From contig OY730476.1 in assembly GCA_963422735.1 (NCBI GenBank), forward strand, positions 1,120,001 to 1,184,000: 64,000 bases of DNA, read 5' to 3'. The stretch is from Candidatus Latescibacterota bacterium (lineage in GTDB: Bacteria; Latescibacterota; UBA2968; UBA8231). The notes beneath the pieces are model-generated. The model was not told where the DNA came from. It saw only the letters and a program-made list of their open reading frames with translations, and made no database searches. The position numbers were made by a program, and so were the translations under genes. Shown here one piece after another: positions 1 through 64,000 of the stretch. Position 1 is the stretch's first letter; every line of letters begins with the position of its first letter.

Positions 1-2
1 TC

Positions 3-185
3 ATTGCCATTGGCTTGGTGGCCAATCTGTTGGCGGTCGTTTATTGGCTCCTAGTCGTCCTGCTTCACGTGGCGGCACTGGGCGTTTTGACCACCCACTA
101 TCGGCTGACGGGCCACCAGCGCGCCGCCGAGCGGCAGATCGCCGCGCTTTCGGCACCGGCCGTCAACCCAGAGGAGGCCGCGTGA
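3..185 (+). CDS. 3' end of a membrane protein (possibly CDP-alcohol phosphatidyltransferase-like), truncated by window edge
   Basis: Open frame IAIGLVANLLAVVYWLLVVLLHVAALGVL...EEAA* with a hydrophobic helix; its TGA overlaps the GTG of the next gene (GTGA). Confidence 0.55.
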   Translation: MAIGLVANLLAVVYWLLVVLLHVAALGVLTTHYRLTGHQRAAERQIAALSAPAVNPEEAA

Positions 186-1213
186 GAGCTTTGCAAATTT
201 CCATGGTCGCCTTTGGCTTCCTGCTGCTGGGCTATCTCGTCGGCCAGCTCGGGGTTGCTGAGGTCCTCCACCGCTTAGACGCTATCAAGTGGGCCTTCCC
301 CTTGCTCTTGCTGCCCTCGTGCGCTTGGCATATCTCCAACGCGATCGCTTGGAACTTCGCCTTCCCGCCCGATGCCTTCAAACCAAGGCTACTCACCCTC
401 TTTGCGGCCAAGCTGGCCGGCGAGGCGGTCAATCAACTCACGCCGCTGGCCAATCTCGGCGGCGAGCCGGTCAAGGCCTATTTACTCACCCACCGGACGC
501 CCGGTCCGCGCGGCATGGCCTCGGTGGTCGTCGACAAAACCGCGCAAATTGCGGTTGGCCTGTCCTTTACCGTCCTTGGCCTAGGACTGTTGTTTTATTA
601 CCACGACGTGTCCGAGCTTATTCCCTTGGAATACCGGGCCCTTTTCGCCTGTCTGCTCGCCATCAGTTTGGCGGCCTTCTGGGTCTTCTACAAGCGTCAA
701 GAGCGCATGTTCACGTCCCTGCTCAAACTGCTCCGCTCGGCCGGCCTGCGCACCGACATGATCGAGCGCAACATGGGGCGTGCGGCGCGCATCGACACCA
801 ATATCGGGGCCTTTTACCGCACCCACCGCACCCGCTTCCTCCGCGCCTTGTTATTTCAGAGCATCGGCTGGTTTATGGGCACCTGCGAGACTTATGCCAT
901 CCTCTGGGCACTGGACGCGGGCATTGGTTTTTGGTTTTGTTTTCTGCTCAACGCCCTAGGCGCGGTCATCAACGCCCTGTTCTTCTTCATGCCCTCCAAT
1001 ATCGGGGTCATGGAAGGCAGCCTCGTATTTCTATTTTCCAGCTTGGGGTTGGACCCGTCTCTCGGCCTGTCTTTGGGTCTTACGCGCCGCCTGCGCCGCG
1101 TGTTTTGGATTTTCATCGGCTGGGCCTGCCTTAGCTACATGAGTCGCGCCGCGCTCCAGCACCGCCCCTCGACGGCCTTGAGCATGCTTCAGGAACAAGA
1201 AAACCCGCGCTGA
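182..1213 (+). CDS. Lysylphosphatidylglycerol synthase TM-domain / flippase-like membrane protein
   Basis: Multi-TM protein with AGEAVNQLTPLANLGGEPVKAYLL and PSNIGVMEG motifs; GAGGAGG RBS before GTG at 182. Confidence 0.8.
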   Translation: MRALQISMVAFGFLLLGYLVGQLGVAEVLHRLDAIKWAFPLLLLPSCAWHISNAIAWNFAFPPDAFKPRLLTLFAAKLAGEAVNQLTPLANLGGEPVKAYLLTHRTPGPRGMASVVVDKTAQIAVGLSFTVLGLGLLFYYHDVSELIPLEYRALFACLLAISLAAFWVFYKRQERMFTSLLKLLRSAGLRTDMIERNMGRAARIDTNIGAFYRTHRTRFLRALLFQSIGWFMGTCETYAILWALDAGIGFWFCFLLNALGAVINALFFFMPSNIGVMEGSLVFLFSSLGLDPSLGLSLGLTRRLRRVFWIFIGWACLSYMSRAALQHRPSTALSMLQEQENPR

Positions 1214-1229
1214 TTGACCGACAAAAGCA

Positions 1230-1979
1230 ATGCGCCGACTCATACTCGCTTGCCTAGCGGGCTACTGCGTCCTCTCTTTCTACACTGCCTCTGCCCAAGA
1301 CGCGCCGCCGGATGGAGGCGAGCACGAAGCCCCCCCGTACCTTGTCCTCGAAGACTTTGCCACCACCCCCCTAGACAGCCTGCCCCGTGGCTGGCGCTGG
1401 CGCCGCAAAGACAACGACAAACCCAAGCTCTACTCAGTCGGCGAGGCCAACGGCCACCGCTATCTAGCCGCACAGGACACCGGCCACTCGGTCGTCCTCA
1501 TGAAGCGAGTCCACTGGGATCCCCGGCAATACCCAATTATGACTTGGTGCTGGCGCGCCGACGCCCTGCCGCCGGGGGGCGACGAGCGCTATACCGAGAC
1601 CAACGACAGCGCCGCCGGAGTGCACGTCATTTTCTCGCACAACTTTCTCGGCATCCCGCGCCAGATCAAATACGTGTGGAGCACGACCTTGGCCCCCGGC
1701 ACCATCGCCCGCCGCAAAGGCATTGCCCGCCCCTATTTTGTCGTGCTCGAAAGCGGGCCGGAGAAGCTGGGGCAATGGCTCCAAGAGCAGGTCGATCTAG
1801 CAAGGGATCACGAGCGCGTTTTGTCGTCCAAGCTGCCTAAAAAAACCATCGGCATAGCGTTGCTCACCGATGCCAATTCGACCCGGGCGCACGCCGCAGC
1901 AGCCTACGCCGATTTCCGGGTCTGGCCGCGAGCGGCGCTGGCGCACATCCCCAACTACTGCGCCGGCCTCGCCCCATGA
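1230..1979 (+). CDS. DUF3047-family secreted protein
   Basis: Signal peptide; WCWRADALPPGGDE...NDSAA, IKYVWS, IALLTDANST motifs. Confidence 0.75.
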   Translation: MRRLILACLAGYCVLSFYTASAQDAPPDGGEHEAPPYLVLEDFATTPLDSLPRGWRWRRKDNDKPKLYSVGEANGHRYLAAQDTGHSVVLMKRVHWDPRQYPIMTWCWRADALPPGGDERYTETNDSAAGVHVIFSHNFLGIPRQIKYVWSTTLAPGTIARRKGIARPYFVVLESGPEKLGQWLQEQVDLARDHERVLSSKLPKKTIGIALLTDANSTRAHAAAAYADFRVWPRAALAHIPNYCAGLAP

Positions 1980-3115
1980 GAATCTGTATCGACGCCCGCT
2001 CGCTGCGCGACGTGCCCACCAGCCTCGGCCGCTACGCTGCCGACCTCGTCAGCCATATCGCCAAGCTGGACCGCGAAAACGAGTACCTCGTCGTCCGCCG
2101 CCCCTCGCGCCACGGCCCCATCGCCGACCAAGACAACTTCAGGGAGGTTTTTGCACCGCACGACATTTCCTCGGCGCACAACATCCTCGCCGGTGCTCGG
2201 GTCATCAACGGGCTCGACGCCGACGTGTACCACTCCCTGTTCCACTTTCTCCCCATCGGCGTGCGCACTCGGCGCGTCGTCATCACCCTACACGACCTGA
2301 TATGGGTGGATCACCCCCACCTCGCCGATGGCCGGCACTGGCGGCGGTGGGTCAAAGGGGCCCTAGGCAGCCTCGGTATCCGCCGGGCCATTGCCGCGGC
2401 CGACCACATAATCGCCGTCTCCGCAAGCACGCGCCAAGCCGCCATCCGCCACGGCGTGGCAGCCGATAAGGTAACGGTCATTCACCACGGCGTGGCTCCC
2501 GCCTGGCGCATTGACGAAGCGGAATCGGCCTTGTTTGACTTGGACAACGACCATGCGCAGCAAAATACTCTCGACAGTCTTGCAGAACGGCCTTTTGCCT
2601 TTGGCTTGGGCAACAGCTTGCCGTACAAAAACCTGCCTCGGCTGGTACGCGCTTTTGCCCAAGTCGCCCCGGCCCATCCCGATCTCGCGCTCGTGCTCGC
2701 CGGCCGCGGCGAGGGCCATCCTGCGCTCGTGCGGCTGGCACAGCAGCTCGGCCTGAGCAACCGGGTGCTCCTCGTCGGCCAGCTCAGCGACGACCAAATC
2801 CGCGCCTGTTTTGCCCACGCACTTTTTTTCGCGTTTCCGTCGCTGATAGAAGGATTCGGGCTGCCCGTGCTCGAAGCAATGGCCAGCGGCTGTCCGGTGC
2901 TTACGTCGAACTGTTCTTCGCTCGCCGAAGTCGCCGGAGAAAGCGCCGTGCTCGTCGATCCGCTCGACACCGCAGCCATCGCCGCTGGGATGCAGCGCCT
3001 GCTGACCGATTCCGCGCTCCGTCAACAGCTATCGCGCCAAGGCCGACAACGGGCCGCTGCCTTCACTTGGGAAGACGCGGCCTGGCAAACTATTCAACTG
3101 TACAAGCAGCTATAG
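1976..3115 (+). CDS. Glycosyltransferase family 4 (GT-B)
   Basis: MRICIDAR start, TLHDL, KNLPRL, FPSLIEGFGLPVLEAMASGCPV. Confidence 0.92.
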   Translation: MRICIDARSLRDVPTSLGRYAADLVSHIAKLDRENEYLVVRRPSRHGPIADQDNFREVFAPHDISSAHNILAGARVINGLDADVYHSLFHFLPIGVRTRRVVITLHDLIWVDHPHLADGRHWRRWVKGALGSLGIRRAIAAADHIIAVSASTRQAAIRHGVAADKVTVIHHGVAPAWRIDEAESALFDLDNDHAQQNTLDSLAERPFAFGLGNSLPYKNLPRLVRAFAQVAPAHPDLALVLAGRGEGHPALVRLAQQLGLSNRVLLVGQLSDDQIRACFAHALFFAFPSLIEGFGLPVLEAMASGCPVLTSNCSSLAEVAGESAVLVDPLDTAAIAAGMQRLLTDSALRQQLSRQGRQRAAAFTWEDAAWQTIQLYKQL

Positions 3116-3232
3116 CTGTCGCGCCGCATATCCGCATGATGGCGTCGCACCCTCGAAAAACCCTCGACGCTAGGGGATCCTCGTCACCCACATAGCCAGC
3201 GATTCAAGTTATGGCACCGCTAATCAGCATCA

Positions 3233-4279
3233 TTAGGTGGAACTCTTAGGTCGAGTAGACGGGGTACCCATGGGATGTGGGCCGTTGGTCAGGGGGCTTC
3301 TGCGGGCGTGGTCGTACACTGCGTCCTGTATTTCGAGGATGCGCACGGCTTGGTCGATATTGGGGGTGAAAGACCGTCCGTCCGCCAAAGCGGTCAGCGC
3401 TTGATCGACAATGGTCTTCATGCACTCGCCGTGCGACAGATCCTCACTGAATTGCACCCCCTCGGCCGTGTGGACTTCGATGAGGGGCTCGCCCTCTTTG
3501 CCGTACTGCTGGAAAACCATGGCGCGGGTGCCGATAAAGCGGAAGAAGTGGTCGCCGCTACGCACTCCTGCCGGATAGGCGTAGCCGCTTTCAATAAAGC
3601 CGGTTACGCCCCCATCGGTGCGCAGCATGCCCAAGCCAATATCCTCCACTGTGCGGCCATAAGTGGCATTGGACATGATGGCACCGACCACGTGTACCGT
3701 CTGCTCGCCGACGAATTGCAGGAAGGTGTCAATGCCGTGGGCCGCCTCTACGGCCCAACTGCCGCCGCCGGAAATGGCCGGATCGTTGTGCCAAGCCGAG
3801 GGAGTCGGGTCGTAGCGCGAGGGCGGGCCGTTATTGAGACGGCTGCTGTACTGGACCAGCTCGCCCAGCGTGCCGTCAGCTAACAGACGCTCCACAGTGG
3901 CGACGATGCGGCTGGCGCGGTTGGGTAGGGTGAGGGCACTCAAGACCCCGTATTGGGCCGAAGCTGCGGCCACGGGTCGGAGCCGGGCGGCGCAATCGGC
4001 AAAGGGTTTGTCGAGCAGGTAGGGGATGCGCCGATCCACGCAGGCCTGCACGTGATCCGGCATTTCAAGGTGCTTGCCAGCGACCAAGGCGGCTTCGGGG
4101 CCCACGGCGTCGAGGCACTCGCCCGCCGTGGCAAAGCCTGGGCATTGAAAAATTTCTGCGAGTTGTTGGCGCGGGGCTTCTTCCCCATCCATGACCCCGA
4201 TTATATCGTGCCCCAAGGCACAGGCGGTCTGGCCGATGCTGCGGCCGTGGTGACTGTACGACAGGACGACTAGGCGCAT
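3233..4279 (-). CDS. Gfo/Idh/MocA family oxidoreductase
   Basis: LLDKP motif, SGGGSWAVEAAHGID; start taken at MRLVVL, overlapping the upstream gene. Confidence 0.8.
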   Translation of the reverse strand: MRLVVLSYSHHGRSIGQTACALGHDIIGVMDGEEAPRQQLAEIFQCPGFATAGECLDAVGPEAALVAGKHLEMPDHVQACVDRRIPYLLDKPFADCAARLRPVAAASAQYGVLSALTLPNRASRIVATVERLLADGTLGELVQYSSRLNNGPPSRYDPTPSAWHNDPAISGGGSWAVEAAHGIDTFLQFVGEQTVHVVGAIMSNATYGRTVEDIGLGMLRTDGGVTGFIESGYAYPAGVRSGDHFFRFIGTRAMVFQQYGKEGEPLIEVHTAEGVQFSEDLSHGECMKTIVDQALTALADGRSFTPNIDQAVRILEIQDAVYDHARRSPLTNGPHPMGTPSTRPKSST

Positions 4280-4875
4280 AGGTCGGTATCCTTGCTGGAA
4301 TTGGAACCTGCCGACCACTCGGTTTGGGCGATGCGCATATCGCAGGTAGAGCGCGCCTTGCCGCCGGGCGGCTGCGGAGTGTGAGCCACGACGCGGAAGC
4401 CCGCTTTGGCAAACGCGGCGCGGCTGCGGGGGTTATAGTCGGCAATGTCGCAGGCGAAGATAAAATCGGCCTTTTCCTCGGCAAAACCGAAATCGACCAA
4501 CGCACGGATTATTTCGGTCCCCAAGCCCTTATTCCAATGCTGCTTCTCACCAATGGACAGGTCAATGCGGCGGCAGTCGCTGCCGGGATGGGCCTCGATA
4601 ATGCGCAACAGATTCATGGTTTGCAACCAAGCCTCGGCGATGGGCTGGCCGTCGAGTTCGGCGAGAAAGCAGAAGGCGGCTTGCGAGATGCCGCCGTACA
4701 TGCGCTTGATCTGGTCGAGCGTATAGGCCGTCACATCCGAGCCGTCGGCGTAATACAATACATCGGGATTTTGGTTCCAGCTAAGCAAAGTGCCCCAATC
4801 GGCGTCGGTCATGGGACGCAGGTGCAGGCGGGGCGTGTGCAGGTGGATGGCGTGGCTTTTGAGGGAGGGTGGCAT
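4270..4875 (-). CDS. GNAT (RimJ/RimL-like) N-acetyltransferase
   Basis: LHTPRLHLRPM, WNKGLGTE, YNPRSRAAFAKAGF. Confidence 0.85.
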   Translation of the reverse strand: MPPSLKSHAIHLHTPRLHLRPMTDADWGTLLSWNQNPDVLYYADGSDVTAYTLDQIKRMYGGISQAAFCFLAELDGQPIAEAWLQTMNLLRIIEAHPGSDCRRIDLSIGEKQHWNKGLGTEIIRALVDFGFAEEKADFIFACDIADYNPRSRAAFAKAGFRVVAHTPQPPGGKARSTCDMRIAQTEWSAGSNSSKDTDLCA

Positions 4876-5034
4876 GGTGCCTGTGAAACCCAAACGGATC
4901 GGAGCTATACAGTCGGTGACAGAATAGAGAACTTGGTAATTCCTACGTCAATGCCGACCGCCTCGGTACGCTCCGGCAACGGCGCGGCTCGCAGTCGTCC
5001 TGCTCGCTTGGAATAGTTTTTTAGAAAGGTCCCT

Positions 5035-5750
5035 CTATGTCCCCGTCATCCTGTCGGCATCTGCGACGGGACGACGGAGATACTTTGGATCGGCGATAGT
5101 CATGATCAATTGCCGAGACCACGCCTTCTGCGGATCGTTTACGTACTCCCAGAGATTTCCGGGCAGCCAGCCATCTACGGTCTGGTGCTCCATTTCTGCG
5201 ACCATGAACCACACATCGTTAGGCAGTCGATCAGGAAGAATGGCACTGAGGTCTTGGGTATTGAGTCTGGAGACAAGGATGGCGGCGTACGGAAACGGCG
5301 CAACCCATGTTCGAACTCCCTCAGTGTCGTTGAGCACCGCGTACGCCTGCTCCTGTGTGCAGGGTTGGCTGTATGTAAAGAGATAGCTTTCCTCATCTGT
5401 ATCGGTTGAGGCTGGTGGTTCATCTTCTTCGGACGAAGATCCTTTATGGGGGTGTCAGAAGACCCAAGACAGTCCCCAGAGAATGACAACCAAAGCGACC
5501 AACGAACCTTCTTAGAGTTGTCTGAAGGGTCACTTATCTTATATCCTTTGATCTCCACTTCACGGCCCCCAAGAGCCCACAGAGTGTAGAAAAGTATAGG
5601 TATTTGGCCAGCGCGAATTGCTCCACCACCTCCGGCTCGTCTTGGTACAGATTCTTGTCGAAAGGGTTTTGTACCGTCCCGCTCCTTCGAGGGCGTCTTT
5701 AAGAATATCAGTGCTTCCGTCGTAGCCTCCGATTTTAAGCTACCGAGCAT
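5035..5750 (-). pseudogene. Frameshifted hypothetical gene with a small ferredoxin-like C-terminal domain
   Basis: ATG at 5750; the C-terminal part (SYLFTYSQP...GWLPGNLWEYVN) lies in another frame from about 5450; lower GC. Confidence 0.4.
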
Positions 5751-5978
5751 GAGCGTTATTTCTCTCTCCCCTCCGCCGCGTACGTCTGGCCGGGTTGGAG
5801 TTCAAAATGCGCCCTGCTGCCGCCTTGCAGGCCCAATAGAATGCATACATCCGAGCCATCGGGGGCGGGTGGCGAGCAGTTTTTGCGCGTCGAATTCCAC
5901 GCTCAACATCTGCCGACGAGCTTGACCCACTACCAATAATACCTATTTATTTCCCCTTTACGATCCGGAGACGATCCC

Positions 5979-6842
5979 ATGCCAAAGCTAAAAATTGTCG
6001 GTGCCGGTACGCCCACCCCCACCCACGACCGCTGGGGCACCTGTTTCATTCTCGATATCTGCGACCAGCGGCTGATGATCGACTGCGGCCCCGCATCGAC
6101 CTACAAGATGCATCGCATGGGCATTCCCTGCACTTCGGTCCACAACCTGTTCTTCACTCACCTGCACTCCGACCACATCTCGGATTATCTCTGCTTCCTG
6201 ATGACGCGCTTCGACCAGTGCATCGGCACCGAGCCCGACCTGCACGTCTATGGGCCAGCCCCGATCAAGCGCATTACCGACGGCCTCTGGAGTCCCAATG
6301 GTCTCTTCTGGTACGACGCGATCGCCCGCACCAATCATCCCATGAGCGTCCACGCCTACCAGATGCGCGGCGGCGTGGGCGATTCTAGGCCGGAACCGGT
6401 GGTTCTCGCAGCTGAATACGCCGAGGGAAAAGTAGCTGCTGGCAAGGGCTGGACCTGCTATGCGCGCGAGGTCAAGCACGCCCAGCCCTACATCGAATGC
6501 TATGGCTTTCGCTTTGAGACCGCAGAAGGCGTTGTCGCTTTCAGCGGCGATACAGCACCGATCGAGTCCGTGGTCGAGCTAGCGAGGGACGCGGACCTGT
6601 TCGTGATGGAGGCCGTGCATCGGGAGGAAAAGATCCAAACCTTCCCCAGCGTCATCTCCGAAACCGGCACCCTGAATGCCGGGCGCATGGCCGCCGAGGC
6701 CGGTGCCAAGCGCTTGGTAATCAACCATCAGTCCCCGACCCTCGATCCCGAAGAAGAGACCACCGAGGGAATCGCCGAAGTAAAAAGCGTCTTCGACGGG
6801 CCTATGTACTGGGCGCGGGACATGATGGAAGTGGCCTGGTGA
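5979..6842 (+). CDS. MBL-fold metallo-hydrolase (RNase Z/AtsA-like)
   Basis: GAGTP, IDCG, THLHSDHISD, FSGDT, LVINH; GGAG RBS. Confidence 0.88.
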   Translation: MPKLKIVGAGTPTPTHDRWGTCFILDICDQRLMIDCGPASTYKMHRMGIPCTSVHNLFFTHLHSDHISDYLCFLMTRFDQCIGTEPDLHVYGPAPIKRITDGLWSPNGLFWYDAIARTNHPMSVHAYQMRGGVGDSRPEPVVLAAEYAEGKVAAGKGWTCYAREVKHAQPYIECYGFRFETAEGVVAFSGDTAPIESVVELARDADLFVMEAVHREEKIQTFPSVISETGTLNAGRMAAEAGAKRLVINHQSPTLDPEEETTEGIAEVKSVFDGPMYWARDMMEVAW

Positions 6843-6855
6843 TCGGTCCAAGATC

Positions 6856-7894
6856 ATGGCACCACCCTTCCGTTTCGTCCGCCTCAACGCCACCATGTAC
6901 CCAGCCGGAAAGCTGGAGCGATCGCGGTACGCTAAGTTCGGCATCGAACCTGAATACGTCGCAGAAGAAAACCGGCAGGAACTCATTCGCCGGCGAGCGG
7001 GCTGCGCTGCCGTCGCCGTCGTCTCGACGGGCTTGCCCGCGGCGGTGGTCGCCTCGCTGGATCGGTGCCGCCGGATCGCTCGCCTCGGCCACGGCCCCGA
7101 TACGATCGCCGTGGCAACGGCTACGGAACGCGGCCTCGTCGTCTCCAACGCCCCTTTCTTCTGCGCCGAGGAAAGGACCGACCCCATCATGGCCATGCTG
7201 CGGTCCTTGGCCCGCCGGCTACCGCGCATGGAGCGGTTCATGCGCACCGGCTGCTTCCGCCAGGCCCGCGCCGAGGCCACCCCGTTGCAGCGGCTCTCCA
7301 CCTGTGCGCTGGGCCTCGTCGGCTTGGGAGCCACCGGCGAGCGGGTCGCCGGCCGCGCTAGGGCCTTTGGCCTCCGCGTCTTGGCCACGCGCAGCAACCT
7401 GCGGGCACCTCTGCCGGCGGACTTGGACGTCGAAAGGGTGGACCTGAAAACGCGGCTTGCCGAGTCCGACTTCCTTTCCTTGCAGTGGCCCCTGAATGCG
7501 GACCCCTACCACCTGTTCGACGAAGAGCTGCTGCGCAAGATGAAGCCGGACTCCTACCGGATCAACACCTCTCGCGGTGCCTTGGTAGCGGAAGAGGCGC
7601 TCGTGCGGGTCCTGCGGGAGGGACCACGGGCTGGAGCGGCGCTGGATACCTATGAGCACGGACGAGGATCAGACCCCGCAGCATCCCCTCATGGCGCGGG
7701 ACAACGTCCTGATGACGTCCCCCGTCTCCGCCCACTCGGTGCCATCTGGCGAAGACGGGGTGCGCACTGGCGTCTGCCATCTGGCCTCCGTCCTCAAGGG
7801 CTACTGGCCAGCACCGGAAAACATCGTCAACCGAGGGGTGGTGCCTAAGTATCCGCTGAAACCACACGGTGCAGCGCGGTACGCCAGCGCGTGA
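6856..7894 (+). pseudogene. D-isomer-specific 2-hydroxyacid dehydrogenase, frameshifted near 7650
   Basis: GLVGLGATG and INTSRGALV motifs; the C-terminus (HPLMARDNVLMT...ENIVN) is in another frame; many aberrant residues. Confidence 0.75.
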
Positions 7895-7928
7895 GGAAGT
7901 GGGCACCGTCCCCCAAGAAAGGAAGAAC

Positions 7929-8723
7929 AGGTCCCCGCGACGTCTCATCCTCTGGGTCCTCGACGGACTGCGGTCCGACGGTTTGCAATAGGCCTCCACC
8001 CCCTACATCAACCCCTTGATCCGCCAAGGTGCCAGCACCTATGCGGCCCGCACCGTAATGCCCTCATCTACCCTGCCCTGCCACACCTCCATGTTTCGCG
8101 GCGTGACCCCACAACGGCACGGCATGACCCCCCACACTGGGGTGCCCCAAGTCAGGCCCGTGCCCAGCCTCGTCGAGGTGCTGCACCAAGCTGGCAAGCG
8201 CACGGCCTTCTTCTACAATTGGGAGCCATGGCGCGATCTAGCCGACCCAGGCTCGCTGGACCGCTCGTACTATATGAACCATTGCCACGAGCCGAACGGC
8301 GATGGGGAATGGGCCCGCTTGGCCGCGGCGACTAGGCGGGAATGGACGCCCGATTTTGCTTTGGTCTATCTAGGCGGCACCGATATAGCCGGCCACGATC
8401 ACGGCTGGATGTCGGCCGAATATCTAGCCGCTATTGGGCGGGCCGATGCGGCCATTGGCCCGGTGTTGGAGGGAGTCAACCGGGAAGAGACCGCGGTCGT
8501 CGTCACCAGCGACCCCGGGGGACACGGGCGCACCCACGGCACGGAAATGGACGAGGACATGACCCTTCCGTGGGGGATCGCCGGTACTCCGGGGGCCCCC
8601 GGGCGGTGCTTGCAGGAGCCGGTGAATATCATAGACCACCCGACGACTATTGCCGCTTTGCTAAAAGTAGCACCGGCGCGGGATGGGGCCGGACAAGTGG
8701 TGCGGGAAGCCATAAGCGCATAA
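7929..8723 (+). pseudogene. Alkaline phosphatase / type I phosphodiesterase family, degenerate
   Basis: LWVLDGLRSDGLQ*ASTP with in-frame TAG at 7989; probable start mutated to AGG at 7929 after an AAAGGAAG RBS; TLPCHTSMFRG and TDIAGHDHGW retained, DHGG changed to DPGG. Confidence 0.75.
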
Positions 8724-8746
8724 CGAACCCGTTTTCCCAGACAACC

Positions 8747-10753
8747 TCAGCGGTAAAAGGGCGGCGGCCTCAGCAGGCACTTGAGGACGTGGGTACCAGC
8801 ACTCATGTAGAGCACACCGGGATTCCCTTCGGTCAGGGCATAGAGTTCGGGCAGGGGCGGATCGTTGAGATAGGTGAGGACGCGGGACGAGCCGTCGATG
8901 CGGAACAGGTCAAAGCGCGTCAGACCGTAGATAAAGCCGTCAGAGGCGCCAATCAGCGGGAACCTCTCGACCCCTTCGGGCACACCCATCAATCGGGTAC
9001 CCTCCGAGCGCAGGGGGCCTATCACTTCTTCTACGACCAACCGCTCTGGGTCGAAAACGAACAAGCGGCGGTGGTCCGTGGTGCCAAAAACCAGCCCCGA
9101 AGGGTGGACGGCCAAGCGGGTTATCGTATTGGCCCCTTCCACCGGGCGCTGTTGGCAAATGCGCTGTTTAGTCTGGGGATCAAAGACGAATAACAGGCCG
9201 TCGCGGGTGGTGATTTCCGAGCCGCGCCCCCCGTAAATGCTGGTGCCACCGTACACATAGCGCTGGTCCGCGGCCACGCATTGCACACTTTGTTCGGGAT
9301 CGAGGTAGATTGCCCTGTACTCGAGGCCGGTTGCGGGATCGTACGAGGCCAAAGAGCCGCCGGGAATGCCATAATTGCTGCGGTTGGCCACATAAATGCG
9401 GCCGTCGGGGCCGGTTACTGCTTCAAAGGGTCGGTTCTGGTTCTGGCCCAACGGGCCCCAGTTGCGCGGATTGCTGTCGCGCTCCGAGCCGGGCTTCCAC
9501 GGCCTGTTCGGGTCGTACACGCCGATGTTAGAGCCGCCGTAGCTGCCGACGTAGAGCTTGTCTTGGTAGGCGTGGACGTGGTAGAGTTCGCCGCCGGGCC
9601 AAGTGTAACCCAAATCGTCTACTGCATCGGTATCCGGATCTATGGCACACAGGTGCATGCCGTAGATATTGGTTCCGTAGATTTTGCCATCGGGCCCTTT
9701 ACCTAGGGCGCATACAGCGCTGCCACGGCTGCCTTGATAGACTGCAAAACTGCGTTCTTCCCGGTCGCCAGTATCGGGATTTACAACAGTGGCGCGGCCC
9801 TCCTCGACTTGGGCGAAGACCAAATGGCCGTCTTTGCTCAGCCCCGATATGCCGACGAAAGGACCTCGGCAAATGGAGCGAATGGCCAAGGTATGGGCGT
9901 CGATGGCCACCAATTGATCCCCAGCCCAAGCGTAAACCACCCCGCGGTCACTGGCGCGGCTGTTGCAGCCCAAGGCTAAGGGCACGAGCGCCTGGCCGGC
10001 AACGGGGCTGTCGAGACGAGCCATTTCGGTGAAATCGGCGTTGAGTACGCGCACTTGATCGCCATCCGCCAAAAAGAGGCGATCCTCTTCAGATACAGCA
10101 CCTGCAATCCCCTCGGCTGCGGGCGGTACATTGCTCAGGAGACCGCTTTCTACATTGTAGATTTTGGCCGGGACGGCCGGATAGCCAATGAGTAGCAGAC
10201 GACCATCGGGCAGCAATTGGATGCGCACCAGGCGGTCGGTGGGGGGAGCAAACGGGCGGCAGAGTTTGTCAAAGCACCGCTTTTGTGGGTCGTAGCAGAA
10301 CAGTTCGGCCCGTTCGTGGCCTCCCATGTACAACAGGCCGGCGTGCTCTTCTATGCACAAAAGGCGCTGATTGCCGGGGGCTGGACGACCCAGACTGCTG
10401 AAGGTGCGAGTCTGGGCGTCAAAGACCATGAGATGATGGCCGTGGTCGGCCGATAGGCCGGACATGATCCGGGCGTAAATGGTGCCGTCTTGGGCTTGGA
10501 AGACGGGGCCGTGCTCGCGGCAGGGCATGGGAAAGACTTCCAAGCTACCGGTGTCGAGGTCGTTGCAAAAGTAGTGCGCCCCGTCCTGAGAGAATTCGGC
10601 GCCCCAAGCAAGGGTGTGCCCGTTGGCGGGATCGTAGGTGATTGAGAAGCCGTTCCACACAGCACCTACAAAGGGGGTGCCCAAGTCGTAATAGGCAACG
10701 CGAGGACGCGGGGTCGGCGGTAAGGTGGGAGCGCGGGAGGTTAGAGCTTGCAT
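8747..10753 (-). CDS. Beta-propeller repeat protein, function unknown
   Basis: Repeated GPDGKIYG/GPDGRIYV and YDP motifs; AGGAG RBS before ATG 10753. Confidence 0.7.
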   Translation of the reverse strand: MQALTSRAPTLPPTPRPRVAYYDLGTPFVGAVWNGFSITYDPANGHTLAWGAEFSQDGAHYFCNDLDTGSLEVFPMPCREHGPVFQAQDGTIYARIMSGLSADHGHHLMVFDAQTRTFSSLGRPAPGNQRLLCIEEHAGLLYMGGHERAELFCYDPQKRCFDKLCRPFAPPTDRLVRIQLLPDGRLLLIGYPAVPAKIYNVESGLLSNVPPAAEGIAGAVSEEDRLFLADGDQVRVLNADFTEMARLDSPVAGQALVPLALGCNSRASDRGVVYAWAGDQLVAIDAHTLAIRSICRGPFVGISGLSKDGHLVFAQVEEGRATVVNPDTGDREERSFAVYQGSRGSAVCALGKGPDGKIYGTNIYGMHLCAIDPDTDAVDDLGYTWPGGELYHVHAYQDKLYVGSYGGSNIGVYDPNRPWKPGSERDSNPRNWGPLGQNQNRPFEAVTGPDGRIYVANRSNYGIPGGSLASYDPATGLEYRAIYLDPEQSVQCVAADQRYVYGGTSIYGGRGSEITTRDGLLFVFDPQTKQRICQQRPVEGANTITRLAVHPSGLVFGTTDHRRLFVFDPERLVVEEVIGPLRSEGTRLMGVPEGVERFPLIGASDGFIYGLTRFDLFRIDGSSRVLTYLNDPPLPELYALTEGNPGVLYMSAGTHVLKCLLRPPPFYR

Positions 10754-10941
10754 AGAGGCTCCTGTGATTCTGGCGGGTGGCAAGGATTGGTCGCCTTAAA
10801 AAAACTGCTAAAAGCCGCCGCAAGTCCACCCCCAAAGAGCTTGACCCACAACCAGCAAAGTCTCTTTATTGTGCCCTATATCCCGACCACATGCTGGATC
10901 TCCCCAGCAGAAAGCAGCCAAAAACAAATGGGGTTTTGAAA

Positions 10942-11769
10942 ATGGATGAGGAACAGCGCTTCGCTTTTGATACGTGGGGCTTCCTCACAGTGGAGGATGC
11001 GATCACCCCCGAGCAGGTTGCAGACCTCAAGGCCACCGTCGATGCAAAAGGCCCGGAACTCCACTCGCAGCATGCGGACCGAGGCGGTTTCTGGTCTCAG
11101 GCTTTCGTCGATTTACTGGATGTCCCGGTGGTTTCTGAAATCCTAGAAGAGATCTACGGTCGGGCCGGAGGGCTCCCGCCCTTCCGCATCGATCATATCA
11201 ACGTACACACGCACGGAACCTTCAACAAAAATCTCGCCGGGGGTACCATCCACGGCGGCAACGGACGCTTGCTAGATCCTAGTCGGCCGCATGAGCTAGT
11301 CACGCATTACTTCGCTCGCGATCCCGCAAGCGGGATCTTTGCCAACGGTCTGGTCACCGTGGCGTACGAGCTGGAGGATACCGTTTGTAACGAGGGTGGG
11401 TTCGGCTGTTTGGCGGGCTCTCACAAGGGACATTATCCCGTCCCGAAAGCGTGGATCGATTTGTCCAAGGGCGTGCATCCGATGGTCACTCGCGTACCGG
11501 CTCGGGCCGGCACTGCCATTATCTTCACCGAGGCCCTGTGTCACGTCACGTTGCCGTGGATGGCACCAAGCACGCGGACCACGCTCTTTTACAAATACAC
11601 GGCGCACGGGGAGGCCTATTCCGGCCCGAATAACTTTTTTAGCCCAACGGACGCCGACCAATGGCAAGGCGTGGACGAGCGCAAACGCGCAATCCTGACT
11701 CCCCCACCGCAGGCGTTTGTCGAGCGCAAGGCGGAGCTAGCAGAAAAAACGGCGGGCACTCCGCGGTGA
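10942..11769 (+). CDS. PhyH-family Fe(II)/2OG enzyme, HGG variant
   Basis: FDTWGFLTVEDAIT, IHGG, GGFGCLAGSHK, AGTAIIFTEALCH, RTTLFYKY. Confidence 0.8.
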   Translation: MDEEQRFAFDTWGFLTVEDAITPEQVADLKATVDAKGPELHSQHADRGGFWSQAFVDLLDVPVVSEILEEIYGRAGGLPPFRIDHINVHTHGTFNKNLAGGTIHGGNGRLLDPSRPHELVTHYFARDPASGIFANGLVTVAYELEDTVCNEGGFGCLAGSHKGHYPVPKAWIDLSKGVHPMVTRVPARAGTAIIFTEALCHVTLPWMAPSTRTTLFYKYTAHGEAYSGPNNFFSPTDADQWQGVDERKRAILTPPPQAFVERKAELAEKTAGTPR

Positions 11770-11791
11770 TCTAGGCGAGTTGGATCGCACT

Positions 11792-12970
11792 TCACGCCAC
11801 CGTTTGAAATCGCTCCCACGCTTCGGCTGCGGCTGCGGCTTGGCGCTCCAGTTCGCTGCGCCAACCCACGACCTCCCCCGCTTTGATGCGTTGGATATCA
11901 AACCCCGCGTACCGATCCTCGAGCGTATCCCCTAACTTCTGGGTCTCGGCCCAACGGTCCCACGCCGTCTTCATCCACTCGTGCGGCAACGCCTCTCGCA
12001 CCGCGGGATCGAGTTGCCACGCATTGCGCGCATCCGCCACCGACGGCTCCCCCGTGAACGGACCGGACCACTTTGACCAACCGATGGACAAGGTGTTGCG
12101 CTCGCGCTCGGGGACGGTGTGCCCGGTGTGGATCGTGGCTCCATTGCGGATGAGGGCTTCCCCCGGCTTGAGCCGGATCGACACTTGGCCGGGCAACGGG
12201 TCCACCCTATTCCAACTGGGCGTGTGCGGCACTTTTTGGTCCTTCATCGCTTGCGGCAGGAGCACGTCGTGCTCAAACGGCGTGCGCCAGCGATCATGGC
12301 TGCCGGGGATGAGCTCGTGGCACTCGTCGTCAACTAGTGCCAAAAACATGCTCACGCCGTTCCGCTCAGTGAGCGCCTTGGCGTTATTGGCGCGGATTTC
12401 TTCCCAGCGGATCTTTTCGACTTCCTCGGAATAATCCTCCGGGCCTTCCCCCCGGTCGTCCCGCTGCGAAAAATAGGGCTTGCCGGTGCCCCACCACGTC
12501 ACGTCGCGGTGCCAACTGGGCCCATTTTCGTGCCGCCGGGGATTGCACCACAGCAGCATACCACTCATCGCCATATCGTCAGGGCCAAGCCCATTGCACC
12601 AAGAGGCGACGAAGTTCAAAAAATCGTCCGAGCCGTGGAACTCGGCAAAGCAAGGCTCCTCAAAAGCGGGATGGATGAGGCCCCGAATCGCCCACGGCTC
12701 ATGGCCGCCCGCACGATGCACGTAGCCTTTTGAGCAGTCGATCTTGCTGTAGCTATGCTCCGGCGCACACGCTTGGGTGACGCGGCGGCCGGCCTCGCGG
12801 AGAATGGGGATCCACGGGTTATCGACAAAGTCGGTAATGATGACGAAACCGTGCTCCCGCAAGTGGGCCAACCGCTCGGGCGTGGCTCCGGGAGCGGCGA
12901 GTTCGGGCTTGGAGTCGGCAAAAGCTGTGGCGCGATAGGTCTCCTTCGCCGGAGATTGATTGGTAGTCAT
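11792..12970 (-). CDS. PhyH-family dioxygenase
   Basis: REHGFVII, WHRD, LIPGSH, LKPGEA...IHTG...RNTL. Confidence 0.8.
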   Translation of the reverse strand: MTTNQSPAKETYRATAFADSKPELAAPGATPERLAHLREHGFVIITDFVDNPWIPILREAGRRVTQACAPEHSYSKIDCSKGYVHRAGGHEPWAIRGLIHPAFEEPCFAEFHGSDDFLNFVASWCNGLGPDDMAMSGMLLWCNPRRHENGPSWHRDVTWWGTGKPYFSQRDDRGEGPEDYSEEVEKIRWEEIRANNAKALTERNGVSMFLALVDDECHELIPGSHDRWRTPFEHDVLLPQAMKDQKVPHTPSWNRVDPLPGQVSIRLKPGEALIRNGATIHTGHTVPERERNTLSIGWSKWSGPFTGEPSVADARNAWQLDPAVREALPHEWMKTAWDRWAETQKLGDTLEDRYAGFDIQRIKAGEVVGWRSELERQAAAAAEAWERFQTVA

Positions 12971-13187
12971 TTTGCTCTCTCTTTCGCTGGATGGGAAGGT
13001 GGGGGCCTAAGCTACGTTTGGCTTCATTGGCTTGTCAACGCGACCAGTCCGAATCGGCCGTGATGCACAGCTCTTTGGGGGCGATGAGGCCGGGACAAAG
13101 CCGCCTCTTCTGATTGATTTCTGGCAGGGTTGAGCGTATTTTGATTTATCTCATTTGACATTCTCGCCAATAGTAGAGAAGAGCATA

Positions 13188-13751
13188 ATGAAGCGTCTGA
13201 CAGCAGTACTCATGCTAGCACTAGGCACTGTCTTGCCCGCGTTGAATCCCGCCAGCGCCCAAGACCCGGAGATAACGGCCAGTGATGTGGTGGACCGGGA
13301 AACTCTAAAGGCCTTTGTCCTCGCAGCGAAGGCGTACGCGGATAAAGCCACAACCCTTTCCGAGTACATAGCTCTCTTGCAGGAACTCAGAGCCGAAGGC
13401 ACTTGGAAGCATGGATCCATATATCTATTCGTCGTAAACACCGATGGCACCATAATTTTTAACGCGGCTACTCCAGAGCTTGAGGGCCAAAACTTGATTG
13501 ACCTTGAAGACGCCAATGGAGTCAAACTTGTCCAAGAATTTATCGCAGCGGCGGCTGAGGGAGGAGGCTACGTCGAGTATCTCTGGTCCAACCCACAAAT
13601 AGAAGGGGACACCGGCTCGCCTAAAGTGAGCTACGCCATCCCCTACTCTGCTCTCGGCCAAAATTTCGTCTTGGGCTCTGGTTTTTATCCAAGATTCCTT
13701 TCTACGGCGGTTTCAGTACCGTCCTGGGGACAGCTCAAAAGTCGCTTTTAG
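13188..13751 (+). CDS. Secreted single Cache-domain protein with a C-terminal TAV..SWG.LK motif
   Basis: Signal peptide (ASA-Q); YLFVVNTDGTIIFNAATPELEGQNLIDLEDANG, GGGYVEYLW, KVSY typical of sCache_2. Confidence 0.8.
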   Translation: MKRLTAVLMLALGTVLPALNPASAQDPEITASDVVDRETLKAFVLAAKAYADKATTLSEYIALLQELRAEGTWKHGSIYLFVVNTDGTIIFNAATPELEGQNLIDLEDANGVKLVQEFIAAAAEGGGYVEYLWSNPQIEGDTGSPKVSYAIPYSALGQNFVLGSGFYPRFLSTAVSVPSWGQLKSRF

Positions 13752-13917
13752 TCGCCGCACTTGAACGAGCGATAAGGCAGGGATGGGGGTATCCGGCGAG
13801 ACTTGTGACAGCAACGGCAGTAAGCCAAGATATTGCCCTGCATGCCGGTGATACCATCAATAACTCACCAGATCCCACCCGCAGTTACCTTTAACTAGAC
13901 CACAAAAAGGAGGCCCC

Positions 13918-15177
13918 ATGATTAACATCAGAAAACTCCGCGTCGCGCTGCTGGCAGCGTTACTGGCAGCGTGTGGAGACAAGGACGAACCACTTGGTTT
14001 TGAGGCGGGGCCGCTCGGTGCTGTCGAGGTCGGCGCGGGTGAGGCCGTGCAGATCCGCTCGTTGCTGGCGATGACTCTCGGCCCATCGCCGATGGGCGTT
14101 GGGGCGCGCCGCAGCGTCGAGTTAGCCGTGCGGGATTTTGGCAACATTCACGGTCGCCCTGTCGAACTCGGCGAGTCTATAGACAGCATGTGCTCGTCGG
14201 AGGGGGGACGCACGGGTGCCGAGCAGATCAGCGCCGATCCGCAGGTGATTGGCGTCATTGGCACGTCGTGCTCGGGCGCGGCTGTGGGGGCCGCGCCGGT
14301 GATCAGCGAGGCGGGGCTGGTGATGATCTCGCCGTCTAACTCGTCGCCATGGCTCACATCCGACCTCGCTGGCAACGCCAATCCCAACTACCACCCCGGC
14401 TATTTCCGCACGGCCAATAACGATCTCTATACGGCGAAAGCCGTCGCCGACTTCGCTTATCTCGAACTGGGTCTGCGGCGCATGGTGGCCGTCGACGATG
14501 GCGATGCATACACGGCAGCCCTCGTCAGCACATTTGGCAATGAGTTTAATGCACTCGGCGGCGAGATCGCGCGCTCCGCCCGAATCGACAAGGGCGACAC
14601 GGACATGACGGACGTTCTCTCGGAATTCGCTGCTACCGAACCGGACGGCATCTTCTTCCCGCTCTTTGCAGCGGAAGGCACCCTCTTCGCCGAGCAGGCG
14701 TTGGCATTCGACGGCTTGGAAGATGCGACGCTCATCACGGCGGATGCTTTCTTTGAATCCGAGTTTCTGGGTACGCCGCAGTCGGAGGGCACATACTTCG
14801 CCGGACCGGATTTGGACTACGGCGCGAACGCCAATGCGGCAACCGGCAAAAACGCAGACGAAGTGCGCGCCGCGCATGAAGCCACGTATGGCGAAGACAG
14901 TAATTATGTGTACTGGGCGCACGCGTACGACGCCACGACGGTGCTGCTCAGCACCATCAAATCCGTTGCCGTAGAAGAGGGTGGCAAATTGTACATAGAC
15001 CGCGCTGCCCTGCGCGAGGAAGTGGGTGCGACGACCGGCTTTCAGGGGATTATCGGCGCGATCTCCTGCGACGATTTTGGCGACTGCGGCACCGGGCGCG
15101 TCAACATCTACCACCATACAGACGCAAGCATCACAGACCCCGCGCAGTTGCCAGTAGTGTACCAGTTTGCTCCTTAG
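13918..15177 (+). CDS. Branched-chain amino acid ABC substrate-binding lipoprotein (LivJ/K-like)
   Basis: Lipobox LAAC; GVIGTSCSG, MISPSNSSP, YFRTANND, AHAYDA; AGGAGG RBS. Confidence 0.9.
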   Translation: MINIRKLRVALLAALLAACGDKDEPLGFEAGPLGAVEVGAGEAVQIRSLLAMTLGPSPMGVGARRSVELAVRDFGNIHGRPVELGESIDSMCSSEGGRTGAEQISADPQVIGVIGTSCSGAAVGAAPVISEAGLVMISPSNSSPWLTSDLAGNANPNYHPGYFRTANNDLYTAKAVADFAYLELGLRRMVAVDDGDAYTAALVSTFGNEFNALGGEIARSARIDKGDTDMTDVLSEFAATEPDGIFFPLFAAEGTLFAEQALAFDGLEDATLITADAFFESEFLGTPQSEGTYFAGPDLDYGANANAATGKNADEVRAAHEATYGEDSNYVYWAHAYDATTVLLSTIKSVAVEEGGKLYIDRAALREEVGATTGFQGIIGAISCDDFGDCGTGRVNIYHHTDASITDPAQLPVVYQFAP

Positions 15178-15479
15178 AAGCATTCTTAAAGACACTAACA
15201 CAACTTCTGGAAGGACGGGACGCCTGCGTTGTGAGGATCGCCCAGCGGGTTTTGTTGAACTTGCTTAAGTAAAAAGACCTGAGCCTGTATCTTGAACCTT
15301 CTACCGTCCATTGCCAAAAATGCCGTCGTGCTAGGGCTACTTATTGGCAGCCCATCGGTGAGGGCCGGGCGTCTTGTCCCGGTCTCCTTGACAGGTGGTC
15401 TGGCACTTCCAACTAAGTAAAGGCGACACCCGTGCTGTCAAGACTCTATGTAGATAACTTCCGTTGTCTGGACAATTTT

Positions 15480-15700
15480 GAACTCGATCCGCCTTTCTGA
15501 TAGTCGTCATTGACGCGGACACACACGACGCAGGCTCGACGATCCCAGCTTGATGGTGAGTGCAACACTCAACAGGTACTTGCAAGAAAAACAGAAGAGC
15601 TGGTGCTTATTGTTGTTCCGCGACGGAATATCGAGACTTGGTTTGCCTATTTGGACGGTATCCCGGTTGACGAAAAGAAAACGTATCCGCTGTGCCACGA
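15480..15700 (+). pseudogene. Fragment of a TOPRIM-like (DUF4276-type) protein
   Basis: FLIVVIDAD then, after a frameshift, ...VVPRRNIETWFAYLDG; no start codon. Confidence 0.4.
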
Positions 15701-15829
15701 GGACCAAAAGCTCAAACCACCGCTACTACCGTCATTGGCCGGGTCATGCCAAGACTGTCGCAAGCTCAAACGTTACGTTCGTCTGCCACATCCGGGCGGC
15801 TCAGTTCGCCGACGCGAAATCCACCTTAT

Positions 15830-16150
15830 GATAGATTAGCTCAATGCGGAGTTTTTTGTCCAGTGCTTTCCGGAACTTCCTAGGAATTGGCCGAGTCAAG
15901 CAGACGGTCGAGCGCGGACCGACTGATTTGCATCCGCTTTGCCATCGCCGTTTTGGACCGCTTGTTTTCCTCCATGGACTGATCACGCGTTTCACTGATA
16001 AGGCCCTCTTCTGCGAGGAACTCATCAAAACTGCTGCCGACATGTTTCTTTTATCGTTCTTCCCTGCCCCTGAGCATGGGTTAGTCTGGAGCGGCCCTTC
16101 CACCAAGCACGGGAGGCGATCCATCGCCGGATGCACCAGTTGGGCATGCC
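15830..16150 (-). pseudogene. Eroded HTH antitoxin (HVGSSFDEFL type) with a trace of the upstream toxin
   Basis: KHVGSSFDEFLAEEGL, KTAMAKRMQISRSALDRLLD and KALDKKLRIELI recovered across frames. Confidence 0.55.
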
Positions 16151-16176
16151 GCACTGAGTTGGTGAGGGGTATTGAA

Positions 16177-16507
16177 TCAGACTTTTTGTTCTCCCCGTTC
16201 CAACGGCTCGATAGAAAGTCTTAAGCCCAGGCTGTTGAGGATCTTCTCCAGCGTATCCAGCCGCGGATTGCCCTTTCGCGATAGCACCTTGTACTTGTAT
16301 ATGTGGGCGCGGTTTAGATTGGTTTGCCGGGCCAATTGCTCCAGACCGCCTTGGGTGGCGGCGATGTCCTTGAGCGCGAGTAGCAAGGCCGAGGTGTTAT
16401 AGTCTGTAGCATATTCCTCATAGGGCTACTTCTAGGTACGCTTGGGCGCGTTTTGGATCGCGCAGGAATTCGAGATGGTACTTTTCAAAGGGGACAGGCA
16501 CTTTCAT
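16177..16507 (-). pseudogene. Addiction module antidote (HigA-like HTH), frameshifted near 16420
   Basis: FLRDPKRAQAYLEVA / ALLLALKDIA...GGLEQLARQTNLNR...GNPRLDTL. Confidence 0.75.
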
Positions 16508-16817
16508 TGGGAACGTTCTTTGTAATCAGCCAGATGGGCTTTGGCCTGTTCGATGTCTCTGTGCTGTGTACTTTTATCGCCGCCGCAGAGCAATAGTATG
16601 ATGGTGTGCTCTAAACGGGCGAAGTAGTCCGAAAACCGGGACCAAAGTCGAGGCGCAGTTCGAGGACTCCGCCACCGACAGGTCGATGGTCGCCTAGCAG
16701 TCCTAAGCTCAAACGGCGGAGACGGGCTTCTACGCGAGCTTGGGCGAGGGTACGGAACCGTTCAGCGAAAGGCTGCTTGCCGTTTGAGGCTACGTAGATT
16801 TCAACGGTAAATTCCAT
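16504..16817 (-). pseudogene. Addiction module killer (RelE/HigB-like), frameshifted near 16630
   Basis: NGKQPF...LGLLGDHRPVGGGVLELRLDFGPGFR / YFARLEHTIILLLCGGDKSTQHRDI. Confidence 0.8.
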
Positions 16818-16941
16818 TGGACTTAGCGTACTAACAAGCAACTTGCAAATACATCTTGAGCGTACTGCACTAAGGCGACCTTGCTCGGGAATTTGGCGGG
16901 GATATATTGAGAGGCCATTCACCAGAGAAAGAGACCTACTG

Positions 16942-19431
16942 ATGAACGACCAATTTGCACCGTTGGATTTGAACGCGGCCTATAACGCTGGCACTGGCAA
17001 TGTTGGGTCCGAAGGTGGCAAACTCTGGCCGGCACCCGACGACGCGCCCGACAATACTCCGCTTGTGGGGCTGCCTTGGGGCGAGCAGCAGTTTTGGGGC
17101 GTGCCCTTTAGCTTGGCGGCCGCAGGTGCTGCTCGGTCCGTGGTGCTGGTGGCGCAAAAGGCCAGCGGCGGGGTGAGCGCGGCGGCGGAAATTCCGATAA
17201 ACGCCAAGGCGCGGCGCATCCTCTATGCCCACGCTTGTGCGCCGGTGCCAAGGGCTTGGGCCACGGTCGAGGGCACGGGCGAGGAGATTGGGACCTATCG
17301 CATCCTTTATATTGACGGCAGCTCGGCCGAGCTGCCGCTGCGCCGCCGCTTTGAAATCCACGACGTGCAGGTGCCTTGGGGGCATCACCCCTTTCTCTGT
17401 CGCAATTGCCGCCACTTCTACTCAGCGCCGCTCGACAGCCGCGAGCACAGCTATGGCATGGTGCAGACCGGAACCTTTACGCACGAGGGCAGCGACCTTG
17501 AGGGTTGGTGGCTCTACGACTGGGAAAATCCCGCGCCCGAGCGGGAAATTGCGGCGATTGTGGTGTCGGCGGCTGGCCCTACGGCCCTGGCCTTGGCTGG
17601 CATTACGCTCTGCCACGAGGAGCGCGATCCCTTTGCTTGGCCGGCGCGGCAGGAGGTGGCACTGCGGGTCGATGCCGAAGGAGCACCCGAAGTGGCCATG
17701 GAGCGCGGCGAAATCGTGCGCCGGGATCAGCTTTGGGTGCCGAGTGCAGATTTTCTCACCTCCGAGGAAGCGGGCTGGGGACGGGGCGGCCAAGAGACGG
17801 TAGCCGGCGGCTATCTGGAAATCCACGGCTCAGCCGCAGGCCAGCTCGCCATCAAGGCGGGGGAAGAGGTCGAAGAACGCTTATCCTGGGGCAAAGTACT
17901 CAAAGAGAAGAAGGTCGCCCAAGGCAAAGTGCATATCGAAGTCGTCTCGCCGGCCGGCAAGCAGTGGGTTCACGTGCGGGTCGAGGACGCGGATACCGGC
18001 CAGCCCGTGGGGACCCGCGTCCACTTCCGCTCCGAGCACGGAGCCTATTTGGCACCGCATGGCCACCAAGCCGACGTCAATGTCGCTTGGTTTGAGGACA
18101 TGGGCGGCGACTGCAAGACCGGGGGCGTCCCCTATGCCTATATCGACGGCACCTGCCAGATCGACTTGCCCATCGGCCCGGTGTATGCCGAGGTCGTGCG
18201 CGGCTTTGAGTACCAGCCGCTGCGCCAGCGGGTCGAGATCAAGCCCGGCCAGCGCGCGCTGACCCTTAAGGTCAAACGCGCCTTTGATATGAAGCAGCGC
18301 GGGTACTATTCGGGGGATACCCACGTGCATTTCCTCTCCTCCCAGTCGGCTCACCTAGAGGCCGAGGGCGAGGACCTCAATGTGGTGCATTTGTTGGCCA
18401 GCCAGTGGGGCCGACTATTTACCTCGTGGGAGGAGTTTACCGGCGGCTTGGCACCGACTAGTAGCGACGAGCATTTGGTTTGGGTTAGCCAAGAGAACCG
18501 GCAGCACGTGCTCGGGCACATCAGCTTGCTCGGTCTCAAGGAACTGGTCGCGCCGATGTGTACTGGTGGGGCTAACGAGGATTGGGTCGGCGGCTCAGTG
18601 GATGCGCTGATGGCCGATTGGGCCGAGGAGTGCAAAAAACAGGGCGGGTTGGTTATTATGCCACACATGCCGCTGCCCGACTTTGAGAACGCAGCCAACA
18701 TCGTCTTGGGCCACGCCGACGCTGGCGAGATGTGCTGGATTTGGGAAGGCGAGAAAATCAGTTCGGCCGAAGAGGGTTACTACCGCTGGCTCAACGTGGG
18801 CCAGAAGCTGCCGATTGTCGGCGGCACCGATAAGATGTCCAACGGCCGCATTTTGGGCGGCTCGCGCACCTATGTCAAGCTCCGCGACGACGAGGAGTTT
18901 ACCTTTGACAACTGGTGCCAGGCCGTGCGACGCGGCCAGACGTTTGCCAGCACCGGCGCGATGATAGACCTAAAGGTCGAGGGCCGGGAGATGGGCGAGG
19001 AAATACACCTGCCCGGCAACGGTGGCACGGTCGAGGTGGTCTCAAGAGCAGAAAGCGTCTGGCCGCTTACCGGGCTGGAGCTTATTTGCAATGGCGAGGC
19101 GGTCGCGCGCGAGGTCGCCGCGCCCGATGCACAGCAGATCGAACTGAAGTTCAAGCTCAAGGCCGAGCGTTCCTGCTGGGTCGCGGCCCGCTGCTGGGGG
19201 TCGCACTACACGGACGCCGGGCCGGTGATGGCCCATTCCTCGCCGGTCTATATCGACGTGGGGCGGCGCTGTGTGTTTGCGCCGGCCGAGGGCAATTATC
19301 TGCTGACGCACCTTGAAGGTGGTATCGCCTGGGCGGAAAGGCTCGGCGTCTTCCGCGACGAGGCGATCCGCCAACGACTAATTGGCCTGTTCAACGAGGC
19401 TCGGGGCGAGCTGCTCCGGCGGATGCAGTAA
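16942..19431 (+). CDS. CehA/McbA-family (PHP-like) metallohydrolase
   Basis: RGFEY, YSGDTHVH, ENRQHVLGH, GGTD, GQTFASTG, AHSSPVY. Confidence 0.8.
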   Translation: MNDQFAPLDLNAAYNAGTGNVGSEGGKLWPAPDDAPDNTPLVGLPWGEQQFWGVPFSLAAAGAARSVVLVAQKASGGVSAAAEIPINAKARRILYAHACAPVPRAWATVEGTGEEIGTYRILYIDGSSAELPLRRRFEIHDVQVPWGHHPFLCRNCRHFYSAPLDSREHSYGMVQTGTFTHEGSDLEGWWLYDWENPAPEREIAAIVVSAAGPTALALAGITLCHEERDPFAWPARQEVALRVDAEGAPEVAMERGEIVRRDQLWVPSADFLTSEEAGWGRGGQETVAGGYLEIHGSAAGQLAIKAGEEVEERLSWGKVLKEKKVAQGKVHIEVVSPAGKQWVHVRVEDADTGQPVGTRVHFRSEHGAYLAPHGHQADVNVAWFEDMGGDCKTGGVPYAYIDGTCQIDLPIGPVYAEVVRGFEYQPLRQRVEIKPGQRALTLKVKRAFDMKQRGYYSGDTHVHFLSSQSAHLEAEGEDLNVVHLLASQWGRLFTSWEEFTGGLAPTSSDEHLVWVSQENRQHVLGHISLLGLKELVAPMCTGGANEDWVGGSVDALMADWAEECKKQGGLVIMPHMPLPDFENAANIVLGHADAGEMCWIWEGEKISSAEEGYYRWLNVGQKLPIVGGTDKMSNGRILGGSRTYVKLRDDEEFTFDNWCQAVRRGQTFASTGAMIDLKVEGREMGEEIHLPGNGGTVEVVSRAESVWPLTGLELICNGEAVAREVAAPDAQQIELKFKLKAERSCWVAARCWGSHYTDAGPVMAHSSPVYIDVGRRCVFAPAEGNYLLTHLEGGIAWAERLGVFRDEAIRQRLIGLFNEARGELLRRMQ

Positions 19432-19473
19432 AACGCTTTACCCACCGACTAATGGTCGGTGAAAGGAGGGACG

Positions 19474-20355
19474 ATGCTCACGCAAGCACAGATCGACGAA
19501 TTCCACCGCAACGGTTTTCTCAACGGCGGGCACACACTCTCCGACGAGGAGCTTGGCGAATTGAGCGACGCGCTCGACGAGATTTTGACCAAAGGCCCGG
19601 ACGGCTTTGCCCCAAGCGAGGCGCAGCCGGTATCCTTCCGCGACCTAGCTGGCGGGGGCGGCGTCAGCGAGCATCCAGTGTGGCAGATCGTCAATATCTG
19701 GGAGGCCGCACCCGCTTGGGAGCGACTGATTTACCACCCGGCTGTCGTCCGGGGGATCAGCCAGCTCACCGGCCATGCCGACCTCCAAGTCTGGCACGAC
19801 CAAATCCAGTACAAACCGGCCCGCTACGGCGGCTCGACCCACTGGCACCAAGACGCGCCCTTGTGGCCGATCATCAAGCCGATGACGCCGGTCTCGGCGT
19901 GGATCCCCTTGGACGACGCGACCGAGGAAAATGGCTGCATGTGGATGGTGCCCGGCAGCCACAAGTGGGGCAATCAGATCGAGTTTTTGCGTACGCAGGG
20001 GGATTTGTCGCTGCTGGCAAACTTCAAGGACTTACAGGGCTTTACCCCGCCAGCCGACGCCGAGATCCGCAAGGTGGAAGCGCGGCCGTGTCCGGTGATG
20101 CGCGGGGAGGTCTCCTTCCACCATTCGCTAACTTGGCACGGCTCGCCCTTTAATCAATCTCATCGGCCGCGCCGCGCCATTGCCATCCACTACATGACCG
20201 GCGCAGCGCACTTCGACCAAAACGGCGAGCACCTTATGAAGCAGTTCGTCGATTTACCCGACAAGGCACCCATGGCCGAGGCTGGCCCGCACTTTCCGGT
20301 GGTGTGTCGAGGTGGCGAGCCGGTAGGGGTGCCAGCGCACTTGCGGGTGTACTAG
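19474..20355 (+). CDS. PhyH-family dioxygenase
   Basis: WHQD, AWIPLDDATEENGCMWMVPGSH, HHSLTWHGS, RRAIAIHY; AAGGAGG RBS. Confidence 0.92.
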   Translation: MLTQAQIDEFHRNGFLNGGHTLSDEELGELSDALDEILTKGPDGFAPSEAQPVSFRDLAGGGGVSEHPVWQIVNIWEAAPAWERLIYHPAVVRGISQLTGHADLQVWHDQIQYKPARYGGSTHWHQDAPLWPIIKPMTPVSAWIPLDDATEENGCMWMVPGSHKWGNQIEFLRTQGDLSLLANFKDLQGFTPPADAEIRKVEARPCPVMRGEVSFHHSLTWHGSPFNQSHRPRRAIAIHYMTGAAHFDQNGEHLMKQFVDLPDKAPMAEAGPHFPVVCRGGEPVGVPAHLRVY

Positions 20356-21569
20356 CCGGACTTTCGAGGAGTGGCTGGCGGCCGGGTAAACACGGCCGAC
20401 CAGTCCATCCGTCCGGTAAACTGCATGGCGGCGAAGAGGGTGGCGATGCACAGGACGGTAATGGCCAAGCCGGTATAGCCGACGAAGAAGAAGGTATAGG
20501 AGAAGAGGACCAAGTAGATGAATTGGGCTAAGCCTATCTCCACCAAGGCCAACCGCAGGCCGACCACGAGCCGCATGTAGGAGACGACCAAGAAAACAGA
20601 CACCGCAGCAGCCACCAAAAAGGCGTAGTGGATGAGCAAGTGGTCGGCTAGGTAGGCCAAAAGCAGGTGAAAGCTGAAGAAGGCCGCGCCGATGAAGAAG
20701 TAATTCATCGGATGAATATCGATACCTTTGACCGTGGCAAAAACAAAGAGAAAAAAGAAAAAGAGAAAGAGAGATATGGGAGCGGCTTGGGTCACGTCTT
20801 TTACCCAAGGGCCTGGATTGAGGCGAGCGGGCATGACCATGCCGAGGGAGGCCCCAGTGAGCAACCGATCGTACTGCCAGGTGAGACGCCAGCCATCGGC
20901 GGTGCGCTCCTTGTGAGTGGGCGACAGGCTTTGGCGCGGGAAGTCGATGGCGTCAAAATCAGTGTGCATGGTCAACTTGAAGTCGGAAACTTGCTCGACG
21001 TGGTCGCCGAAGCGGTACCACCACTCTTCCAACCCCTGTGATTGATAGGCAAGACGTATCTGGCGGCTCTGCCCCGGCACTAAGTGCAATGGCTGTTGCA
21101 GGTGCCCTTCCGCCAGAGGCCGCGGGGCGATGGGTTGGCCGTCGATAGACAGCGTGAAATCGTCGTACACAGCTTGGGAAGTAGGCAGGGCTAGATCGAA
21201 GGTCAGGTCGAGGGGGCGGTCGGTCGCGTTGGTCGCGGTATAGGTGGCGTCTAGGGTCACTTGGTAGGTGGGGTACCACAGCAGGCCTTTGCGGCGGTGT
21301 TCTAGGCGGAGATCGGCCTGGAGGCGGCTGGCTTTTAGGGGCAGGAGGTGCCGCTGTTCTGTCGCTTGGCCGTCGGGAGCCTGTTCTTGAGTGGTCCAGT
21401 ACAGGAGCGGGGCGCGCTGGTACTGGGGGGTACCCCACAACTGACCCACGGCGGCTTTGAGCTTGGTGTCTTGGCGGTGAGTGCGGTGGGAGACGACCTG
21501 TGCCAAGATGAGCCAAGCGACGGTCGTGCAGGCAAAAATAAAGCCGATAGCGGCGATGCGGTACAGCAT
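20352..21569 (-). CDS. creD: CreD-family inner membrane protein
   Basis: N-terminal TM, V.QLWG.PQ, periplasmic domain, IHPMNYFFIG and C-terminal TM bundle ending MDWS. Confidence 0.75.
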   Translation of the reverse strand: MLYRIAAIGFIFACTTVAWLILAQVVSHRTHRQDTKLKAAVGQLWGTPQYQRAPLLYWTTQEQAPDGQATEQRHLLPLKASRLQADLRLEHRRKGLLWYPTYQVTLDATYTATNATDRPLDLTFDLALPTSQAVYDDFTLSIDGQPIAPRPLAEGHLQQPLHLVPGQSRQIRLAYQSQGLEEWWYRFGDHVEQVSDFKLTMHTDFDAIDFPRQSLSPTHKERTADGWRLTWQYDRLLTGASLGMVMPARLNPGPWVKDVTQAAPISLFLFFFFLFVFATVKGIDIHPMNYFFIGAAFFSFHLLLAYLADHLLIHYAFLVAAAVSVFLVVSYMRLVVGLRLALVEIGLAQFIYLVLFSYTFFFVGYTGLAITVLCIATLFAAMQFTGRMDWSAVFTRPPATPRKSG

Positions 21570-21629
21570 GAAATTTTCCTTTATGCGGTTGAACGCTTCG
21601 CCGATAGCTGAAGTTCCACTCCCTAACCA

Positions 21630-21810
21630 TCAGTGCAGTAGGGTCAGCTTGTGCGTCTCGATAACCCCATTGACCGAAAGCACCAGCAGATACGTGCCCA
21701 ACGCTTGGAACTGCCCGGCTTGATCTCAACCGTCCCAGACGAACTGGTATGAACCCGCCGGACGCACCCCCTCTGCGGCCAGCACCCGCACTTGCTACCC
21801 CAGATCATCA
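21630..21810 (-). pseudogene. FlgD Ig-like C-terminal domain remnant
   Basis: DLG*QVRVLAAEGVRPAGSYQFVWDG*DQAGQFQALGTYLLVL...HKLTLLH* with two internal stops. Confidence 0.7.
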
Positions 21811-22379
21811 CTGATGGTGCTGTGATGAGACCAGAAGATGGTATTTACCCCGTCGTTGGGCTCGTTGGTTAGATATATCTATGTCCGTTGTACGCGATAC
21901 TGAGGGCACTCGCATCAATGTTGTCCCAAGAGGCGATAGCACTTCGGATGGCACTCGTCATCGGGGCCAAAGAGCTGAAATCGCTGGAGGGAACCCCATT
22001 TTGAACCTCGCGGAGGACGCATCTCAGAAGAGCTATTTTTTGTTGGCAGGCGGCTTGTCCAACTGAGGTTCGTTATCCCAATTTGGGCTCAAATAACTTC
22101 CTCCTAAGTACGACACTTCCCTAATATGGCATAACCCTCTCCATAGCTACAGCTCCCATCATTCGGTAATATCGGTAATGCATCCTTGTCGGTTAGAGAC
22201 CGCCGCCTTGCAGAAGCGCACGTCGCGAGGTCGGTCGGACGGTAAGATTCTAGACGATATGAACAACTCCGCCCCGGCCAAATCTCTATCAGGGCCGCGC
22301 CGCCCTTCTGGATTCTGGCTTGCGCCGGAACGACGATGGGGTTGTGTTGCCCCTACGGATGCGGATTAGTTGAGTTGCT

Positions 22380-22553
22380 GTTCCTACTTTCGCCCGCGTC
22401 CTGGTTCAGCGAGGCCGACCCAAGGCCGCTGTAACCAAAGTATTCACCACCATCCGGCTAGACCTCGATGTGCTAGCCGCCTTTAAGGCCGATGGCCCCG
22501 GTTGGCAGAGTAAGATCAATCAAGCGATCCGGAAGATTATCGGACTGGAGTAA
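22380..22553 (+). pseudogene. brnA: BrnA-family antitoxin, C-terminal remnant
   Basis: RGRPKAAVTKVFTTIRLDLDVLAAFKADGPGWQSKINQAIR; no start codon or toxin. Confidence 0.75.
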
Positions 22554-22611
22554 GAACGCCCTTGCTAGTGGCTACAAACGGTCCGACTGCCGAGCCGGCG
22601 AACCCGTCCCG

Positions 22612-23823
22612 TTAGGCCGCCAGAATCTTCTCGTACACCTCCATCCGCTCGCCCTCGCGCTCTGCTGGATCGGCCAGCTTGAGCCAGACCGCCTGATCCT
22701 TTTTGCCCGCGGCAACATGCTGCACGGCTCCCGCTTCCTCGGGCTTGATCCCGCTCCAAATCACCTCGCCATCCTGCAAAAAGACATAATGGCCGGCGTG
22801 GGCGTCCCAAATCCGCTCGCAGTGGTCGCGGTAAAAAAGCGCCTGCTCGCTGGCAGTCTGCCGCAGCCGCGCGATCTGCTCCGGTGGATCGGCTTCAGCC
22901 GAGTCAAACTCGGCCACCGGCGGCGTCAAGCCCTCCAGCACAAAGTCGATTTTGTCCAAGTCCACCGTCCCAAAGCCGTGCTCGGCCGCGACTGCCACCG
23001 GGCTGCGGTCGCGGCGGAAGGGCGGCGTCGGCCAATCGAGCCGGGGGTCGGTGCCCATCAGGTACGAGCCGCAGGCGTCGGTGGCAACGACGTGATCGCC
23101 GGCGACCAAGCAGTCGGCGATCCGGCCCTCACCGCCCCACTCCATGCGCGCCTGACCGGTAAGTCCGTCGATGATGTTGAGGCAGGGCTGGGTAATCAGC
23201 CCGAGGTCGGGCAGGACATACGAGAGGCGGACGACGTGGTGGAAGTAGGTGCGCAAGCGGCCGTGCGGCGGAATTGGTGGCAAGCCAAAGAGGTTTTTTA
23301 GGCACAGGGTGATGCCCATGAAGCCGTGGTTTTTCATCTTGGCCAGTGAAACAAAGGCGTCGGCTTCGCCCAAGGCGGCCGAAAGCTGGTATTCGGAAAA
23401 CATGATCCCGCCGCCAGGCACCTTGTAGCGTTCAAAGGGCGGGTCGCCAGCCTCGACGTATTCGACGCCGAATTCCTCCAATATCGGCCCGGCGTTGAAG
23501 TCGTCGCCCGGGCGCTCACCCGGAGGTGCAGCGCTGGTATCTAACGCGAAGATCTCTGCGTCGCTGCGCTCCCGCAAGAGCCGCAGCACTGCCCGCATCG
23601 CGTCGTCGTCCACCAGTTCCTGCCGCCGCCCGCCGACCCGGCGGATATTATTGGTGCGCATCTGCATGTTGATCTTGATGCCGATTCGCCGCGCCTTTGC
23701 GATCTTGGCCCACGATCGGTGCAACGGCGCGGTGATTTCCACCAGCTTGCCGTAGATCTCATCCAGCGACGCTTGATGGCTACAGTGCGTGGCGCGGACG
23801 GTGTAGTCTTTCTGACTGCTCAT
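22612..23823 (-). CDS. DUF362 domain protein
   Basis: IGIKIN, SLAKMKNHGFMGITLCLKNLFG, NIIDGL, DHVVATDA. Confidence 0.8.
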   Translation of the reverse strand: MSSQKDYTVRATHCSHQASLDEIYGKLVEITAPLHRSWAKIAKARRIGIKINMQMRTNNIRRVGGRRQELVDDDAMRAVLRLLRERSDAEIFALDTSAAPPGERPGDDFNAGPILEEFGVEYVEAGDPPFERYKVPGGGIMFSEYQLSAALGEADAFVSLAKMKNHGFMGITLCLKNLFGLPPIPPHGRLRTYFHHVVRLSYVLPDLGLITQPCLNIIDGLTGQARMEWGGEGRIADCLVAGDHVVATDACGSYLMGTDPRLDWPTPPFRRDRSPVAVAAEHGFGTVDLDKIDFVLEGLTPPVAEFDSAEADPPEQIARLRQTASEQALFYRDHCERIWDAHAGHYVFLQDGEVIWSGIKPEEAGAVQHVAAGKKDQAVWLKLADPAEREGERMEVYEKILAA

Positions 23824-23955
23824 CGCTTCTAAATCCTCCTATTGGGAATGGACTCGGACAAGTTGCACACCAAGCCGCCGATTGACAAGGATTGGTGGCA
23901 CTCGTTATGTACCTTTAATATCTAACCTCCATTTCCGCTCTATCAAGGACTAGCC

Positions 23956-26118
23956 GTGTCCAACCTCTGCAGGCAATTTCCTTTCGCCTTTCTTGGCCTC
24001 CTACTCGCCGCCTCTAGTGTCTACCCAGCCGACTGGCCCTCCTGGCGCGGCCCGGCGCAAAACGGCGTCTCCGGGGAGACCGGCCTCGTCGAATCCTGGT
24101 CGTCTATCTGGCGCACCGAATTTACCGGCCGCTCGACCCCCATCGTCCTCGGCGGACGGGTCTTTGTCATCGGCCGCCGCGGCGAGGGCATCGCCCAAGA
24201 GGGCGTCGTCGCCGCCTTCGACGCCCAAGACGGCACCCTACTCTGGGAACGCGCCTACAATGTTTTCCACACCACCATCCCCTTCAACCGCGTCGGCTGG
24301 GCCAGCCTCGCCGGCGACCCGGAGACCAGCTATGTTTATGCCCACACGGTCAGCGGACTGTTCTTTTGCTTCGACCGCGACGGCAAGGTCGTCTGGTCGC
24401 GCTCGCTGACCGAGGAATTCGGGCGTATCTCCGGCTACGGCGGGCGCATCCACACGCCCGTCGTCGATGAAGACCTCGTCATCATCAGCTATCTCAGCTC
24501 CAACTGGGGCCGCCACACTCCGGGCCGCCACCGCTACTTCGCCTTTGACAAGCGCAGCGGCGAAGTCGTCTGGCTCGCCACCCCAGGGGGCCGCCCGCTC
24601 GATACTACGTACTCCGTGCCCGTCGTCGCCACCATAAACGGCGTCCGCCTGCTTATCGGCGGCAACGCCGACGGTTCCATCTATGCGCTGAAAATCCGCA
24701 CCGGCGAAACCGTGTGGGGCTTCAAGCTCAGTCGTCGCGGCATCAACTCTTCGGTCGTCGTTGCCGACGACAAGGTGTACGCGGCCCACAGCGAGGAAAA
24801 CCTCGACAACACGGCTCTCGGCCGCATCGTCTGCATCGACGCCACCGGCCAAGGCGACGTTACGGGTACCCACGAGGTCTGGCGCTACGACGGCGTTTTC
24901 GCCGGTTATACTAGTCCGATCGTCCACGATAGCCGCTTGTACATCATCGACAACTCGGCCAACATCCACGCACTCGACGCCGAGACGGGCCAAGTACACT
25001 GGGTCCATAACATCGGCACCGTCGGCAAGGGATCGCCCGTGTTGGCCGACGGCCGGCTCTACGCGCCAGAGGTCAACGGCCGCTTCGCCATCGTCGCCCC
25101 CGGCCGCACCGCCGCCAAGACCCTCGACCTTGCCGAGATTACAATGCCCGATGGCCGGCCGGCCGAACTGTTCGGCTCGCCAGCCGTAGCCTATGGCCGC
25201 ATCTACCTCTCCACCGAGGCGGGCATTTACTGCTTCGGCGACCCAGAAGCGCAGTTCCAAGCCGTGGCGACCGCTGCCAACTACCCGCGCGAGCAAGCGC
25301 CCCCTGGCGCAACACCGACGCACCTGCAAATCATCCCCGCCGAAGTAGTAGCCCAGCCTCGGGCCCGCGTGTCGTTCCGCGCTCGGGCCTTTGACGCGCA
25401 CGGCCGCCTGATCGGCCCGGTCGCAGCCGAATGGTCGCTCACCGATTCGGTCGGCCAACTCGACGACAATGTGCTCATTCTCGCGGACGCACCCGGCGGC
25501 TGCATGGTCGTCGCCCAAGCCGGCGGATTAGCCGCCGAGGCGCGCATTGCCGTGCTACCGTCGCCGACCTACAGCGAAGACTTTGAAGGTTTTGCCGCCG
25601 ACGCCGCGCCGGCTTGGATCGGCACGGGCAGTAAGTTCAAAGTGCGCGAAATGGAAGGCAACAAGATTCTGGTAAAGCCGCCCGCCGCCCGCGGCTTACA
25701 CCGCGCCAACACCTATTTCGGCGCACCCGACATGGCCGGCTATACTATCCAAGCCGACCTGCTCGGCACCAAGAAGCGCCGCGCTGTCCCCGACATGGGC
25801 CTGATTGCGCATCGCTACACCCTCGATATGATGGGCTACCACCAGCAGTTGCAGATCCGCACTTGGGCCGCCGAATTGCGGATGGCCAAAACCGTGCCCT
25901 TCGCTTGGGAACCCAGCGTCTGGTACACCATGAAGATGCAGGTGGAAATCGAAGGCGATATGGCCTATATCCGCGGCAAAGTCTGGCCCCGCGACGAGCC
26001 GGAGCCAGCCAAGTGGAGCATCCAAGCAGTCGATCCCCTGCCCAACCACAGCGGCAGCCCTGGGATCTACGGTTATTCCCCCGCCGAAATCTACTACGAC
26101 AACCTGAAAGTGTGGTAA
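23956..26118 (+). CDS. Secreted PQQ-like beta-propeller protein with a C-terminal lectin-like domain
   Basis: Signal peptide, DWPSWRGPAQNG, repeated D..TGE..W propeller motifs. Confidence 0.85.
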   Translation: MSNLCRQFPFAFLGLLLAASSVYPADWPSWRGPAQNGVSGETGLVESWSSIWRTEFTGRSTPIVLGGRVFVIGRRGEGIAQEGVVAAFDAQDGTLLWERAYNVFHTTIPFNRVGWASLAGDPETSYVYAHTVSGLFFCFDRDGKVVWSRSLTEEFGRISGYGGRIHTPVVDEDLVIISYLSSNWGRHTPGRHRYFAFDKRSGEVVWLATPGGRPLDTTYSVPVVATINGVRLLIGGNADGSIYALKIRTGETVWGFKLSRRGINSSVVVADDKVYAAHSEENLDNTALGRIVCIDATGQGDVTGTHEVWRYDGVFAGYTSPIVHDSRLYIIDNSANIHALDAETGQVHWVHNIGTVGKGSPVLADGRLYAPEVNGRFAIVAPGRTAAKTLDLAEITMPDGRPAELFGSPAVAYGRIYLSTEAGIYCFGDPEAQFQAVATAANYPREQAPPGATPTHLQIIPAEVVAQPRARVSFRARAFDAHGRLIGPVAAEWSLTDSVGQLDDNVLILADAPGGCMVVAQAGGLAAEARIAVLPSPTYSEDFEGFAADAAPAWIGTGSKFKVREMEGNKILVKPPAARGLHRANTYFGAPDMAGYTIQADLLGTKKRRAVPDMGLIAHRYTLDMMGYHQQLQIRTWAAELRMAKTVPFAWEPSVWYTMKMQVEIEGDMAYIRGKVWPRDEPEPAKWSIQAVDPLPNHSGSPGIYGYSPAEIYYDNLKVW

Positions 26119-27551
26119 TGCCTACAGCTACGCGCAGCCTCATCCTCATCCTCATCCTCGCCCTAACCGCCTCTGCCGGTGCCCAAACCGCGATGTGGGG
26201 TGGCTCGCCTGGGCGCAACCAAGCCTCGGACGAGAAAAACCTGCCCACCACCTGGAACACCGAGACCGGCGAAAACATCCAATGGTACGCCACGCTCGGC
26301 TCGCAGACCTACGGCGGGCCCTTGATCGCTGGCGACAAAATTTTCGTCGGCACCAACAACCAGGCCGAGCGCGACCCCAACCACAAAGGCGATCGCGGTG
26401 TGGTGATGGCCTTTAACCGCGCCGACGGGGCCTTCCTCTGGCAGATCGCCCATCCCAAGCTGCCGGCCGGCCGCGTCAACGACTGGCCGCAGCAGGGCGT
26501 CTGCTCGACTCCTTTTATCTTCGGCGACCGCCTCTACTATGTCTCCAACCGCGCCGAAGTCGTATGCCTCGACACCGAGGGCTTCCGCGACGGCGAGAAC
26601 GACGGCCCCATCGCCGACGAAACCGCCACCGCGCCCACCAACGCGGATCTGATCTGGAAATTCGACATGATCGCCGAGTTGGACGTCTTCCCCCACAACC
26701 TCGCTACCAGCTCGCCGCTGGGCGTGGACGGCCGGCTCTTCGCCCTGACCAGCAACGGCGTGGACGAGGGCCACGTCCACATCCCCGCTCCCTTTGCCCC
26801 CAGCTTCATCGCCCTCGACATGCAGACCGGCAGCCTCCTCTGGGACAGCGACCTGCCCGGCGACCACATTCTGCACGGTCAGTGGTCCAACCCCGCCTAC
26901 GGCGAGGCCGGTGGCCGCAAGCAAGTAATCTTCCCCGGCGGCGACGGTTGGGTCTATGCCCTCGCGCCCGACACCGGCGAGCTGATCTGGAAATTCGACT
27001 GCAACCCCAAGGTTTCGGTCTGGGAATTGGGCGGTCGCGGCACCCGCAACAACCTCGTCTCAACGCCCGTTTTTCACGATGGCGTGGTCTATATAGGCGT
27101 CGGCCAAGACCCCGAGCACGGCGAAGGTGAGGGACACCTGTGGGCCATTGACGCCGGCGGCACCGGCGACATCACCGAGACGGGCGTGGTCTGGCACTTC
27201 GGCGGCGAACACTACAACCGCACCATCTCCACCGTTGCCATTGCCGACGGCCTGCTCTATGCCGCCGACCTAAGCGGCTTTGTCTATTGCCTCGACGCCA
27301 AGACCGGCACCCACCACTGGACTCACGACACATTCGCTGCGGTCTGGGGCTCGCCCTTTGTCGCCGACGGTAAGGTCTATATCGGCGACGAGGATGGCGA
27401 CGTCGATGTGCTCAAAGCTGGCAAAACGCTCGAAGTACTACGCGAAACCAATCTGGGCAGCGCCGTGTACACTACTCCGGTCGCCCGCGACGGCGTACTG
27501 TACATCGCCTCCCGCAACACCCTCTTCGCCATTGCAGAAGAGAGCCAATGA
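26118..27551 (+). CDS. Secreted PQQ-like beta-propeller protein
   Basis: TAATG coupling; signal peptide; MWGGSPGRN, CLDAKTGTHHW, WGSPFVADGKVYIGDEDG. Confidence 0.85.
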   Translation: MPTATRSLILILILALTASAGAQTAMWGGSPGRNQASDEKNLPTTWNTETGENIQWYATLGSQTYGGPLIAGDKIFVGTNNQAERDPNHKGDRGVVMAFNRADGAFLWQIAHPKLPAGRVNDWPQQGVCSTPFIFGDRLYYVSNRAEVVCLDTEGFRDGENDGPIADETATAPTNADLIWKFDMIAELDVFPHNLATSSPLGVDGRLFALTSNGVDEGHVHIPAPFAPSFIALDMQTGSLLWDSDLPGDHILHGQWSNPAYGEAGGRKQVIFPGGDGWVYALAPDTGELIWKFDCNPKVSVWELGGRGTRNNLVSTPVFHDGVVYIGVGQDPEHGEGEGHLWAIDAGGTGDITETGVVWHFGGEHYNRTISTVAIADGLLYAADLSGFVYCLDAKTGTHHWTHDTFAAVWGSPFVADGKVYIGDEDGDVDVLKAGKTLEVLRETNLGSAVYTTPVARDGVLYIASRNTLFAIAEESQ

Positions 27552-28624
27552 GCGTTGCACCAAATAAAATCGCCGCTGCTCGCGCTGCCCTCGACGCCCA
27601 TGTCCGCGCCATCATCGAGTGGCACTTCAGCCCCGAGACCGGCTGCCCATTTTGGCTCTCCTACGCGCAACAGTTCGACTTCGACCCGCGCGAGAAAATC
27701 CGCTCCTACGCCGACTTGGCCCTACTCGGCCATTTTGAGGACGAATGGCTGCGCGGCGGCCCGGTGCGCCAGTGGGTGCCCAAAGCCTATGCCGACGAGC
27801 CGATCTATGTCTTCGAGACCGGTGGCTCGACCGGCCTGCCCAAATACCGCATCAACATCCGCGACTTCCAAACCGACTACGCGCTCTACAGCGAGAGTCT
27901 GTCCGAGGAGGGTTTTCCCATCGGGGCCGACTGGCTGATGCTGGGGCCTTCGGGGCCGCGCCGCCTGCGCCTTGCCATCGAGTACCTAGCCCAGCTACGC
28001 GGCGGCTTGTGCTTTCTGGTGGATCTCGACCCGCGTTGGGTCAACGAACTCATCCGCGTCGGCAAAATGCGCGAGCTGGAAGCCTACAAAGCCCATGTCG
28101 TCGATCAGGCGCTCAAGGTCCTCAAGGCCCACGACAACGTGCAGTGCGTCTTCACTACCCCCCGCCTCCTCGAAGCCCTCTGCGAAAAAGTCTCCCTGCC
28201 CAAACTCGGGATTAAGGGAATCTTCTGCGGCGGCACGGAAATGACCGCCCAGTTCCACCGTTTCGCGCACGAGGAGTTGGTGCCCGGCCTCGCCTTTGTC
28301 CCCACCTACGGCAACACCCTAATGGGTCTAGCCTGCCCCAAGCCCTTTGACCCAGCCGATGAGTACGCTATCACTTATTATCCACCGCAGCCACGCGCCG
28401 TCATCGAACTGGTTGATCCCAAAGATCCCTCGCGTAAGGTCGGATACGGCGAGGCTGGCCAAGTCATGCTCACCACCCTGACCAAGGAATTTTTCATGCC
28501 CCGCTTCCTCGAGCGCGACGAGGCCGAACGAGCCGCGCCCGTCGACGCTTATCCTTGGGATGGCGTCAAAGACTTGCGCTTGCTGACGGAGTTGCAAGAG
28601 TCCGTGGTGGTGGGAGTGTACTGA
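27548..28624 (+). CDS. EhpF-like adenylate-forming enzyme (ANL/LuxE-related)
   Basis: WHFSPETGCPFW, ETGGSTGLPK P-loop, DLDPRWV, GGTE, YGNT, ERD and terminal GVY match EhpF motifs as recalled. Confidence 0.8.
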   Translation: MSVAPNKIAAARAALDAHVRAIIEWHFSPETGCPFWLSYAQQFDFDPREKIRSYADLALLGHFEDEWLRGGPVRQWVPKAYADEPIYVFETGGSTGLPKYRINIRDFQTDYALYSESLSEEGFPIGADWLMLGPSGPRRLRLAIEYLAQLRGGLCFLVDLDPRWVNELIRVGKMRELEAYKAHVVDQALKVLKAHDNVQCVFTTPRLLEALCEKVSLPKLGIKGIFCGGTEMTAQFHRFAHEELVPGLAFVPTYGNTLMGLACPKPFDPADEYAITYYPPQPRAVIELVDPKDPSRKVGYGEAGQVMLTTLTKEFFMPRFLERDEAERAAPVDAYPWDGVKDLRLLTELQESVVVGVY

Positions 28625-28666
28625 GGTGGGAGTTCGACGCTAAAGTCATATTGAGAGAGGTACGCA

Positions 28667-28745
28667 ATGGATTATCAAAAGTACATCTACTGGCAGGATG
28701 GCGATATGTGGCTTGGCTATTAGAGCGCTATCCCGACTTCGGAGG
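28667..28745 (+). pseudogene. HicB-like antitoxin 5' fragment
   Basis: MDYQKYIYWQDGDMWLGY then frameshift to LERYPDF; RBS present. Confidence 0.5.
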
Positions 28746-28923
28746 CGCGTACTCTCTCCAGTCATCAAGTGTCAACAAACGCCGAACACCCTTCCTAATG
28801 ATCCCCGAACCGATTGATGTCGCGTCTGACATAGGGTAAACCTTTTCCACCCGGTAAGGTTGATTTCCAGTATAGGAATGTGTATCGTCCATACACATAC
28901 TTATAGGAAAGGAGTAGGCGAAG

Positions 28924-29199
28924 GTGGCCAGAGTTCAGTTAGTGATCCCCGATGAGGATCGCGATCGCTTTGTCCATCAGGCGCGGAGCGAGGGCATGAC
29001 CTTGAGCGCGTGGCTCAGGGCCGCCGCCCGCCGACAACTCGAAGAACAGCAGCGATCCCACCCCTTTGAATCCCCGGCCGACCTCGAGAAGTTCTTCAGT
29101 GCCTGCGACGCATTGGAAGGTCCTGGGCGAGAACCGGATTGGCAAGAGCACCTAGCCGTCATCGACGAATCGCGGAAACGGGACGCATCCAAGACGTGA
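28924..29199 (+). CDS. vapB: VapB-like RHH antitoxin
   Basis: RVQLVIPDE...ARSEGMTLSAWLRAAA; GTGA-coupled to the PIN toxin. Confidence 0.75.
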   Translation: MARVQLVIPDEDRDRFVHQARSEGMTLSAWLRAAARRQLEEQQRSHPFESPADLEKFFSACDALEGPGREPDWQEHLAVIDESRKRDASKT

Positions 29200-29588
29200 T
29201 CTTTGTCGATACCAACGTCTTCATGTACGCGGTGGGCCGGCCGCATCCTCTCCGCGGTGAAGCGCGGGAATTCTTCGCCGAGTGTACCCGATCTCGCGCT
29301 CCTCTATGCACATCGGCGGAGGTGCTGCAGGAGCTAGCTCACGCCTACCTACCGGTTGCGCGAGCGCAGACACTCGATGCTGCCCTATCGCTGATCGCCA
29401 AGTCCCGCGTGGAGGTGTGGCCGCTGGAGCAGGCGGATGTCACCTTAGCGTGGCAACTCCACCAACAGCATCCCACTCTGGGTGCCCGGGACCTTTGCCA
29501 CCTAGCCAGTTGTCGCCGGCGTGGCGTGAGCGAGGTCCAAACCTTCGATCAGGCCCTCAGTGCTGTCATCGGTAGAGCTGCACAGTGA
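29196..29588 (+). CDS. vapC: VapC PIN-domain toxin
   Basis: IFVDTNVFMY, TSAEVLQE, ARDLCHLA, TFD. Confidence 0.88.
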   Translation: MIFVDTNVFMYAVGRPHPLRGEAREFFAECTRSRAPLCTSAEVLQELAHAYLPVARAQTLDAALSLIAKSRVEVWPLEQADVTLAWQLHQQHPTLGARDLCHLASCRRRGVSEVQTFDQALSAVIGRAAQ

Positions 29589-29725
29589 TACTCGGCGCGA
29601 AATAACCACGCCTACATATCTCTTCGGTAGTGGCTATTGCAATGTGATTTGAGGATCGTCCTCATACGCCGAATCTATTTGAACCAGACGCTCTAAAATC
29701 AGACAGAATAACCCGAACAAATGCT

Positions 29726-30019
29726 TTAGTAACACAGTCTCTTTGATAACACCAGTGCATTCAAAACGCCTTCAGGAAAATCAGTACCAAACATGCCTTC
29801 ATCGTCCTTAATCCAGAGATGGATTCTTGGCAGTCTTTGACACAACTCCCGTATCCTATCATCAGCGAGTAGCAACTTGATTTTCTCCGGACTATTGCCT
29901 TTGATTACAACATTCTTGTCCCAAAAGCCCCTGTCAATAAATTCACCGCCTATATCGGTAGCAATCTGTGTCCAGATTTCGTCCTCGGACAGACCCAAAC
30001 TAGATCTGCGTTTACTCAT
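29726..30019 (-). pseudogene. Hypothetical protein (DUF3137-like), apparently internally deleted
   Basis: EIWTQIATDIGGEFIDRGFW joined directly to VIKGNSPEKIKLLL; GAGGA RBS. Confidence 0.45.
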
Positions 30020-30041
30020 TTTTTCCTCATTAAGCGTTCCG

Positions 30042-30129
30042 TTTAGACACCTCAACGGTTGGGGTGTCGCAGACACCCACCCCAACCGTTGGATTACAAA
30101 AAGTCTTCGACGGAGAGCTACGCGGTACA
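30042..30129 (-). promoter_or_regulatory. Cassette element copy 1 (TGTACCGCGT...AACGGTT-GGTGTC-N3-GACACC-AACCGTT-GGTGTCTAAA)
   Basis: Conserved with copy 2 at 30366-30476; bulged palindrome; directly upstream of an RBS and ATG. Confidence 0.7.
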
Positions 30130-30130
30130 C

Positions 30131-30167
30131 AAAAAAAGCCGAGCCCGCCCCAAAGGGCAGGCCCGGC
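30131..30167 (-). terminator. Intrinsic terminator
   Basis: GCCGGGCCTGCCC-TTTG-GGGCGGGCTCGGC-T7; stem mismatches are G-U on the minus strand. Confidence 0.85.
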
Positions 30168-30174
30168 CCTCGGC

Positions 30175-30339
30175 CTACAAGCGATAAGAGTCAACCAACT
30201 CCTCCATCGCTCGATAGGCCAACTCGAGGCGGTTGTGGCACAGTTCCATCTCGTCCCTATCATTCAGGGACTCCGCTACTTGGAACTCGACCTCTTCGCG
30301 CTCAATGCACTCCGCTAGGATTTTATATTCGGCGATCAT
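30175..30339 (-). CDS. 54-aa acidic helical hypothetical protein (below the ORF track cut-off)
   Basis: MIAEYKILAECIEREEVEFQVAESLNDRDEMELCHNRLELAYRAMEELVDSYRL*; AGGAG RBS; fills the space between element copy 2 and the terminator. Confidence 0.7.
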   Translation of the reverse strand: MIAEYKILAECIEREEVEFQVAESLNDRDEMELCHNRLELAYRAMEELVDSYRL

Positions 30340-30365
30340 TGCTCAATCTCCTGATTAAAATTCGA

Positions 30366-30476
30366 TTTAGACACCCCAACGGTTGTGGTGTCACCGACAC
30401 CACCATAACCGTTAGGACCCAACCTATCAGAGAGGGTTAATAGCTACTCAGAAAGAGTTGATAGCCACGCGGTACA
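30366..30476 (-). promoter_or_regulatory. Cassette element copy 2
   Basis: Same motifs as copy 1 with a different loop and bulge and a longer hairpin-rich spacer. Confidence 0.7.
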
Positions 30477-30477
30477 T

Positions 30478-30515
30478 AAAAAAAGCGGGCCCTCCCCCGA
30501 AGGGGAAGACCCGGC
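30478..30515 (-). terminator. Intrinsic terminator
   Basis: GGGTCTTCCCC-TTCG-GGGGAGGGCCC..T7 with a cUUCGg tetraloop. Confidence 0.88.
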
Positions 30516-30536
30516 GCATGGTTTACATTGTTACCC

Positions 30537-30950
30537 TCAAGGACCACCCAGATCATGGATGCTGATAGTGCTCATGCCCCGCACGTGCTGCAGCTTGAGT
30601 TGAACGCGCTTACCCTTGTAGCTGCGCGGGTCGAGACCGAACAGCTGCTCTAACTGCTCGCAGTGATCCTTCGAGAGCACGAAGCCCTTGCCGCCCCCTT
30701 TAAACCACAGCACCGGCTTGTCCTCCATTCTGCCGGTAGTGCGATTATAGATCTCCTCAGAGGTGATGGACTTAATCGTCAGCGTTGGTTCCTTAGAATC
30801 AAGAATGTCGCCCACCGAGTAGTAGGGCGACGAGTAATACTGCTGGGTTAGCGTTTTCTTTGAGTTTTGTGCGTAAAGCAGGATCATACTTGTAAGAATC
30901 ACGCTAATAGCGTGGAGAAGCACTCTTTCGATTGTGAAGATGCTATTCAT
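30537..30950 (-). CDS. Membrane-anchored phage-type protein, paralogue A
   Basis: N-terminal hydrophobic helix; TLTI..EE..KPVLWF..KGFVLS..LFG..YKGKRVQL; clear paralogue of 31639-32067. Confidence 0.7.
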   Translation of the reverse strand: MNSIFTIERVLLHAISVILTSMILLYAQNSKKTLTQQYYSSPYYSVGDILDSKEPTLTIKSITSEEIYNRTTGRMEDKPVLWFKGGGKGFVLSKDHCEQLEQLFGLDPRSYKGKRVQLKLQHVRGMSTISIHDLGGP

Positions 30951-31171
30951 TCCTTCTGCTCCTTCTTAGACGGGTTAAGACATGCGGCTTCCTTCTCGTT
31001 GAGTTTCTCGAACTGGTTCTGCTTGGCCCGTTCGAGCACCAAGCCTTGACGGTACATAGTCCGCACCATCTCGGTCGGCTTGACGTTGGGGCCAAAGACC
31101 TGTCGAAGGAACAGCAGGTCGGGGTCGTCGAGGTCGAACGGCACCTCGACCCTAATTGCTTGGTGCGCCAT
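30947..31171 (-). CDS. 74-aa protein, possible ribbon-helix-helix DNA-binding protein
   Basis: AAGGAGG RBS; IRVEVPF strand followed by two helices; ATGA-coupled to paralogue A. Confidence 0.55.
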   Translation of the reverse strand: MAHQAIRVEVPFDLDDPDLLFLRQVFGPNVKPTEMVRTMYRQGLVLERAKQNQFEKLNEKEAACLNPSKKEQKE

Positions 31172-31337
31172 CGGCTTCCTCCTTCCAGCCGGCCAAAAAG
31201 GCGGCATACATCCATTCGCGGTCGGGGGTCTCCCCCGTCTCGAGGTTAAGCGTGTAGCAAACGCCACACGCTTTTTCCACCGCTACAGTACGACGTGCTA
31301 GCTGATCAAACTAGCCTTGCGTCCACCGAAGGTTCAT
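31152..31337 (-). pseudogene. Small phage-like ORF with in-frame TAG at codon 9
   Basis: MNLRWTQG*FDQLARR...CGVC...MYAAFLAGWKE; TAATG coupling to the upstream ORF. Confidence 0.5.
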
Positions 31338-31375
31338 TAGCTCTCTGCCTCTAGCTCGGCCAGCTCAGCCGCCCG
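31315..31375. repeat. Junction direct repeat copy 1 (21 bp and 41 bp blocks fused)
   Basis: 31315-31335 = 32337-32357 and 31335-31375 = 32404-32444, identical. Confidence 0.9.
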
Positions 31376-31642
31376 GTCGGCGCCCGCCCGCTGGAAACAA
31401 TCCGCCTCGGCTATGATAGCCGGATCGTGGGTAGCCTCGGCCTCGGCCTCGTCGATTGCGGCGGCCCTTGAAGCCACCGCCAGTGCGTCGAAAGCCTCTC
31501 GGAAATCGCTAAAGCGGAGAGCACCGGAAGTGCCCAGCCGCCGGGCCCTATCTGAGCTACTTGATAGCCACTCGACACATAATCCGAGGGCGCAGTCCAG
31601 CTTCGTAAGAGCCTAGACCGGAGAGGCCGTCTGCGTACTCAT
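31337..31642 (-). pseudogene. Small phage-like ORF with in-frame TAG at codon 10
   Basis: MSTQTASPV*ALTKLDC...RAAELAELEAES*; ATGA overlap with paralogue B stop. Confidence 0.5.
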
Positions 31643-32067
31643 CTTTCATCCTCCCCTGTGTAGTGGATACGAATCGTGCTTAGGCCTTGTACGGACTGGA
31701 GCTTGAGTTGAACGCGCTTACCCTTATAGGTACGCGGATTAAGACCGAACAGGTACTCTAGCTGCTCGCATTGATCCCACGAGAGCACCAAGCCCTTATT
31801 CCCTTCGTAAAACCACAACACCGGCTTGGTCTCGGTGTGTCCAGTAATGTGGTGCTTCACCTCCTCGCGGATAATCGTTTGAATGGTCAGCGTCGGCTGC
31901 TCCGCTTCGATGTCGGCCATTGAGTAGTACTGCGACGGGTAATACGGCTGGATAAGCGATTGTACTTCGTTTCCTTTTATTGGGTTGGGCTCATATCTTA
32001 TTAGTGCTATGAGCCCGTTTCCTAAGAGTACTGCGAACGTGCTTAGACATAACAAAGTCCAGTTCAT
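31639..32067 (-). CDS. Membrane-anchored phage-type protein, paralogue B
   Basis: N-terminal hydrophobic helix; YPSQYYSMADI, TLTI, KPVLWF, KGLVLS, YKGKRVQL; AGGAGG RBS. Confidence 0.7.
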   Translation of the reverse strand: MNWTLLCLSTFAVLLGNGLIALIRYEPNPIKGNEVQSLIQPYYPSQYYSMADIEAEQPTLTIQTIIREEVKHHITGHTETKPVLWFYEGNKGLVLSWDQCEQLEYLFGLNPRTYKGKRVQLKLQSVQGLSTIRIHYTGEDER

Positions 32068-32111
32068 TTACTTCTCCTCCTGTTTAGATGGGTTTAGACA
32101 TCTGATACCTT

Positions 32112-32348
32112 CTATTTCAGGATAGAGGCGGCCTTGACTAGACGCTCTATCCAAAATTGACCCCAATCCTTCGTCGCCTTTAGCGTCCTTTGTGGCTTGT
32201 CCGTCTTAAAGACAAACCGATTTTCCTTCGTACTGATAACAACCTCCAAGGACCATAGCGACGCCTTCCGCATGATAGAAATATGCCGGTCGATGACCGC
32301 ATACGTGCCTGCGGGCAAATCGAGCCACTCTTCCTTCCTTGCGTCCAC
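32112..32348 (-). CDS. Small hypothetical protein, 5' end probably frameshifted
   Basis: 78-aa ORF; the NLRWTQG peptide shared with 31152-31337 lies one base out of frame upstream. Confidence 0.45.
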   Translation of the reverse strand: MDARKEEWLDLPAGTYAVIDRHISIMRKASLWSLEVVISTKENRFVFKTDKPQRTLKATKDWGQFWIERLVKAASILK

Positions 32349-32444
32349 CGAAGGTTCGCTTCACTCACACCATACTGCTGAGCATACCCGATTCTTGTCC
32401 GGCCATTAGCTCTCTGCCTCTAGCTCGGCCAGCTCAGCCGCCCG
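32337..32444. repeat. Junction direct repeat copy 2 (same blocks separated by 46 bp)
   Basis: Identical 21-bp and 41-bp blocks to 31315-31375. Confidence 0.9.
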
Positions 32445-32798
32445 CCGGACCAGCTCAGCCGCCGCTTTAGGCGCGGCCTGCTCTAGCGCCCATCGCCAAT
32501 CCCCTGCGGTGGCGCCGTGCTTGGCCGCCACCGCCTCAAAGCTACCGAGCGTGTCGGCCAGCGTCTGGTAACGATTAGCAACCAACTCCACCAACTCAAC
32601 GCGATCCGCCAGGGTCAGAAAGCCGATCCACCCCGACCATTTGCCGTTCTTGTTATAGGTCTTATCCGTACAAACAGCAAGACTCTTGGCCCCGTCCTGG
32701 GGCTTCGACAAAAAAGTAACCCCGTTGTCACTCACTAGGAAATAATAGGGCCGCTGGGAGCCGGGATACAACCCCGTGCGAAATCGTACGGTTTTCAT
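32406..32798 (-). CDS. Phage-like hypothetical protein
   Basis: AAGGAG RBS and upstream CATAAT; YNKNGKWSGW motif; first gene of the small-ORF array. Confidence 0.65.
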   Translation of the reverse strand: MKTVRFRTGLYPGSQRPYYFLVSDNGVTFLSKPQDGAKSLAVCTDKTYNKNGKWSGWIGFLTLADRVELVELVANRYQTLADTLGSFEAVAAKHGATAGDWRWALEQAAPKAAAELVRRAAELAELEAES

Positions 32799-32917
32799 GC
32801 TTCGATCTCCTTATTTAACCTTCATTATGAAAACGACGCCTTTTCCGACGCCCCAAACTATTGCAGATTATAAATCGCAAAGGCTCGCCCCAAATCCAAA
32901 CCAAAAACCAAAATCCC

Positions 32918-34315
32918 ATGCACCTACCTCTTCTCCGCGCCGGTCAGCCCTACGCCAGCCTCGACCGCCTCGCTGTCGCCCACATCGCCACCGGCCAACC
33001 TATGGCTCACGTCAGCCAAGCCAACCGCGGCCTGATCGCCCGCGACTTAGCCGCCCAAGAACGCAATCGCCAAGCACTGCAAGCTCTCACCGTCGCCGAA
33101 TTGGTCGCCATCTGCCAACGAGCAGCCGATCTCTTTTTGCACGCCGAGCTGCCTTTAGGCGACGGCAGCCAAACCCCGGACGACTACGTCGCGCAAGTCT
33201 CGGCCACCACCGGCCTGCCGCAGTCATTGGCCCGCGCCAACATGGACAAAATCCACCGCGTCGGCGTCGAAATGCCCGCCGTGCTCAGCGGCCTGACCCG
33301 AGGTTTGGATCTAACCATCCTCGACGACGGCCCAAGTCCGCTCCACTTCGTGCCCCACGCCCAAGCCCTCGGCTGCATCCTGCCGAGCAATTCGCCCGGC
33401 GTCCACGCGCTATGGCTGCCAGCCATCCCGCTCAAGAAGCCGCTGGTGCTCAAGCCGGGCCGTGAAGAGCCGTGGACGCCCTATCGCATCGCCCAAGCCC
33501 TGATCGCCGCCGGCTGTCCACCCCACGCTTTGAGCTACTACCCGACCGATCACAGCGGCAGCACTGAAATCCTGCTCCGCTGTGGTCGCTCGCTGCTGTT
33601 TGGCGGCGGCTCTACTGTAGCGCCCTGGCGCGGCGACCCTCGCGTCCAGTTACACGGACCAGGGCGCAGCAAGATCATCATCGGCGCAGACAAAATCGAC
33701 CAGTGGGAGCACTACCTCGACTTCATGGTCGCCTCAATCGCCGCCAATGGGGGCCGCTCCTGCCTCAACGCCTCCGGCATCTGGGTGCCCGAGCGGGGCC
33801 TTGAAATCGCGGCCGCTCTCGGCGAGCGTCTGCGCCAAATCCAAGCCCGCCCCCTCGACGATCCCCAAGCCCAAATCGCCGCCTTCCCCAATCCCGCAGG
33901 GGCGCGCCAACTCTCAACCCGAATCGACGCCCAGCTCGGCGACGCGGCCCAAGACACGGCCAGAGACCCAGGCGAACGCATCGCCGAGGTCGGCGGCTGC
34001 ACCTTCCTCAACCCAACCTTGATCCACGCCCCCGACTGGCAACATCCGCTCGCCAATGCGGAGTATCTCTTCCCCTTTGCCGCCGTCGTCGAAGTTCCGC
34101 AAGAAGAAGTGGTCGTGCGCATCGGCCCGACGCTGGTAGCTACCGCCCTCACCGAGGACGAGCACCTAACGCGCCAACTGCTCGCCGCGCACCACATCGA
34201 ACGCCTCAACCTCGGCCCGATCCCCACTCACCAGATCGCCTGGGATCAGCCGCACGAGGGCAACCTCTTCGACTTCCTCTACCAGCAGCGCGCCTTGCAG
34301 CGCAGAGCCGGATGA
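32918..34315 (+). CDS. Aldehyde dehydrogenase-fold acyl reductase (EhpG/LuxC-like)
   Basis: LPSNSPGVH, LKPGREEP, NGGRSCLNASG (catalytic Cys), EYLFPF; HGPGRSK where hydrolytic ALDHs have ELGGK. Confidence 0.8.
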   Translation: MHLPLLRAGQPYASLDRLAVAHIATGQPMAHVSQANRGLIARDLAAQERNRQALQALTVAELVAICQRAADLFLHAELPLGDGSQTPDDYVAQVSATTGLPQSLARANMDKIHRVGVEMPAVLSGLTRGLDLTILDDGPSPLHFVPHAQALGCILPSNSPGVHALWLPAIPLKKPLVLKPGREEPWTPYRIAQALIAAGCPPHALSYYPTDHSGSTEILLRCGRSLLFGGGSTVAPWRGDPRVQLHGPGRSKIIIGADKIDQWEHYLDFMVASIAANGGRSCLNASGIWVPERGLEIAAALGERLRQIQARPLDDPQAQIAAFPNPAGARQLSTRIDAQLGDAAQDTARDPGERIAEVGGCTFLNPTLIHAPDWQHPLANAEYLFPFAAVVEVPQEEVVVRIGPTLVATALTEDEHLTRQLLAAHHIERLNLGPIPTHQIAWDQPHEGNLFDFLYQQRALQRRAG

Positions 34316-35439
34316 CCCCTTTCGACTTTGATCCATCCATCCGCGTAGTCTTTGGTGCCGGGACCCTCGACCGGCTAGGCGATCTCGCCCAGGCGTTGGC
34401 CGGCCCCCACGCCCTGCTCGTAACCGACCCCGGCCTCGTCCAAGCCGGCCTTGCCGAACAGGCCCTGCACGCGCTACAAAACGCCGGGCTAGAGACGACC
34501 CCCTTTTCCGCCCTAACGGAAAACCCCACGACCGAACACGTAGCCGCCGGCGTCCGTCACGCCCGCGCCCACGGCCCCATTGACCTGATCGTCGCCTTGG
34601 GCGGCGGCAGCGTTATGGACTGCGCCAAGGGCATCAATTTCCTGCTTACCAACAGCGGCCCAATGCAGGACTACCGAGGCTATGGCAAAGCCACCCAGCC
34701 CATGCTACCCTCCATCGGCGTTCCCACTACGGCCGGTACGGGTAGCGAGGCCCAATCCTACGCCCTGATTACCTGCCCTGACACGGGTTCCAAAATGGCC
34801 TGCGGTGACCACAAAGCGCGCTTCCACATCGCCCTCCTCGACCCGAACCTGCTGGCCAGCACCCCCCAGCGCGTCCGCGCCGACGCTGGCATGGACGCCC
34901 TCGCCCATGCCGTCGAAAGCTACGTCTCCACTCGCCGCACCCCCCTCTCGCAGATGTTCGCCCGCCAAGCCTGGCGGCTGCTAGCGCCCCACTACGAGGC
35001 GGCCGTCGCCGATCCCCAAAACGCCGCCGACACCATGCTTTTAGGGGCCCATCTAGCCGGCACCGCCATCGAAAACTCCATGCTCGGCGCCGCCCATGCC
35101 ACCGCCAACCCCCTCACCGCCCGCTACCCGCTCACCCATGGCCGGGCCGTGGCCCTGATGCTGCCGCACGTGATCCGCTTGAATGGCCCCGTGGTGGACG
35201 ATCTATACGGCGAACTGTGCGTGGATATCCAACTCAATGGTAGCACCTTCGCGCTCGCTGCCCATCTCGAAGAACTATGCACTATGGCAGGACTACCGCG
35301 TCGGCTCGCCGATTGTCAGGTCGCCGCAAGCAATCTACCCGCCATGGCCCAAGACGCCGCCGGCCAATGGACCGGCACCTTCAACCCGATTCCTCTGCAA
35401 GAAGTGGATTTCCTGCGACTGTACGAGACGGCGTTTTGA
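34312..35439 (+). CDS. Iron-containing alcohol dehydrogenase
   Basis: ALGGGSVMDCAK, PTTAGTGSE, DALAHAVE, GAAHATAN, HGRAVA; ATGA coupling. Confidence 0.92.
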   Translation: MTPFDFDPSIRVVFGAGTLDRLGDLAQALAGPHALLVTDPGLVQAGLAEQALHALQNAGLETTPFSALTENPTTEHVAAGVRHARAHGPIDLIVALGGGSVMDCAKGINFLLTNSGPMQDYRGYGKATQPMLPSIGVPTTAGTGSEAQSYALITCPDTGSKMACGDHKARFHIALLDPNLLASTPQRVRADAGMDALAHAVESYVSTRRTPLSQMFARQAWRLLAPHYEAAVADPQNAADTMLLGAHLAGTAIENSMLGAAHATANPLTARYPLTHGRAVALMLPHVIRLNGPVVDDLYGELCVDIQLNGSTFALAAHLEELCTMAGLPRRLADCQVAASNLPAMAQDAAGQWTGTFNPIPLQEVDFLRLYETAF

Positions 35440-35474
35440 TGGGGAAGGAAGGAACGTGGGACGACCGCCCGGTC

Positions 35475-35700
35475 GCAATAGAAGGCCAACGGCTTTGGCG
35501 ATCGAATACCGCGGCGGAAACGACACCAACCCATGCAGAGGATCGTTGGCGACCTCCATTTCTTCCATATCAAACCCAAAATCCCCGGCAATCGGCTCAA
35601 ACCGGGACTGAACATGACTACGAATATCACCTCGAAGGGTCGGCCCACACCAGATGGTATTGCGTCTCGTTGACGGCATGGCTCGTTCGACCTATGGGCC
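35475..35700 (-). mobile_element. tnpA: IS200/IS605 TnpA (Y1) remnant
   Basis: RTSHAVNETQYHLVWA / EEMEVANDPLHGLVSFPPRYSIAKAVG; HUH motif degenerate, truncated. Confidence 0.75.
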
Positions 35701-35985
35701 TCGGGGGGCAAAATAGGCTTGCCTACGCAAGCTGAACTCTTCCTCCCCTTCCAAGGGCCCTGCCGCCATCCGCATCGGGCCGTGGAAACGGGTCTGAGAT
35801 CCCAGCGGCCAAGGCGGCTGGGCTCTCTACAACATGGAAGAGCGAGAAAAAGGTAGCGTTAGGGAAATGGAAAAGCACTACCGAGCATGGGCCAACCGCG
35901 CAGAGGTCCTGCCTAGCCCATCAACCGAGGCGCGTGGAAATTCCCCGGTAGGTACCGGGACGGCCCGGCCACGTGGTCTAACGAC

Positions 35986-36009
35986 GGCTCCCACAAGGGA
36001 TGCCCCTAC
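35986..36009 (-). repeat. GTAG-type REP-like palindrome
   Basis: GTAGGGGCATCCCTTGTGGGAGCC, overlapping the stop of the solute-binding gene. Confidence 0.6.
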
Positions 36010-37584
36010 GGTGTAGCCCCTACCTTTTTGTACCTCTCCGCGCGCACCTGGTAGATTTCCCGCGCCTCGCGGGTCCTCTCCGTCCCACCCCGCTCCATCC
36101 ACTCGGCTACAAAATCGTCGAAAGAGTCGAGGGCGCGCTCGCCGCGCACCCTCTCGGCGTACGCGGTCCTCTGCACATTGCGCCGATCGCGCAGATACTG
36201 GATCGACGAGGGCACCCCGTCCGGCTTGCCGAAAAGGCCGGCCTGCGCCCACTCAGGGCGCTGATAGCGCGCGCGGTGTTCCAGCATCGCCGTCGGCAGG
36301 TACTGATCGGCCATGGCGGGCCGGACGCCGCAGGGCGCGAAAAAGCCGCCCGGGCCATCGACGTTCAACACGGTCAGATGCTTGCTGGCAGCATGGCGGT
36401 CATCGTAGGGCGGCAGAGGGTACAGTCCGCGCTCAGCGTCGAACTCCCAATGCACGCCCCGTTGCCCCATCCGCACATCGACGAAGAGCTTTTCCTCAAC
36501 CGCTAGTGCCTCGAAAATTTTGAGCATCCGCACGACCTTCTCAGGCGCTGCGGCCACCTGCTTGCCGAAGACGAAGACATGAGCGGCCGTGCTCCACACC
36601 CGCGCCCCGCGGAGGCCCTCCGGGCCGGCGGGGAACGGCCCGACCACCCCCTCGGCACCCGGCTGCAACGCAGCAATGACCGATACCAACGACGCCTTGT
36701 TGTACTGGTCAAAGCTGTTATAGCTGCCCTGGCCGAAGAGATAACCGGTCTTGCCGCTGACGAATTTCTGGTAGGGCATCGGGCTGCTCTTGATGGGGCC
36801 GATCGCAAAGTCGGGGTCAATCAGCCCATCGTCGTACCACTTGCGCAAAAGCCCCAGTATCTCTTTGACCTCGGGCCGAGTCCCGCCCCACACGACCTCG
36901 CCGTCGCGCAGCATCCAACCGTGCGGCGCGATTCCGTAGGCCCCGAAAACTTCGCCGAACGCCGTGAACCAAGCCTGCGCGTTGGGACCCATGCCGTAGG
37001 TGTCCTCTATCCCATTGCCATCTGGATCCTCGTGGCGAAACTTCCACAGCCGGCACCGGATAGCCGAGGCTGCTGCCCCAAGTGGGGATGCCGTAGTTGG
37101 CCCCTTTCCAGTAGGCGTAGAGCCACGTCGAGGGCGCGTACTCGTTGAGATAGCGCACCTAGTTGGGCGCGTGTTTTTGGATGACCTTGTAGGGAATGGG
37201 CAGCGCATAGCCGTGGTGAGCGTCCTTTTGCACCACGACCGGATCGCCGGCGTAGAACAAATCGGGCCCATTGCCGCCGGCAAAGACCAGCGGCCGACGC
37301 CGCATATAGGCAAAATGACGGGTAAACATCGGTTTGAAGTCGACGTTGAACCGCGCTTCGAGCCGCTTTTCGATCCAAGTGCCCTCGCGCACGGTGGGAA
37401 AGCGCGGGATGCTCATCCAAGCGATCTCGAGCGGCTCCGCCGGGTCATCGACGACCGCATCCCAGTCGATACTCCGTTCCGCCTCTGCCGCCTGCATCCT
37501 CCGCGCCTGCCGCTCGGCGAGGGCATACACCGTGCTGATACAGGCGAAAAACGCGAACAGGGCGAGCATTTTTTTCCGCGTCAT
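36006..37584 (-). pseudogene. Extracellular solute-binding protein (LplA-like), disrupted
   Basis: Signal peptide; DPDGNGIEDTYG and WYDDGLIDPDF; in-frame TAG at 37159 and a frameshift/deletion near 37060. Confidence 0.75.
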
Positions 37585-37611
37585 GGCAATCTAAGAAGCA
37601 GGGATTAGTAG

Positions 37612-37765
37612 CCACTGACCCCTGACCCCTGACCCCTGACCCCTGACCCCTGACCCCTGACCACTGACCACTGACCCCTAACCACTGACCACTGACCACT
37701 GACCACTAACCACTGACCACTGACCACTAACCACTGACCACTGACCACTAACCACTGACCCCTAA
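37612..37765. repeat. 22 tandem heptamers CC(A/C)CT(G/A)A
   Basis: 154 bp of uninterrupted 7-nt periodicity. Confidence 0.95.
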
Positions 37766-37800
37766 AAAAGGGAGACCGATCGAAGCCGATCTACCTCCCC
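37764..37800 (-). terminator. Probable intrinsic terminator
   Basis: GGGAGGTAGATCGGCTTCGATCGGTCTCCC followed by a T run, downstream of 37829. Confidence 0.55.
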
Positions 37801-37828
37801 AAGTTAAACCCGAAAACTACCGGGATAG

Positions 37829-38773
37829 CTACTGCATGTACGAAGCCTTGATGGGGCCCCAGCTATCGTTCTCAACGGCGGTTGGCAAAAGCTCCATCTG
37901 CGCCGGCAGCAGGATGAAGTCGGTGATGCACTTGCCGTCGCCGTTGCCGCAGCGCTGACCGCCCATGCGCCAAGCGGCGAAGCGGCGGTCGGTTTCGTTG
38001 TCAGTGCCCACATCGTTGTCGATGATCGCGATGCCCAGCCCGACGATGTCGTTTTCGCTGAAGGCGTGCTGGACGCTGTTTTCGGGCGACGCGTGGTCGA
38101 AGTCGTCCCAGCCTAGGGTCCACCACTCCGCTTGGAAGGTCGCCTCGGTGGCATGCGCGCCATTGAGATTGAAGGAGTCCCCGCAGCACGAATAGGGCTC
38201 GGCGTCGTGCCAAGTAGCGCTTGAGGGCCCAAGCCCGTTCCAGCCGATCGGTTCCATCGGTGGCCAGCGGTAGGGGCTCATCTGGTTGAGGCGGCCCCGA
38301 TTGCGCAGCACTTCCTCCTCGGTGTCAAAATCGTCGGCGCCAAACCACGAGACCTCGCCGCCGTGATGGGCGTCGAGGTTGATCTCAAAGCGGTCGTCGC
38401 CGCCAGCGCCACCCACGCCGCCGGCATCGCGACCCCACCGATCGTCGAAGCGGTCCTAGACCAAGTAGAGGCGGTCCAGCTCGTCGTTCCAACCTGAAGT
38501 CCAGCGGAAGTTCAGATCGGCGGTATAGACCTCGGCCCCAACCTCGCCGGCCACTACCACGTGCAGGAGTTCGCCGTTGAACTCGCTAAACGGCGTCAGC
38601 CACAACGTGTCGGGCACTACGTCCCAATCGGAACTATCGCCGGCCATCACCGGCAGATGCGACGTGGGCCACTGCCAGACGCCCAAGATCAAGCCCTCGG
38701 GCACGGGTGCAACAGAAGGCGAGCTCAGGCCCAAAAGCGATACGGCCACACTCAACGTCAATAGTTTCCTCAT
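37829..38773 (-). pseudogene. Secreted CBM9/DOMON-like protein with a C-terminal TAV..SWG.IK motif; in-frame TAG at 38456
   Basis: MRKLLTL signal peptide, AGGAGAGG RBS; the two ORF-track pieces are in one frame separated by a single TAG. Confidence 0.7.
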
Positions 38774-38948
38774 GTCTTGTCTCCCTCTCCTAAATGGGGG
38801 TTGCTTCGATAAAATTCTCGCGCCGAGGTACTCGGAGAGCACTCTGCATCGCATTAGGTTGTTCGTCATAACAAATGGCTCTTATCTTGTTAATGTATTT
38901 TTAGCTAAGCACCTTCGGCCTAGAGGGCGCGTTGGCATCCTCGAAATT

Positions 38949-39508
38949 ATGCTACGGATCGTCTCCATCCTCCGCGCGCTCTGCCCAGCGGCCTCCCAAG
39001 CCCAGCAACCCGGCTCCGAGCGCATGGTAGCTCGCCAGCGAAGTCCGCGACCGGCCAATTGCCTGCTCAACCACACCATTGCCTCCTGTCTGCTGCCCAT
39101 CCAAAACGAGGGGTCCAAGGCTCGCGGGCTGCCCTTGAACAGTACGCAGCGATCCTGCACGCAGATCGCTGGTTGCTCAACATCGCCTACACGACCCTCA
39201 GCGGGCCTATGACGGCGACTTCTACCAGGATGTCCCTTTTGTGGCCATCACTCCCTCCGCCTCAATGGCATCCGCGACATCTACGCCACCGTTGGATCGG
39301 GCGGCAGCTTCGGCGCGTCGAGCCTACAACAGGAGATTGGTTCAGGCCGCGCCGATACGCTTCTTTTTGTGAAAGTTACCTGGCCGACAACAGGGCAAAA
39401 ACAGCGTTTCTACGACCTCGCCACGGACCAAATCGTCCACATCCGCCAAGGAGACGCCGCGCCCACCCCGATCACCTCAACCGCCTCTCCCTCTCCTCTG
39501 CCCATTAG
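38949..39508 (+). pseudogene. CRTAC1-family (ASPIC/UnbV) protein remnant
   Basis: RDIYATVGSGGSFGASSLQQEIG...VTWPTTGQKQRF..LATDQIVHIRQG; most of the gene is deleted. Confidence 0.65.
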
Positions 39509-39511
39509 CCC

Positions 39512-41109
39512 CTAATGTCCCTCGACTGATCGGATCGCCTCTTCCACCGTCCGCCGTCCCTCGCTCCGCACCCCAATCTCGGCATACGCAGAAAGCGCCT
39601 GTTGCAACGCCTCTAGTGCCCGCTCCTGCGCACCCTGCTTGCGGTACACCAACCCGATATTGCCCAAGCTCTGCGCCTCTCCCTGCCGGTGCCCAACCAA
39701 CTGAAAAACGTGCAGCGCGTCGCTAAATGCCTTGAGTGCCTTGTCCAAGCGACCCTGCTCAAAGTAGATATTGCCGATATTGCTCAGTTGCGCGGCCTCG
39801 CCTTGGCGGTTGCCCACCTGTGTGAAGGCGTACAGGGCATTTTGGAAGGAGGCGAGCGCCTCGTCGATCTTGCCTTGGCGGAAGTGGATGTGGCCGATGT
39901 AGTCGAGTTGGGTCGCCCCCTCGGCGTAGAGATCGAATTCACAGTACAGCTCCAAGGCCGCGCTATAGGCTCTTATCGCCTCGTCTAGACGACCCTGCTT
40001 TTGCAGCACTTGACCGATCTTGCTCGACTGGACGGCTCGGCCACGCGGATGGCCGTGAGCCACGTAAATCTCCAGTGCCGCCTCAAAGGCGGACCGCGCC
40101 GAATCCAAACGACCCTGCTGAAAAAAGAGGCGCGCCATGCGGTCAAGCGTTTCGGCTTGATGCTCTACTTTCTCTTGCGCCTGATGTATAGAAAGCGCCT
40201 CGCGGTAAGCGACCAGCGCCGCCTCTAGATCGTTCTGCTGCTGGTATATTTGTCCAATCCGCACTAACTGGGTTGCGCGGGCCGCTTCGTCAGCTAGGTG
40301 CTCGAGGACGGCCAGTCCTTCGGCAAAATAAAAGTGCGCCGAATCAAGTCTGCTCTCGTCTAGGTGGAGATTGCCGATATTCGTCAGTCCGCCGGCTTGG
40401 CCGCGCAAATACCCCTCGTCTCGGTAGAGCGCGAGTGCCTCCGAGAAGGCCGCCAGTGCCGAATCCGCCGCGCCCCGAGCGAAGTAAACCATGCCTCTCG
40501 CGCCAGTCCGAGACGATCACCGACCCGCCGGTGCCCATCCCGGGCCTGCTTTAGAAAGTCGAGCGCCTGCCCTAAATCGCCCCCCATGAAATAGGCCGCG
40601 CCCAGATCGCCGAGCGCTTGGGCCTCGCCGGCGACAAAGCCGTTCTGCCGGTGTAGCACCACCGCACTTTGGTAGGACACCAACGCCGAGTCGAGACGCC
40701 CTAGAAGCTGATGGGCCAGGCCCAAATTGCCTAGCAAAGCGGCTTGAACATCTTCTTGTGCAGCTTTAGAAAGTTCCAGTCCCTTTACCAGCACCTCCCC
40801 AGCCCGGCTATACTCGCCAGCGCACAGCAGGGCGACCCCTGCATTGAGCCAAATCGCCGGCGACGGTCGCCTCGCAGCAGCCTGCAAATAGCTCGCAGCC
40901 GCAGCAGTGCAGCGACCCGCGCCGAGATGATCTTCGCCAGCGGTAAAGTACGCCCGCGCCGCAGCGGTCTCTTCGCCCTCTTCGGCGAAATTGACCCGCG
41001 CCGCCTTCATCACCACCAGCCCATGCGGGCTCTCGTAGAGGACGAGAGGCACTTCTTTCGCGAACTCACAGGCCGCAAACAGCGCAAGCAGCAGAACGCG
41101 ATAGATCAC
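39512..41109 (-). pseudogene. TPR-repeat lipoprotein, frameshifted near 40500
   Basis: Lipobox FAAC; repeated GEA..L.NIG.IY..QG..D.AL units continue across two frames. Confidence 0.8.
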
Positions 41110-41121
41110 GGCCGCGTTTTC

Positions 41122-41865
41122 CTACTCGGCTTCGCTTTGGCTCAATACCGACCGGCTGTCGAAATGCACCACCCCAAAGCGCTGGGGCACGTGGAATTGC
41201 GGCTTGGGCGCCAAGGTATTGGACCAAGTGATATACTGTAGATTGACCGCGCCGCCCGTGCGATACAGGTTGAGGCGCCACACATCGCCAGCGGCCGGGG
41301 GCAGGCGGGGGGCGTATGGAGCGAAGACGGCAAAGGGAAGGACAATCTCCGCGGTCCAGAGTGTATCCTGATCTGTCTCGTGGTTGAGTGTGCCCTGAAT
41401 GTCGATGGCCGCCTGTACGCCCTCGCCGTTCCATCTGGACGAACGATCGGAGCGCGGCGAGCGGTCCAGAATCGTGCCCAAGGCGTTGAATTCAAAGTTG
41501 AAATAGCTGGTGACTTGGCTGGTGTCTGGGGCGATGAATACCTCGACGCAATCGTCGCGCGATACCGGACTGTCGCGCTCGGTCAAGGTGGCCGAAATGT
41601 GCGGATCGTGCGCGGTGAAGGCGACGTACAGATGGACGTCGTCCCACAGCAAGCGGGCTTCGGTGCGATCCTTGGCACCTTCAGTCCACCAAGGGAAGAC
41701 GAACTGGTCGATGACTTGAGCGGCCTCCCAGGAAGGCTCATTGAGGCGGCCGTCCACAGCGATAGGTCCGGCGGCGCGGCGGATGGTGTGGTGCGGCAGG
41801 GCATCCTCGGCGGGAGCGGCGGAGGCGGCCAAGGCGAAGCAGAGGGTGGAGACGAGATAGCGCAT
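41122..41865 (-). CDS. Carbohydrate-binding family 9-like secreted protein
   Basis: IAVDGRLNEPSW, ARLLWDD, DDCVEVFI, WRLNLYR, FHVPQRFG. Confidence 0.85.
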   Translation of the reverse strand: MRYLVSTLCFALAASAAPAEDALPHHTIRRAAGPIAVDGRLNEPSWEAAQVIDQFVFPWWTEGAKDRTEARLLWDDVHLYVAFTAHDPHISATLTERDSPVSRDDCVEVFIAPDTSQVTSYFNFEFNALGTILDRSPRSDRSSRWNGEGVQAAIDIQGTLNHETDQDTLWTAEIVLPFAVFAPYAPRLPPAAGDVWRLNLYRTGGAVNLQYITWSNTLAPKPQFHVPQRFGVVHFDSRSVLSQSEAE

Positions 41866-42114
41866 GGGGTTTTCCAATCGAAGGGTACGCTTTAAGTCAC
41901 AAAAGACCTTCACGCCAGTTCTTTTTGAACTCGGGTCTTACTCCAGCAGGGTTGAATCCCAGAAGCCCGGGCCTGCTGCACCATTTCCCGTTCTGTCAGA
42001 CCGGAGATTTCTTCTGCCCAGCCAATCGCTATAAGCCCTACTTATAGAGCCACAGAGCCCGCGTCTTCTTGCCGCTGTGGACGCTTGGCTCAGCGAGCTC
42101 ATAGTCGAAATGCG

Positions 42115-42653
42115 TCAGGGTAATACGGGTGATCTTGACATTTCGCGCCATGGCGATAGCTCCTCTATACCTCTTTCACGTCGCCGAACAGGTGGAGTTT
42201 GATGGCTTTGTAGCCCCGGCTGACGCAATCGCGCACCAGCGGCTCGTAGTCCTCGACCATCTCTTGGGTGAAAGTGCTGGCATAGGCGCACCTTGTCTCG
42301 ATAAGCGCCCAGATGCTTGTAGAAGGGCGCGCCGCCTTGGCGGCCAAGTCCCACAACGCCACGTTGAACGCCCCTAAGGCACTGACAATTCCGGGCCCCA
42401 TCCGACCCATATCCCATATCCGCTGCCAGATCTTCTCACGGTCCAACGCGTTTTCCCCAACCATTAGCGGCTTGAGCAACCGCGCGGTCTGCCGGCCAAG
42501 TCCTTCGCCGAACCGCGTAGCGATGCAGTACCCTTCGACGCCGTTGTCATCAACCACCTGCAACAGAAAAGCGTCGCGTGCGGCGGAGGGGCGCGAAAAG
42601 CCGTCGCGCCAGCGATAGGAAAAGCGCGGCACTTTGATTTCTTTGATTCTCAT
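42115..42653 (-). pseudogene. Mandelate racemase/enolase family, truncated
   Basis: ALWDLAAKAA, AYAST, GYKAIKLH, then ends; TIM barrel missing. Confidence 0.75.
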
Positions 42654-42683
42654 CTCGCTCTTGCTTTCAGTTAATAGCCCGTC

Positions 42684-44154
42684 TCAATCTTCATCCGCCG
42701 CCAGCGGTCCCACAGCACCCAAACGCAGCGCGGGATAGAGCGTTTCAAAAAGCGGCGTGTCACCGGTATCGCGGGCATAGCGCCAATAAAGCCGCGTCAT
42801 TTTTTTTACCTGCTCGTCATAGGCTGGATCCTGCGCCAGATTCTTCATCTCATAAGGGTCTTCGTCGAGCTGGTACAACTCGTCGAAATCAAAGCCTTAA
42901 ACACAAACTTCCACGCCCCGTCCCACACCACCCGCTGCGTCAGCCGGTGGCGATTGCCAAAGTATTCGGCATAACCTCGGGTCCATTCGTCGGCGACATT
43001 TGCCGGTTCGCGCAACAGCTTGGCAAAAGAGTGGGAGTCGGCCACATCAATAGGCTCGCAGTCGGTCAGTTCCAACAACGTCGGGCACAGATCGTGCAAG
43101 CCAACTCGGCCCTGGCAAATAGCGGCCCTGGCAATCCGAGGCCCACGCACAATAAGCGGCACCTGATACACTTCTTCGAACGCGGAAATATCCTTGAAGA
43201 ACAGACCGTGTGCTCCCAACAAATCCCCGTGGTCGGCGCACATTACGACAATCGTGTCGTCGAGTGTGCCCGTCTCTTCGAGAAAGCCGATCACCCGCCC
43301 GAATTGAGCATCTATTTCGCTAATTGACGCGAAGTAACACGCTCGCGCTGTACGCTTGTGCTCCTCGTTGAGCTGGCGCCAAATGCCCTGCGCCCGCCGA
43401 TAAAGCCCCGGCCGGTCCGCCAGATCATCGTCGGCATTGGGCGGCGGCGGTAGCTCTTGCTTATCATAGCGGTCGTACCATTCGCAGCCAGCGATAAAAG
43501 GATCGTGCGGCTCTGCAAAGCTGACGAAAGCACACCACGGATCGTCGCCTTGCACTGCCTCCTCCAGATAGCGCAGCGCCAGCGTCGTCGTCAGCCCCAT
43601 GCCGCGCTCTGCCGCCGGCCGGCCGGTCACCCCATAGAGCAAATGAGGCCCATAGCCGTGCGGCTCTTCGAGATAATGCGCCGGATCGCATTGCGGCCGC
43701 TGCGGCCTACCTCCCAGCACCTCGGCGACCAACTCATTGTGGAGCGCACCACCAACGACCCCGTTGACCTGCCAGCCGAAACGGCCCAGCACATCATCGC
43801 GCTCAATGTGCCACTTGCCGAAATACCCCGTGCGATAGCCAGCGTCCACCATGCGCTCGGCCCAATGCGCTTTATGGGTGCGCAGCGCATGTAAATCCGG
43901 CACCTTGGGATAGAGCACCTCCAGCACTCCATGGTTGTGCGGCATCAGCCCGGTCATCAGACTCGCCCGGGTCGGCGAGCAAATATTATTGGGAGTATAG
44001 GCGCGAGTAAAACGCACCCCCTCCCCGGCGAGCCGATCCAAGTGAGGAGTTTGACAGACGTGATCCGGGTCAAGCACACGGGCCTGCATCTGGTCGGCCA
44101 TTAAAAAAAGAATATTGGGTCTCCGGTGGTTAGTGATCAGTGGTTAGTGATCAC
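42684..44154 (-). pseudogene. Sulfatase (FGly type), frameshifted near 42895 and at its start
   Basis: RPNILFLMADQ, CSPTRASLMTG, GYFGKWH, DHGD; C-terminal ELYQLDEDPYEMKNLA in another frame. Confidence 0.85.
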
Positions 44155-44225
44155 TGATTAGTCCCCCGGCCCCTAGGTGCGGGGGGAACTGGCCACTGGC
44201 CACTGGCCACTGGCCACTAACCACT
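44126..44225. repeat. Inverted heptamer arrays around a GC-rich hairpin
   Basis: AGTGGTT/AGTGATC units on the left, CCCCCG...CGGGGG core, ACTGGCC/ACTAACC units on the right. Confidence 0.8.
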
Positions 44226-46125
44226 TTAATACGCCAGCGAGACGATGCGCGAGCGGGCCTTGGTGCCGCCGTCGGTCTCTACCTCGAGGCGCAGAACGTA
44301 CAGCCCGGGAGCAAGCCGGGCACCCCTTTCATCCCGGCCATCCCACACCGTGGAAAACTGTCCGCTCTGCGCGGGTCCGCGGAAGACCTCGCCGATCCGT
44401 ACGCCCTGCAAATCGTAGAGCACCACTGCTAATTCGGCCTTCCCGATCACATTCAACAGATCGCATTCAATCCGCACTGCGTCGTTGATCTGGTCCCCGT
44501 TGGGCGTAAACGCCGCTGGCACGAGCTTGAGCGCACCGATCACTTGCCCGGCGATGTTGGTCAGCCCCACGCTCAGCGTATTGCCCTCAACCCGCTCCAC
44601 TACTTCGCCCGGCGTCATTACTTGGCGCACTTCCTGCGGCCGAGTGCTGTCGTACACGCGGCCCGAGAACAGGGTGCCAAACTTGAACACCTCACAGCGA
44701 AAGACCACTTCAATCAGCTCGCCATCGCGCGCTTGGTCTATCCGCGGGACGCCGACTGCAAAGCCGCGCCCATCGAGCCGCCGCACCTCAAAGGCAACCT
44801 CCTCGCCGCTGTAGCGCACCGCGTCAATGCCCTCCGCCTGAGTCGGCGTATCAATCTCGATAGTGTCGAAACCCAAGTCCCCGGCTTCTAGGCGCGGTAG
44901 CAGCATGTATGTAAATGAACTCGGTCGCCGCGCCCGTGGGTGCTAGGGGGAGCGCAATCTCGGCCAAAACCAAGGCAGCCACCGGCGGCTTAGACACGGC
45001 GAATTGCACGAAATTCAGCCGCCCACCCGCTTCTACCGTGGACTGGAAGTTCGCCCTGATCTGCACGAACTGCCGAGGTTGCGTCCCCTGCATCGGAGCG
45101 CTACCCAACGCCAAGTCGTAGGCCGCGCTCCAGCCCTCCCAGTTTTCAGTATCGGGTGTGATTCCAGCCTGCTGTGCCCTCTCCAGTCGGTTGTACGACC
45201 GCAGCGTCAAAGGCCGCCCTCGGGTATCCAGCCGGGTCTGCTCATCGCCGCGGAACGTGCTGCGCCAATAGGTGTTGGGGTCGCTGTCGTCGCCGGCGCG
45301 CGTACTGAGCTCGATTTGCGCGCCGGGATCGACTTGGGTGTTCCAGCTTAGTTTGCCCAGCGCCGCCCGCCCACCCAAATCGAGGACATTGGACACGTAG
45401 CGCGCCGTTGGCGTGAAGCCCTTGCCGTAGATTTCGAACTCGGCGATTTCCCAGATGCCTTGGGTGTTTTCAGGCGCTTCAAAGAGCATGCGGCGAATTG
45501 GTACCGGCGGCAGATCCAGTTCGACCACCGAGGTCGTATTCTCGGTAGCCTGATGTACGATGTCGAAGTCGAAGAAGGAGCCGCGCGTGCCCTCCTTGAG
45601 CGGGTTGCCATCGCTGATGCCGATGATAAAGCGCTGTAGGAAGCGCTCGTCCTCAAAGCGCTCGCGCAGATAGAACTTGACGCGCTCGACTGTGAAGTTG
45701 CCGCCGAACTCAAAAATTAGACTCTTATTGCGCACGCCGATGCCCGAGGTGGTCCAATGCCCGTCGCCCAAGAAGACGGTCTCTACATCTTCGTCCCAGA
45801 GCACGGCCTCGGTGTCGCCGCTTTGCTCCCAGCCCCGCCAAACCAGCGTCTGCACTCGGCCACCGCGCTCCTTGAGGCGCGGTGTCAGGTTTACCGATGG
45901 GTCCAGTTGCTCCGGCTCGATGAAGTCCGCATCGAGCTTCAGGGATTCGACTTGGCCGTGCTGCGCGGATTCCACCCCCTCCCAATCGAGCTGCACAAAT
46001 TCCACCCCCTCGGCCAACTCCGGCCTCGGCAGCGAGGAACCGCCGATTCGATAAATCGTCAGCGCATCTGCGCCGCTAGTCAGCCAAGCGGACACGAGCA
46101 CAAGTCGGGTACAGGTCTTTAGCAT
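44226..46125 (-). pseudogene. Large secreted protein with C-terminal FlgD-Ig domain, frameshifted by a 4-bp duplication at 44905-44912
   Basis: Signal peptide; FTPNGDQIND...VWDGRDERG...GLYVL; removing one ATGT joins the two ORFs. Confidence 0.8.
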
Positions 46126-46209
46126 AACCGTGGCCCTCTTTAAGACACGAGGGTCCTCTGGCGAGATAGGCGGTAATAATCCAATGACGCGCCAAAGGAA
46201 CTAGAAGAG

Positions 46210-46519
46210 CTAAACAGCAACAACTCTCTGTTGTCCTTCTCTATCTTCTGAGGGAATAATGTGGAACTCAATATCGAGATTCAGTCGGTTGAGAAACGTC
46301 ATTAACTGCTCAACGCTGTAATGGTTAAACTTGCCCTGCTTTAGGTTGCTTCACCCCTAAAATTTTCGCGGCCTCCGCTTGGGTCAGCTTCCGGTTTTCT
46401 ATAATTTGAAACACCTTAAACCCAAGTGTTGCCCTGAGAAACAATTCCTCCGCATCTGGCAAGCCGAGATCCTCAAACACATTACCCGAACTTTTTTCAA
46501 ACGCAATCTCCCTGCTCAT
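46210..46519 (-). pseudogene. HigA-like XRE antitoxin, frameshifted
   Basis: SSGNVFEDLG...LTQAEAAKILGVKQP / FNHYSVEQLMTFLNRL. Confidence 0.75.
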
Positions 46520-46522
46520 AAT

Positions 46523-46835
46523 TTATTCTCCTCCAGTTCTCGCGCCACTCGCAGACGTCTCTTGACAAGATCTATCTCTTTCTTTGGAGTTTTCATTCAT
46601 CCTATCGCCAATTTTCACCGAATACACGGAGCGGTAAGTGTCTGTTCTGTGCTCTGCCCATATTTCAAAAACTTCGGAATCAACGCCCCTAAATGGTTTA
46701 GTCGCCGGAGACATGCTTCCCGCCGGTGCAATAAATAGAGCGTCACCTATATCCTTTTGAATAGACTCCGCGCTGCCTTGCCTTGGAATCCCCGACCCAT
46801 ATAGCCTCTTTTAAGTTTAGTCTTTCGCGATTCAT
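46523..46835 (-). pseudogene. RelE/Gp49-like toxin, eroded
   Basis: IWVGDSK, KPFRGVDSEVFEI...DTYRSVYSVKIG; stops and deletions. Confidence 0.7.
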
Positions 46836-46907
46836 AAAGCATTATAACATTAATAACCAATAGGACATAAACAGGTCAATGTCCTATTCGGTTGTTATAT
46901 GCCTTCT

Positions 46908-48679
46908 CTACAGAGTCTTGTAATAGGCCCGTATCTTGGCGGCCATGCGTTCTCTACGCTTTTGCAGGAAAGTGTCATAGCCTTCGACACCTGAGGCATC
47001 CATTCCTTCAGGGATGCAGTGGGCCGCGAGGTTCTCTTGCAATTGATCGGCATCGGTTATCCCGCCGTAGCGAGTTGCGCCGTTTCTGCACTGCTCCCAC
47101 AGTTTTGAGAAGTATTTTTCCGGTGGCAGAGCTCCGATAGCGATGTTGATTTCGCTCTGCATTATCACATAATTGGCAATCTGATTGTAGCGACCAGGTT
47201 GGAAGCCGTGCCTCTGCAAATAGCTGCGCGGGAATACGTGATGAATGTGCCACTGGCCTTCCAGCAGGTCGCGCACGGTGATAGCACGTGAGAGGAATCC
47301 CTTGTCGTTTCCTCTTACTTGGCTTGCGAGGAAGACGTTGAAATAGGGACTGCTGGCCACCGAGGTGTCCATCTGTTGCGGCAAGCCTACCTCCCAGAAG
47401 GCGTCCGAGAGCTCTGCTCGTTCGATTGTATCCAGATACCGGCTTGCACCCTGTCTAGCGATGTTTCCAATATCGGCGCCGAAGGCGGTTTCGGGTGAGT
47501 TGGTGTATCTACTTGTCAAGATCGACATCACCAACCACCGACGCACGAGCCTCTCAATTCGCTCAGGAGCCTCACCCTGCGAGCGCAACGTCAAGAAGAG
47601 GATGTAGGCGAAATTGACGGTGTTTTTGGACCTGATCAGCGATGAATCTACGAACCCTGCCGAGTGCAAGATCATGACGAACCGTTTGAAGTTGGTCTCG
47701 TTCATGTAGCACAGGATCCCATCTCTGAGCGTACGAAAGGCCTCTTCTGCGGTGGCTTCCTCGAATGTTCGTGTCTCAAAGTTGCGCCCTGAGAGTAGAG
47801 GGACTAAGTCCTCTAAGCGCCCACGTTTGAACTGAGACGTAAACGCGACGCGAAGCATATCGGTGTATGAGGGGTCGTAGAGGTCATCCTTTTCATTCTT
47901 CAGCCACTCCATTGCACGGAAGTAGTCCGTCGAGGCGAAGTCAGCATCGCTGGCCAAGTCGCTATATGCTTCCGGCGCGACGGCCAGATGGCAGAAGTAG
48001 TCGATGCACTTTCGCAGCAGATGACCACCGTACTGTTCGCTGGCGGCTATCTTGGACATTGCGAAGTCCGCCGCATTAAGCGAGACACCCTGCGAGTTTA
48101 TGCGGACGAAGATTTCCGCGACAGTCTCAACCTCCAGATCGGCGTTCAACTCGATGACGCCGAGGGAATTGTTGCGAATACCGCGAAGGCGTTCCATGCG
48201 ATCATCGATTTCGTATTTGTCTGCAACATGATTCGCTTCGCAGTAGTCGTCCACTAACTGACGTATTCTCGCGTCGGGAGCGAAGACAGTGGATATGTCG
48301 GCAATCCATCCTCTATCCCGGCGTATGGCGGCGTTTGCCACCTCAAAGCACTTCTCGCCAGGATGAAAGGCGATAGATATCCGTTTCCGCTTGTAGTTTT
48401 TGTCGACAACCTGCTTCCCAAGCAAAGCGGCCAATAACGCCATAACGCGCTGCTGACCGTCGATCAAGATACGCTTCCCTGTTGATTGGGTACCATCCTT
48501 CAAGCGATGAGATACCCTACGGGATAACCGTTGTACAGCGAATCGATAAAATCGCGCACCTTTACCGCGCTCCAGACGAAGGGACGCTGGATCTCAGGAA
48601 TAGCGATTTCATCGGAGTTGATCCAAGTCAGCAGGGTCTCGATAGGATGCTGATTAATTGAGTAACTTTGGATGGGCAT
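46908..48679 (-). pseudogene. GmrSD-like (DUF262-DUF1524) restriction protein, frameshifted near 48505
   Basis: [18 protein letters not shown] in one frame; [23 protein letters not shown] in the other. Confidence 0.85.
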
Positions 48680-48815
48680 CTATCCTCTCTTTCGATTTGT
48701 GGCTTTGGTATGCCCCAAAGGGCAGGGTTTGGAGATTCGCTCCGCAGTGCGGAGTGTTTTGAAAAGGTTCGGTAAAATTGCTGCATATTGTGAGGGCCCC
48801 AAGGCTTGGTAGCTT

Positions 48816-49840
48816 TCACAGACTGGCGAATATCGAAAGAAAGGCCAATCCCGCGACCCGCGTCTCGCGTTCCCGCCCGACCACTTCCAAGGAACGCCGG
48901 TCAAAGCGCAACCCAAGCTGGGTCGTCAAGCCGTAGCCTAAATACTCCCGCTGATTGCTCAATTGCGCCGCCCACACCATGCCGCGAAAATCGCCCGTCA
49001 GCACGTTTTTCGCCAAAACCTTTTCGTCCCGCAGCAACTCGAAGAACAGTCGCTGCTCAAACCCCAGTTCAAGCTCTGAGCCTCGCATCGCGGGGAAGCG
49101 GAGCAAAAGCGACCCGATCCCGTCCCAAGAAAGGCGGCGGTGCTCGGCCAAGGAGAAGGGGGATTGGCTGAGGAACTCGCTTTTGAAACGGGGCAAAATC
49201 GCCACCGCGCCCCACGCGAAGACGCCGTCGATCTTGTCGATCAACCCCACAAAACCAGAAGTCTCCCGGCCATTGCGGCCCAAAGGCTCGCGCTGGTGCC
49301 ACCAGTCCCACTTGAAGCGATGCTTAGTCGTCCAGCGCCGCGAACGGGCGTACTGCCACTCGGCGTAAAACGTATTGATCCAAGTGTCCTCAGCCGCCAG
49401 CAGATCAGGCACGGCAATATGCTGCCCGCTCGTCTGCCCGGCGGCCCCGAATTCGAGCGTTGGCACGATCCACTGCGACAGCGGGTCGGGGATGGTGTCT
49501 GCGGCCTTCTTCAGCATGTCGAAGACCCGTACCCGGCCGCGGCCGGGCCAATCCCGTTCAAAGGCAACAAGCCCGTAGGCGGTGTGGTTTTTGCGGTCGG
49601 TCTGACGCATATCTTGGCGCAGGTAGCCGGCGGAGAGGCGGATTTCGGGGTTGACCTCCACGCTGACGTAGGCGTTGTAGCCCCAGTGGTCTTTCTTGTA
49701 GGGATAGTCTGGCAAATCGTCGTTTTCAAAGCGCTCGGCCCAGCCATTGTTGTTGAGGTCAATGCCAAAGAGGAACTCCGGCCGGTCCGAGTGGTGGCGC
49801 AGGAAAGGCTCCTCGTAGTCGGGGAAAAAATTCTCCCGAA
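48816..49840 (-). pseudogene. C-terminal fragment of a large beta-barrel-like protein
   Basis: Alternating amphipathic strands ending FLSIFASL; frameshift near 49735; 5' part absent. Confidence 0.55.
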
Positions 49841-50090
49841 TGGTTTGGGGGACCGGCTTTTATAAAAAAGCTGTCAGACAGATGGACGAATTTTTGAGGA
49901 CAAGTGGTAGTGTGGGACTGCCTATCTGCCCATGTTGGCTAGCAAGCATAGCTTTTTTGGAAGGGTTGCTCGCCTCGACGGACTCGCCCTTAACCTCCTG
50001 CTCAGAAGGAACGCTAATTCCTACCCCAATAGCCTCTTAGAAGCGGTCTTATAATTCCGGGTTCGGTTCCTCAAGCGGCTCAAACCCTCT

Positions 50091-50114
50091 GGGACCGAGG
50101 GCGTCTCGCCCTCG
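50091..50114. repeat. REP-like palindrome
   Basis: GGGAC-CGAGGGCG-TCT-CGCCCTCG. Confidence 0.45.
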
Positions 50115-50224
50115 AACATCGCGAACGCGACCGGCCGGCAAAGCCGCCCGAGGGGGGTTGTAAGACCGCTTCAAGAGGGCTACCGTTGCGCAATGGTCCC
50201 CAAAGACGGTACCGGATCACTCTT

Positions 50225-50329
50225 GTGAGTAATACGTTCAATCGCATTCGGGCGCTGATTTCCGAGGGCAGTATCCGATTACCCGATCTCGAGAAATGGG
50301 AACTTGGATTCAAGCGGAGGCGAAAATGA
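50225..50329 (+). pseudogene. DUF4258-like toxin with its core deleted
   Basis: N-terminus (RIRALISEGSIR) fused to the typical C-terminus (PDLEKWELGFKRRRK); ATGA coupling to partner. Confidence 0.55.
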
Positions 50330-50523
50330 ATAAGACAGACCGGACGAAGCTCGTTCACGAAGGTAACTATATTGCAGAAGTTGACGTAGAGCTACTAGAA
50401 GAGCCTGAAGGATGGTCACCGTACTTTTCTCTTGAAGACGCGTATCGTCTCGACGATGTGCGAGAGGCTCTTCGTCGAGGGGGCATTAAGACCGCTGCAA
50501 AACGCCTGTGTAAAGCCGTATAA
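50326..50523 (+). CDS. Small antitoxin-like partner of the DUF4258 gene
   Basis: KLVHEGNYIAEVDVEL...WSPYFSLEDAYRLDDVREAL. Confidence 0.6.
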   Translation: MNKTDRTKLVHEGNYIAEVDVELLEEPEGWSPYFSLEDAYRLDDVREALRRGGIKTAAKRLCKAV

Positions 50524-50593
50524 CTCGTCGCTCAATCCGGGTGCTTAACTATGTCTAGAAAATTACGCGGGGTACCGCAGGACGTCTAAAGAA

Positions 50594-51433
50594 ATGAATT
50601 CCATATTTGGATTTCCACCAATCCACAAGACGTATCTTACGCCTCCAGATGATATCGCTTCTCGTTTGCAAAGCCTAATTGGTACGCCATTCAAATTGAC
50701 GGGAAAGACTAGGACAGATGGCTCGAATGTGAGAAAGCTTATTGCACAGACTCTCGCAGAATTCTCATTACCTAAACCATGCCCCCAGTCATCTTATTCT
50801 ATCGTACCACTTAAAGAAAAAGGATTACCAAGGATACTTTTAGAATATGTAGACACCTATGTCGTAACTACAGGTAATACGTACAATCTCCAAGTGTGGA
50901 ATCGAAATCCGGCATCTGACTCTATCCAAGTTGAATACAATTCCGGTGAGACCCTATCGTCAAAGGATGTCCGATTCGTTTTCCTGCGTGTTGACCCACG
51001 GACTCAGGCAATAAGTTCAATCCTTGTCCTGACCCCAGATTATATCGAGAGTAAATTCGGACGCTTTGGCAAGCCGACGATTAAACACCAAATCATAATT
51101 CCGCCAAAAATTAAAGATAAGGCACTAGCTCAAAATCCGCCGGGCATTTTCTGTTCAGATACATCTGCTCTCTCTCAACATGTAACGGGTAAGTATGCTA
51201 TTCCGACCTCTTCAATAAACCAGGTATTGGAGGTCAAGGTGCAGGATTCGCCGACCGTAGATCTAGGAAAATTCAGTCCTCAGTTCAAAGAGTGCGTACC
51301 GTTAAGCGATTCATTCCCTGTGCCAGATCGCCAGCGGCCAGAGTCGTTGTGTGAGAATATGAGACGTAGTAAACAGTCTTCCGGTCGTCTATCTTCAGGC
51401 ATATCGTCCCAGTCCGAGCGAATAAAAATTTGA
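50594..51433 (+). pseudogene. Type II restriction endonuclease, truncated
   Basis: Low GC; convergent with an MTase; LEVKVQDSPTVDLG PD-(D/E)xK-like motif; 3' end runs into MTase sequence. Confidence 0.6.
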
Positions 51434-52310
51434 TCGGCCGTCGTCTTAATGCCAACCCTTACCTTCACAACGTCACCAATTCGACACTTTGCCGCCGATT
51501 CTATTTTACCAATCCACTTCTTCTTGGTCGCAGTTACCATCTGCCAAGATTCGGAGGACAACTTAGAGAAGGAAAGAGTCCCCGTCGAGAGTCTGAATCG
51601 GGTTTTAGACACCAAGTATTCACCCTCAGACTTTTGCCTGAGAATGTCGTACACTGAATCAACATGGATTGGCTTTTCTCGATCATCGAGATTACTTGTC
51701 CTATTTTCGTAAATTTTGACGAATCTTTTTGGCCGCCTTGGGTTAGTAGAGAAACGCGATGTAGAGGGTACTTTTCTAGCGATCAAGATAGCTGGCAGAA
51801 CGGCAGCCTCGAAAAGCTTGGTGTCGCCGAGGTCGATCAGTTCGACTATCTCGTAATCTTCTGCAATGAACGCTCTGATGGAGGCTCCACCTTTTGTTGA
51901 AATAAACCGATTGGAAGTGATGACACCTATAATGCCATTATCTTTTAAACACTGGATCATCGCCACCAGAAAAGCTTGGTATAAATAGATTTTGCCTTTC
52001 AGACGAAAGGCTTTTGCTAACTCCTGTGATTTCCAGGCACCGAGGACCTGCGTTCGGACGTAAGGAGGATTGGCGATTATAATATCTACAGGAGGAATAG
52101 TCTCATTGGTTGGAGACTCGTCGTTAAACAGCTCTATCTGCGCCTTTGAATCGGTGTAAAGTTCAAGGAAATCCATCCTCTTGAGAAAATTCGATTTTGA
52201 GCCAAACGCTTCTAACCGCTCTTGGGCCTTCCCGAGGGATAAATCGTCGAGCTCTATCCCTGTAATGGCGGTATTTCTTATGTATATTATCTGACAACGA
52301 GCCTGCTCCT
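51280..52310 (-). pseudogene. N6-adenine DNA methyltransferase (TaqI/Eco57I-like), truncated at both ends
   Basis: IIANPPYVR, LYQAF, ITSNRF, VRVGIKTTAD; motif I missing, target-recognition domain cut short. Confidence 0.8.
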
Positions 52311-52431
52311 AATTTGTTGGCTAATGAGGCCGCAGTCTCTGCTACGCCTCCCGCCATTAGCTTGCGCCTCCTCTCCCACGCCCGTACCTTGGCTGCCAAC
52401 CGCCTGCCCGCCCATCAAGGAGCCTCCCAAA

Positions 52432-53667
52432 ATGAACATCACCAACATCGAAGTCATCCCCATCTTTCCCAAGCTGGCCAGCCGCTACGCCGAGCGCCGC
52501 GTCGATCTCTACGGTATCGACTGCCGCGTCGTGTACAAAGTCCACACCAACGCTGGCATCACCGGCTACGGCGACATGCGGGTGCGGCCCTACTCCAAAC
52601 CGTCCCGCGACGCCGTCGCCCAGTTTATTGGCCTCAGCCCCTTCGAATTCATCAATGACCATCGCTCCGCCGTCCCCTCGGGCCTGCTCTGCGCCCTCTA
52701 TGACGCGATGGGCAAACACCTCGACCTGCCCGTCCACAAACTCCTCGGCCAAAAGAAACGCGATGCCATCGCCGTGGCCGCCTGGACCCGCCCCGCCTCC
52801 CCAGAGATCTTCCGCGACGAAATCAAACGCGCCGCCACCGAGGGCTACCGCGTCTTCAAAATCCACACCTGCACCCACCACGACGTCTTCGAGCAGACTC
52901 GTCTGGCCGCAGAGGTCGCCCCGGAGAGCTTCCGCATCCACTACGACTTCAACCACAACCGCAGCCTCGGCTCCGCACTGCCGATCATCGCCGAACTCGA
53001 AAGAAACTTCCCCATCGTCGGCTACATCGAAGACCCCCTCGACAAAAGGGACATCGATGGCTGGAAGCGCCTGCGCCGGCAAACCAGTCTGCCGCTGATC
53101 ATGCACGGCACGCCCTTGGGCGGTGTCCAAGAGCTGATCTACGGCCTCGCCGATATGTACATGATCGGCGGTACCCTCGAAGACACCATGGCCGCCGGCT
53201 GGGCCTGCGGTCGGGCCAATGTGCAGGTCCTGCTGCAATTCGAAGGTGGTACTATGGGTAAGGCCATGGCCATGCACATGGCCTCGGTGCTGCCGACCCA
53301 CACGGCCCACTCGATCAACCTCGACGACCAGTACGCCGAAGACTACACCACCGAGACCATTCCCGTTGTCGATGGGGCCTCCCCCGTACCCGATGGGCCG
53401 GGTCTAGGCTTTGCAGTCGATGAGGATGCGCTGGCGCGAATGGCGGCTCAGTCGCTAGTCGGGCGTCCAACCCACATCGGCGTCTTGCAGATGCCCGGCG
53501 GGCACACGTACTACGGCCCGTCCTATATTTCTCCCACCAGCATTACCGGCCATCAGGAGGGCGTTGACCGCGGCTTCCGCTCCTCAATCTGGGAAGACGA
53601 CGGCTCGGCCGAGTTCGCCAAAGTCCACGACCGCGTCAACAAGGAGGGCGTCTTCCGCACCGACTGA
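52432..53667 (+). CDS. Mandelate racemase/muconate lactonizing enzyme family
   Basis: ALYDAMGK...PVHKLLG, FKIH, YDFN, IEDP, PDGPGLG; AAGGAG RBS. Confidence 0.85.
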   Translation: MNITNIEVIPIFPKLASRYAERRVDLYGIDCRVVYKVHTNAGITGYGDMRVRPYSKPSRDAVAQFIGLSPFEFINDHRSAVPSGLLCALYDAMGKHLDLPVHKLLGQKKRDAIAVAAWTRPASPEIFRDEIKRAATEGYRVFKIHTCTHHDVFEQTRLAAEVAPESFRIHYDFNHNRSLGSALPIIAELERNFPIVGYIEDPLDKRDIDGWKRLRRQTSLPLIMHGTPLGGVQELIYGLADMYMIGGTLEDTMAAGWACGRANVQVLLQFEGGTMGKAMAMHMASVLPTHTAHSINLDDQYAEDYTTETIPVVDGASPVPDGPGLGFAVDEDALARMAAQSLVGRPTHIGVLQMPGGHTYYGPSYISPTSITGHQEGVDRGFRSSIWEDDGSAEFAKVHDRVNKEGVFRTD

Positions 53668-53703
53668 CGTACGCGGGAGCAAATTTACGTTGTGGAACCG
53701 CGG

Positions 53704-54825
53704 CTAGAAGCGCGCCGCGGATAGAGGACCGGGGTCGCGTCCGTCTAGGGCCAGTTCCACCATGCGTTCGGCGGCCAGCAGGCCGATGGAGTTGCCGTAG
53801 CCGCTAAAGCCCAGCGCAAAGACCGCGTCGGGCAGATCCGGGAGGGCACCGACAGCTACCCGGCGATCCGGAGTGAAGCCGTGAATCCCGGCCCAGTGGT
53901 GCTCGACTTCAAAGGAGAGGCCCGAAAACCAGCGGCGCAGATAGGTCTCGAGGTTCTGTAGCAGGTTCGGGGTGACGGCGTCCTCGGCTGTGTACTCCTG
54001 CTCCTCAAAGAAAATCCGGGCACCGCCGATCATCAAACGCCCATCTTCAAACTGGCGGAAGTAATTGTACTCGGTGATGCCGGCGACCTCGATCAGGGGT
54101 TCCACTGGGGTGGTCACGAGAATCTGGCCGCGCACTGGGCGCACGATGCGGCTCAGGTGCGGGTGCAGATCGCAGCCGTACCCGTTGGTGGCGATGTACA
54201 CCTTGCGGCAGCGGATATGGGCGCGGCGCCCGCGCACCCTCAGACCTTGGCCCTCCGCTTCGATGCGATAGATCTCATTGTGGTGGTAAAAGGTGGCCCC
54301 GGAGGAGGAGGCAATGACTTCGGTGAGGCGCGCTGGCTGCACCATAAAATCGCCCGCCACCTGCATAGACGCCGCGTACCCAGCACCGTAGGGATCGCCC
54401 TCGGCGAACTCGACATCGACGCCGTCGGCTGCAAAGGCGCGGGCCCACTCTTCCAGCTCGCGGGCGTCGGCCCGGGTTTCAGCCAGATGGATAGCACCCT
54501 CTTCCCAAGGCACCTCGTACTGCTCGGCCAAGGCGCGCATGCGGGCGACGTTGTCGCGCACCATGGCGAGGATTTGGCGGGCGGCCGGGCGGCCCACTTG
54601 GGCGATGAGGGTGGGGTACGTCTCGCGCTGCGAGGTCAGCACAAAGCCGGCATTGCGGCCCGAGGCACCGGCGGCTGGAAAGCGGGCATCGACTAGGGCG
54701 ACATCGCGGCCCCGCTGGTGCAGCAGGGTGGCTGCGTACGAGCCAACAATGCCAGCACCGATCACCACGTCGTCGTGTTCGGCCTGCAGCGGCTTGGATA
54801 CTTCTTGCCATTTGGATACGGTCAT
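53704..54825 (-). CDS. FAD-dependent oxidoreductase (DAO family)
   Basis: VVIGAGIVG, GASGRNAG, ATNGY, GFSGYG. Confidence 0.88.
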   Translation of the reverse strand: MTVSKWQEVSKPLQAEHDDVVIGAGIVGSYAATLLHQRGRDVALVDARFPAAGASGRNAGFVLTSQRETYPTLIAQVGRPAARQILAMVRDNVARMRALAEQYEVPWEEGAIHLAETRADARELEEWARAFAADGVDVEFAEGDPYGAGYAASMQVAGDFMVQPARLTEVIASSSGATFYHHNEIYRIEAEGQGLRVRGRRAHIRCRKVYIATNGYGCDLHPHLSRIVRPVRGQILVTTPVEPLIEVAGITEYNYFRQFEDGRLMIGGARIFFEEQEYTAEDAVTPNLLQNLETYLRRWFSGLSFEVEHHWAGIHGFTPDRRVAVGALPDLPDAVFALGFSGYGNSIGLLAAERMVELALDGRDPGPLSAARF

Positions 54826-54900
54826 AATGCCTCCAAAGGGATGATGGTCGCTCCGGGATTGTCGTCCCGATAATCGGCCAACGGACTTTCCTAGAGTTTA

Positions 54901-54930
54901 ATCAGTGGTTAGTGATTAGTGGTTAGTGGT
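54901..54930. repeat. Short heptamer array (AGTGGTT/AGTGATT)
   Basis: Four units of the same family as 37612 and 44126. Confidence 0.7.
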
Positions 54931-55126
54931 CCGTTCCATCCGCCCCCTTGGCGGCGGGTACCCGGCGACGGGCCCCGGAACTATTGACGCGGGGGACCGC
55001 GCGGGCCCGGACGAGGGCTACGGGCCAGCCGAGTGATACCGCCTACATGAAACCGGAATGCCCAACCGTACACTAGGAAATTCCGTCGGCCAAAGCTCAC
55101 GACCGCGCCGACTGACGCGATCTCCT

Positions 55127-55942
55127 CTAAACTTTCTGCACCTGACGCCAGCGGTCGTAGTATCGCTGCATTTTCGGGGGCAGCCCCGCCCGCACATTGT
55201 CGGCCAGCTGCCAGCGGAAGCGTTCGTCGAGGGCTTCGCGCGGCTGGTCCTCCTCGTGCTTGACTAACGCACCCGTCAGAGTCAGCCGCTCGGTCGCGCC
55301 AGTGGGCAAGCGGCCCCGGTGAATGGTATTGCCGGTCCAGAAAATAGTCTGTCCCTGTTGCAGCACTATTTGTTCTGCATCGGGCACGTCGCCCTTGGGA
55401 TTGTTGATCAACACTTCGCGCTCTCGCTCGGTGCGGTAGCGGCGCTGGCTTCTTGGCACCAGCCACAGGCAGGCGTCATCGGCCAAGGCCAAGTGCCACT
55501 TGACCAAGTTCTTGCGGTAGCGGCCGAGAATCTCCAGTTCCACCTCCCGGCTGCCGTCGCGCTCTTCTTTGCCAAAGTCGCGGTGCCAGCCCGTGTCGTA
55601 GTCCGTCGGACCGCACAGGACAATCAGCCCCACCCAGCCCAAGCGCAACGGGCCGCCCACCAAGGCGCGCACGTAGGTCTCCACCGGCTCGGACATGAGG
55701 TATTCGGCAAAGATCGGCTCGCCAAACTCGGGCGCGATCAAGCCCAAGATGTGGCGCGGCTCCACCCCCGGGCCGCCGCCGCTGATCCGCTCGGCCGTAG
55801 CCACCACCCCACCGGAGCGCACCTTTTCCACTGCGCACCGTGCTCCGACCTCCAAGGCCGCTAGCATCTCCGGGGCGACTGCGTCGTCGGCGATGAAATA
55901 ACCCTGATCGCGGTACTGCTCAATCTGCGCTGGCGTCGCCAT
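55127..55942 (-). CDS. PhyH-family dioxygenase
   Basis: QYRDQGYFI, WHRD, LWLVPRSQ, IHRG, ERLTL. Confidence 0.82.
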   Translation of the reverse strand: MATPAQIEQYRDQGYFIADDAVAPEMLAALEVGARCAVEKVRSGGVVATAERISGGGPGVEPRHILGLIAPEFGEPIFAEYLMSEPVETYVRALVGGPLRLGWVGLIVLCGPTDYDTGWHRDFGKEERDGSREVELEILGRYRKNLVKWHLALADDACLWLVPRSQRRYRTEREREVLINNPKGDVPDAEQIVLQQGQTIFWTGNTIHRGRLPTGATERLTLTGALVKHEEDQPREALDERFRWQLADNVRAGLPPKMQRYYDRWRQVQKV

Positions 55943-55961
55943 GCGGCCCTCCCTCTCGGCC

Positions 55962-56873
55962 CTAGGGTCGATACGGCTCACCCGTGCGCCGCAGCTTCTT
56001 GGTCACCGCAATCTGACAGGTCGCGTACCCGCCCATGTAGCCGGTGGCAAAGCCTGGGCGAGCGTCCCCAATGGTGCCGACGATCATGTTGGCGTATTCG
56101 TACGTGGTGTCGTAGCGGTCGCATATCAAGGCCACCATTTCGAGCCAAGCCGCTTTGAGCGCGTCGCCCCATTCGGCCGCACGCGCACTGGTGAGGTATT
56201 CCTCGGCGTCTTCCACAACCCTAGTGGTCTCGACCACCGGGCTGCTAGTGGGGAACCCGGGCGAGCGATCTACCTTGAGAGCGATGGCCGAGTCGATCTC
56301 GACCCCGGCCCCGGTCAACTCGCCGTCGCCCATGCGCGCATGGACATCTCCCAGCGAGAGCAATCCTCCCAGCTTTTGCGCGCGGATGTGAACAATGCTG
56401 CCGGGCTGGATGGCATTGAAATCCATGTTGCCGCCGTGATCTATGGCGTTGGGTGCCCACGATTCGAGCTGGACGACGCCGATCATGGGCCGCACCGACA
56501 CGACAAAATCCGGCGGAAAGTGAATAAGCCCGTCGCGCACCGGCGCCACGCAGCGCCAATTGCCCCAATTGGGGCCGCCGTTGCGATAGAAGCCGTAGGG
56601 GCCAACCTCGATATCGACGATCTCGATGGCCACCCAATCGTCCGGCTCAATGCCCTCGATGAGAAAGGGACCGCCGGGGCGGGCGTAGCGGCGATGGCTC
56701 TCCCCGGAAGTAATCATGCCGGCGCGGGTCTCCCCGGCCGCTTCAAAGTCGTTGTCCGCTCCGCCAATGGTCTCGATAATGACGGTTTCTCCGAGCACCA
56801 ACCTGCCGCGCACTTGGCCGATTTCCGGGTCGTCCGGCCCGCTGTAATGAGGGGTGCGAGTAAAGCGACGCAT
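55962..56873 (-). CDS. Acetamidase/formamidase family protein
   Basis: GPFLIEG, PMIGV, HGGNMD, GDVHARMGDGE. Confidence 0.85.
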   Translation of the reverse strand: MRRFTRTPHYSGPDDPEIGQVRGRLVLGETVIIETIGGADNDFEAAGETRAGMITSGESHRRYARPGGPFLIEGIEPDDWVAIEIVDIEVGPYGFYRNGGPNWGNWRCVAPVRDGLIHFPPDFVVSVRPMIGVVQLESWAPNAIDHGGNMDFNAIQPGSIVHIRAQKLGGLLSLGDVHARMGDGELTGAGVEIDSAIALKVDRSPGFPTSSPVVETTRVVEDAEEYLTSARAAEWGDALKAAWLEMVALICDRYDTTYEYANMIVGTIGDARPGFATGYMGGYATCQIAVTKKLRRTGEPYRP

Positions 56874-56905
56874 ACGCGTTCTCCTTTGCTAAGGGTGTTG
56901 GGCTC

Positions 56906-57700
56906 CTAGCGTCCCTCGGCAAACGGAAAGGTACCGTTGTACCCAAGCGCAGCAATGGCCGGCAGTGGCGAGCTGACAAAGGGAATCCCCGGGAACATGG
57001 GCGTCTGCTGGTAGTGCAGCACCACGTTGCAGCGGATGGGTGCGTCGGCATCTTCCTTCAGCTTTGCGCCTTGGTGTGGGATGTGGCTGAAGAACACCAC
57101 CGCGTCGCCGGTCATAGGATGCAGATGGATGTGCTCCTGCCGCTCGCACCACTGGTAAAAGGGGTTGTCGGAATTGTACCCGCCTAAGTGGCGGATTTCT
57201 TCCGGCAGCGCGTTGTGGCAGAAGTTATTGATGAAGGTCAAGCGCCCGGTCTCTGGCGCGTTGTCCGTCAGGTAAAACGTGGTGTTTATGCAGAGCGGCC
57301 GCAACGCGTGCCGCGCCTCGTCGGGTGCATCCCAATAATAGCCAAAATCCTTGTGCCACTCTTGGGTATAAGCACCCGGATTGATATGCGCGCGAAAGCT
57401 CCGCAACTGGCATTGCCGCCCGAGCATGGCCTGTAAATACGGCGCGACCGCGGGATGGCCGACCATGGGCTGGGCCAGTTCAGGTTCCTGTTCCAGCAAG
57501 TGGTCAAAAGCCACATTGCCCACTTCGTTGCTAATGTCCCATTCTCGCCGCTCGTACTTCTGCACCAAGCATTCCCGCCAGGCCAGCACCACGTCCTCGG
57601 GCAGCGCGTTGCGCACCAATAGAAAGCCGTGCCGGTCGAGCGCGTCGAGCTGATTCTCCAACTCGGGGATTTGGGCCGTATCCGCGATGATTTCGCTCAT
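56906..57700 (-). CDS. PhyH-family dioxygenase
   Basis: HGFLLVRNAL, WHKD, FYLTD, GDAVVFFSHIPHQG. Confidence 0.85.
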   Translation of the reverse strand: MSEIIADTAQIPELENQLDALDRHGFLLVRNALPEDVVLAWRECLVQKYERREWDISNEVGNVAFDHLLEQEPELAQPMVGHPAVAPYLQAMLGRQCQLRSFRAHINPGAYTQEWHKDFGYYWDAPDEARHALRPLCINTTFYLTDNAPETGRLTFINNFCHNALPEEIRHLGGYNSDNPFYQWCERQEHIHLHPMTGDAVVFFSHIPHQGAKLKEDADAPIRCNVVLHYQQTPMFPGIPFVSSPLPAIAALGYNGTFPFAEGR

Positions 57701-57763
57701 GGAAAAGCTCCTAGTTTTGTTCGTGAGAAGTGGCTTATCTCCGGCTGTACAGCCGCCGGGGAA

Positions 57764-58038
57764 TTATTCACTATTCCAGCTTTCCGTAAGCAACAGCACG
57801 TGCGTACCGCGCGTTGTCTCGGACGCCGGCGACGCGCCCGTATGGGCGACCGCATCTACATTCCGCACCGCCTGCCATACCGCGTCTTTTTCCGTCAGCC
57901 GGGCGGCGATCCATTCGACATCTTGCCGCCGCGCAGTCGTCCATACATAAGACGCAACTGTGCGTTTTCATCCGAGACCAGCGCGGCGGCTATCTCTTGG
58001 CCCAATGCTCTAGCCACGCCCGTAACCAATACTCGCAT
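57764..58038 (-). pseudogene. NAD-dependent epimerase/dehydratase remnant
   Basis: MRVLVTGVARALGQEIA / DAVWQAVRNVDAVAHTG; 4-bp duplication at 57942-57949; truncated. Confidence 0.65.
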
Positions 58039-58051
58039 CGGCTCGTATTCT

Positions 58052-59152
58052 CTAGCGGAACCAATCGTACGTCAGCGCCAAGCTGCGGTCAGCCAGCGGC
58101 AACTCCACCCGCTCGCCGCCCCGGGCCGCCGACAGCTTCAGCCCCAGTTCCACCTCTAGCGCGACAGCGACCCGCCGCCCGGAGTTTTTCGGCTCGTCCA
58201 ACCTCCCCTCCATGCAGGCGATTAGATCGTCGAGACAGTACACAGTCCGCATTCCCGACAAAAACTGCGGCGCGGGCCACGGCATTTCTACCCGCCCGGC
58301 AGCCGGCGTTTCCATGTCTTGATAGAGCCGCCACTGATTGTGCTCAAAGAAGATCTCCCCCCGATTCCCCGAAATCCGCACCTCGGGTGCGCCAGCGCGG
58401 ATGTGCATCACCAAGCCATCGCTACACGCGATCATCCCCTGCCCCATAAATTCAGTGCTGCCGCGCTTCCGGCGCGGCTGATCGCCCGTGCCACACACCC
58501 AAATTGGGTCGCCGGTCAAAAAGTAACTCCAGTCCTGATGCTGAGCCAAAACCAGGACGCGCGCTTCGAGCGACCGCACCTTTCCAATCGCCCCCTCCTG
58601 CACCAACAACTTGGCCTGCGCAAACGACGGATGTGAGACACTCGTCGCCCCGCCCACCAGCGGCACTCCGGCCTCGGCCAGCGAGAACACCATCGGCTTA
58701 TCTACCAACACGCCCCGCACCCCAGCGGTGACCGCTGCCACCGTCAGCGCGGACCGCCTCTTCGCATTCGTCGCAATCGCCACGATGTCCAGCCGTTCCT
58801 CATCCAACATTTCCAGCGTATCCGCGTACAGAGCCTCAATGCCGTAGCGTTCCCCGAACAGGGCCCGCCGCCGCGGATCCCGATCGGCCCCGGCCACCAA
58901 TTCCACTTCGGGCCGGTCGAAAAAGGCCGCAGCATACGAAGTAGCCAGCCCCTCCTGCCCAGGGTGATCGTAGAGGTGAAACGTCCGGTTGACATCAAGT
59001 CCGTCCGGCAGGGGCCGATCGGCACTTTCAACATCGTATATCGGGGTTTGGTACGACCCGCCAATGCGCTCGTAGTCCCGCTTCCCCAAGTCGTAGAGAA
59101 ATCCCATCCATCCCAAGCCAATGACGCCAGCGCGATATTTTTTTTGCTCCAT
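58052..59152 (-). CDS. Gfo/Idh/MocA family oxidoreductase
   Basis: AGVIGLGWMG, LDIVAIAT, VDKPM. Confidence 0.82.
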   Translation of the reverse strand: MEQKKYRAGVIGLGWMGFLYDLGKRDYERIGGSYQTPIYDVESADRPLPDGLDVNRTFHLYDHPGQEGLATSYAAAFFDRPEVELVAGADRDPRRRALFGERYGIEALYADTLEMLDEERLDIVAIATNAKRRSALTVAAVTAGVRGVLVDKPMVFSLAEAGVPLVGGATSVSHPSFAQAKLLVQEGAIGKVRSLEARVLVLAQHQDWSYFLTGDPIWVCGTGDQPRRKRGSTEFMGQGMIACSDGLVMHIRAGAPEVRISGNRGEIFFEHNQWRLYQDMETPAAGRVEMPWPAPQFLSGMRTVYCLDDLIACMEGRLDEPKNSGRRVAVALEVELGLKLSAARGGERVELPLADRSLALTYDWFR

Positions 59153-59155
59153 TGT

Positions 59156-60124
59156 CTAATCTCCTCGTCCCGTTCTGCGCCTCCCCGCCACGCGACGGAT
59201 CAACTCGTCGGCGATGACCCCCGCTAAAATCACCGCACCGATAATGGCAAATTCGAGTTGGGTGGGGATGCCGGAGACATTAATGGCATTGTAGAGCAAC
59301 CGCATGACGGCCGCGCCAATGACAACCCCCAAAATCGATCCCTCGCCGCCGCGTAGGGAACAGCCCCCCAACACGGCCGCGGCAATTGCATACAGTTCGT
59401 AGAAATTGCCGTGGGCGGCTGGTTGCACCGAGTTGACGTCGAGGGCGAAGAGGATACCTCCCAAGCCAGCGGTGCCTGAGCATAAGATGTACGCCAAAAC
59501 CTTCATCCGCTCAATTTGGATACCGCTGTAGCGCGCCGCCGTCTCGTTGCAGCCCAGTGCCAACAGGTAGCGGCCCCATATCGTGCGGTTGAGAAAGAGA
59601 GCGGCGAGGACCCCAGCAATCAGCAAGATGAAAAACGGAATCGGCAGCGCAAAGCCGCCACCCAGCGAGACCTTGCCAATCGCCAGTTGGCGCAGGCCCT
59701 CGTAGGACGAGCCAAAGCCCTGGACTTGGTCGTGGGTGAGCCAGCGGGCAAAGCCGCGGTAGAACAGCAGACCACACAGCGTGACGACAAACGGCTGCAA
59801 CCGCAGGCGCGTGATCAGCAAGCCGTGCAGCAACCCAATGGCCAGGGACAAAACCACGACGGCCAACAGCGCAATGACAGGCGCGTACCCAGCGGCCAAG
59901 AGCATGGGCAGCAGACAACCCACCAAGCCAATCAACGAACCAATCGACAAGTCAATACCGCCCGTGATAATGACAAAGGCCACGCCGATGGAAATGATGC
60001 CAAATAGCGAGGTCCAGCGTATGATATTTTGCAAATTGTAGGCACTAGCAAACTTGGGTTCGACGATCCAAGTGACCACAAAAATCGCCAACAACAAGCC
60101 GAGAATACCCAGTATTTTCTTCAT
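59156..60124 (-). CDS. Sugar ABC transporter permease (RbsC-like)
   Basis: GGIDLSIGS, AARYSGI, YELYAIAAAVLGGCSLRGGEG. Confidence 0.92.
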   Translation of the reverse strand: MKKILGILGLLLAIFVVTWIVEPKFASAYNLQNIIRWTSLFGIISIGVAFVIITGGIDLSIGSLIGLVGCLLPMLLAAGYAPVIALLAVVVLSLAIGLLHGLLITRLRLQPFVVTLCGLLFYRGFARWLTHDQVQGFGSSYEGLRQLAIGKVSLGGGFALPIPFFILLIAGVLAALFLNRTIWGRYLLALGCNETAARYSGIQIERMKVLAYILCSGTAGLGGILFALDVNSVQPAAHGNFYELYAIAAAVLGGCSLRGGEGSILGVVIGAAVMRLLYNAINVSGIPTQLEFAIIGAVILAGVIADELIRRVAGRRRTGRGD

Positions 60125-60127
60125 CTT

Positions 60128-61618
60128 TTAAGCCGCCTTCCCCGTCGCCAAATTCACAATCGCCTCCTCGCTGAGCGCGTCCCGCTGGAGTTGGCCGGCA
60201 ATGCGGCCCTCGTGCATGACCAGCACCTCATCGGCCATCCCCAAAATTTCCTCCAATTCACTCGACGCAAACAGCACGGCCACGCCGCTGGCGGCCAACT
60301 CTTCCATCAGGCGGTAAATCGTTTGTTTGGCCCCCACGTCGATGCCACGAGTTGGTTCGTCGAGCAGCAACACCTGGGGCGCGAGAGCCAGCCACTTGGC
60401 CAGCACCGCCTTTTGCTGGTTGCCACCGGATAGGTACTGGACGATTTGGGCCGGGCCGGGGGTGCGAATGGCGAGGCGCTCGATCATCTGGTCGGCGTCC
60501 GCAGCTTGGCGGGCAAAATTGACCCAACCGGCAAAGCGCTGGTAGCGCCCCAAGCCGGGCAGGCCGATGTTGTCGCGCAGGGCCATTTCGAGGATCAGGC
60601 CCTGTTGCTTGCGGTCTTCGGGCGCGAGGGCTAAGCCGACGCGAATGGCATCGACCGGTGAGCGGATCACCTGCGGTGCGCCGTCGATGAGGACGCGGCC
60701 GGCGAGCGCGGGGACGAGGCCAAAGAGCACCTGCAACAACTCGGTGCGCCCCGCGCCGACGAGACCGGCGATGCCGACGAGCTGACCGCGCCGGATCGCG
60801 AAATTGAGCCGGTGATCGGGCCAAGCAGGGATGACCAAATCCTCGGCTTGGAGGGCGATGTCGCCGGCCGAATGTGCTTGGTGCGCGTAGTACTGAGCCA
60901 CGTCGCGGCCGACCATCTTCGCCACCATGGCGTCGTGGCTGATCTCTGCTCGAGCCAACTCGCCGGCATTTTTTCCGTCGCAGAGGACCAAGACGCGATC
61001 CGCTAGGGTTTCAACTTCTCCGAGGCGGTGGGAAATATAGACAATGGCCACACCGCACTCACGCAGCTGGTTGATGACCGCGAATAGGGCCTCGGCCTCT
61101 TGGCTGGTGAGGCTGGAGGTCGGCTCGTCCATAATCAGAATTCGCGCCTCGGTCGAGAGCGCCTTGGCGATTTCGACGAGCTGCTGGTGGCCAATGGGCA
61201 AGTCGCCCATCAGGGCGTCTGGCGACACCTCGAGCCCGAGTTGCGCGAGGGCTTGGACGGCCCCCTCGCGGACGGCGGCGCGGTCGATCAGCCCCCGCTT
61301 CTGCGGCTCGCGGCCAAGGTAGAGGTTGGCAGCGACCGAGAGGTTGGCACAAAAGTTGAGTTCTTGGTGGATCAGGGCGATGCCGAGCGCGGCGGCGCGA
61401 CGCGGGGAGTCAATGATCACCGACTCCCCATCGCGCAAAATTTGGCCGCTGTCCGGAGTCTCAATGCCAGCGAGGATTTTCATCAGGGTAGATTTGCCAG
61501 CCCCGTTTTCGCCGATGACGGCGAGGACTTCTCCTGCCTCCACCGCCATATCCACCGCGTCGAGGGCAAGGACCCCGGGAAAGCGCTTGCCAATGCGGTG
61601 GGCAGCCAACAGCGACAT
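60128..61618 (-). CDS. Sugar ABC transporter ATP-binding protein (RbsA-like)
   Basis: GENGAGKST, MDEPT, LSGGNQQK, DEPTRGIDVGAK. Confidence 0.95.
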   Translation of the reverse strand: MSLLAAHRIGKRFPGVLALDAVDMAVEAGEVLAVIGENGAGKSTLMKILAGIETPDSGQILRDGESVIIDSPRRAAALGIALIHQELNFCANLSVAANLYLGREPQKRGLIDRAAVREGAVQALAQLGLEVSPDALMGDLPIGHQQLVEIAKALSTEARILIMDEPTSSLTSQEAEALFAVINQLRECGVAIVYISHRLGEVETLADRVLVLCDGKNAGELARAEISHDAMVAKMVGRDVAQYYAHQAHSAGDIALQAEDLVIPAWPDHRLNFAIRRGQLVGIAGLVGAGRTELLQVLFGLVPALAGRVLIDGAPQVIRSPVDAIRVGLALAPEDRKQQGLILEMALRDNIGLPGLGRYQRFAGWVNFARQAADADQMIERLAIRTPGPAQIVQYLSGGNQQKAVLAKWLALAPQVLLLDEPTRGIDVGAKQTIYRLMEELAASGVAVLFASSELEEILGMADEVLVMHEGRIAGQLQRDALSEEAIVNLATGKAA

Positions 61619-62610
61619 TAGCGAGTGCCGGTCAAGGTTTTCAGTTCGTCCCAAAAGGCTTCTACATTGTCTCGGCGGATGGACCGCGCCGGTACGTCGA
61701 GCACCCCATCGGCGGGCAAAACCGAGCGATCGCCGCGTGCGAGGGCGGCGAGGATCCGCACCGACTCGTACCCGTAGCGGTACGGGTTTTGCACCACCGT
61801 GCCGTAGATGTGGCCATCGATAATGCCTTGTAGGGTGGGGGCTTCCTCGTCAAAGGCGATGATTTGGATTTGGCCGGTCTTGCCGGCTTCCTTGATGGCT
61901 TCGAGGCACATCGGCGGATTGTAGGCAAAGAGGCCGACGACGCCGTGCAGGTCCGGGTATTTGGCAATGGCGTCCTCGACTTGGGCTTTGGCTTTAGCAT
62001 AGTCGAACTGGTCGGTGCGGGTGTCGAGAATGGTGTATGGGTCGCCGGCGATCGGGCCGCTGTTCGGGTCGTGGCGCGTCGGGTCAAAGGAGCGACCGAG
62101 CAGTTCGTCGATGAGGCCCTGGCGGCGCTGGCGAGCGTTGAGTTGTTCGAGGCGACCGACGAAGATCATGATATTGCCGCCATCGGGCAGGGCTTCTTTG
62201 ACTAGTGCCCCGCAGGCGCGGCCAGCCGAGTAGTTGTCGATGCCGATAAAGCAAAGGCGGTTGCTTTGCGGGGCGTCCGAATCGTGGGTGAGCAGGTTGG
62301 TATGGGCAGCGGCCTCGTTGAGCAGGTTGGTCTGATTGTCCGGGTCGATGGGGCTTATGGCCATGCCGTCGATGCCGCGGGCAAGTAGGGCTTGGACGAT
62401 GCGCTTCTGATCGGCGACCCCTTCGCCGGGCATTTGCACCTCGGCATCGGCGGCAAATTCGGCGGCAGCGGCCTCGACTCCTTTGGCGGCAATGGTCCAA
62501 AAAGGGCCAACGCCATTGGTGACAAAGGCAATTTGGGGCTTGGCCGCCGGTTGCGGTGCGTCGCTACAGGCGACAAAAATCAAGGCGAGGATCAAAAGGG
62601 GCGTTTTCAT
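61618..62610 (-). CDS. Sugar ABC substrate-binding lipoprotein
   Basis: Lipobox FVAC; AISPID, HDSDAP, IGIDNY, VVQNPY. Confidence 0.9.
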   Translation of the reverse strand: MKTPLLILALIFVACSDAPQPAAKPQIAFVTNGVGPFWTIAAKGVEAAAAEFAADAEVQMPGEGVADQKRIVQALLARGIDGMAISPIDPDNQTNLLNEAAAHTNLLTHDSDAPQSNRLCFIGIDNYSAGRACGALVKEALPDGGNIMIFVGRLEQLNARQRRQGLIDELLGRSFDPTRHDPNSGPIAGDPYTILDTRTDQFDYAKAKAQVEDAIAKYPDLHGVVGLFAYNPPMCLEAIKEAGKTGQIQIIAFDEEAPTLQGIIDGHIYGTVVQNPYRYGYESVRILAALARGDRSVLPADGVLDVPARSIRRDNVEAFWDELKTLTGTR

Positions 62611-62787
62611 AAATGTATCTCGTTGTATCTCGTTAGGAGGTTAAGGAAATGACGCCGCCGCTCATGGGCGTCGGTCGCGCCCTCGACAAGGGCAGGATAC
62701 TTGTAGGAGCTTGCCTCCGCGAATGCGGAATGCCTATGTTACGTCCGGCAAAAAGGAAGCGCAAGATCAACAACAAAAGGATCGGCC

Positions 62788-63909
62788 ATGCAAAAGTGCT
62801 TCACCGCGCCTTCAGGCATGAAAGGCGCAATGTTACTGGCGGTCGCCTTGGCCGCCACCGCAGGAGAGGCCAACGTGAGCAAAGACAGCTTTGGAACAAC
62901 CGCGGCGGGACAGCCCGTCGATCGCTATACCCTCGCAAACGACCGCGGCACTATGGCCCGCGTCATCACCTATGGTGGGATCATCACCGAACTCCTCGTG
63001 CGCGATCGCGCCGGAACGCTGGGCGACGTAGTGCTAGGCTTTGACCGCTTGGCGCAGTACGAGAAAGAGAATCCGTACTTCGGGTGTATCACCGGGCGGG
63101 TCGCCAACCGCATCGCCGGCGGCAAATTCTCCCTAGAGGGTCAAGAGTACGCGCTCGCAGTTAACAACGGGCCTAATCACCTGCACGGTGGGATAGTGGG
63201 CTTCGACAAGGTCGTCTGGGACGGCGAGGTTGTGGACGATACACGCGGGCCGGCGGTGCGTTTGCGTTACGTGAGCCAAGACGGCGAGGAGGGCTATCCA
63301 GGCACCGTGCCAGTGAGCGTGACGTACACCTTGACCCACGACGACGCCCTAGTCATCGAATATGAGGCAACCACCGACAAGCCTACGCCGATCAATCTGA
63401 CCAACCATTCTTATTTCAACTTGGCCGGCAGCGGCCCCGTGCTCGGACATATCCTCACCCTCCACGCCCGCTACTACACCGAACCAGACGCCAACCAAAT
63501 CCCCACCGGGCGCATTTTGCCGGTGGCTGGCACCCCTCTCGACTTTGGCAAACCGACCGCCATTGGTGGGCGGATCGGGCAGCTCGGGCAAGTCGGCGGC
63601 TACGACCACAACTTTGTGCTCGACCATGGGGGCCGGGCTGAGCCGGGGCTAGCCGCCGAGGTGTACGAGCCGGAGAGCGGGCGGGTGATGGAGCTGTACA
63701 CCACCGAGCCGGGCGTACAGTTTTATTCGGCCATCCACCTCGACGAAGTAATGGGCAAGGGTGGGACGCGCTACCATCAGTACCACGGCCTGTGCTTAGA
63801 GACCCAGCACTATCCCGACTCGATCAACCAGCCGGGCTTTCCGTCGGTGGTGTTGCATCCGGGGGAAACCTACCGGACGGTAACAATACACAAGTTTTCG
63901 ACGAGGTAG
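62788..63909 (+). CDS. galM: Aldose 1-epimerase (mutarotase) with a signal-peptide-like N-terminus
   Basis: GRVANRI, NHLHGG, NLTNHSYFNL, YDHNF, CLETQHYPD; start could be 62818. Confidence 0.92.
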   Translation: MQKCFTAPSGMKGAMLLAVALAATAGEANVSKDSFGTTAAGQPVDRYTLANDRGTMARVITYGGIITELLVRDRAGTLGDVVLGFDRLAQYEKENPYFGCITGRVANRIAGGKFSLEGQEYALAVNNGPNHLHGGIVGFDKVVWDGEVVDDTRGPAVRLRYVSQDGEEGYPGTVPVSVTYTLTHDDALVIEYEATTDKPTPINLTNHSYFNLAGSGPVLGHILTLHARYYTEPDANQIPTGRILPVAGTPLDFGKPTAIGGRIGQLGQVGGYDHNFVLDHGGRAEPGLAAEVYEPESGRVMELYTTEPGVQFYSAIHLDEVMGKGGTRYHQYHGLCLETQHYPDSINQPGFPSVVLHPGETYRTVTIHKFSTR

Positions 63910-64000
63910 GAGCCGTCTGAAATGGTAGTGGTCTCGGTATGCTTCCCACCCCACACCCGTCCACTCGCCGCCTGTATCTTGCCTTCCATGCGGCTTAATG

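What the first reader, a model, noticed from the sequence alone, without database searches (positions are those of the whole stretch)
23956..35439. Phenazine-independent EhpF/EhpG-like carboxylate-reduction module coupled to two secreted beta-propellers
Seen: translationally coupled propeller-propeller-EhpF-like genes, then a coupled ALDH-fold gene and Fe-ADH on the same strand. The ALDH-fold protein keeps the catalytic Cys but lacks the ELGG glutamate. Known: EhpF and EhpG act in reducing a phenazine carboxylate in griseoluteic acid synthesis, analogous to LuxE/LuxC. No phz core genes are in the window. Inference: an uncharacterised acid-to-aldehyde-to-alcohol pathway whose product may be a cofactor or ligand for the exported propellers, or which modifies an imported aromatic acid.
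Basis: partly seen in the sequence, partly recalled or inferred. Interest (0 to 1): 0.72.

Follow-up and report, generated by a model that had tools for sequence, protein, structure and literature searches.

The report
Conserved acid-reducing operon with secreted propellers
Five genes for two exported propeller proteins and an enzyme trio that should turn an unknown acid into an alcohol are the front half of a larger gene cluster of unknown purpose, kept almost unchanged in several little-known bacterial phyla.

Summary
Window 23956-35439 carries two signal-peptide PQQ-like propellers, an EhpF homologue (PDB EhpF, E 7e-43, full length), an ALDH-fold protein with the catalytic Cys but His in place of the general-base Glu, and an Fe-ADH. 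The start/stop overlaps are TAATG, ATGA and ATGA.

- A 4.3 kb VapBC-bearing island (28625-32917) splits EhpF-like from ALDH-like. They are adjacent in 19 of 66 related loci.
- The five genes are only the front of a cluster of at least 12 genes. The rest is a third propeller, a HemN-like radical SAM enzyme, more propellers, a siderophore-type TonB receptor, a PaaK-like ligase, an FAD enzyme and an SSF symporter. It lies 3.1 Mb away in this genome and is contiguous in a same-genus relative.

All five genes occur in the same order in 39 of 80 related loci from at least five phyla. The genome has no PhzF, PhzA/B or PhzG.

Best reading: an EhpF/EhpG (GriC/GriD)-type two-protein carboxylate reductase plus alcohol dehydrogenase, acting as the cytoplasmic arm of an envelope-spanning system for an unknown carboxylate. 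The chemistry is inferred from homology. The substrate and the role of the propellers are unknown. This is a new variant of a known kind.

The parts
23956..26118 (+). P1: exported protein with a hydrophobic N-terminal signal and no lipobox Cys. It has an eight-bladed PQQ-like (BamB-like) propeller, then an Ig-like domain, then a ConA-like lectin/glucanase jelly roll.
   Evidence: Pfam PQQ_2 E 2e-42. AlphaFold model pLDDT 91.4. Foldseek best matches are BamB and tetrathionate hydrolase. The model of C-terminal residues 440-720 has pLDDT 91.9, and its nearest folds are lectin / GH16 / Big_2-CBM domains at TM about 0.4-0.55. Atlas lead: Big_2 / LamG / 3-keto-disaccharide hydrolase. The signal peptide is read by eye.
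26118..27551 (+). P2: exported PQQ-like propeller, translationally coupled to P1 (TAATG) and to P3 (ATGA).
   Evidence: Pfam PQQ_2 E 5e-27. PDB sequence hits are only to BamB and to quinoprotein repeats, E about 1e-9. Overlaps.
27548..28624 (+). P3: EhpF-type truncated ANL adenylating enzyme (N-terminal domain only).
   Evidence: PDB EhpF E 7e-43, full length. Pfam AMP-binding 30.2 bits, with no C-terminal domain hit. In the alignment of 79 orthologues, G92, G93, T95, G96, P98 and K99 (P-loop) and E322, R323, D324 are invariant. Single copy in the genome.
28625..32917 (.). Inserted variable island: a frameshifted HicB-like remnant (about 28667-28839), VapB (28924-29199), VapC PIN (29139-29588), small orphan genes on the minus strand (29726-30130, 30537-30950, 30947-31267, 31639-32067, 32112-32348, 32406-32798), and an internal tandem duplication.
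   Evidence: GC 0.545-0.556 against 0.60-0.65 in the flanks. PIN E 3e-18. Repeats. P3 and P4 are about 10 nt apart in L010 and adjacent in G095. Metagenome contigs join 29670 to 32915 and 31334 to 32404. The HicB-like reading is by eye.
32918..34315 (+). P4: EhpG/GriD-type ALDH-fold reductase partner (Cys301 and His265 in the numbering of the 32861 ORF).
   Evidence: Pfam Aldedh 51.9 bits. Cys 67 of 67, His at the Glu position 67 of 67, and Asn, Lys/Arg and the Glu399-like residue are kept. The only plasmid matches at E<=1e-8 are 19 records, from the same organism groups as the P3 matches. Pantoea EhpG finds only P4 in the genome.
34312..35439 (+). P5: iron-containing alcohol dehydrogenase, translationally coupled to P4 (ATGA).
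   Evidence: Pfam Fe-ADH E 6e-46 and ADH_Fe_C E 7e-37. All NCBIfam equivalog hits are below their cut-offs; the best is ErcA at 257.6 against 550.
22612..23823 (-). Divergent DUF362 gene. It is a neighbour only in the closest relatives and is probably not part of the system.
   Evidence: Pfam DUF362 E 1e-23. Found in 8 of 80 related loci.

Best explanation
P3 and P4 form a two-protein, ATP- and NAD(P)H-dependent carboxylate reductase of the EhpF/EhpG (GriC/GriD) type.

Proposed steps (all inferred from homology):
1. P3 adenylates a free carboxylate.
2. The acyl group passes to the invariant Cys of P4.
3. P4 lacks the water-activating Glu, so the thioester is reduced by NAD(P)H to an aldehyde rather than hydrolysed.
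4. P5 reduces the aldehyde to the alcohol.

Shown by comparison: this trio is the cytoplasmic arm of one conserved system of at least 12 genes. The other parts are 3-5 exported eight-bladed propellers (one with a lectin-like tail), a HemN-like radical SAM enzyme, a siderophore-type TonB-dependent receptor, a PaaK-like ligase, an FAD enzyme and an SSF symporter.

My committed reading of the whole, which is inference: an uptake-and-conversion system. An external carboxylate, not a phenazine, crosses the outer membrane through the TonB receptor. It is handled by the periplasmic propellers, enters through the symporter, and is tailored and reduced in the cytoplasm.

In this genome the system is rearranged. 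An island splits P3 from P4, and the second half lies 3.1 Mb away.
For: Module identity:
- P3 matches EhpF at E 7e-43 over its full length.
- P4 against Pantoea EhpG: 26% identity, 95% coverage, E 2e-24.
- EhpF and EhpG each find only P3 and P4 in the 4.95 Mb genome.
- Cys is kept and Glu lost in 67 of 67.
- GriC/GriD are described as making an acyl-AMP and reducing it to the aldehyde (PMC10179220, passages seen).
- The wider family includes Zn-ADH::EhpF-like and aminotransferase::EhpF-like fusions, that is, aldehyde-consuming partners.

One system:
- All five genes are present in 39 of 80 related loci, in the same order and strand in 39 of 39.
- The consensus order is Prop-Prop-EhpF-ALDH-FeADH-Prop3-rSAM-Prop-TBDR-PaaK.
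- Same-genus G095 holds both halves contiguously at 82-93% identity for the shared genes (68% for the propeller that is duplicated in G000).
- In 101 genomes of the phylum, P3 and the radical SAM gene are both present in 48, P3 alone in 2, the radical SAM gene alone in 1, and neither in 50. A control gene from the same class mismatches P3 in 16 genomes.

Import reading:
- The TonB receptor passes the TIGR01783 cut-off (233.5 against 223.5) and an SSF symporter is in the cluster.
- A haloarchaeal plasmid has SSF-EhpF-like-ALDH in a row.
- No scaffold-building enzyme (PKS, NRPS, chorismate enzyme) was seen in the cluster genes scanned.
Against: - No biochemical datum exists for any member of this clade, and the substrate is unknown.
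- Spending ATP and two NAD(P)H to reduce an imported acid is unusual for catabolism.
- The characterised homologues (EhpFG, GriCD) are biosynthetic.
- The radical SAM enzyme, the PaaK-like ligase and the halogenase/QhpG-like flavoenzyme look like tailoring enzymes of a natural-product pathway. An ABC/FtsX pair downstream could be an exporter.
- The PaaK-like gene was not found near the cluster in 3 of 5 genomes of other lineages, so the outer parts vary.
- In the window, P3 and P4 are no longer co-transcribable as one unit, and no promoter-like site was found before P4.
- Physical contact between P3 and P4 was not tested, because complex prediction never ran.
Confidence: 0.45

Rival explanations
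1. Biosynthesis. The cluster makes a small secreted molecule, either metallophore-like or a cofactor for the exported propellers, from a common cellular acid. EhpF-like/ALDH-like/ADH, the radical SAM enzyme, the flavoenzyme and the PaaK-like ligase are tailoring steps. The TonB receptor takes the product, or its metal complex, back up.
For: - Characterised homologues act in biosynthesis: the ehp cluster and GriCD (PMC10179220).
- The receptor is siderophore-type, with a second-best hit to the Fiu catecholate receptor.
- An ABC/FtsX pair and a thioesterase lie downstream.
- P3 is very strongly conserved (mean column identity 76% in 79 sequences) and single copy, as expected for a fixed universal substrate.
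- No PqqC was found in G000, but the control for that search was silent, so this is weak.
Against: - No scaffold-forming enzyme is in the cluster.
- An SSF symporter, an importer family, is part of the cluster.
- The PaaK-like and FAD genes are not universal.
- Nothing ties any small molecule to the propellers.
Confidence: 0.3
2. Oxidative direction. P5 and P4 oxidise an alcohol through the aldehyde to an enzyme-bound acyl group or free acid, and P3 then activates the acid for ligation.
For: Fe-ADH and ALDH folds usually run oxidatively. P5's nearest NCBIfam models are catabolic dehydrogenases, all below cut-off.
Against: The general-base Glu needed to release the acid is absent in 67 of 67 family members and in EhpG. 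Precedents with the same gene pair are reductive. The ADH::EhpF-like fusion does not decide between the two directions.
Confidence: 0.1
3. The propellers and the reductase trio are merely neighbours with no shared function.
For: In this window the set is broken by an island, and the second half is 3.1 Mb away without obvious harm. 10 of 80 loci show no P2-type propeller at 40% identity or more in the DNA held.
Against: Propellers precede P3 in 70 of 80 loci across at least five phyla, and start and stop codons overlap in the window. The order was kept in 39 of 39 complete sets. Further propellers are interleaved with the radical SAM and receptor genes.
Confidence: 0.05

Closest known systems
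EhpF/EhpG of the Pantoea agglomerans D-alanylgriseoluteic acid (ehp) cluster
   Same: A short ANL adenylating enzyme without the C-terminal domain, followed by an ALDH-fold protein that keeps the Cys and lacks the Glu. The two genes are adjacent or overlapping (L086 7868-8968 and 8968-10389). There is full-length homology.
   Different: - Identity is only 33% (P3) and 26% (P4).
- The 79 cluster-associated P3 proteins form a separate tight clade on a very long branch from EhpF.
- There are no phz core genes.
- The partners differ: an Fe-ADH instead of an SDR, plus propellers, a radical SAM enzyme and a TonB receptor.
- His replaces the Gln of EhpG at the Glu position.
- That EhpF/EhpG reduce phenazine-1,6-dicarboxylate is recalled from Bera et al. 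2010. I saw only its title in a reference list, and the paper is not held.
GriC/GriD aryl carboxylate reductase of grixazone biosynthesis (Streptomyces griseus)
   Same: Two separate proteins: an AMP-binding protein that makes an acyl-AMP and a second protein that reduces it to the aldehyde (PMC10179220, passages). Streptomyces homologues of P3 are annotated 'arylcarboxylate reductase'.
   Different: I had no GriC or GriD sequence, so homology to P3 and P4 was not tested here. The grixazone substrate is 3-amino-4-hydroxybenzoate, made by neighbouring genes, and no such genes are present here.
LuxC/LuxE fatty acid reductase
   Same: The same logic: an acyl-AMP-forming synthetase, then a Cys-acyl enzyme of the ALDH superfamily, then NADPH reduction to the aldehyde. 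This is recalled, not tested.
   Different: Neither P3 nor P4 matched the Pfam LuxE or LuxC models at E<=0.01. There is no LuxD-like transferase.
Type I carboxylic acid reductases (A-PCP-R, e.g. Nocardia Car)
   Same: The same net reaction: acid + ATP + NADPH gives aldehyde.
   Different: One polypeptide with a phosphopantetheine carrier and an SDR-type reductase. Here there is no carrier domain, and the reductase has an ALDH fold.
BamB and PQQ-dependent quinoprotein dehydrogenases (for the propellers)
   Same: An eight-bladed propeller built from PQQ-like repeats.
   Different: Scores are far below the family cut-offs: BamB 57-76 bits against 285, and PQQ alcohol dehydrogenase 40-45 against 480. 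There is no lipobox Cys. Matches are at repeat level only. Tetrathionate hydrolase, a propeller enzyme that I recall as cofactor-free, is an equally close fold.

Membership tests
EhpF-type truncated ANL adenylating enzyme | Full-length sequence homology to EhpF | tested here: met
   phmmer against PDB: 3l2k/3hgu E 7e-43, query 17-358 against chain 22-366. Pantoea EhpF finds only P3 in G000, E 4e-39.
EhpF-type truncated ANL adenylating enzyme | ANL N-terminal domain only, with no C-terminal subdomain (no A10 Lys region) | tested here: met
   358 aa. Pfam AMP-binding ends at residue 307 and there is no AMP-binding_C hit. The protein ends where EhpF ends.
EhpF-type truncated ANL adenylating enzyme | Conserved phosphate-binding loop and ribose-binding Asp | tested here: met
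   G92, G93, T95, G96, P98, K99 and E322, R323, D324 are invariant in 79 sequences. Assigning these to the ANL motifs is from memory.
EhpF-type truncated ANL adenylating enzyme | Adenylates a carboxylate (ATP-PPi exchange) | not testable with these tools
   A biochemical assay is needed.
EhpG/GriD-type ALDH-fold acyl reductase | ALDH fold with the catalytic Cys and the oxyanion Asn | tested here: met
   Pfam Aldedh 51.9 bits against a cut-off of 23. Cys 67 of 67 and Asn 67 of 67.
EhpG/GriD-type ALDH-fold acyl reductase | Loss of the general-base Glu of the ELGG motif | tested here: met
   His in 67 of 67. Gln in EhpG and Tyr in the haloarchaeal homologue.
EhpG/GriD-type ALDH-fold acyl reductase | Encoded next to an EhpF-like gene | tested here: met
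   19 of 66 related loci have a gap of 128 nt or less. All 12 plasmid records for which both coordinates were listed have the pair within 2.5 kb. In the window itself the pair is separated by the 4.3 kb island.
EhpG/GriD-type ALDH-fold acyl reductase | Forms a complex with, or takes the acyl group from, the adenylating partner | not tested
   Complex prediction never ran.
Phenazine modification pathway (ehp/phz) | phz core genes (PhzA/B, D, E, F, G) in the genome | tested here: not met
   PF02567: 0 matches in G000, with the control ringing in 10 of 14 genomes. PF03284: 0 matches, but the control was silent. tblastn with Pantoea EhpA, D and E gave no match, and EhpC matched only at 26%, which I read as TrpE-like.
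PQQ-dependent quinoprotein dehydrogenase | Passes the family model | tested here: not met
   TIGR03075 40-45 bits against 480, and TIGR03074 20-26 against 833.
PQQ-dependent quinoprotein dehydrogenase | PQQ synthesis genes in the genome | tested here: inconclusive
   No PqqC, but the control was silent. PqqE matched only at 60 bits against a cut-off of 381.
BamB | Passes the equivalog model and is a lipoprotein | tested here: not met
   TIGR03300 57 and 76 bits against 285. There is no Cys after the signal sequence (by eye).
Iron-containing alcohol dehydrogenase | Fe-ADH N- and C-terminal domains | tested here: met
   PF00465 156.5 bits and PF25137 127.5 bits. No NCBIfam equivalog cut-off was reached.
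LuxC/LuxE | Match to the LuxC / LuxE family models | tested here: not met
   No such Pfam hit at E<=0.01.

The most novel reading that the evidence does not exclude
The cluster makes or salvages a so far unknown small-molecule cofactor or ligand for a family of exported 'empty' PQQ-like propellers. That would make it a periplasmic enzyme system with its own cofactor supply line (TonB receptor, symporter, carboxylate reduction, radical SAM and flavin tailoring) in bacteria without PQQ synthesis. It is common in the sponge-symbiont phyla Poribacteria and Latescibacterota and in Acidobacteriota.
Probability: 0.12. Interest if true: 0.85.

Novelty: new variant of a known kind. Interest (0 to 1): 0.58.

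Why it matters
Two-protein carboxylate reductases of the EhpF/EhpG kind are known only from a few antibiotic pathways. Here the same module sits in a single-copy, unusually well conserved cluster. P3 shows 61-94% identity across Latescibacterota, Poribacteria, Gemmatimonadota, Acidobacteriota, Calditrichota and Planctomycetota. The cluster is present in 50 of 101 sampled genomes of the window's phylum, together with several exported propellers of unknown function.

That marks a widespread envelope-spanning system that has not been described in the papers I could search. The EhpF, arylcarboxylate reductase, Poribacteria/Latescibacteria/phenazine and six-term cluster searches found nothing on it.

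The contiguous form in cultured-free relatives gives a defined gene set for heterologous expression. It could assign a first function to some of the very numerous PQQ-like propellers of these phyla.

Tried and rejected
- Complex prediction for P3 (A1) with P4 (A2): the queue was full on every try and the tool was then declared unavailable. There is no result.
- The EhpF structure paper (PMC2879354) is not held. What I say of it is recalled.
- Rfam and tRNA scans of the window: nothing.
- Promoter scan: 3 sites against 3.5 expected, none before P4, so uninformative.
- RNA evidence: no RNA holder listed. One run guessed to be RNA covers parts of P2, P3 and the island, but it cannot be used as evidence of expression.
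- Rosetta-stone check for an ALDH::EhpF fusion: the 824-aa protein P0187 is an aminotransferase fusion, not an ALDH fusion.
- The idea that the Vgb-lyase/SGL-like gene, which sits between P3 and P4 in Poribacteria, belongs to the system: its distribution mismatches P3 in 16 of 101 genomes and it lies far from the cluster in Latescibacterota. I kept it only as a control.
- The idea that the palindromic repeats in the island are a dispersed element or attC sites: only the two local copies exist in the genome, and there is no Rfam hit.
- Identity of the QhpG/LodB-like flavoenzyme: all hits are below cut-offs, so a protein-derived quinone cofactor reading stays speculation.
Full report
**What is there.** The window is G000:C1:1120001-1184000 of a 4.95 Mb single-contig genome. 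Its closest relatives are labelled Latescibacterota, and some Gemmatimonadota. Between 23956 and 35439 on the + strand lie five genes:
- P1 (720 aa) and P2 (477 aa from the ATG at 26118) have hydrophobic N-terminal signals without a lipobox Cys, and PQQ_2 repeats (E 2e-42 and 5e-27).
- P3 (358 aa) matches the solved EhpF structure over its whole length (E 7e-43).
- P4 has an ALDH fold (51.9 bits against a cut-off of 23).
- P5 is an Fe-ADH with both domains.

The junctions are TAATG (P1/P2), ATGA (P2/P3) and ATGA (P4/P5). In P4 and 66 relatives the catalytic Cys is invariant. The Glu of the ELGG motif is His in 67 of 67, Gln in Pantoea EhpG and Tyr in a haloarchaeal homologue. The Asn and the Glu399-like residue are invariant, and the Lys192-like position is Lys in 64 and Arg in 3 of 67.

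P3 ends at 28624. Comparison with L010 shows that P4 starts at the ATG at 32918 (MHLPLLRAGQPY), not at the upstream TTG. The 4.3 kb between them has lower GC (0.545-0.556). It carries:
- VapB and a PIN-domain VapC;
- what looks by eye like a frameshifted HicB-type remnant just after P3;
- six small minus-strand ORFs without family matches;
- a tandem duplication of about 1.07-1.1 kb with 41 identical bases at 31335 and 32404.

P3 and P4 are adjacent (128 nt or less) in 19 of 66 related loci, and also in a same-genus genome.

Metagenome contigs show two shorter forms. One is a join of 29670 to 32915 in an abundant relative about 90% identical (side 39 letters, so moderate support). The other is a join of 31334 to 32404 that removes one repeat copy.

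In other lineages the same junction holds quite different cargo: an IS with a DDE_3 transposase, a BsoBI restriction-modification pair, AbiEi antitoxins, AAA_14/DUF4143 ATPases, a TonB receptor with a HAD hydrolase, a TPP enzyme, and transglutaminase-like proteins. The P3|P4 junction is therefore a recurrent insertion site.

I clustered all ORFs of the 80 related loci. This gave further conserved genes downstream of P5: a third propeller (32 loci), a HemN-like radical SAM enzyme (29), a TonB-dependent receptor (12) and a PaaK-like ligase (11). Many loci end before these could appear. The consensus order is Prop-Prop-EhpF-ALDH-FeADH-Prop3-rSAM-Prop-TBDR-PaaK.

In G000 these genes lie at C1:4263053-4271743, 3.1 Mb from the window. 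There they are followed by an FAD enzyme, an SSF symporter, a GT4 glycosyltransferase, a thioesterase and an ABC/FtsX pair.
- All the extra propellers have signal peptides.
- The receptor passes the siderophore-receptor model TIGR01783 (233.5 against 223.5).
- The radical SAM enzyme is about equally distant from HemN, ChuW/HutW and STM4012, all below their cut-offs.
- The flavoenzyme resembles halogenases, QhpG and LodB, also below their cut-offs.

The same-genus genome G095 has everything in one uninterrupted row: P1-P2-P3-P4-P5-prop3-rSAM-prop-TBDR-PaaK-FAD-SSF. Identity to the two halves of G000 is 82-93% for eleven of these genes and 68% for the propeller after the radical SAM gene, which is duplicated in G000. 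Homology between the two genomes breaks exactly in the P5|prop3 spacer. So G000 shows a derived, split state.

**Is it one system?** Of the 80 related loci:
- P1-type and P2-type propellers (40% identity or more) are present in 70 each, P4 in 66 and P5 in 43.
- All five are present in 39, with order and strand kept in 39 of 39.
- 5 loci have under 1.5 kb after P3. 9 further loci lack P4 in the DNA held although 1.6-10 kb follow P3.

In an even sample of 101 genomes of the phylum:
- P3 is present once in each of 50 genomes (f1 17 of 29, f2 24 of 26, f3 8 of 9, other families 0 of 36).
- The radical SAM gene is present in 49.
- Both are present in 48, P3 only in 2, the radical SAM gene only in 1 (all three genomes 81-86% complete), and neither in 50.
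- Within one genus, 2 of 4 genomes have both and 2 have neither.

Related genomes are not independent, so I give no statistic. As a control, a gene with a similar class-level range (the Vgb-lyase/SGL-like gene) mismatches P3 in 16 genomes.

**Phenazine independence.** G000 has no PhzF-family gene, and the control for that search rang in 10 of 14 genomes. It has no PhzA/B, though that control was silent. tblastn with Pantoea EhpA, EhpD and EhpE found nothing. EhpC matched only at 26% identity, which I read as TrpE-like anthranilate synthase genes. EhpF and EhpG each found only P3 and P4. In the phylum sample, 36 of the 50 P3-positive genomes have no PhzF-family gene, and in one genus 20 of 20 have P3 and 0 of 20 have PhzF.

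**How the trio most likely works.** Across 72,556 plasmids, P4's matches at E<=1e-8 are only 19 records, from the same organism groups as the 29 that match P3. Wherever both coordinates were listed (12 records), the two genes lie within 2.5 kb. One of these is the Pantoea ehp cluster, where the AMP-binding and ALDH genes overlap. Another is a haloarchaeal plasmid with SSF symporter-EhpF-like-ALDH in a row. Some Streptomyces homologues are annotated 'arylcarboxylate reductase'.

GriC and GriD are described as forming an acyl-AMP and reducing it to the aldehyde (PMC10179220, passages). The proposal that EhpF/EhpG convert phenazine-1,6-dicarboxylate to the 6-formyl compound is recalled from Bera et al. 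2010, which I could not read.

In a scan of 1.84 billion representatives the family is small: 1485 at E<=1e-3 and 260 at E<=1e-30. It includes a Zn-ADH::EhpF-like fusion and a class-III aminotransferase::EhpF-like fusion. Both fusion partners are enzymes that consume aldehydes.

Together with the loss of the hydrolytic Glu, this supports the following chemistry as an inference from homology: acid + ATP gives acyl-AMP (P3), then a Cys thioester on P4, then reduction by NAD(P)H to the aldehyde, then reduction by P5 to the alcohol. Physical contact of P3 and P4 was not tested, because the complex predictor never ran.

**The clade.** The 79 cluster-associated P3 proteins have a mean column identity of 76%. 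They form one tight clade (SH-aLRT 98) with very short branches, far from EhpF, a Streptomyces homologue and the haloarchaeal homologue (quick tree). Phylum labels are clustered on the tree (10 changes against a shuffled mean of 32.3), so inheritance is mostly vertical with few label conflicts. This is a distinct, slowly evolving orthologous group, not EhpF proper.

**The propellers.**
- The P1 model (pLDDT 91.4) is an eight-bladed propeller. Its nearest solved folds are BamB and tetrathionate hydrolase, which I recall as a cofactor-free enzyme.
- P1's C-terminal 280 residues (pLDDT 91.9) form an Ig-like domain plus a ConA-like lectin/glucanase jelly roll, with generic matches at TM 0.4-0.55. 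An Atlas lead points to Big_2 / LamG / 3-keto-disaccharide hydrolase.
- Family models for BamB and the PQQ dehydrogenases are missed by a wide margin.
- Prop3 passes the Pfam model PF13570, named after the propeller of the beta-alanine-activating enzyme (190-203 bits against 133). As I recall, in animal ACSF4 that propeller is fused to an ANL adenylating domain. This is a lead, not a test.

What the propellers do is unknown.

**Weighing the whole.** I commit, at modest confidence, to an uptake-and-conversion reading. The reasons are a TonB receptor and an SSF symporter inside the cluster, an independent symporter-EhpF-like-ALDH operon in a haloarchaeon, several periplasmic proteins including one with a lectin-like tail, and no scaffold-forming enzyme.

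The main rival is biosynthesis of a secreted metallophore-like or cofactor-like molecule that the receptor takes back up. That rival fits the cost of the reduction, the biosynthetic precedents and the tailoring-type enzymes. An oxidative direction is unlikely given the missing Glu. Mere neighbourhood is unlikely given the synteny.

**Novelty.** The module is a known kind. Its conserved, phenazine-free context with exported propellers, a HemN-like enzyme and a TonB receptor is not described in the papers I could search. The searches were 'EhpF' (34 papers, 20 listed; none of the titles and abstracts listed concerns this cluster), 'arylcarboxylate reductase' (0), Poribacteria/Latescibacteria/phenazine (43 papers, 12 listed; none of the titles and abstracts listed concerns this cluster) and a six-term cluster query (0). 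Most subscription journals are not in that library.

Noticed in passing
window 28625-32917: A variable island between P3 and P4. It holds VapBC, a frameshifted HicB-like remnant (about 28667-28839), and two copies of a small-gene cassette (30537-30950 resembles 31639-32067, with 41 identical bases at 31335 and 32404). A palindromic 23-mer occurs twice (30046 and 30370), and these are its only copies in the genome. Metagenome contigs show shorter forms.
   Followed up: partly
P3|P4 junction in L003, L004, L006, L007, L036, L051, L060, L068, L073, L076: The same intergenic junction holds different cargo in different lineages: an IS (DDE_3), BsoBI restriction-modification, AbiEi, AAA_14/DUF4143, a TonB receptor with a HAD hydrolase, a TPP enzyme, and transglutaminase-like proteins. 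It is a recurrent insertion hot spot inside a conserved operon.
   Followed up: partly
G000:C1:4263053-4271743 (L082 7936-16755) and onward to L083: The second half of the cluster lies 3.1 Mb from the window. One propeller is duplicated there relative to same-genus G095. The break lies exactly in the P5|prop3 spacer.
   Followed up: yes
P0187 and P0200 (library proteins): Natural fusions of an EhpF-like domain with a class-III aminotransferase (824 aa) and with a Zn-dependent alcohol dehydrogenase (725 aa).
   Followed up: partly
L085 6487-10545 (Halalkalicoccus jeotgali plasmid 2): An archaeal plasmid carries SSF symporter, EhpF-like and ALDH-family genes in a row, with an SDR gene next to them on the other strand.
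   Followed up: no
L082 7936-9135; L061 15044-16201: The third propeller passes Pfam PF13570, the propeller family of the beta-alanine-activating enzyme. As I recall, in animal ACSF4 that family is fused to an ANL adenylating domain. Here it is a separate exported protein.
   Followed up: no
window 46000-52200: A low-GC stretch (0.47-0.56) with a GmrSD-like nuclease (46908-48503) and an Eco57I-type methylase fragment (51280-52176). It looks like a defence island.
   Followed up: no
window 8747-12970, 16843-19431, 36006-37313: Long ORFs (678, 330, 392, 862 and 435 aa) with no Pfam family at E<=1e-5.
   Followed up: no
L012-L029, L045-L059 (Poribacteria loci): In Poribacteria a Vgb-lyase/SGL-like gene (233 aa) sits between EhpF-like and ALDH-like. 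Sulfatase and M19 dipeptidase genes follow the ALDH gene. The first propeller gene is shorter and three propeller ORFs precede P3.
   Followed up: partly

Follow-up and report, generated by a model that had tools for sequence, protein, structure and literature searches.

The window, the whole 64-kb stretch of DNA analysed here, is part of a bacterial chromosome of ~60% G+C content encoding sulfatases, PQQ-type propellers, GFO/IDH/MocA oxidoreductases, PhyH and TPR proteins and ABC transporters; no tRNA gene was found in it. A cyanobacterial origin was considered and dropped, as the HIP1 sequence (GCGATCGC) is not enriched in the window (7 occurrences vs 3.5 expected). Genes for an AMP-binding enzyme and an aldehyde dehydrogenase flank a 4.2-kb island of low G+C content (28625-32860; GC 0.540 vs 0.603 for the rest of the window), whose plus strand carries a vapBC pair (a vapB-like gene and a PIN-domain gene) and whose minus strand carries ORFs of 130, 78, 142, 74, 137, 54 and 97 aa. 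None of these seven minus-strand proteins matched Pfam, PHROGs, PADLOC or NCBIfam at E<=0.001, the best family match among them being one weak PHROG match (E=0.0015). The 142-aa gene (31639-32067) is paralogous to the 137-aa gene (61% amino acid identity; 73% nucleotide identity over 301 nt), the island holds a 1.1-kb segmental duplication, and the end of the 130-aa gene recurs in a truncated second copy, recognisable by exact repeats of 41 nt and 21 nt. The island reads as a decaying patchwork of accessory DNA. Four of its minus-strand genes surround the element described below:

30947..31171, minus strand: 74-aa ORF with a ribosome-binding site and an ATG at 31171
30537..30950, minus strand: 137-aa gene preceding copy A; by eye, its N-terminus has a hydrophobic stretch
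30175..30339, minus strand: 54-aa ORF between the copies, acidic and without family (no Pfam, PHROG, PADLOC or NCBIfam match)
29634..30019, minus strand: decayed gene of a ~208-aa family behind copy B (GC 0.43; 97-aa ORF at 30019-29726)

A composite module occupies two minus-strand intergenic regions of the island, one between the 137-aa and 54-aa ORFs (copy A; 30540-30337) and one between the 54-aa and 97-aa ORFs (copy B; 30178-30017). Sequence reading and alignment gave the same order of parts in both copies, i.e. a terminator with a T7 run, the 10-mer TGTACCGCGT, a spacer, a palindrome, GGTGTCTAAA, a ribosome-binding site and an ATG:

30478..30513, minus strand: copy A intrinsic terminator (stem-loop 30513-30486 with 12 pairs, 9 of them G-C, and a loop of 4; T7 at 30484-30478)
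30467..30476, minus strand: copy A conserved 10-mer TGTACCGCGT, directly 3' of the T-run
30414..30466, minus strand: copy A variable spacer
30378..30413, minus strand: copy A palindrome, AACGGTT-AT-GGTGGTGTC-GGT-GACACCAC-AACCGTT
30366..30375, minus strand: copy A GGTGTCTAAA box, in which a third GGTGTC half-site is joined to a putative -10; distance to the ATG, 26 nt
30340..30365, minus strand: copy A leader, TTAAT plus an AGGAG ribosome-binding site
30131..30171, minus strand: copy B intrinsic terminator (stem 30171-30134 with 17 pairs, 11 of them G-C; T7 at 30137-30131)
30120..30129, minus strand: copy B conserved 10-mer TGTACCGCGT
30054..30090, minus strand: copy B palindrome, AACGGTT-GGGGTG-GGTGTC-TGC-GACACC-CC-AACCGTT (arms 30091-30078 and 30066-30053)
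30042..30051, minus strand: copy B GGTGTCTAAA box; distance to the ATG, 22 nt

This is the anatomy that an earlier note on this DNA had claimed, and it stands in both copies; the 54-aa ORF (30339-30175) likewise fills one unit, as the note had said. By intrinsic-terminator criteria, both stem-loops are predicted terminators, that of copy A lying 23 nt past the stop codon of the 137-aa gene and that of copy B beginning directly 3' of the stop codon of the 54-aa ORF. The spacer of copy A contains a 21-nt tandem duplication (30468-30448 and 30447-30427, 17/21 identical; seen by eye and not called by TRF). The palindromes are 36-37 nt long, share the pattern AACGGTT..GGTGTC-N3-GACACC..AACCGTT and lie 110-125 nt beyond the stop codon of the preceding gene with the T7 terminator in between, the terminators being located 80-110 nt upstream of each palindrome. 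In both copies, the ATG is preceded by a TTAAT-AGGA leader with a ribosome-binding site of the AGGA type.

Repeat boundaries were derived from a self-BLAST of 28600-32900. Only two blocks are repeated between the units, with homology running approximately from stop codon to start codon: a 5' block comprising the terminator and TGTACCGCGT (30527-30460 vs 30179-30113; 75% over 68 nt) and a 3' block comprising the palindrome, the box and the leader (30413-30349 vs 30090-30024; 81% over 67 nt). The 324-bp spacing given in the earlier note applies to the 3' blocks, which are 324 nt apart, and not to the 5' blocks, which are 347 nt apart; the 21-nt tandem duplication in copy A would largely explain this 23-nt difference. 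Two incomplete relatives were seen elsewhere in the island:

31561..31582, minus strand: partial third 5' block (TTATGTGTCGAGTGGCTATCAA; 86%) after the 142-aa gene, without terminator and without palindrome
32796..32864, minus strand: possible degenerate third leader before the 130-aa gene, without palindrome (17.6 bits, E=0.21, not significant)

A chance origin of the whole element is excluded. None of 100 shuffles contained the palindrome pattern, and exact GGTGTC-N3-GACACC is present at these two sites only within the 64-kb window. We also built a covariance model from both copies and scanned the whole window with filters off. The two copies scored 110.3 and 104.9 bits, two further matches were the same palindromes on the opposite strand, and the next match reached 17.6 bits (E=0.21). 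Further copies, for which the earlier note had proposed such a search, were thus not found in the 64-kb window by pattern searches or by the covariance model; the count of two refers to 64 kb of a ~4.95-Mb contig. The parts of the module differ in how unusual they are in the window: TGTACCGCGT alone is unremarkable (4 matches at <=1 mismatch vs 3.3 expected), and TGTCTAAA is enriched (4 vs 0.53 expected; 0 of 100 shuffles reach 4).

Beyond the window, we scanned 185,579 species-representative genomes, among which the window's own genome is evidently not included, for the exact pattern AACGGTT-N10-40-AACCGTT-N1-4-GGTGTCTA with a free inner stem. This pattern has 22 exact bases, so that diverged relatives are missed. 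Four loci matched, none of them (0/4) with an inner GGTGTC/GACACC palindrome, and we read all four as chance matches, their number being of the order of our own rough estimate of the chance expectation. Nothing was found by blastn of the island against phages or of the module against plasmids. By tblastn, phages likewise gave no match to the 137-aa or the 130-aa protein or to P0004, the 208-aa relative, and plasmids gave none to P0004. Full-text searching of the literature with 10-mers and 15-mers taken from the element matched at least one of four strings in 54 papers; the 8 among the matches listed have unrelated titles, and neither 15-mer is present in these 8.

The genes behind the two copies are unrelated, with G+C contents of 0.52 (54-aa gene) and 0.43 (pseudogene), which indicates that two genes behind one and the same module have different histories. 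The downstream genes therefore do vary, one of the checks proposed with the original description, and the repeat is confined to the intergenic module. As the repeat is an intergenic module and its cargo is unrelated, a simple duplication that carried one cargo along does not describe the arrangement.

The 54-aa ORF has a 72%-identical, 54-aa homologue elsewhere and is on this ground a real gene; given this conservation, its unit is presumably expressed. The only outside homologue of the 137-aa protein is 136 aa long and has 60% identity, and the outside homologues of the 137-aa and 54-aa proteins each lie on a contig of 13,596 nt. The two genes are thus probably neighbours in that other genome as well and apparently travel together, which suggests a fixed arrangement rather than shuffling.

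The gene behind copy B is of a different kind. Residues 1-39 of the 97-aa ORF match the start of a relative and residues ~40-85 match its residues ~113-161, with ~70 internal residues missing, while the C-terminal 43 residues can be read only in another frame, down to a stop codon at 29636-29634. From these alignments, the 97-aa ORF is an internally deleted, frameshifted pseudogene of a ~208-aa family. With one 'cargo' a decayed pseudogene and the 137-aa and 54-aa genes apparently travelling together, the gene-cassette idea put forward in the earlier note is not supported.

The divergence between the two copies is patchy: the terminator stem, the T-run, the palindrome arms, TGTCTAAA and the ribosome-binding site are kept, and the spacer and the loops have diverged. 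Such a pattern would fit constraint on the stem, the T-run, the arms, TGTCTAAA and the ribosome-binding site; as there are two copies only, constraint is statistically inseparable from recent gene conversion. Conceivably, the second copy could be an inert remnant, an intergenic region duplicated in the rearrangements behind the 1.1-kb duplication, whose neighbours were later swapped by indels and whose conservation merely reflects young age or gene conversion. Neither the retention of arms, T-run, TGTCTAAA and ribosome-binding site next to a diverged spacer and diverged loops, nor terminator stems that remain paired despite substitutions, nor the conservation of the 54-aa gene elsewhere would be expected of such a remnant. 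We regard this explanation as quite unlikely, even though the island is marked by a 1.1-kb duplication, by exact repeats (41 nt and 21 nt), by one truncated gene copy and by a pseudogene, and even though conservation is not statistically assessable with n=2.

We next consider what the module might do. In both copies, GYGACA and TCTAAA are separated by 17 nt (copy A, GTGACA); equivalently, and precisely as the earlier note had stated, G(C/T)GACA and GTCTAAA are exactly 16 nt apart in both. The putative promoter, GTGACA or GCGACA-17-TCTAAA, matches 9 or 8 of 12 sigma-70 positions. A sigma-70 scan called no promoter at either box; the scan requires an A at position 2 of the -10, which is absent from TCTAAA. 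The region upstream of the putative -35 is the G+C-rich palindrome. Promoters of ECF sigma factors have AAC in the -35, at 16-17 nt from a CGT-type -10. The proposed -35, G(C/T)GACA, lacks AAC, the AAC triplets of the palindrome arms are 10 or ~41 nt from GTCTAAA, and no ECF sigma gene was found among the 80 ORFs scanned with Pfam.

Of the four TGTCTAAA copies, three belong to the island; they precede the starts of the 54-aa, 97-aa and 142-aa ORFs by 26, 22 and 25 nt, respectively. The third of these and a variant of the box stand before start codons of their own:

32093..32100, minus strand: palindrome-free TGTCTAAA box; distance to the ATG of the 142-aa gene, 25 nt
30975..30982, minus strand: TGTCTTAA variant within the last part of the 74-aa ORF; distance to the ATG of the 137-aa gene, 24 nt

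Since the box is present before start codons even where there is no palindrome, it seems to behave as a separable promoter or leader element, to which the palindrome would be an add-on.

Based on these results, we tentatively favour, at somewhat below even probability, the explanation that the module is a transcription-unit boundary, composed of a terminator, an operator/promoter and a leader and spread locally by recombination. The intrinsic terminator would close the transcription unit of the upstream gene, and G(T/C)GACA-17-TCTAAA, with its TCTAAA in the TGTCTAAA box, would restart transcription, giving rise to a short-leader mRNA for the next small gene. Lying over the putative -35, the palindrome would most likely form an operator for a repressor, jointly with the third GGTGTC, which covers the putative -10. 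The module, and not the genes, would have been copied or exchanged by recombination within the 4.2-kb island, with the outcome that one regulatory spacer now precedes two unrelated genes. We infer from the sequence that the promoter is active, that the palindrome functions as an operator and that the second copy arose by recombination. In line with this proposal, a strong terminator stands at the end of each upstream gene, so that the downstream genes need a start signal of their own.

The boundary reading is weakened by the sigma-70 scan, which calls no promoter, and by the missing position-2 A of TCTAAA; its operator part is weakened by palindrome arms of 14-18 bp, which exceed those of typical operators. 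Moreover, as one of the two genes that would be driven is a pseudogene, copy B may no longer function. That no regulator was identified in the neighbourhood also speaks against this reading. By eye, the 74-aa ORF resembles a ribbon-helix-helix protein and is a candidate, but only a candidate, for a palindrome binder; it had no match in Pfam (E<=10) or in a phmmer search of the PDB (E<=10).

The palindromes are also predicted to fold as single strands. As DNA, copy A with its flanks forms 10+8 pairs, interrupted by a 3-nt bulge and closed by a 3-nt loop (-15.7 kcal/mol, z -5.0), and copy B folds best into a perfect stem of 14 bp around an 11-nt loop, with no extrahelical base. The statement that the stems are kept while loops and bulges differ therefore holds as far as stems and loops are concerned, but the copies fold differently as DNA. 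Single-strand DNA folds are stable on either strand. As RNA, the two copies fold with -29.4 and -29.9 kcal/mol (65-66 nt; z about -4), and none of 200 shuffles was as stable. Between the copies, there is one compensatory pair in the palindrome (T-A vs G-C) and, by eye, one more in the terminator stem (C-G vs G-C), the terminator stems remaining paired despite substitutions; two compensatory pairs from two sequences are too few for any statistics. The single pair in the palindrome hints at selection for pairing, be it in an RNA or in a single-stranded DNA hairpin. In addition, GACACC is able to pair with either flanking GGTGTC, a possibility which had been pointed out before and which the sequence does allow; the alternative pairing would require the much stronger outer stem to be broken.

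These folds would be accounted for if the module acted at the RNA level. Transcription would then read through the terminator or start upstream of the palindrome, the stem-loop in the mRNA would serve as an intercistronic or 5'-UTR stabiliser or as a processing site for a double-strand RNase, and TGTCTAAA would be a part of the leader rather than a -10. The very stable RNA folds (z about -4, with 0/200 shuffles equal), the compensatory pair in the palindrome, the choice of pairing partners for GACACC and the non-canonical -10 candidate all point in this direction. On the other hand, little read-through is expected past strong T7 terminators 80-110 nt upstream of the palindromes, no conserved promoter-like block was found between terminator and palindrome, and the alternative pairing comes at the expense of the outer stem. 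Furthermore, TGTCTAAA is also found without a palindrome, and a search of 27000-35000 against Rfam (E<=1) returned no family except a spurious 5.8S match. We thus deem an RNA-level element unlikely.

A stable DNA hairpin could instead be a recombination or mobility site, recognised by a recombinase or transposase encoded elsewhere in the style of attC, REP/RAYT or IS200/IS605 sites, in which case the unit would be a true mobile cassette. In addition to the single-strand DNA folds, stable on both strands, cargo of different origin (GC 0.52 vs 0.43) and the orphan nature of the genes would agree with this explanation. The earlier note had likewise seen in the AAC...GTT ends a reminder of attC. 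An attC site follows its cassette ORF closely. According to excerpts of PMC5027507, an R box of the form RYYYAAC pairs with GTTRRRY in attC, a separate L box, an unpaired central spacer and extrahelical bases complete the site, the sites described there span 57-133 bp, and cassettes are mostly promoterless and expressed from Pc. Like attC, the palindromes have AAC...GTT ends in the right orientation, and the surroundings resemble a cassette array in their same-strand small orphan genes and a toxin-antitoxin pair nearby. The 7-mers at these ends come near to RYYYAAC/GTTRRRY (copy A, TCCTAAC/GTTGGGG, 6/7 + 6/7 positions; copy B, ATCCAAC/GTTGAGG, 7/7 + 6/7), which is weak evidence in motifs so short and degenerate.

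Unlike attC, however, the palindromes are only 36-37 nt long against the 57-133 bp of the sites in those excerpts, there is no separate L box, and the GGTT/AACC next to AAC/GTT is paired, leaving no unpaired central spacer. Extrahelical bases are inconsistent (one 3-nt bulge in copy A, none in copy B). The palindrome does not abut the ORF but lies far past the stop codon and behind a terminator, and the units carry, besides that terminator, a probable promoter and apparently have start signals of their own, in contrast to the promoterless cargo described in the excerpts of PMC5027507. Judged by these features, the attC analogy fails: neither the length nor the L box, the unpaired spacer or the promoterless cargo agrees, and the site is placed differently with respect to the ORF.

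REP elements occur in tens to hundreds of copies per genome, have a conserved tetranucleotide beside the palindrome and are associated with a RAYT transposase gene. Here, 64 kb of a ~4.95-Mb contig contain two copies and no transposase domain in 80 ORFs, and GTAG is located 25-28 nt from the palindrome and not adjacent to it. No recombinase, integrase, transposase, RAYT or phage domain was detected by Pfam in any of the 80 window ORFs scanned; the linked recombinase for which the earlier note had suggested looking is accordingly absent from these ORFs. Taken together with the four exact-pattern matches in other genomes, which we read as chance, and with 137-aa and 54-aa genes that seem to stay together on another contig, these differences make a recombination site very unlikely.

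Among known arrangements, the closest in architecture are the PeSLs of T4-type phages. In excerpts of PMC2839356 and PMC4122927, these are composite terminator/promoter motifs flanking orphan genes, and recombination between them shuffles genes; excerpts of PMC2839356 add that PeSLs were studied experimentally and have an early promoter of strong sigma-70 consensus with an AT-rich upstream region. Like PeSLs as portrayed there, the module is a small composite intergenic motif with a terminator stem-loop and a putative promoter, accompanied by orphan small genes in a plastic region; the motif rather than the gene is repeated, and the gene enclosed by two copies could be exchanged or lost when these recombine by homology. 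A stem-loop predicted by computation to terminate upstream transcription, another PeSL feature, is present as well (12 and 17 pairs, T7).

The resemblance to PeSLs drawn in the earlier note is borne out for this terminator/promoter-like architecture and goes no further. The present module is non-phage (no PHROG match at E<=0.001 and no phage match by blastn or tblastn), there are two copies here compared with the dozens in hyperplastic T4-type phage regions mentioned in those excerpts, its putative promoter is off the sigma-70 consensus, and an extra palindrome of 36-37 nt is present between terminator and putative promoter. Resemblances to the hairpin promoters of N4-type virion RNA polymerases and to an SP6-like promoter (GGTGACAC) were considered and dropped, as nothing phage-like is present.

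Phage morons consist of one gene each, which has a promoter and a terminator to itself and has been inserted among the genes of a phage or prophage. The 54-aa gene is moron-like in standing alone, with a putative promoter upstream and a factor-independent terminator downstream, and in lying in DNA of lower G+C content than the surroundings. Unlike a moron, it has no phage genes in the island or the window, and its promoter is only putative; in excerpts of PMC3594210, morons are independent transcriptional units in phage genomes. The module belongs to neither the PeSL nor the moron family.

Excerpts of a study of Bacteroidales (bioRxiv 10.1101/471110) describe rAID-1 clusters, in which a conserved XerD-family recombinase accompanies <=31 genes, many of them homologous to immunity genes. 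The island is similar to the clusters in these excerpts in its small accessory gene arrays, skewed G+C content and repetitive intergenic sequences, and differs from them in having no recombinase in the window, no immunity-gene homology that we found and only two repeats.

In view of these comparisons, the earlier proposal of an undescribed cassette unit serving as expression module and/or recombination site is best divided: 'expression module' is a reasonable description, and the recombination site and the cassette family were unsupported by the searches that we ran. If the transcription-unit boundary is active, single-gene units of the phage PeSL/moron type would also organise tiny accessory genes in a bacterial chromosome, and conserved spacers could be cross-over points for gene swapping. 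An active module would also bear on orphan-gene gain and loss in symbiont-type genomes and would constitute a compact, portable terminator-operator-promoter part. At present, it is a two-copy local feature of a decaying island, whose wider importance hinges on further copies in the host or its relatives.

A broader reading would make the module one of an undescribed family of chromosomal PeSL-like cassettes, possibly from a lineage related to Poribacteria, in which a terminator, a hairpin and a promoter flank orphan genes of different origins and single genes are captured, swapped and deleted through recombination at the conserved blocks or the hairpin, without a dedicated recombinase in cis. 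We give little credence to such a family. A literature search returned nothing joining Poribacteria and DUF3137, the two terms that meet in the annotation of relatives of the pseudogene behind copy B. Of 1194 candidates for the ~208-aa family of this pseudogene, 1087 are members at E<=1e-10; NCBI gives the name 'DUF3137 domain-containing protein [Candidatus Poribacteria bacterium]' to 4 of the 120 family matches listed, and Pfam detects DUF3137 in 1 of the 11 relatives scanned.

The low-GC island of small orphan genes contains, besides the two terminator-palindrome-promoter-like modules (copies A and B), a segmental duplication.

30537-32444, minus strand: segmental duplication of about 1.1 kb

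Two exact repeats lie within it, one of 41 nt (32444-32404 and 31375-31335, minus strand) and one of 21 nt (32357-32337 and 31335-31315, minus strand). It also holds a pair of paralogous proteins of 142 and 137 aa, both with hydrophobic N-terminal stretches, and the end of the 130-aa gene is present again as a truncated second copy. Between flanks that are conserved, the two copies have different middle genes (78 aa vs 74 aa), which is the island's second case of swapped cargo.

The cargo behind copy B is itself degraded.

29634-30019, minus strand: pseudogene of the ~208-aa family, GC 0.43

It has suffered an internal deletion and a frameshift. Records named Candidatus Poribacteria contain this family in great abundance (1087 relatives at E<=1e-10), and several short N-terminal fragments among the library proteins belong to it as well (P0043, P0047, P0048, P0050 and P0057).

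In copy A, two strings presumably resemble parts of the SP6 RNA-polymerase promoter; a phage context is absent, and we took the likeness as coincidence.

30387-30401 and 30366-30375, minus strand: SP6-like strings, copy A reading GGTGACAC and its complementary strand ATTTAGACACC

Two further features lie on the plus strand of the island.

28871-28905, plus strand: 15-nt inverted repeat, TATAGGAATGTGTAT / ATACACATACTTATA
28667-28840, plus strand: short ORF with start MDYQKYIYWQDGDMWLGY and an early stop

The inverted repeat overlaps a promoter-like TTGATT-17-TATCGT, read by eye, and directly 3' of it follow a vapB-like gene, with weak RHH matches, and a PIN-domain gene (28924-29588). The two genes form a toxin-antitoxin pair, for which the repeat probably serves as autoregulatory operator. 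Reading of the short ORF seems to continue past the stop in another frame; an overlapping 94-aa ORF had no Pfam match. Its start, we assume, resembles that of a HicB-like antitoxin.

A second low-GC stretch of the window, 46000-52200 (GC 0.47-0.56), probably represents an islet for restriction or defence.

46908-48503, minus strand: GmrSD_N-domain protein
51280-52176, minus strand: methylase fragment, Eco57I/N6_Mtase type

The window's fourth copy of the box TGTCTAAA (51604-51611) lies within this methylase ORF.
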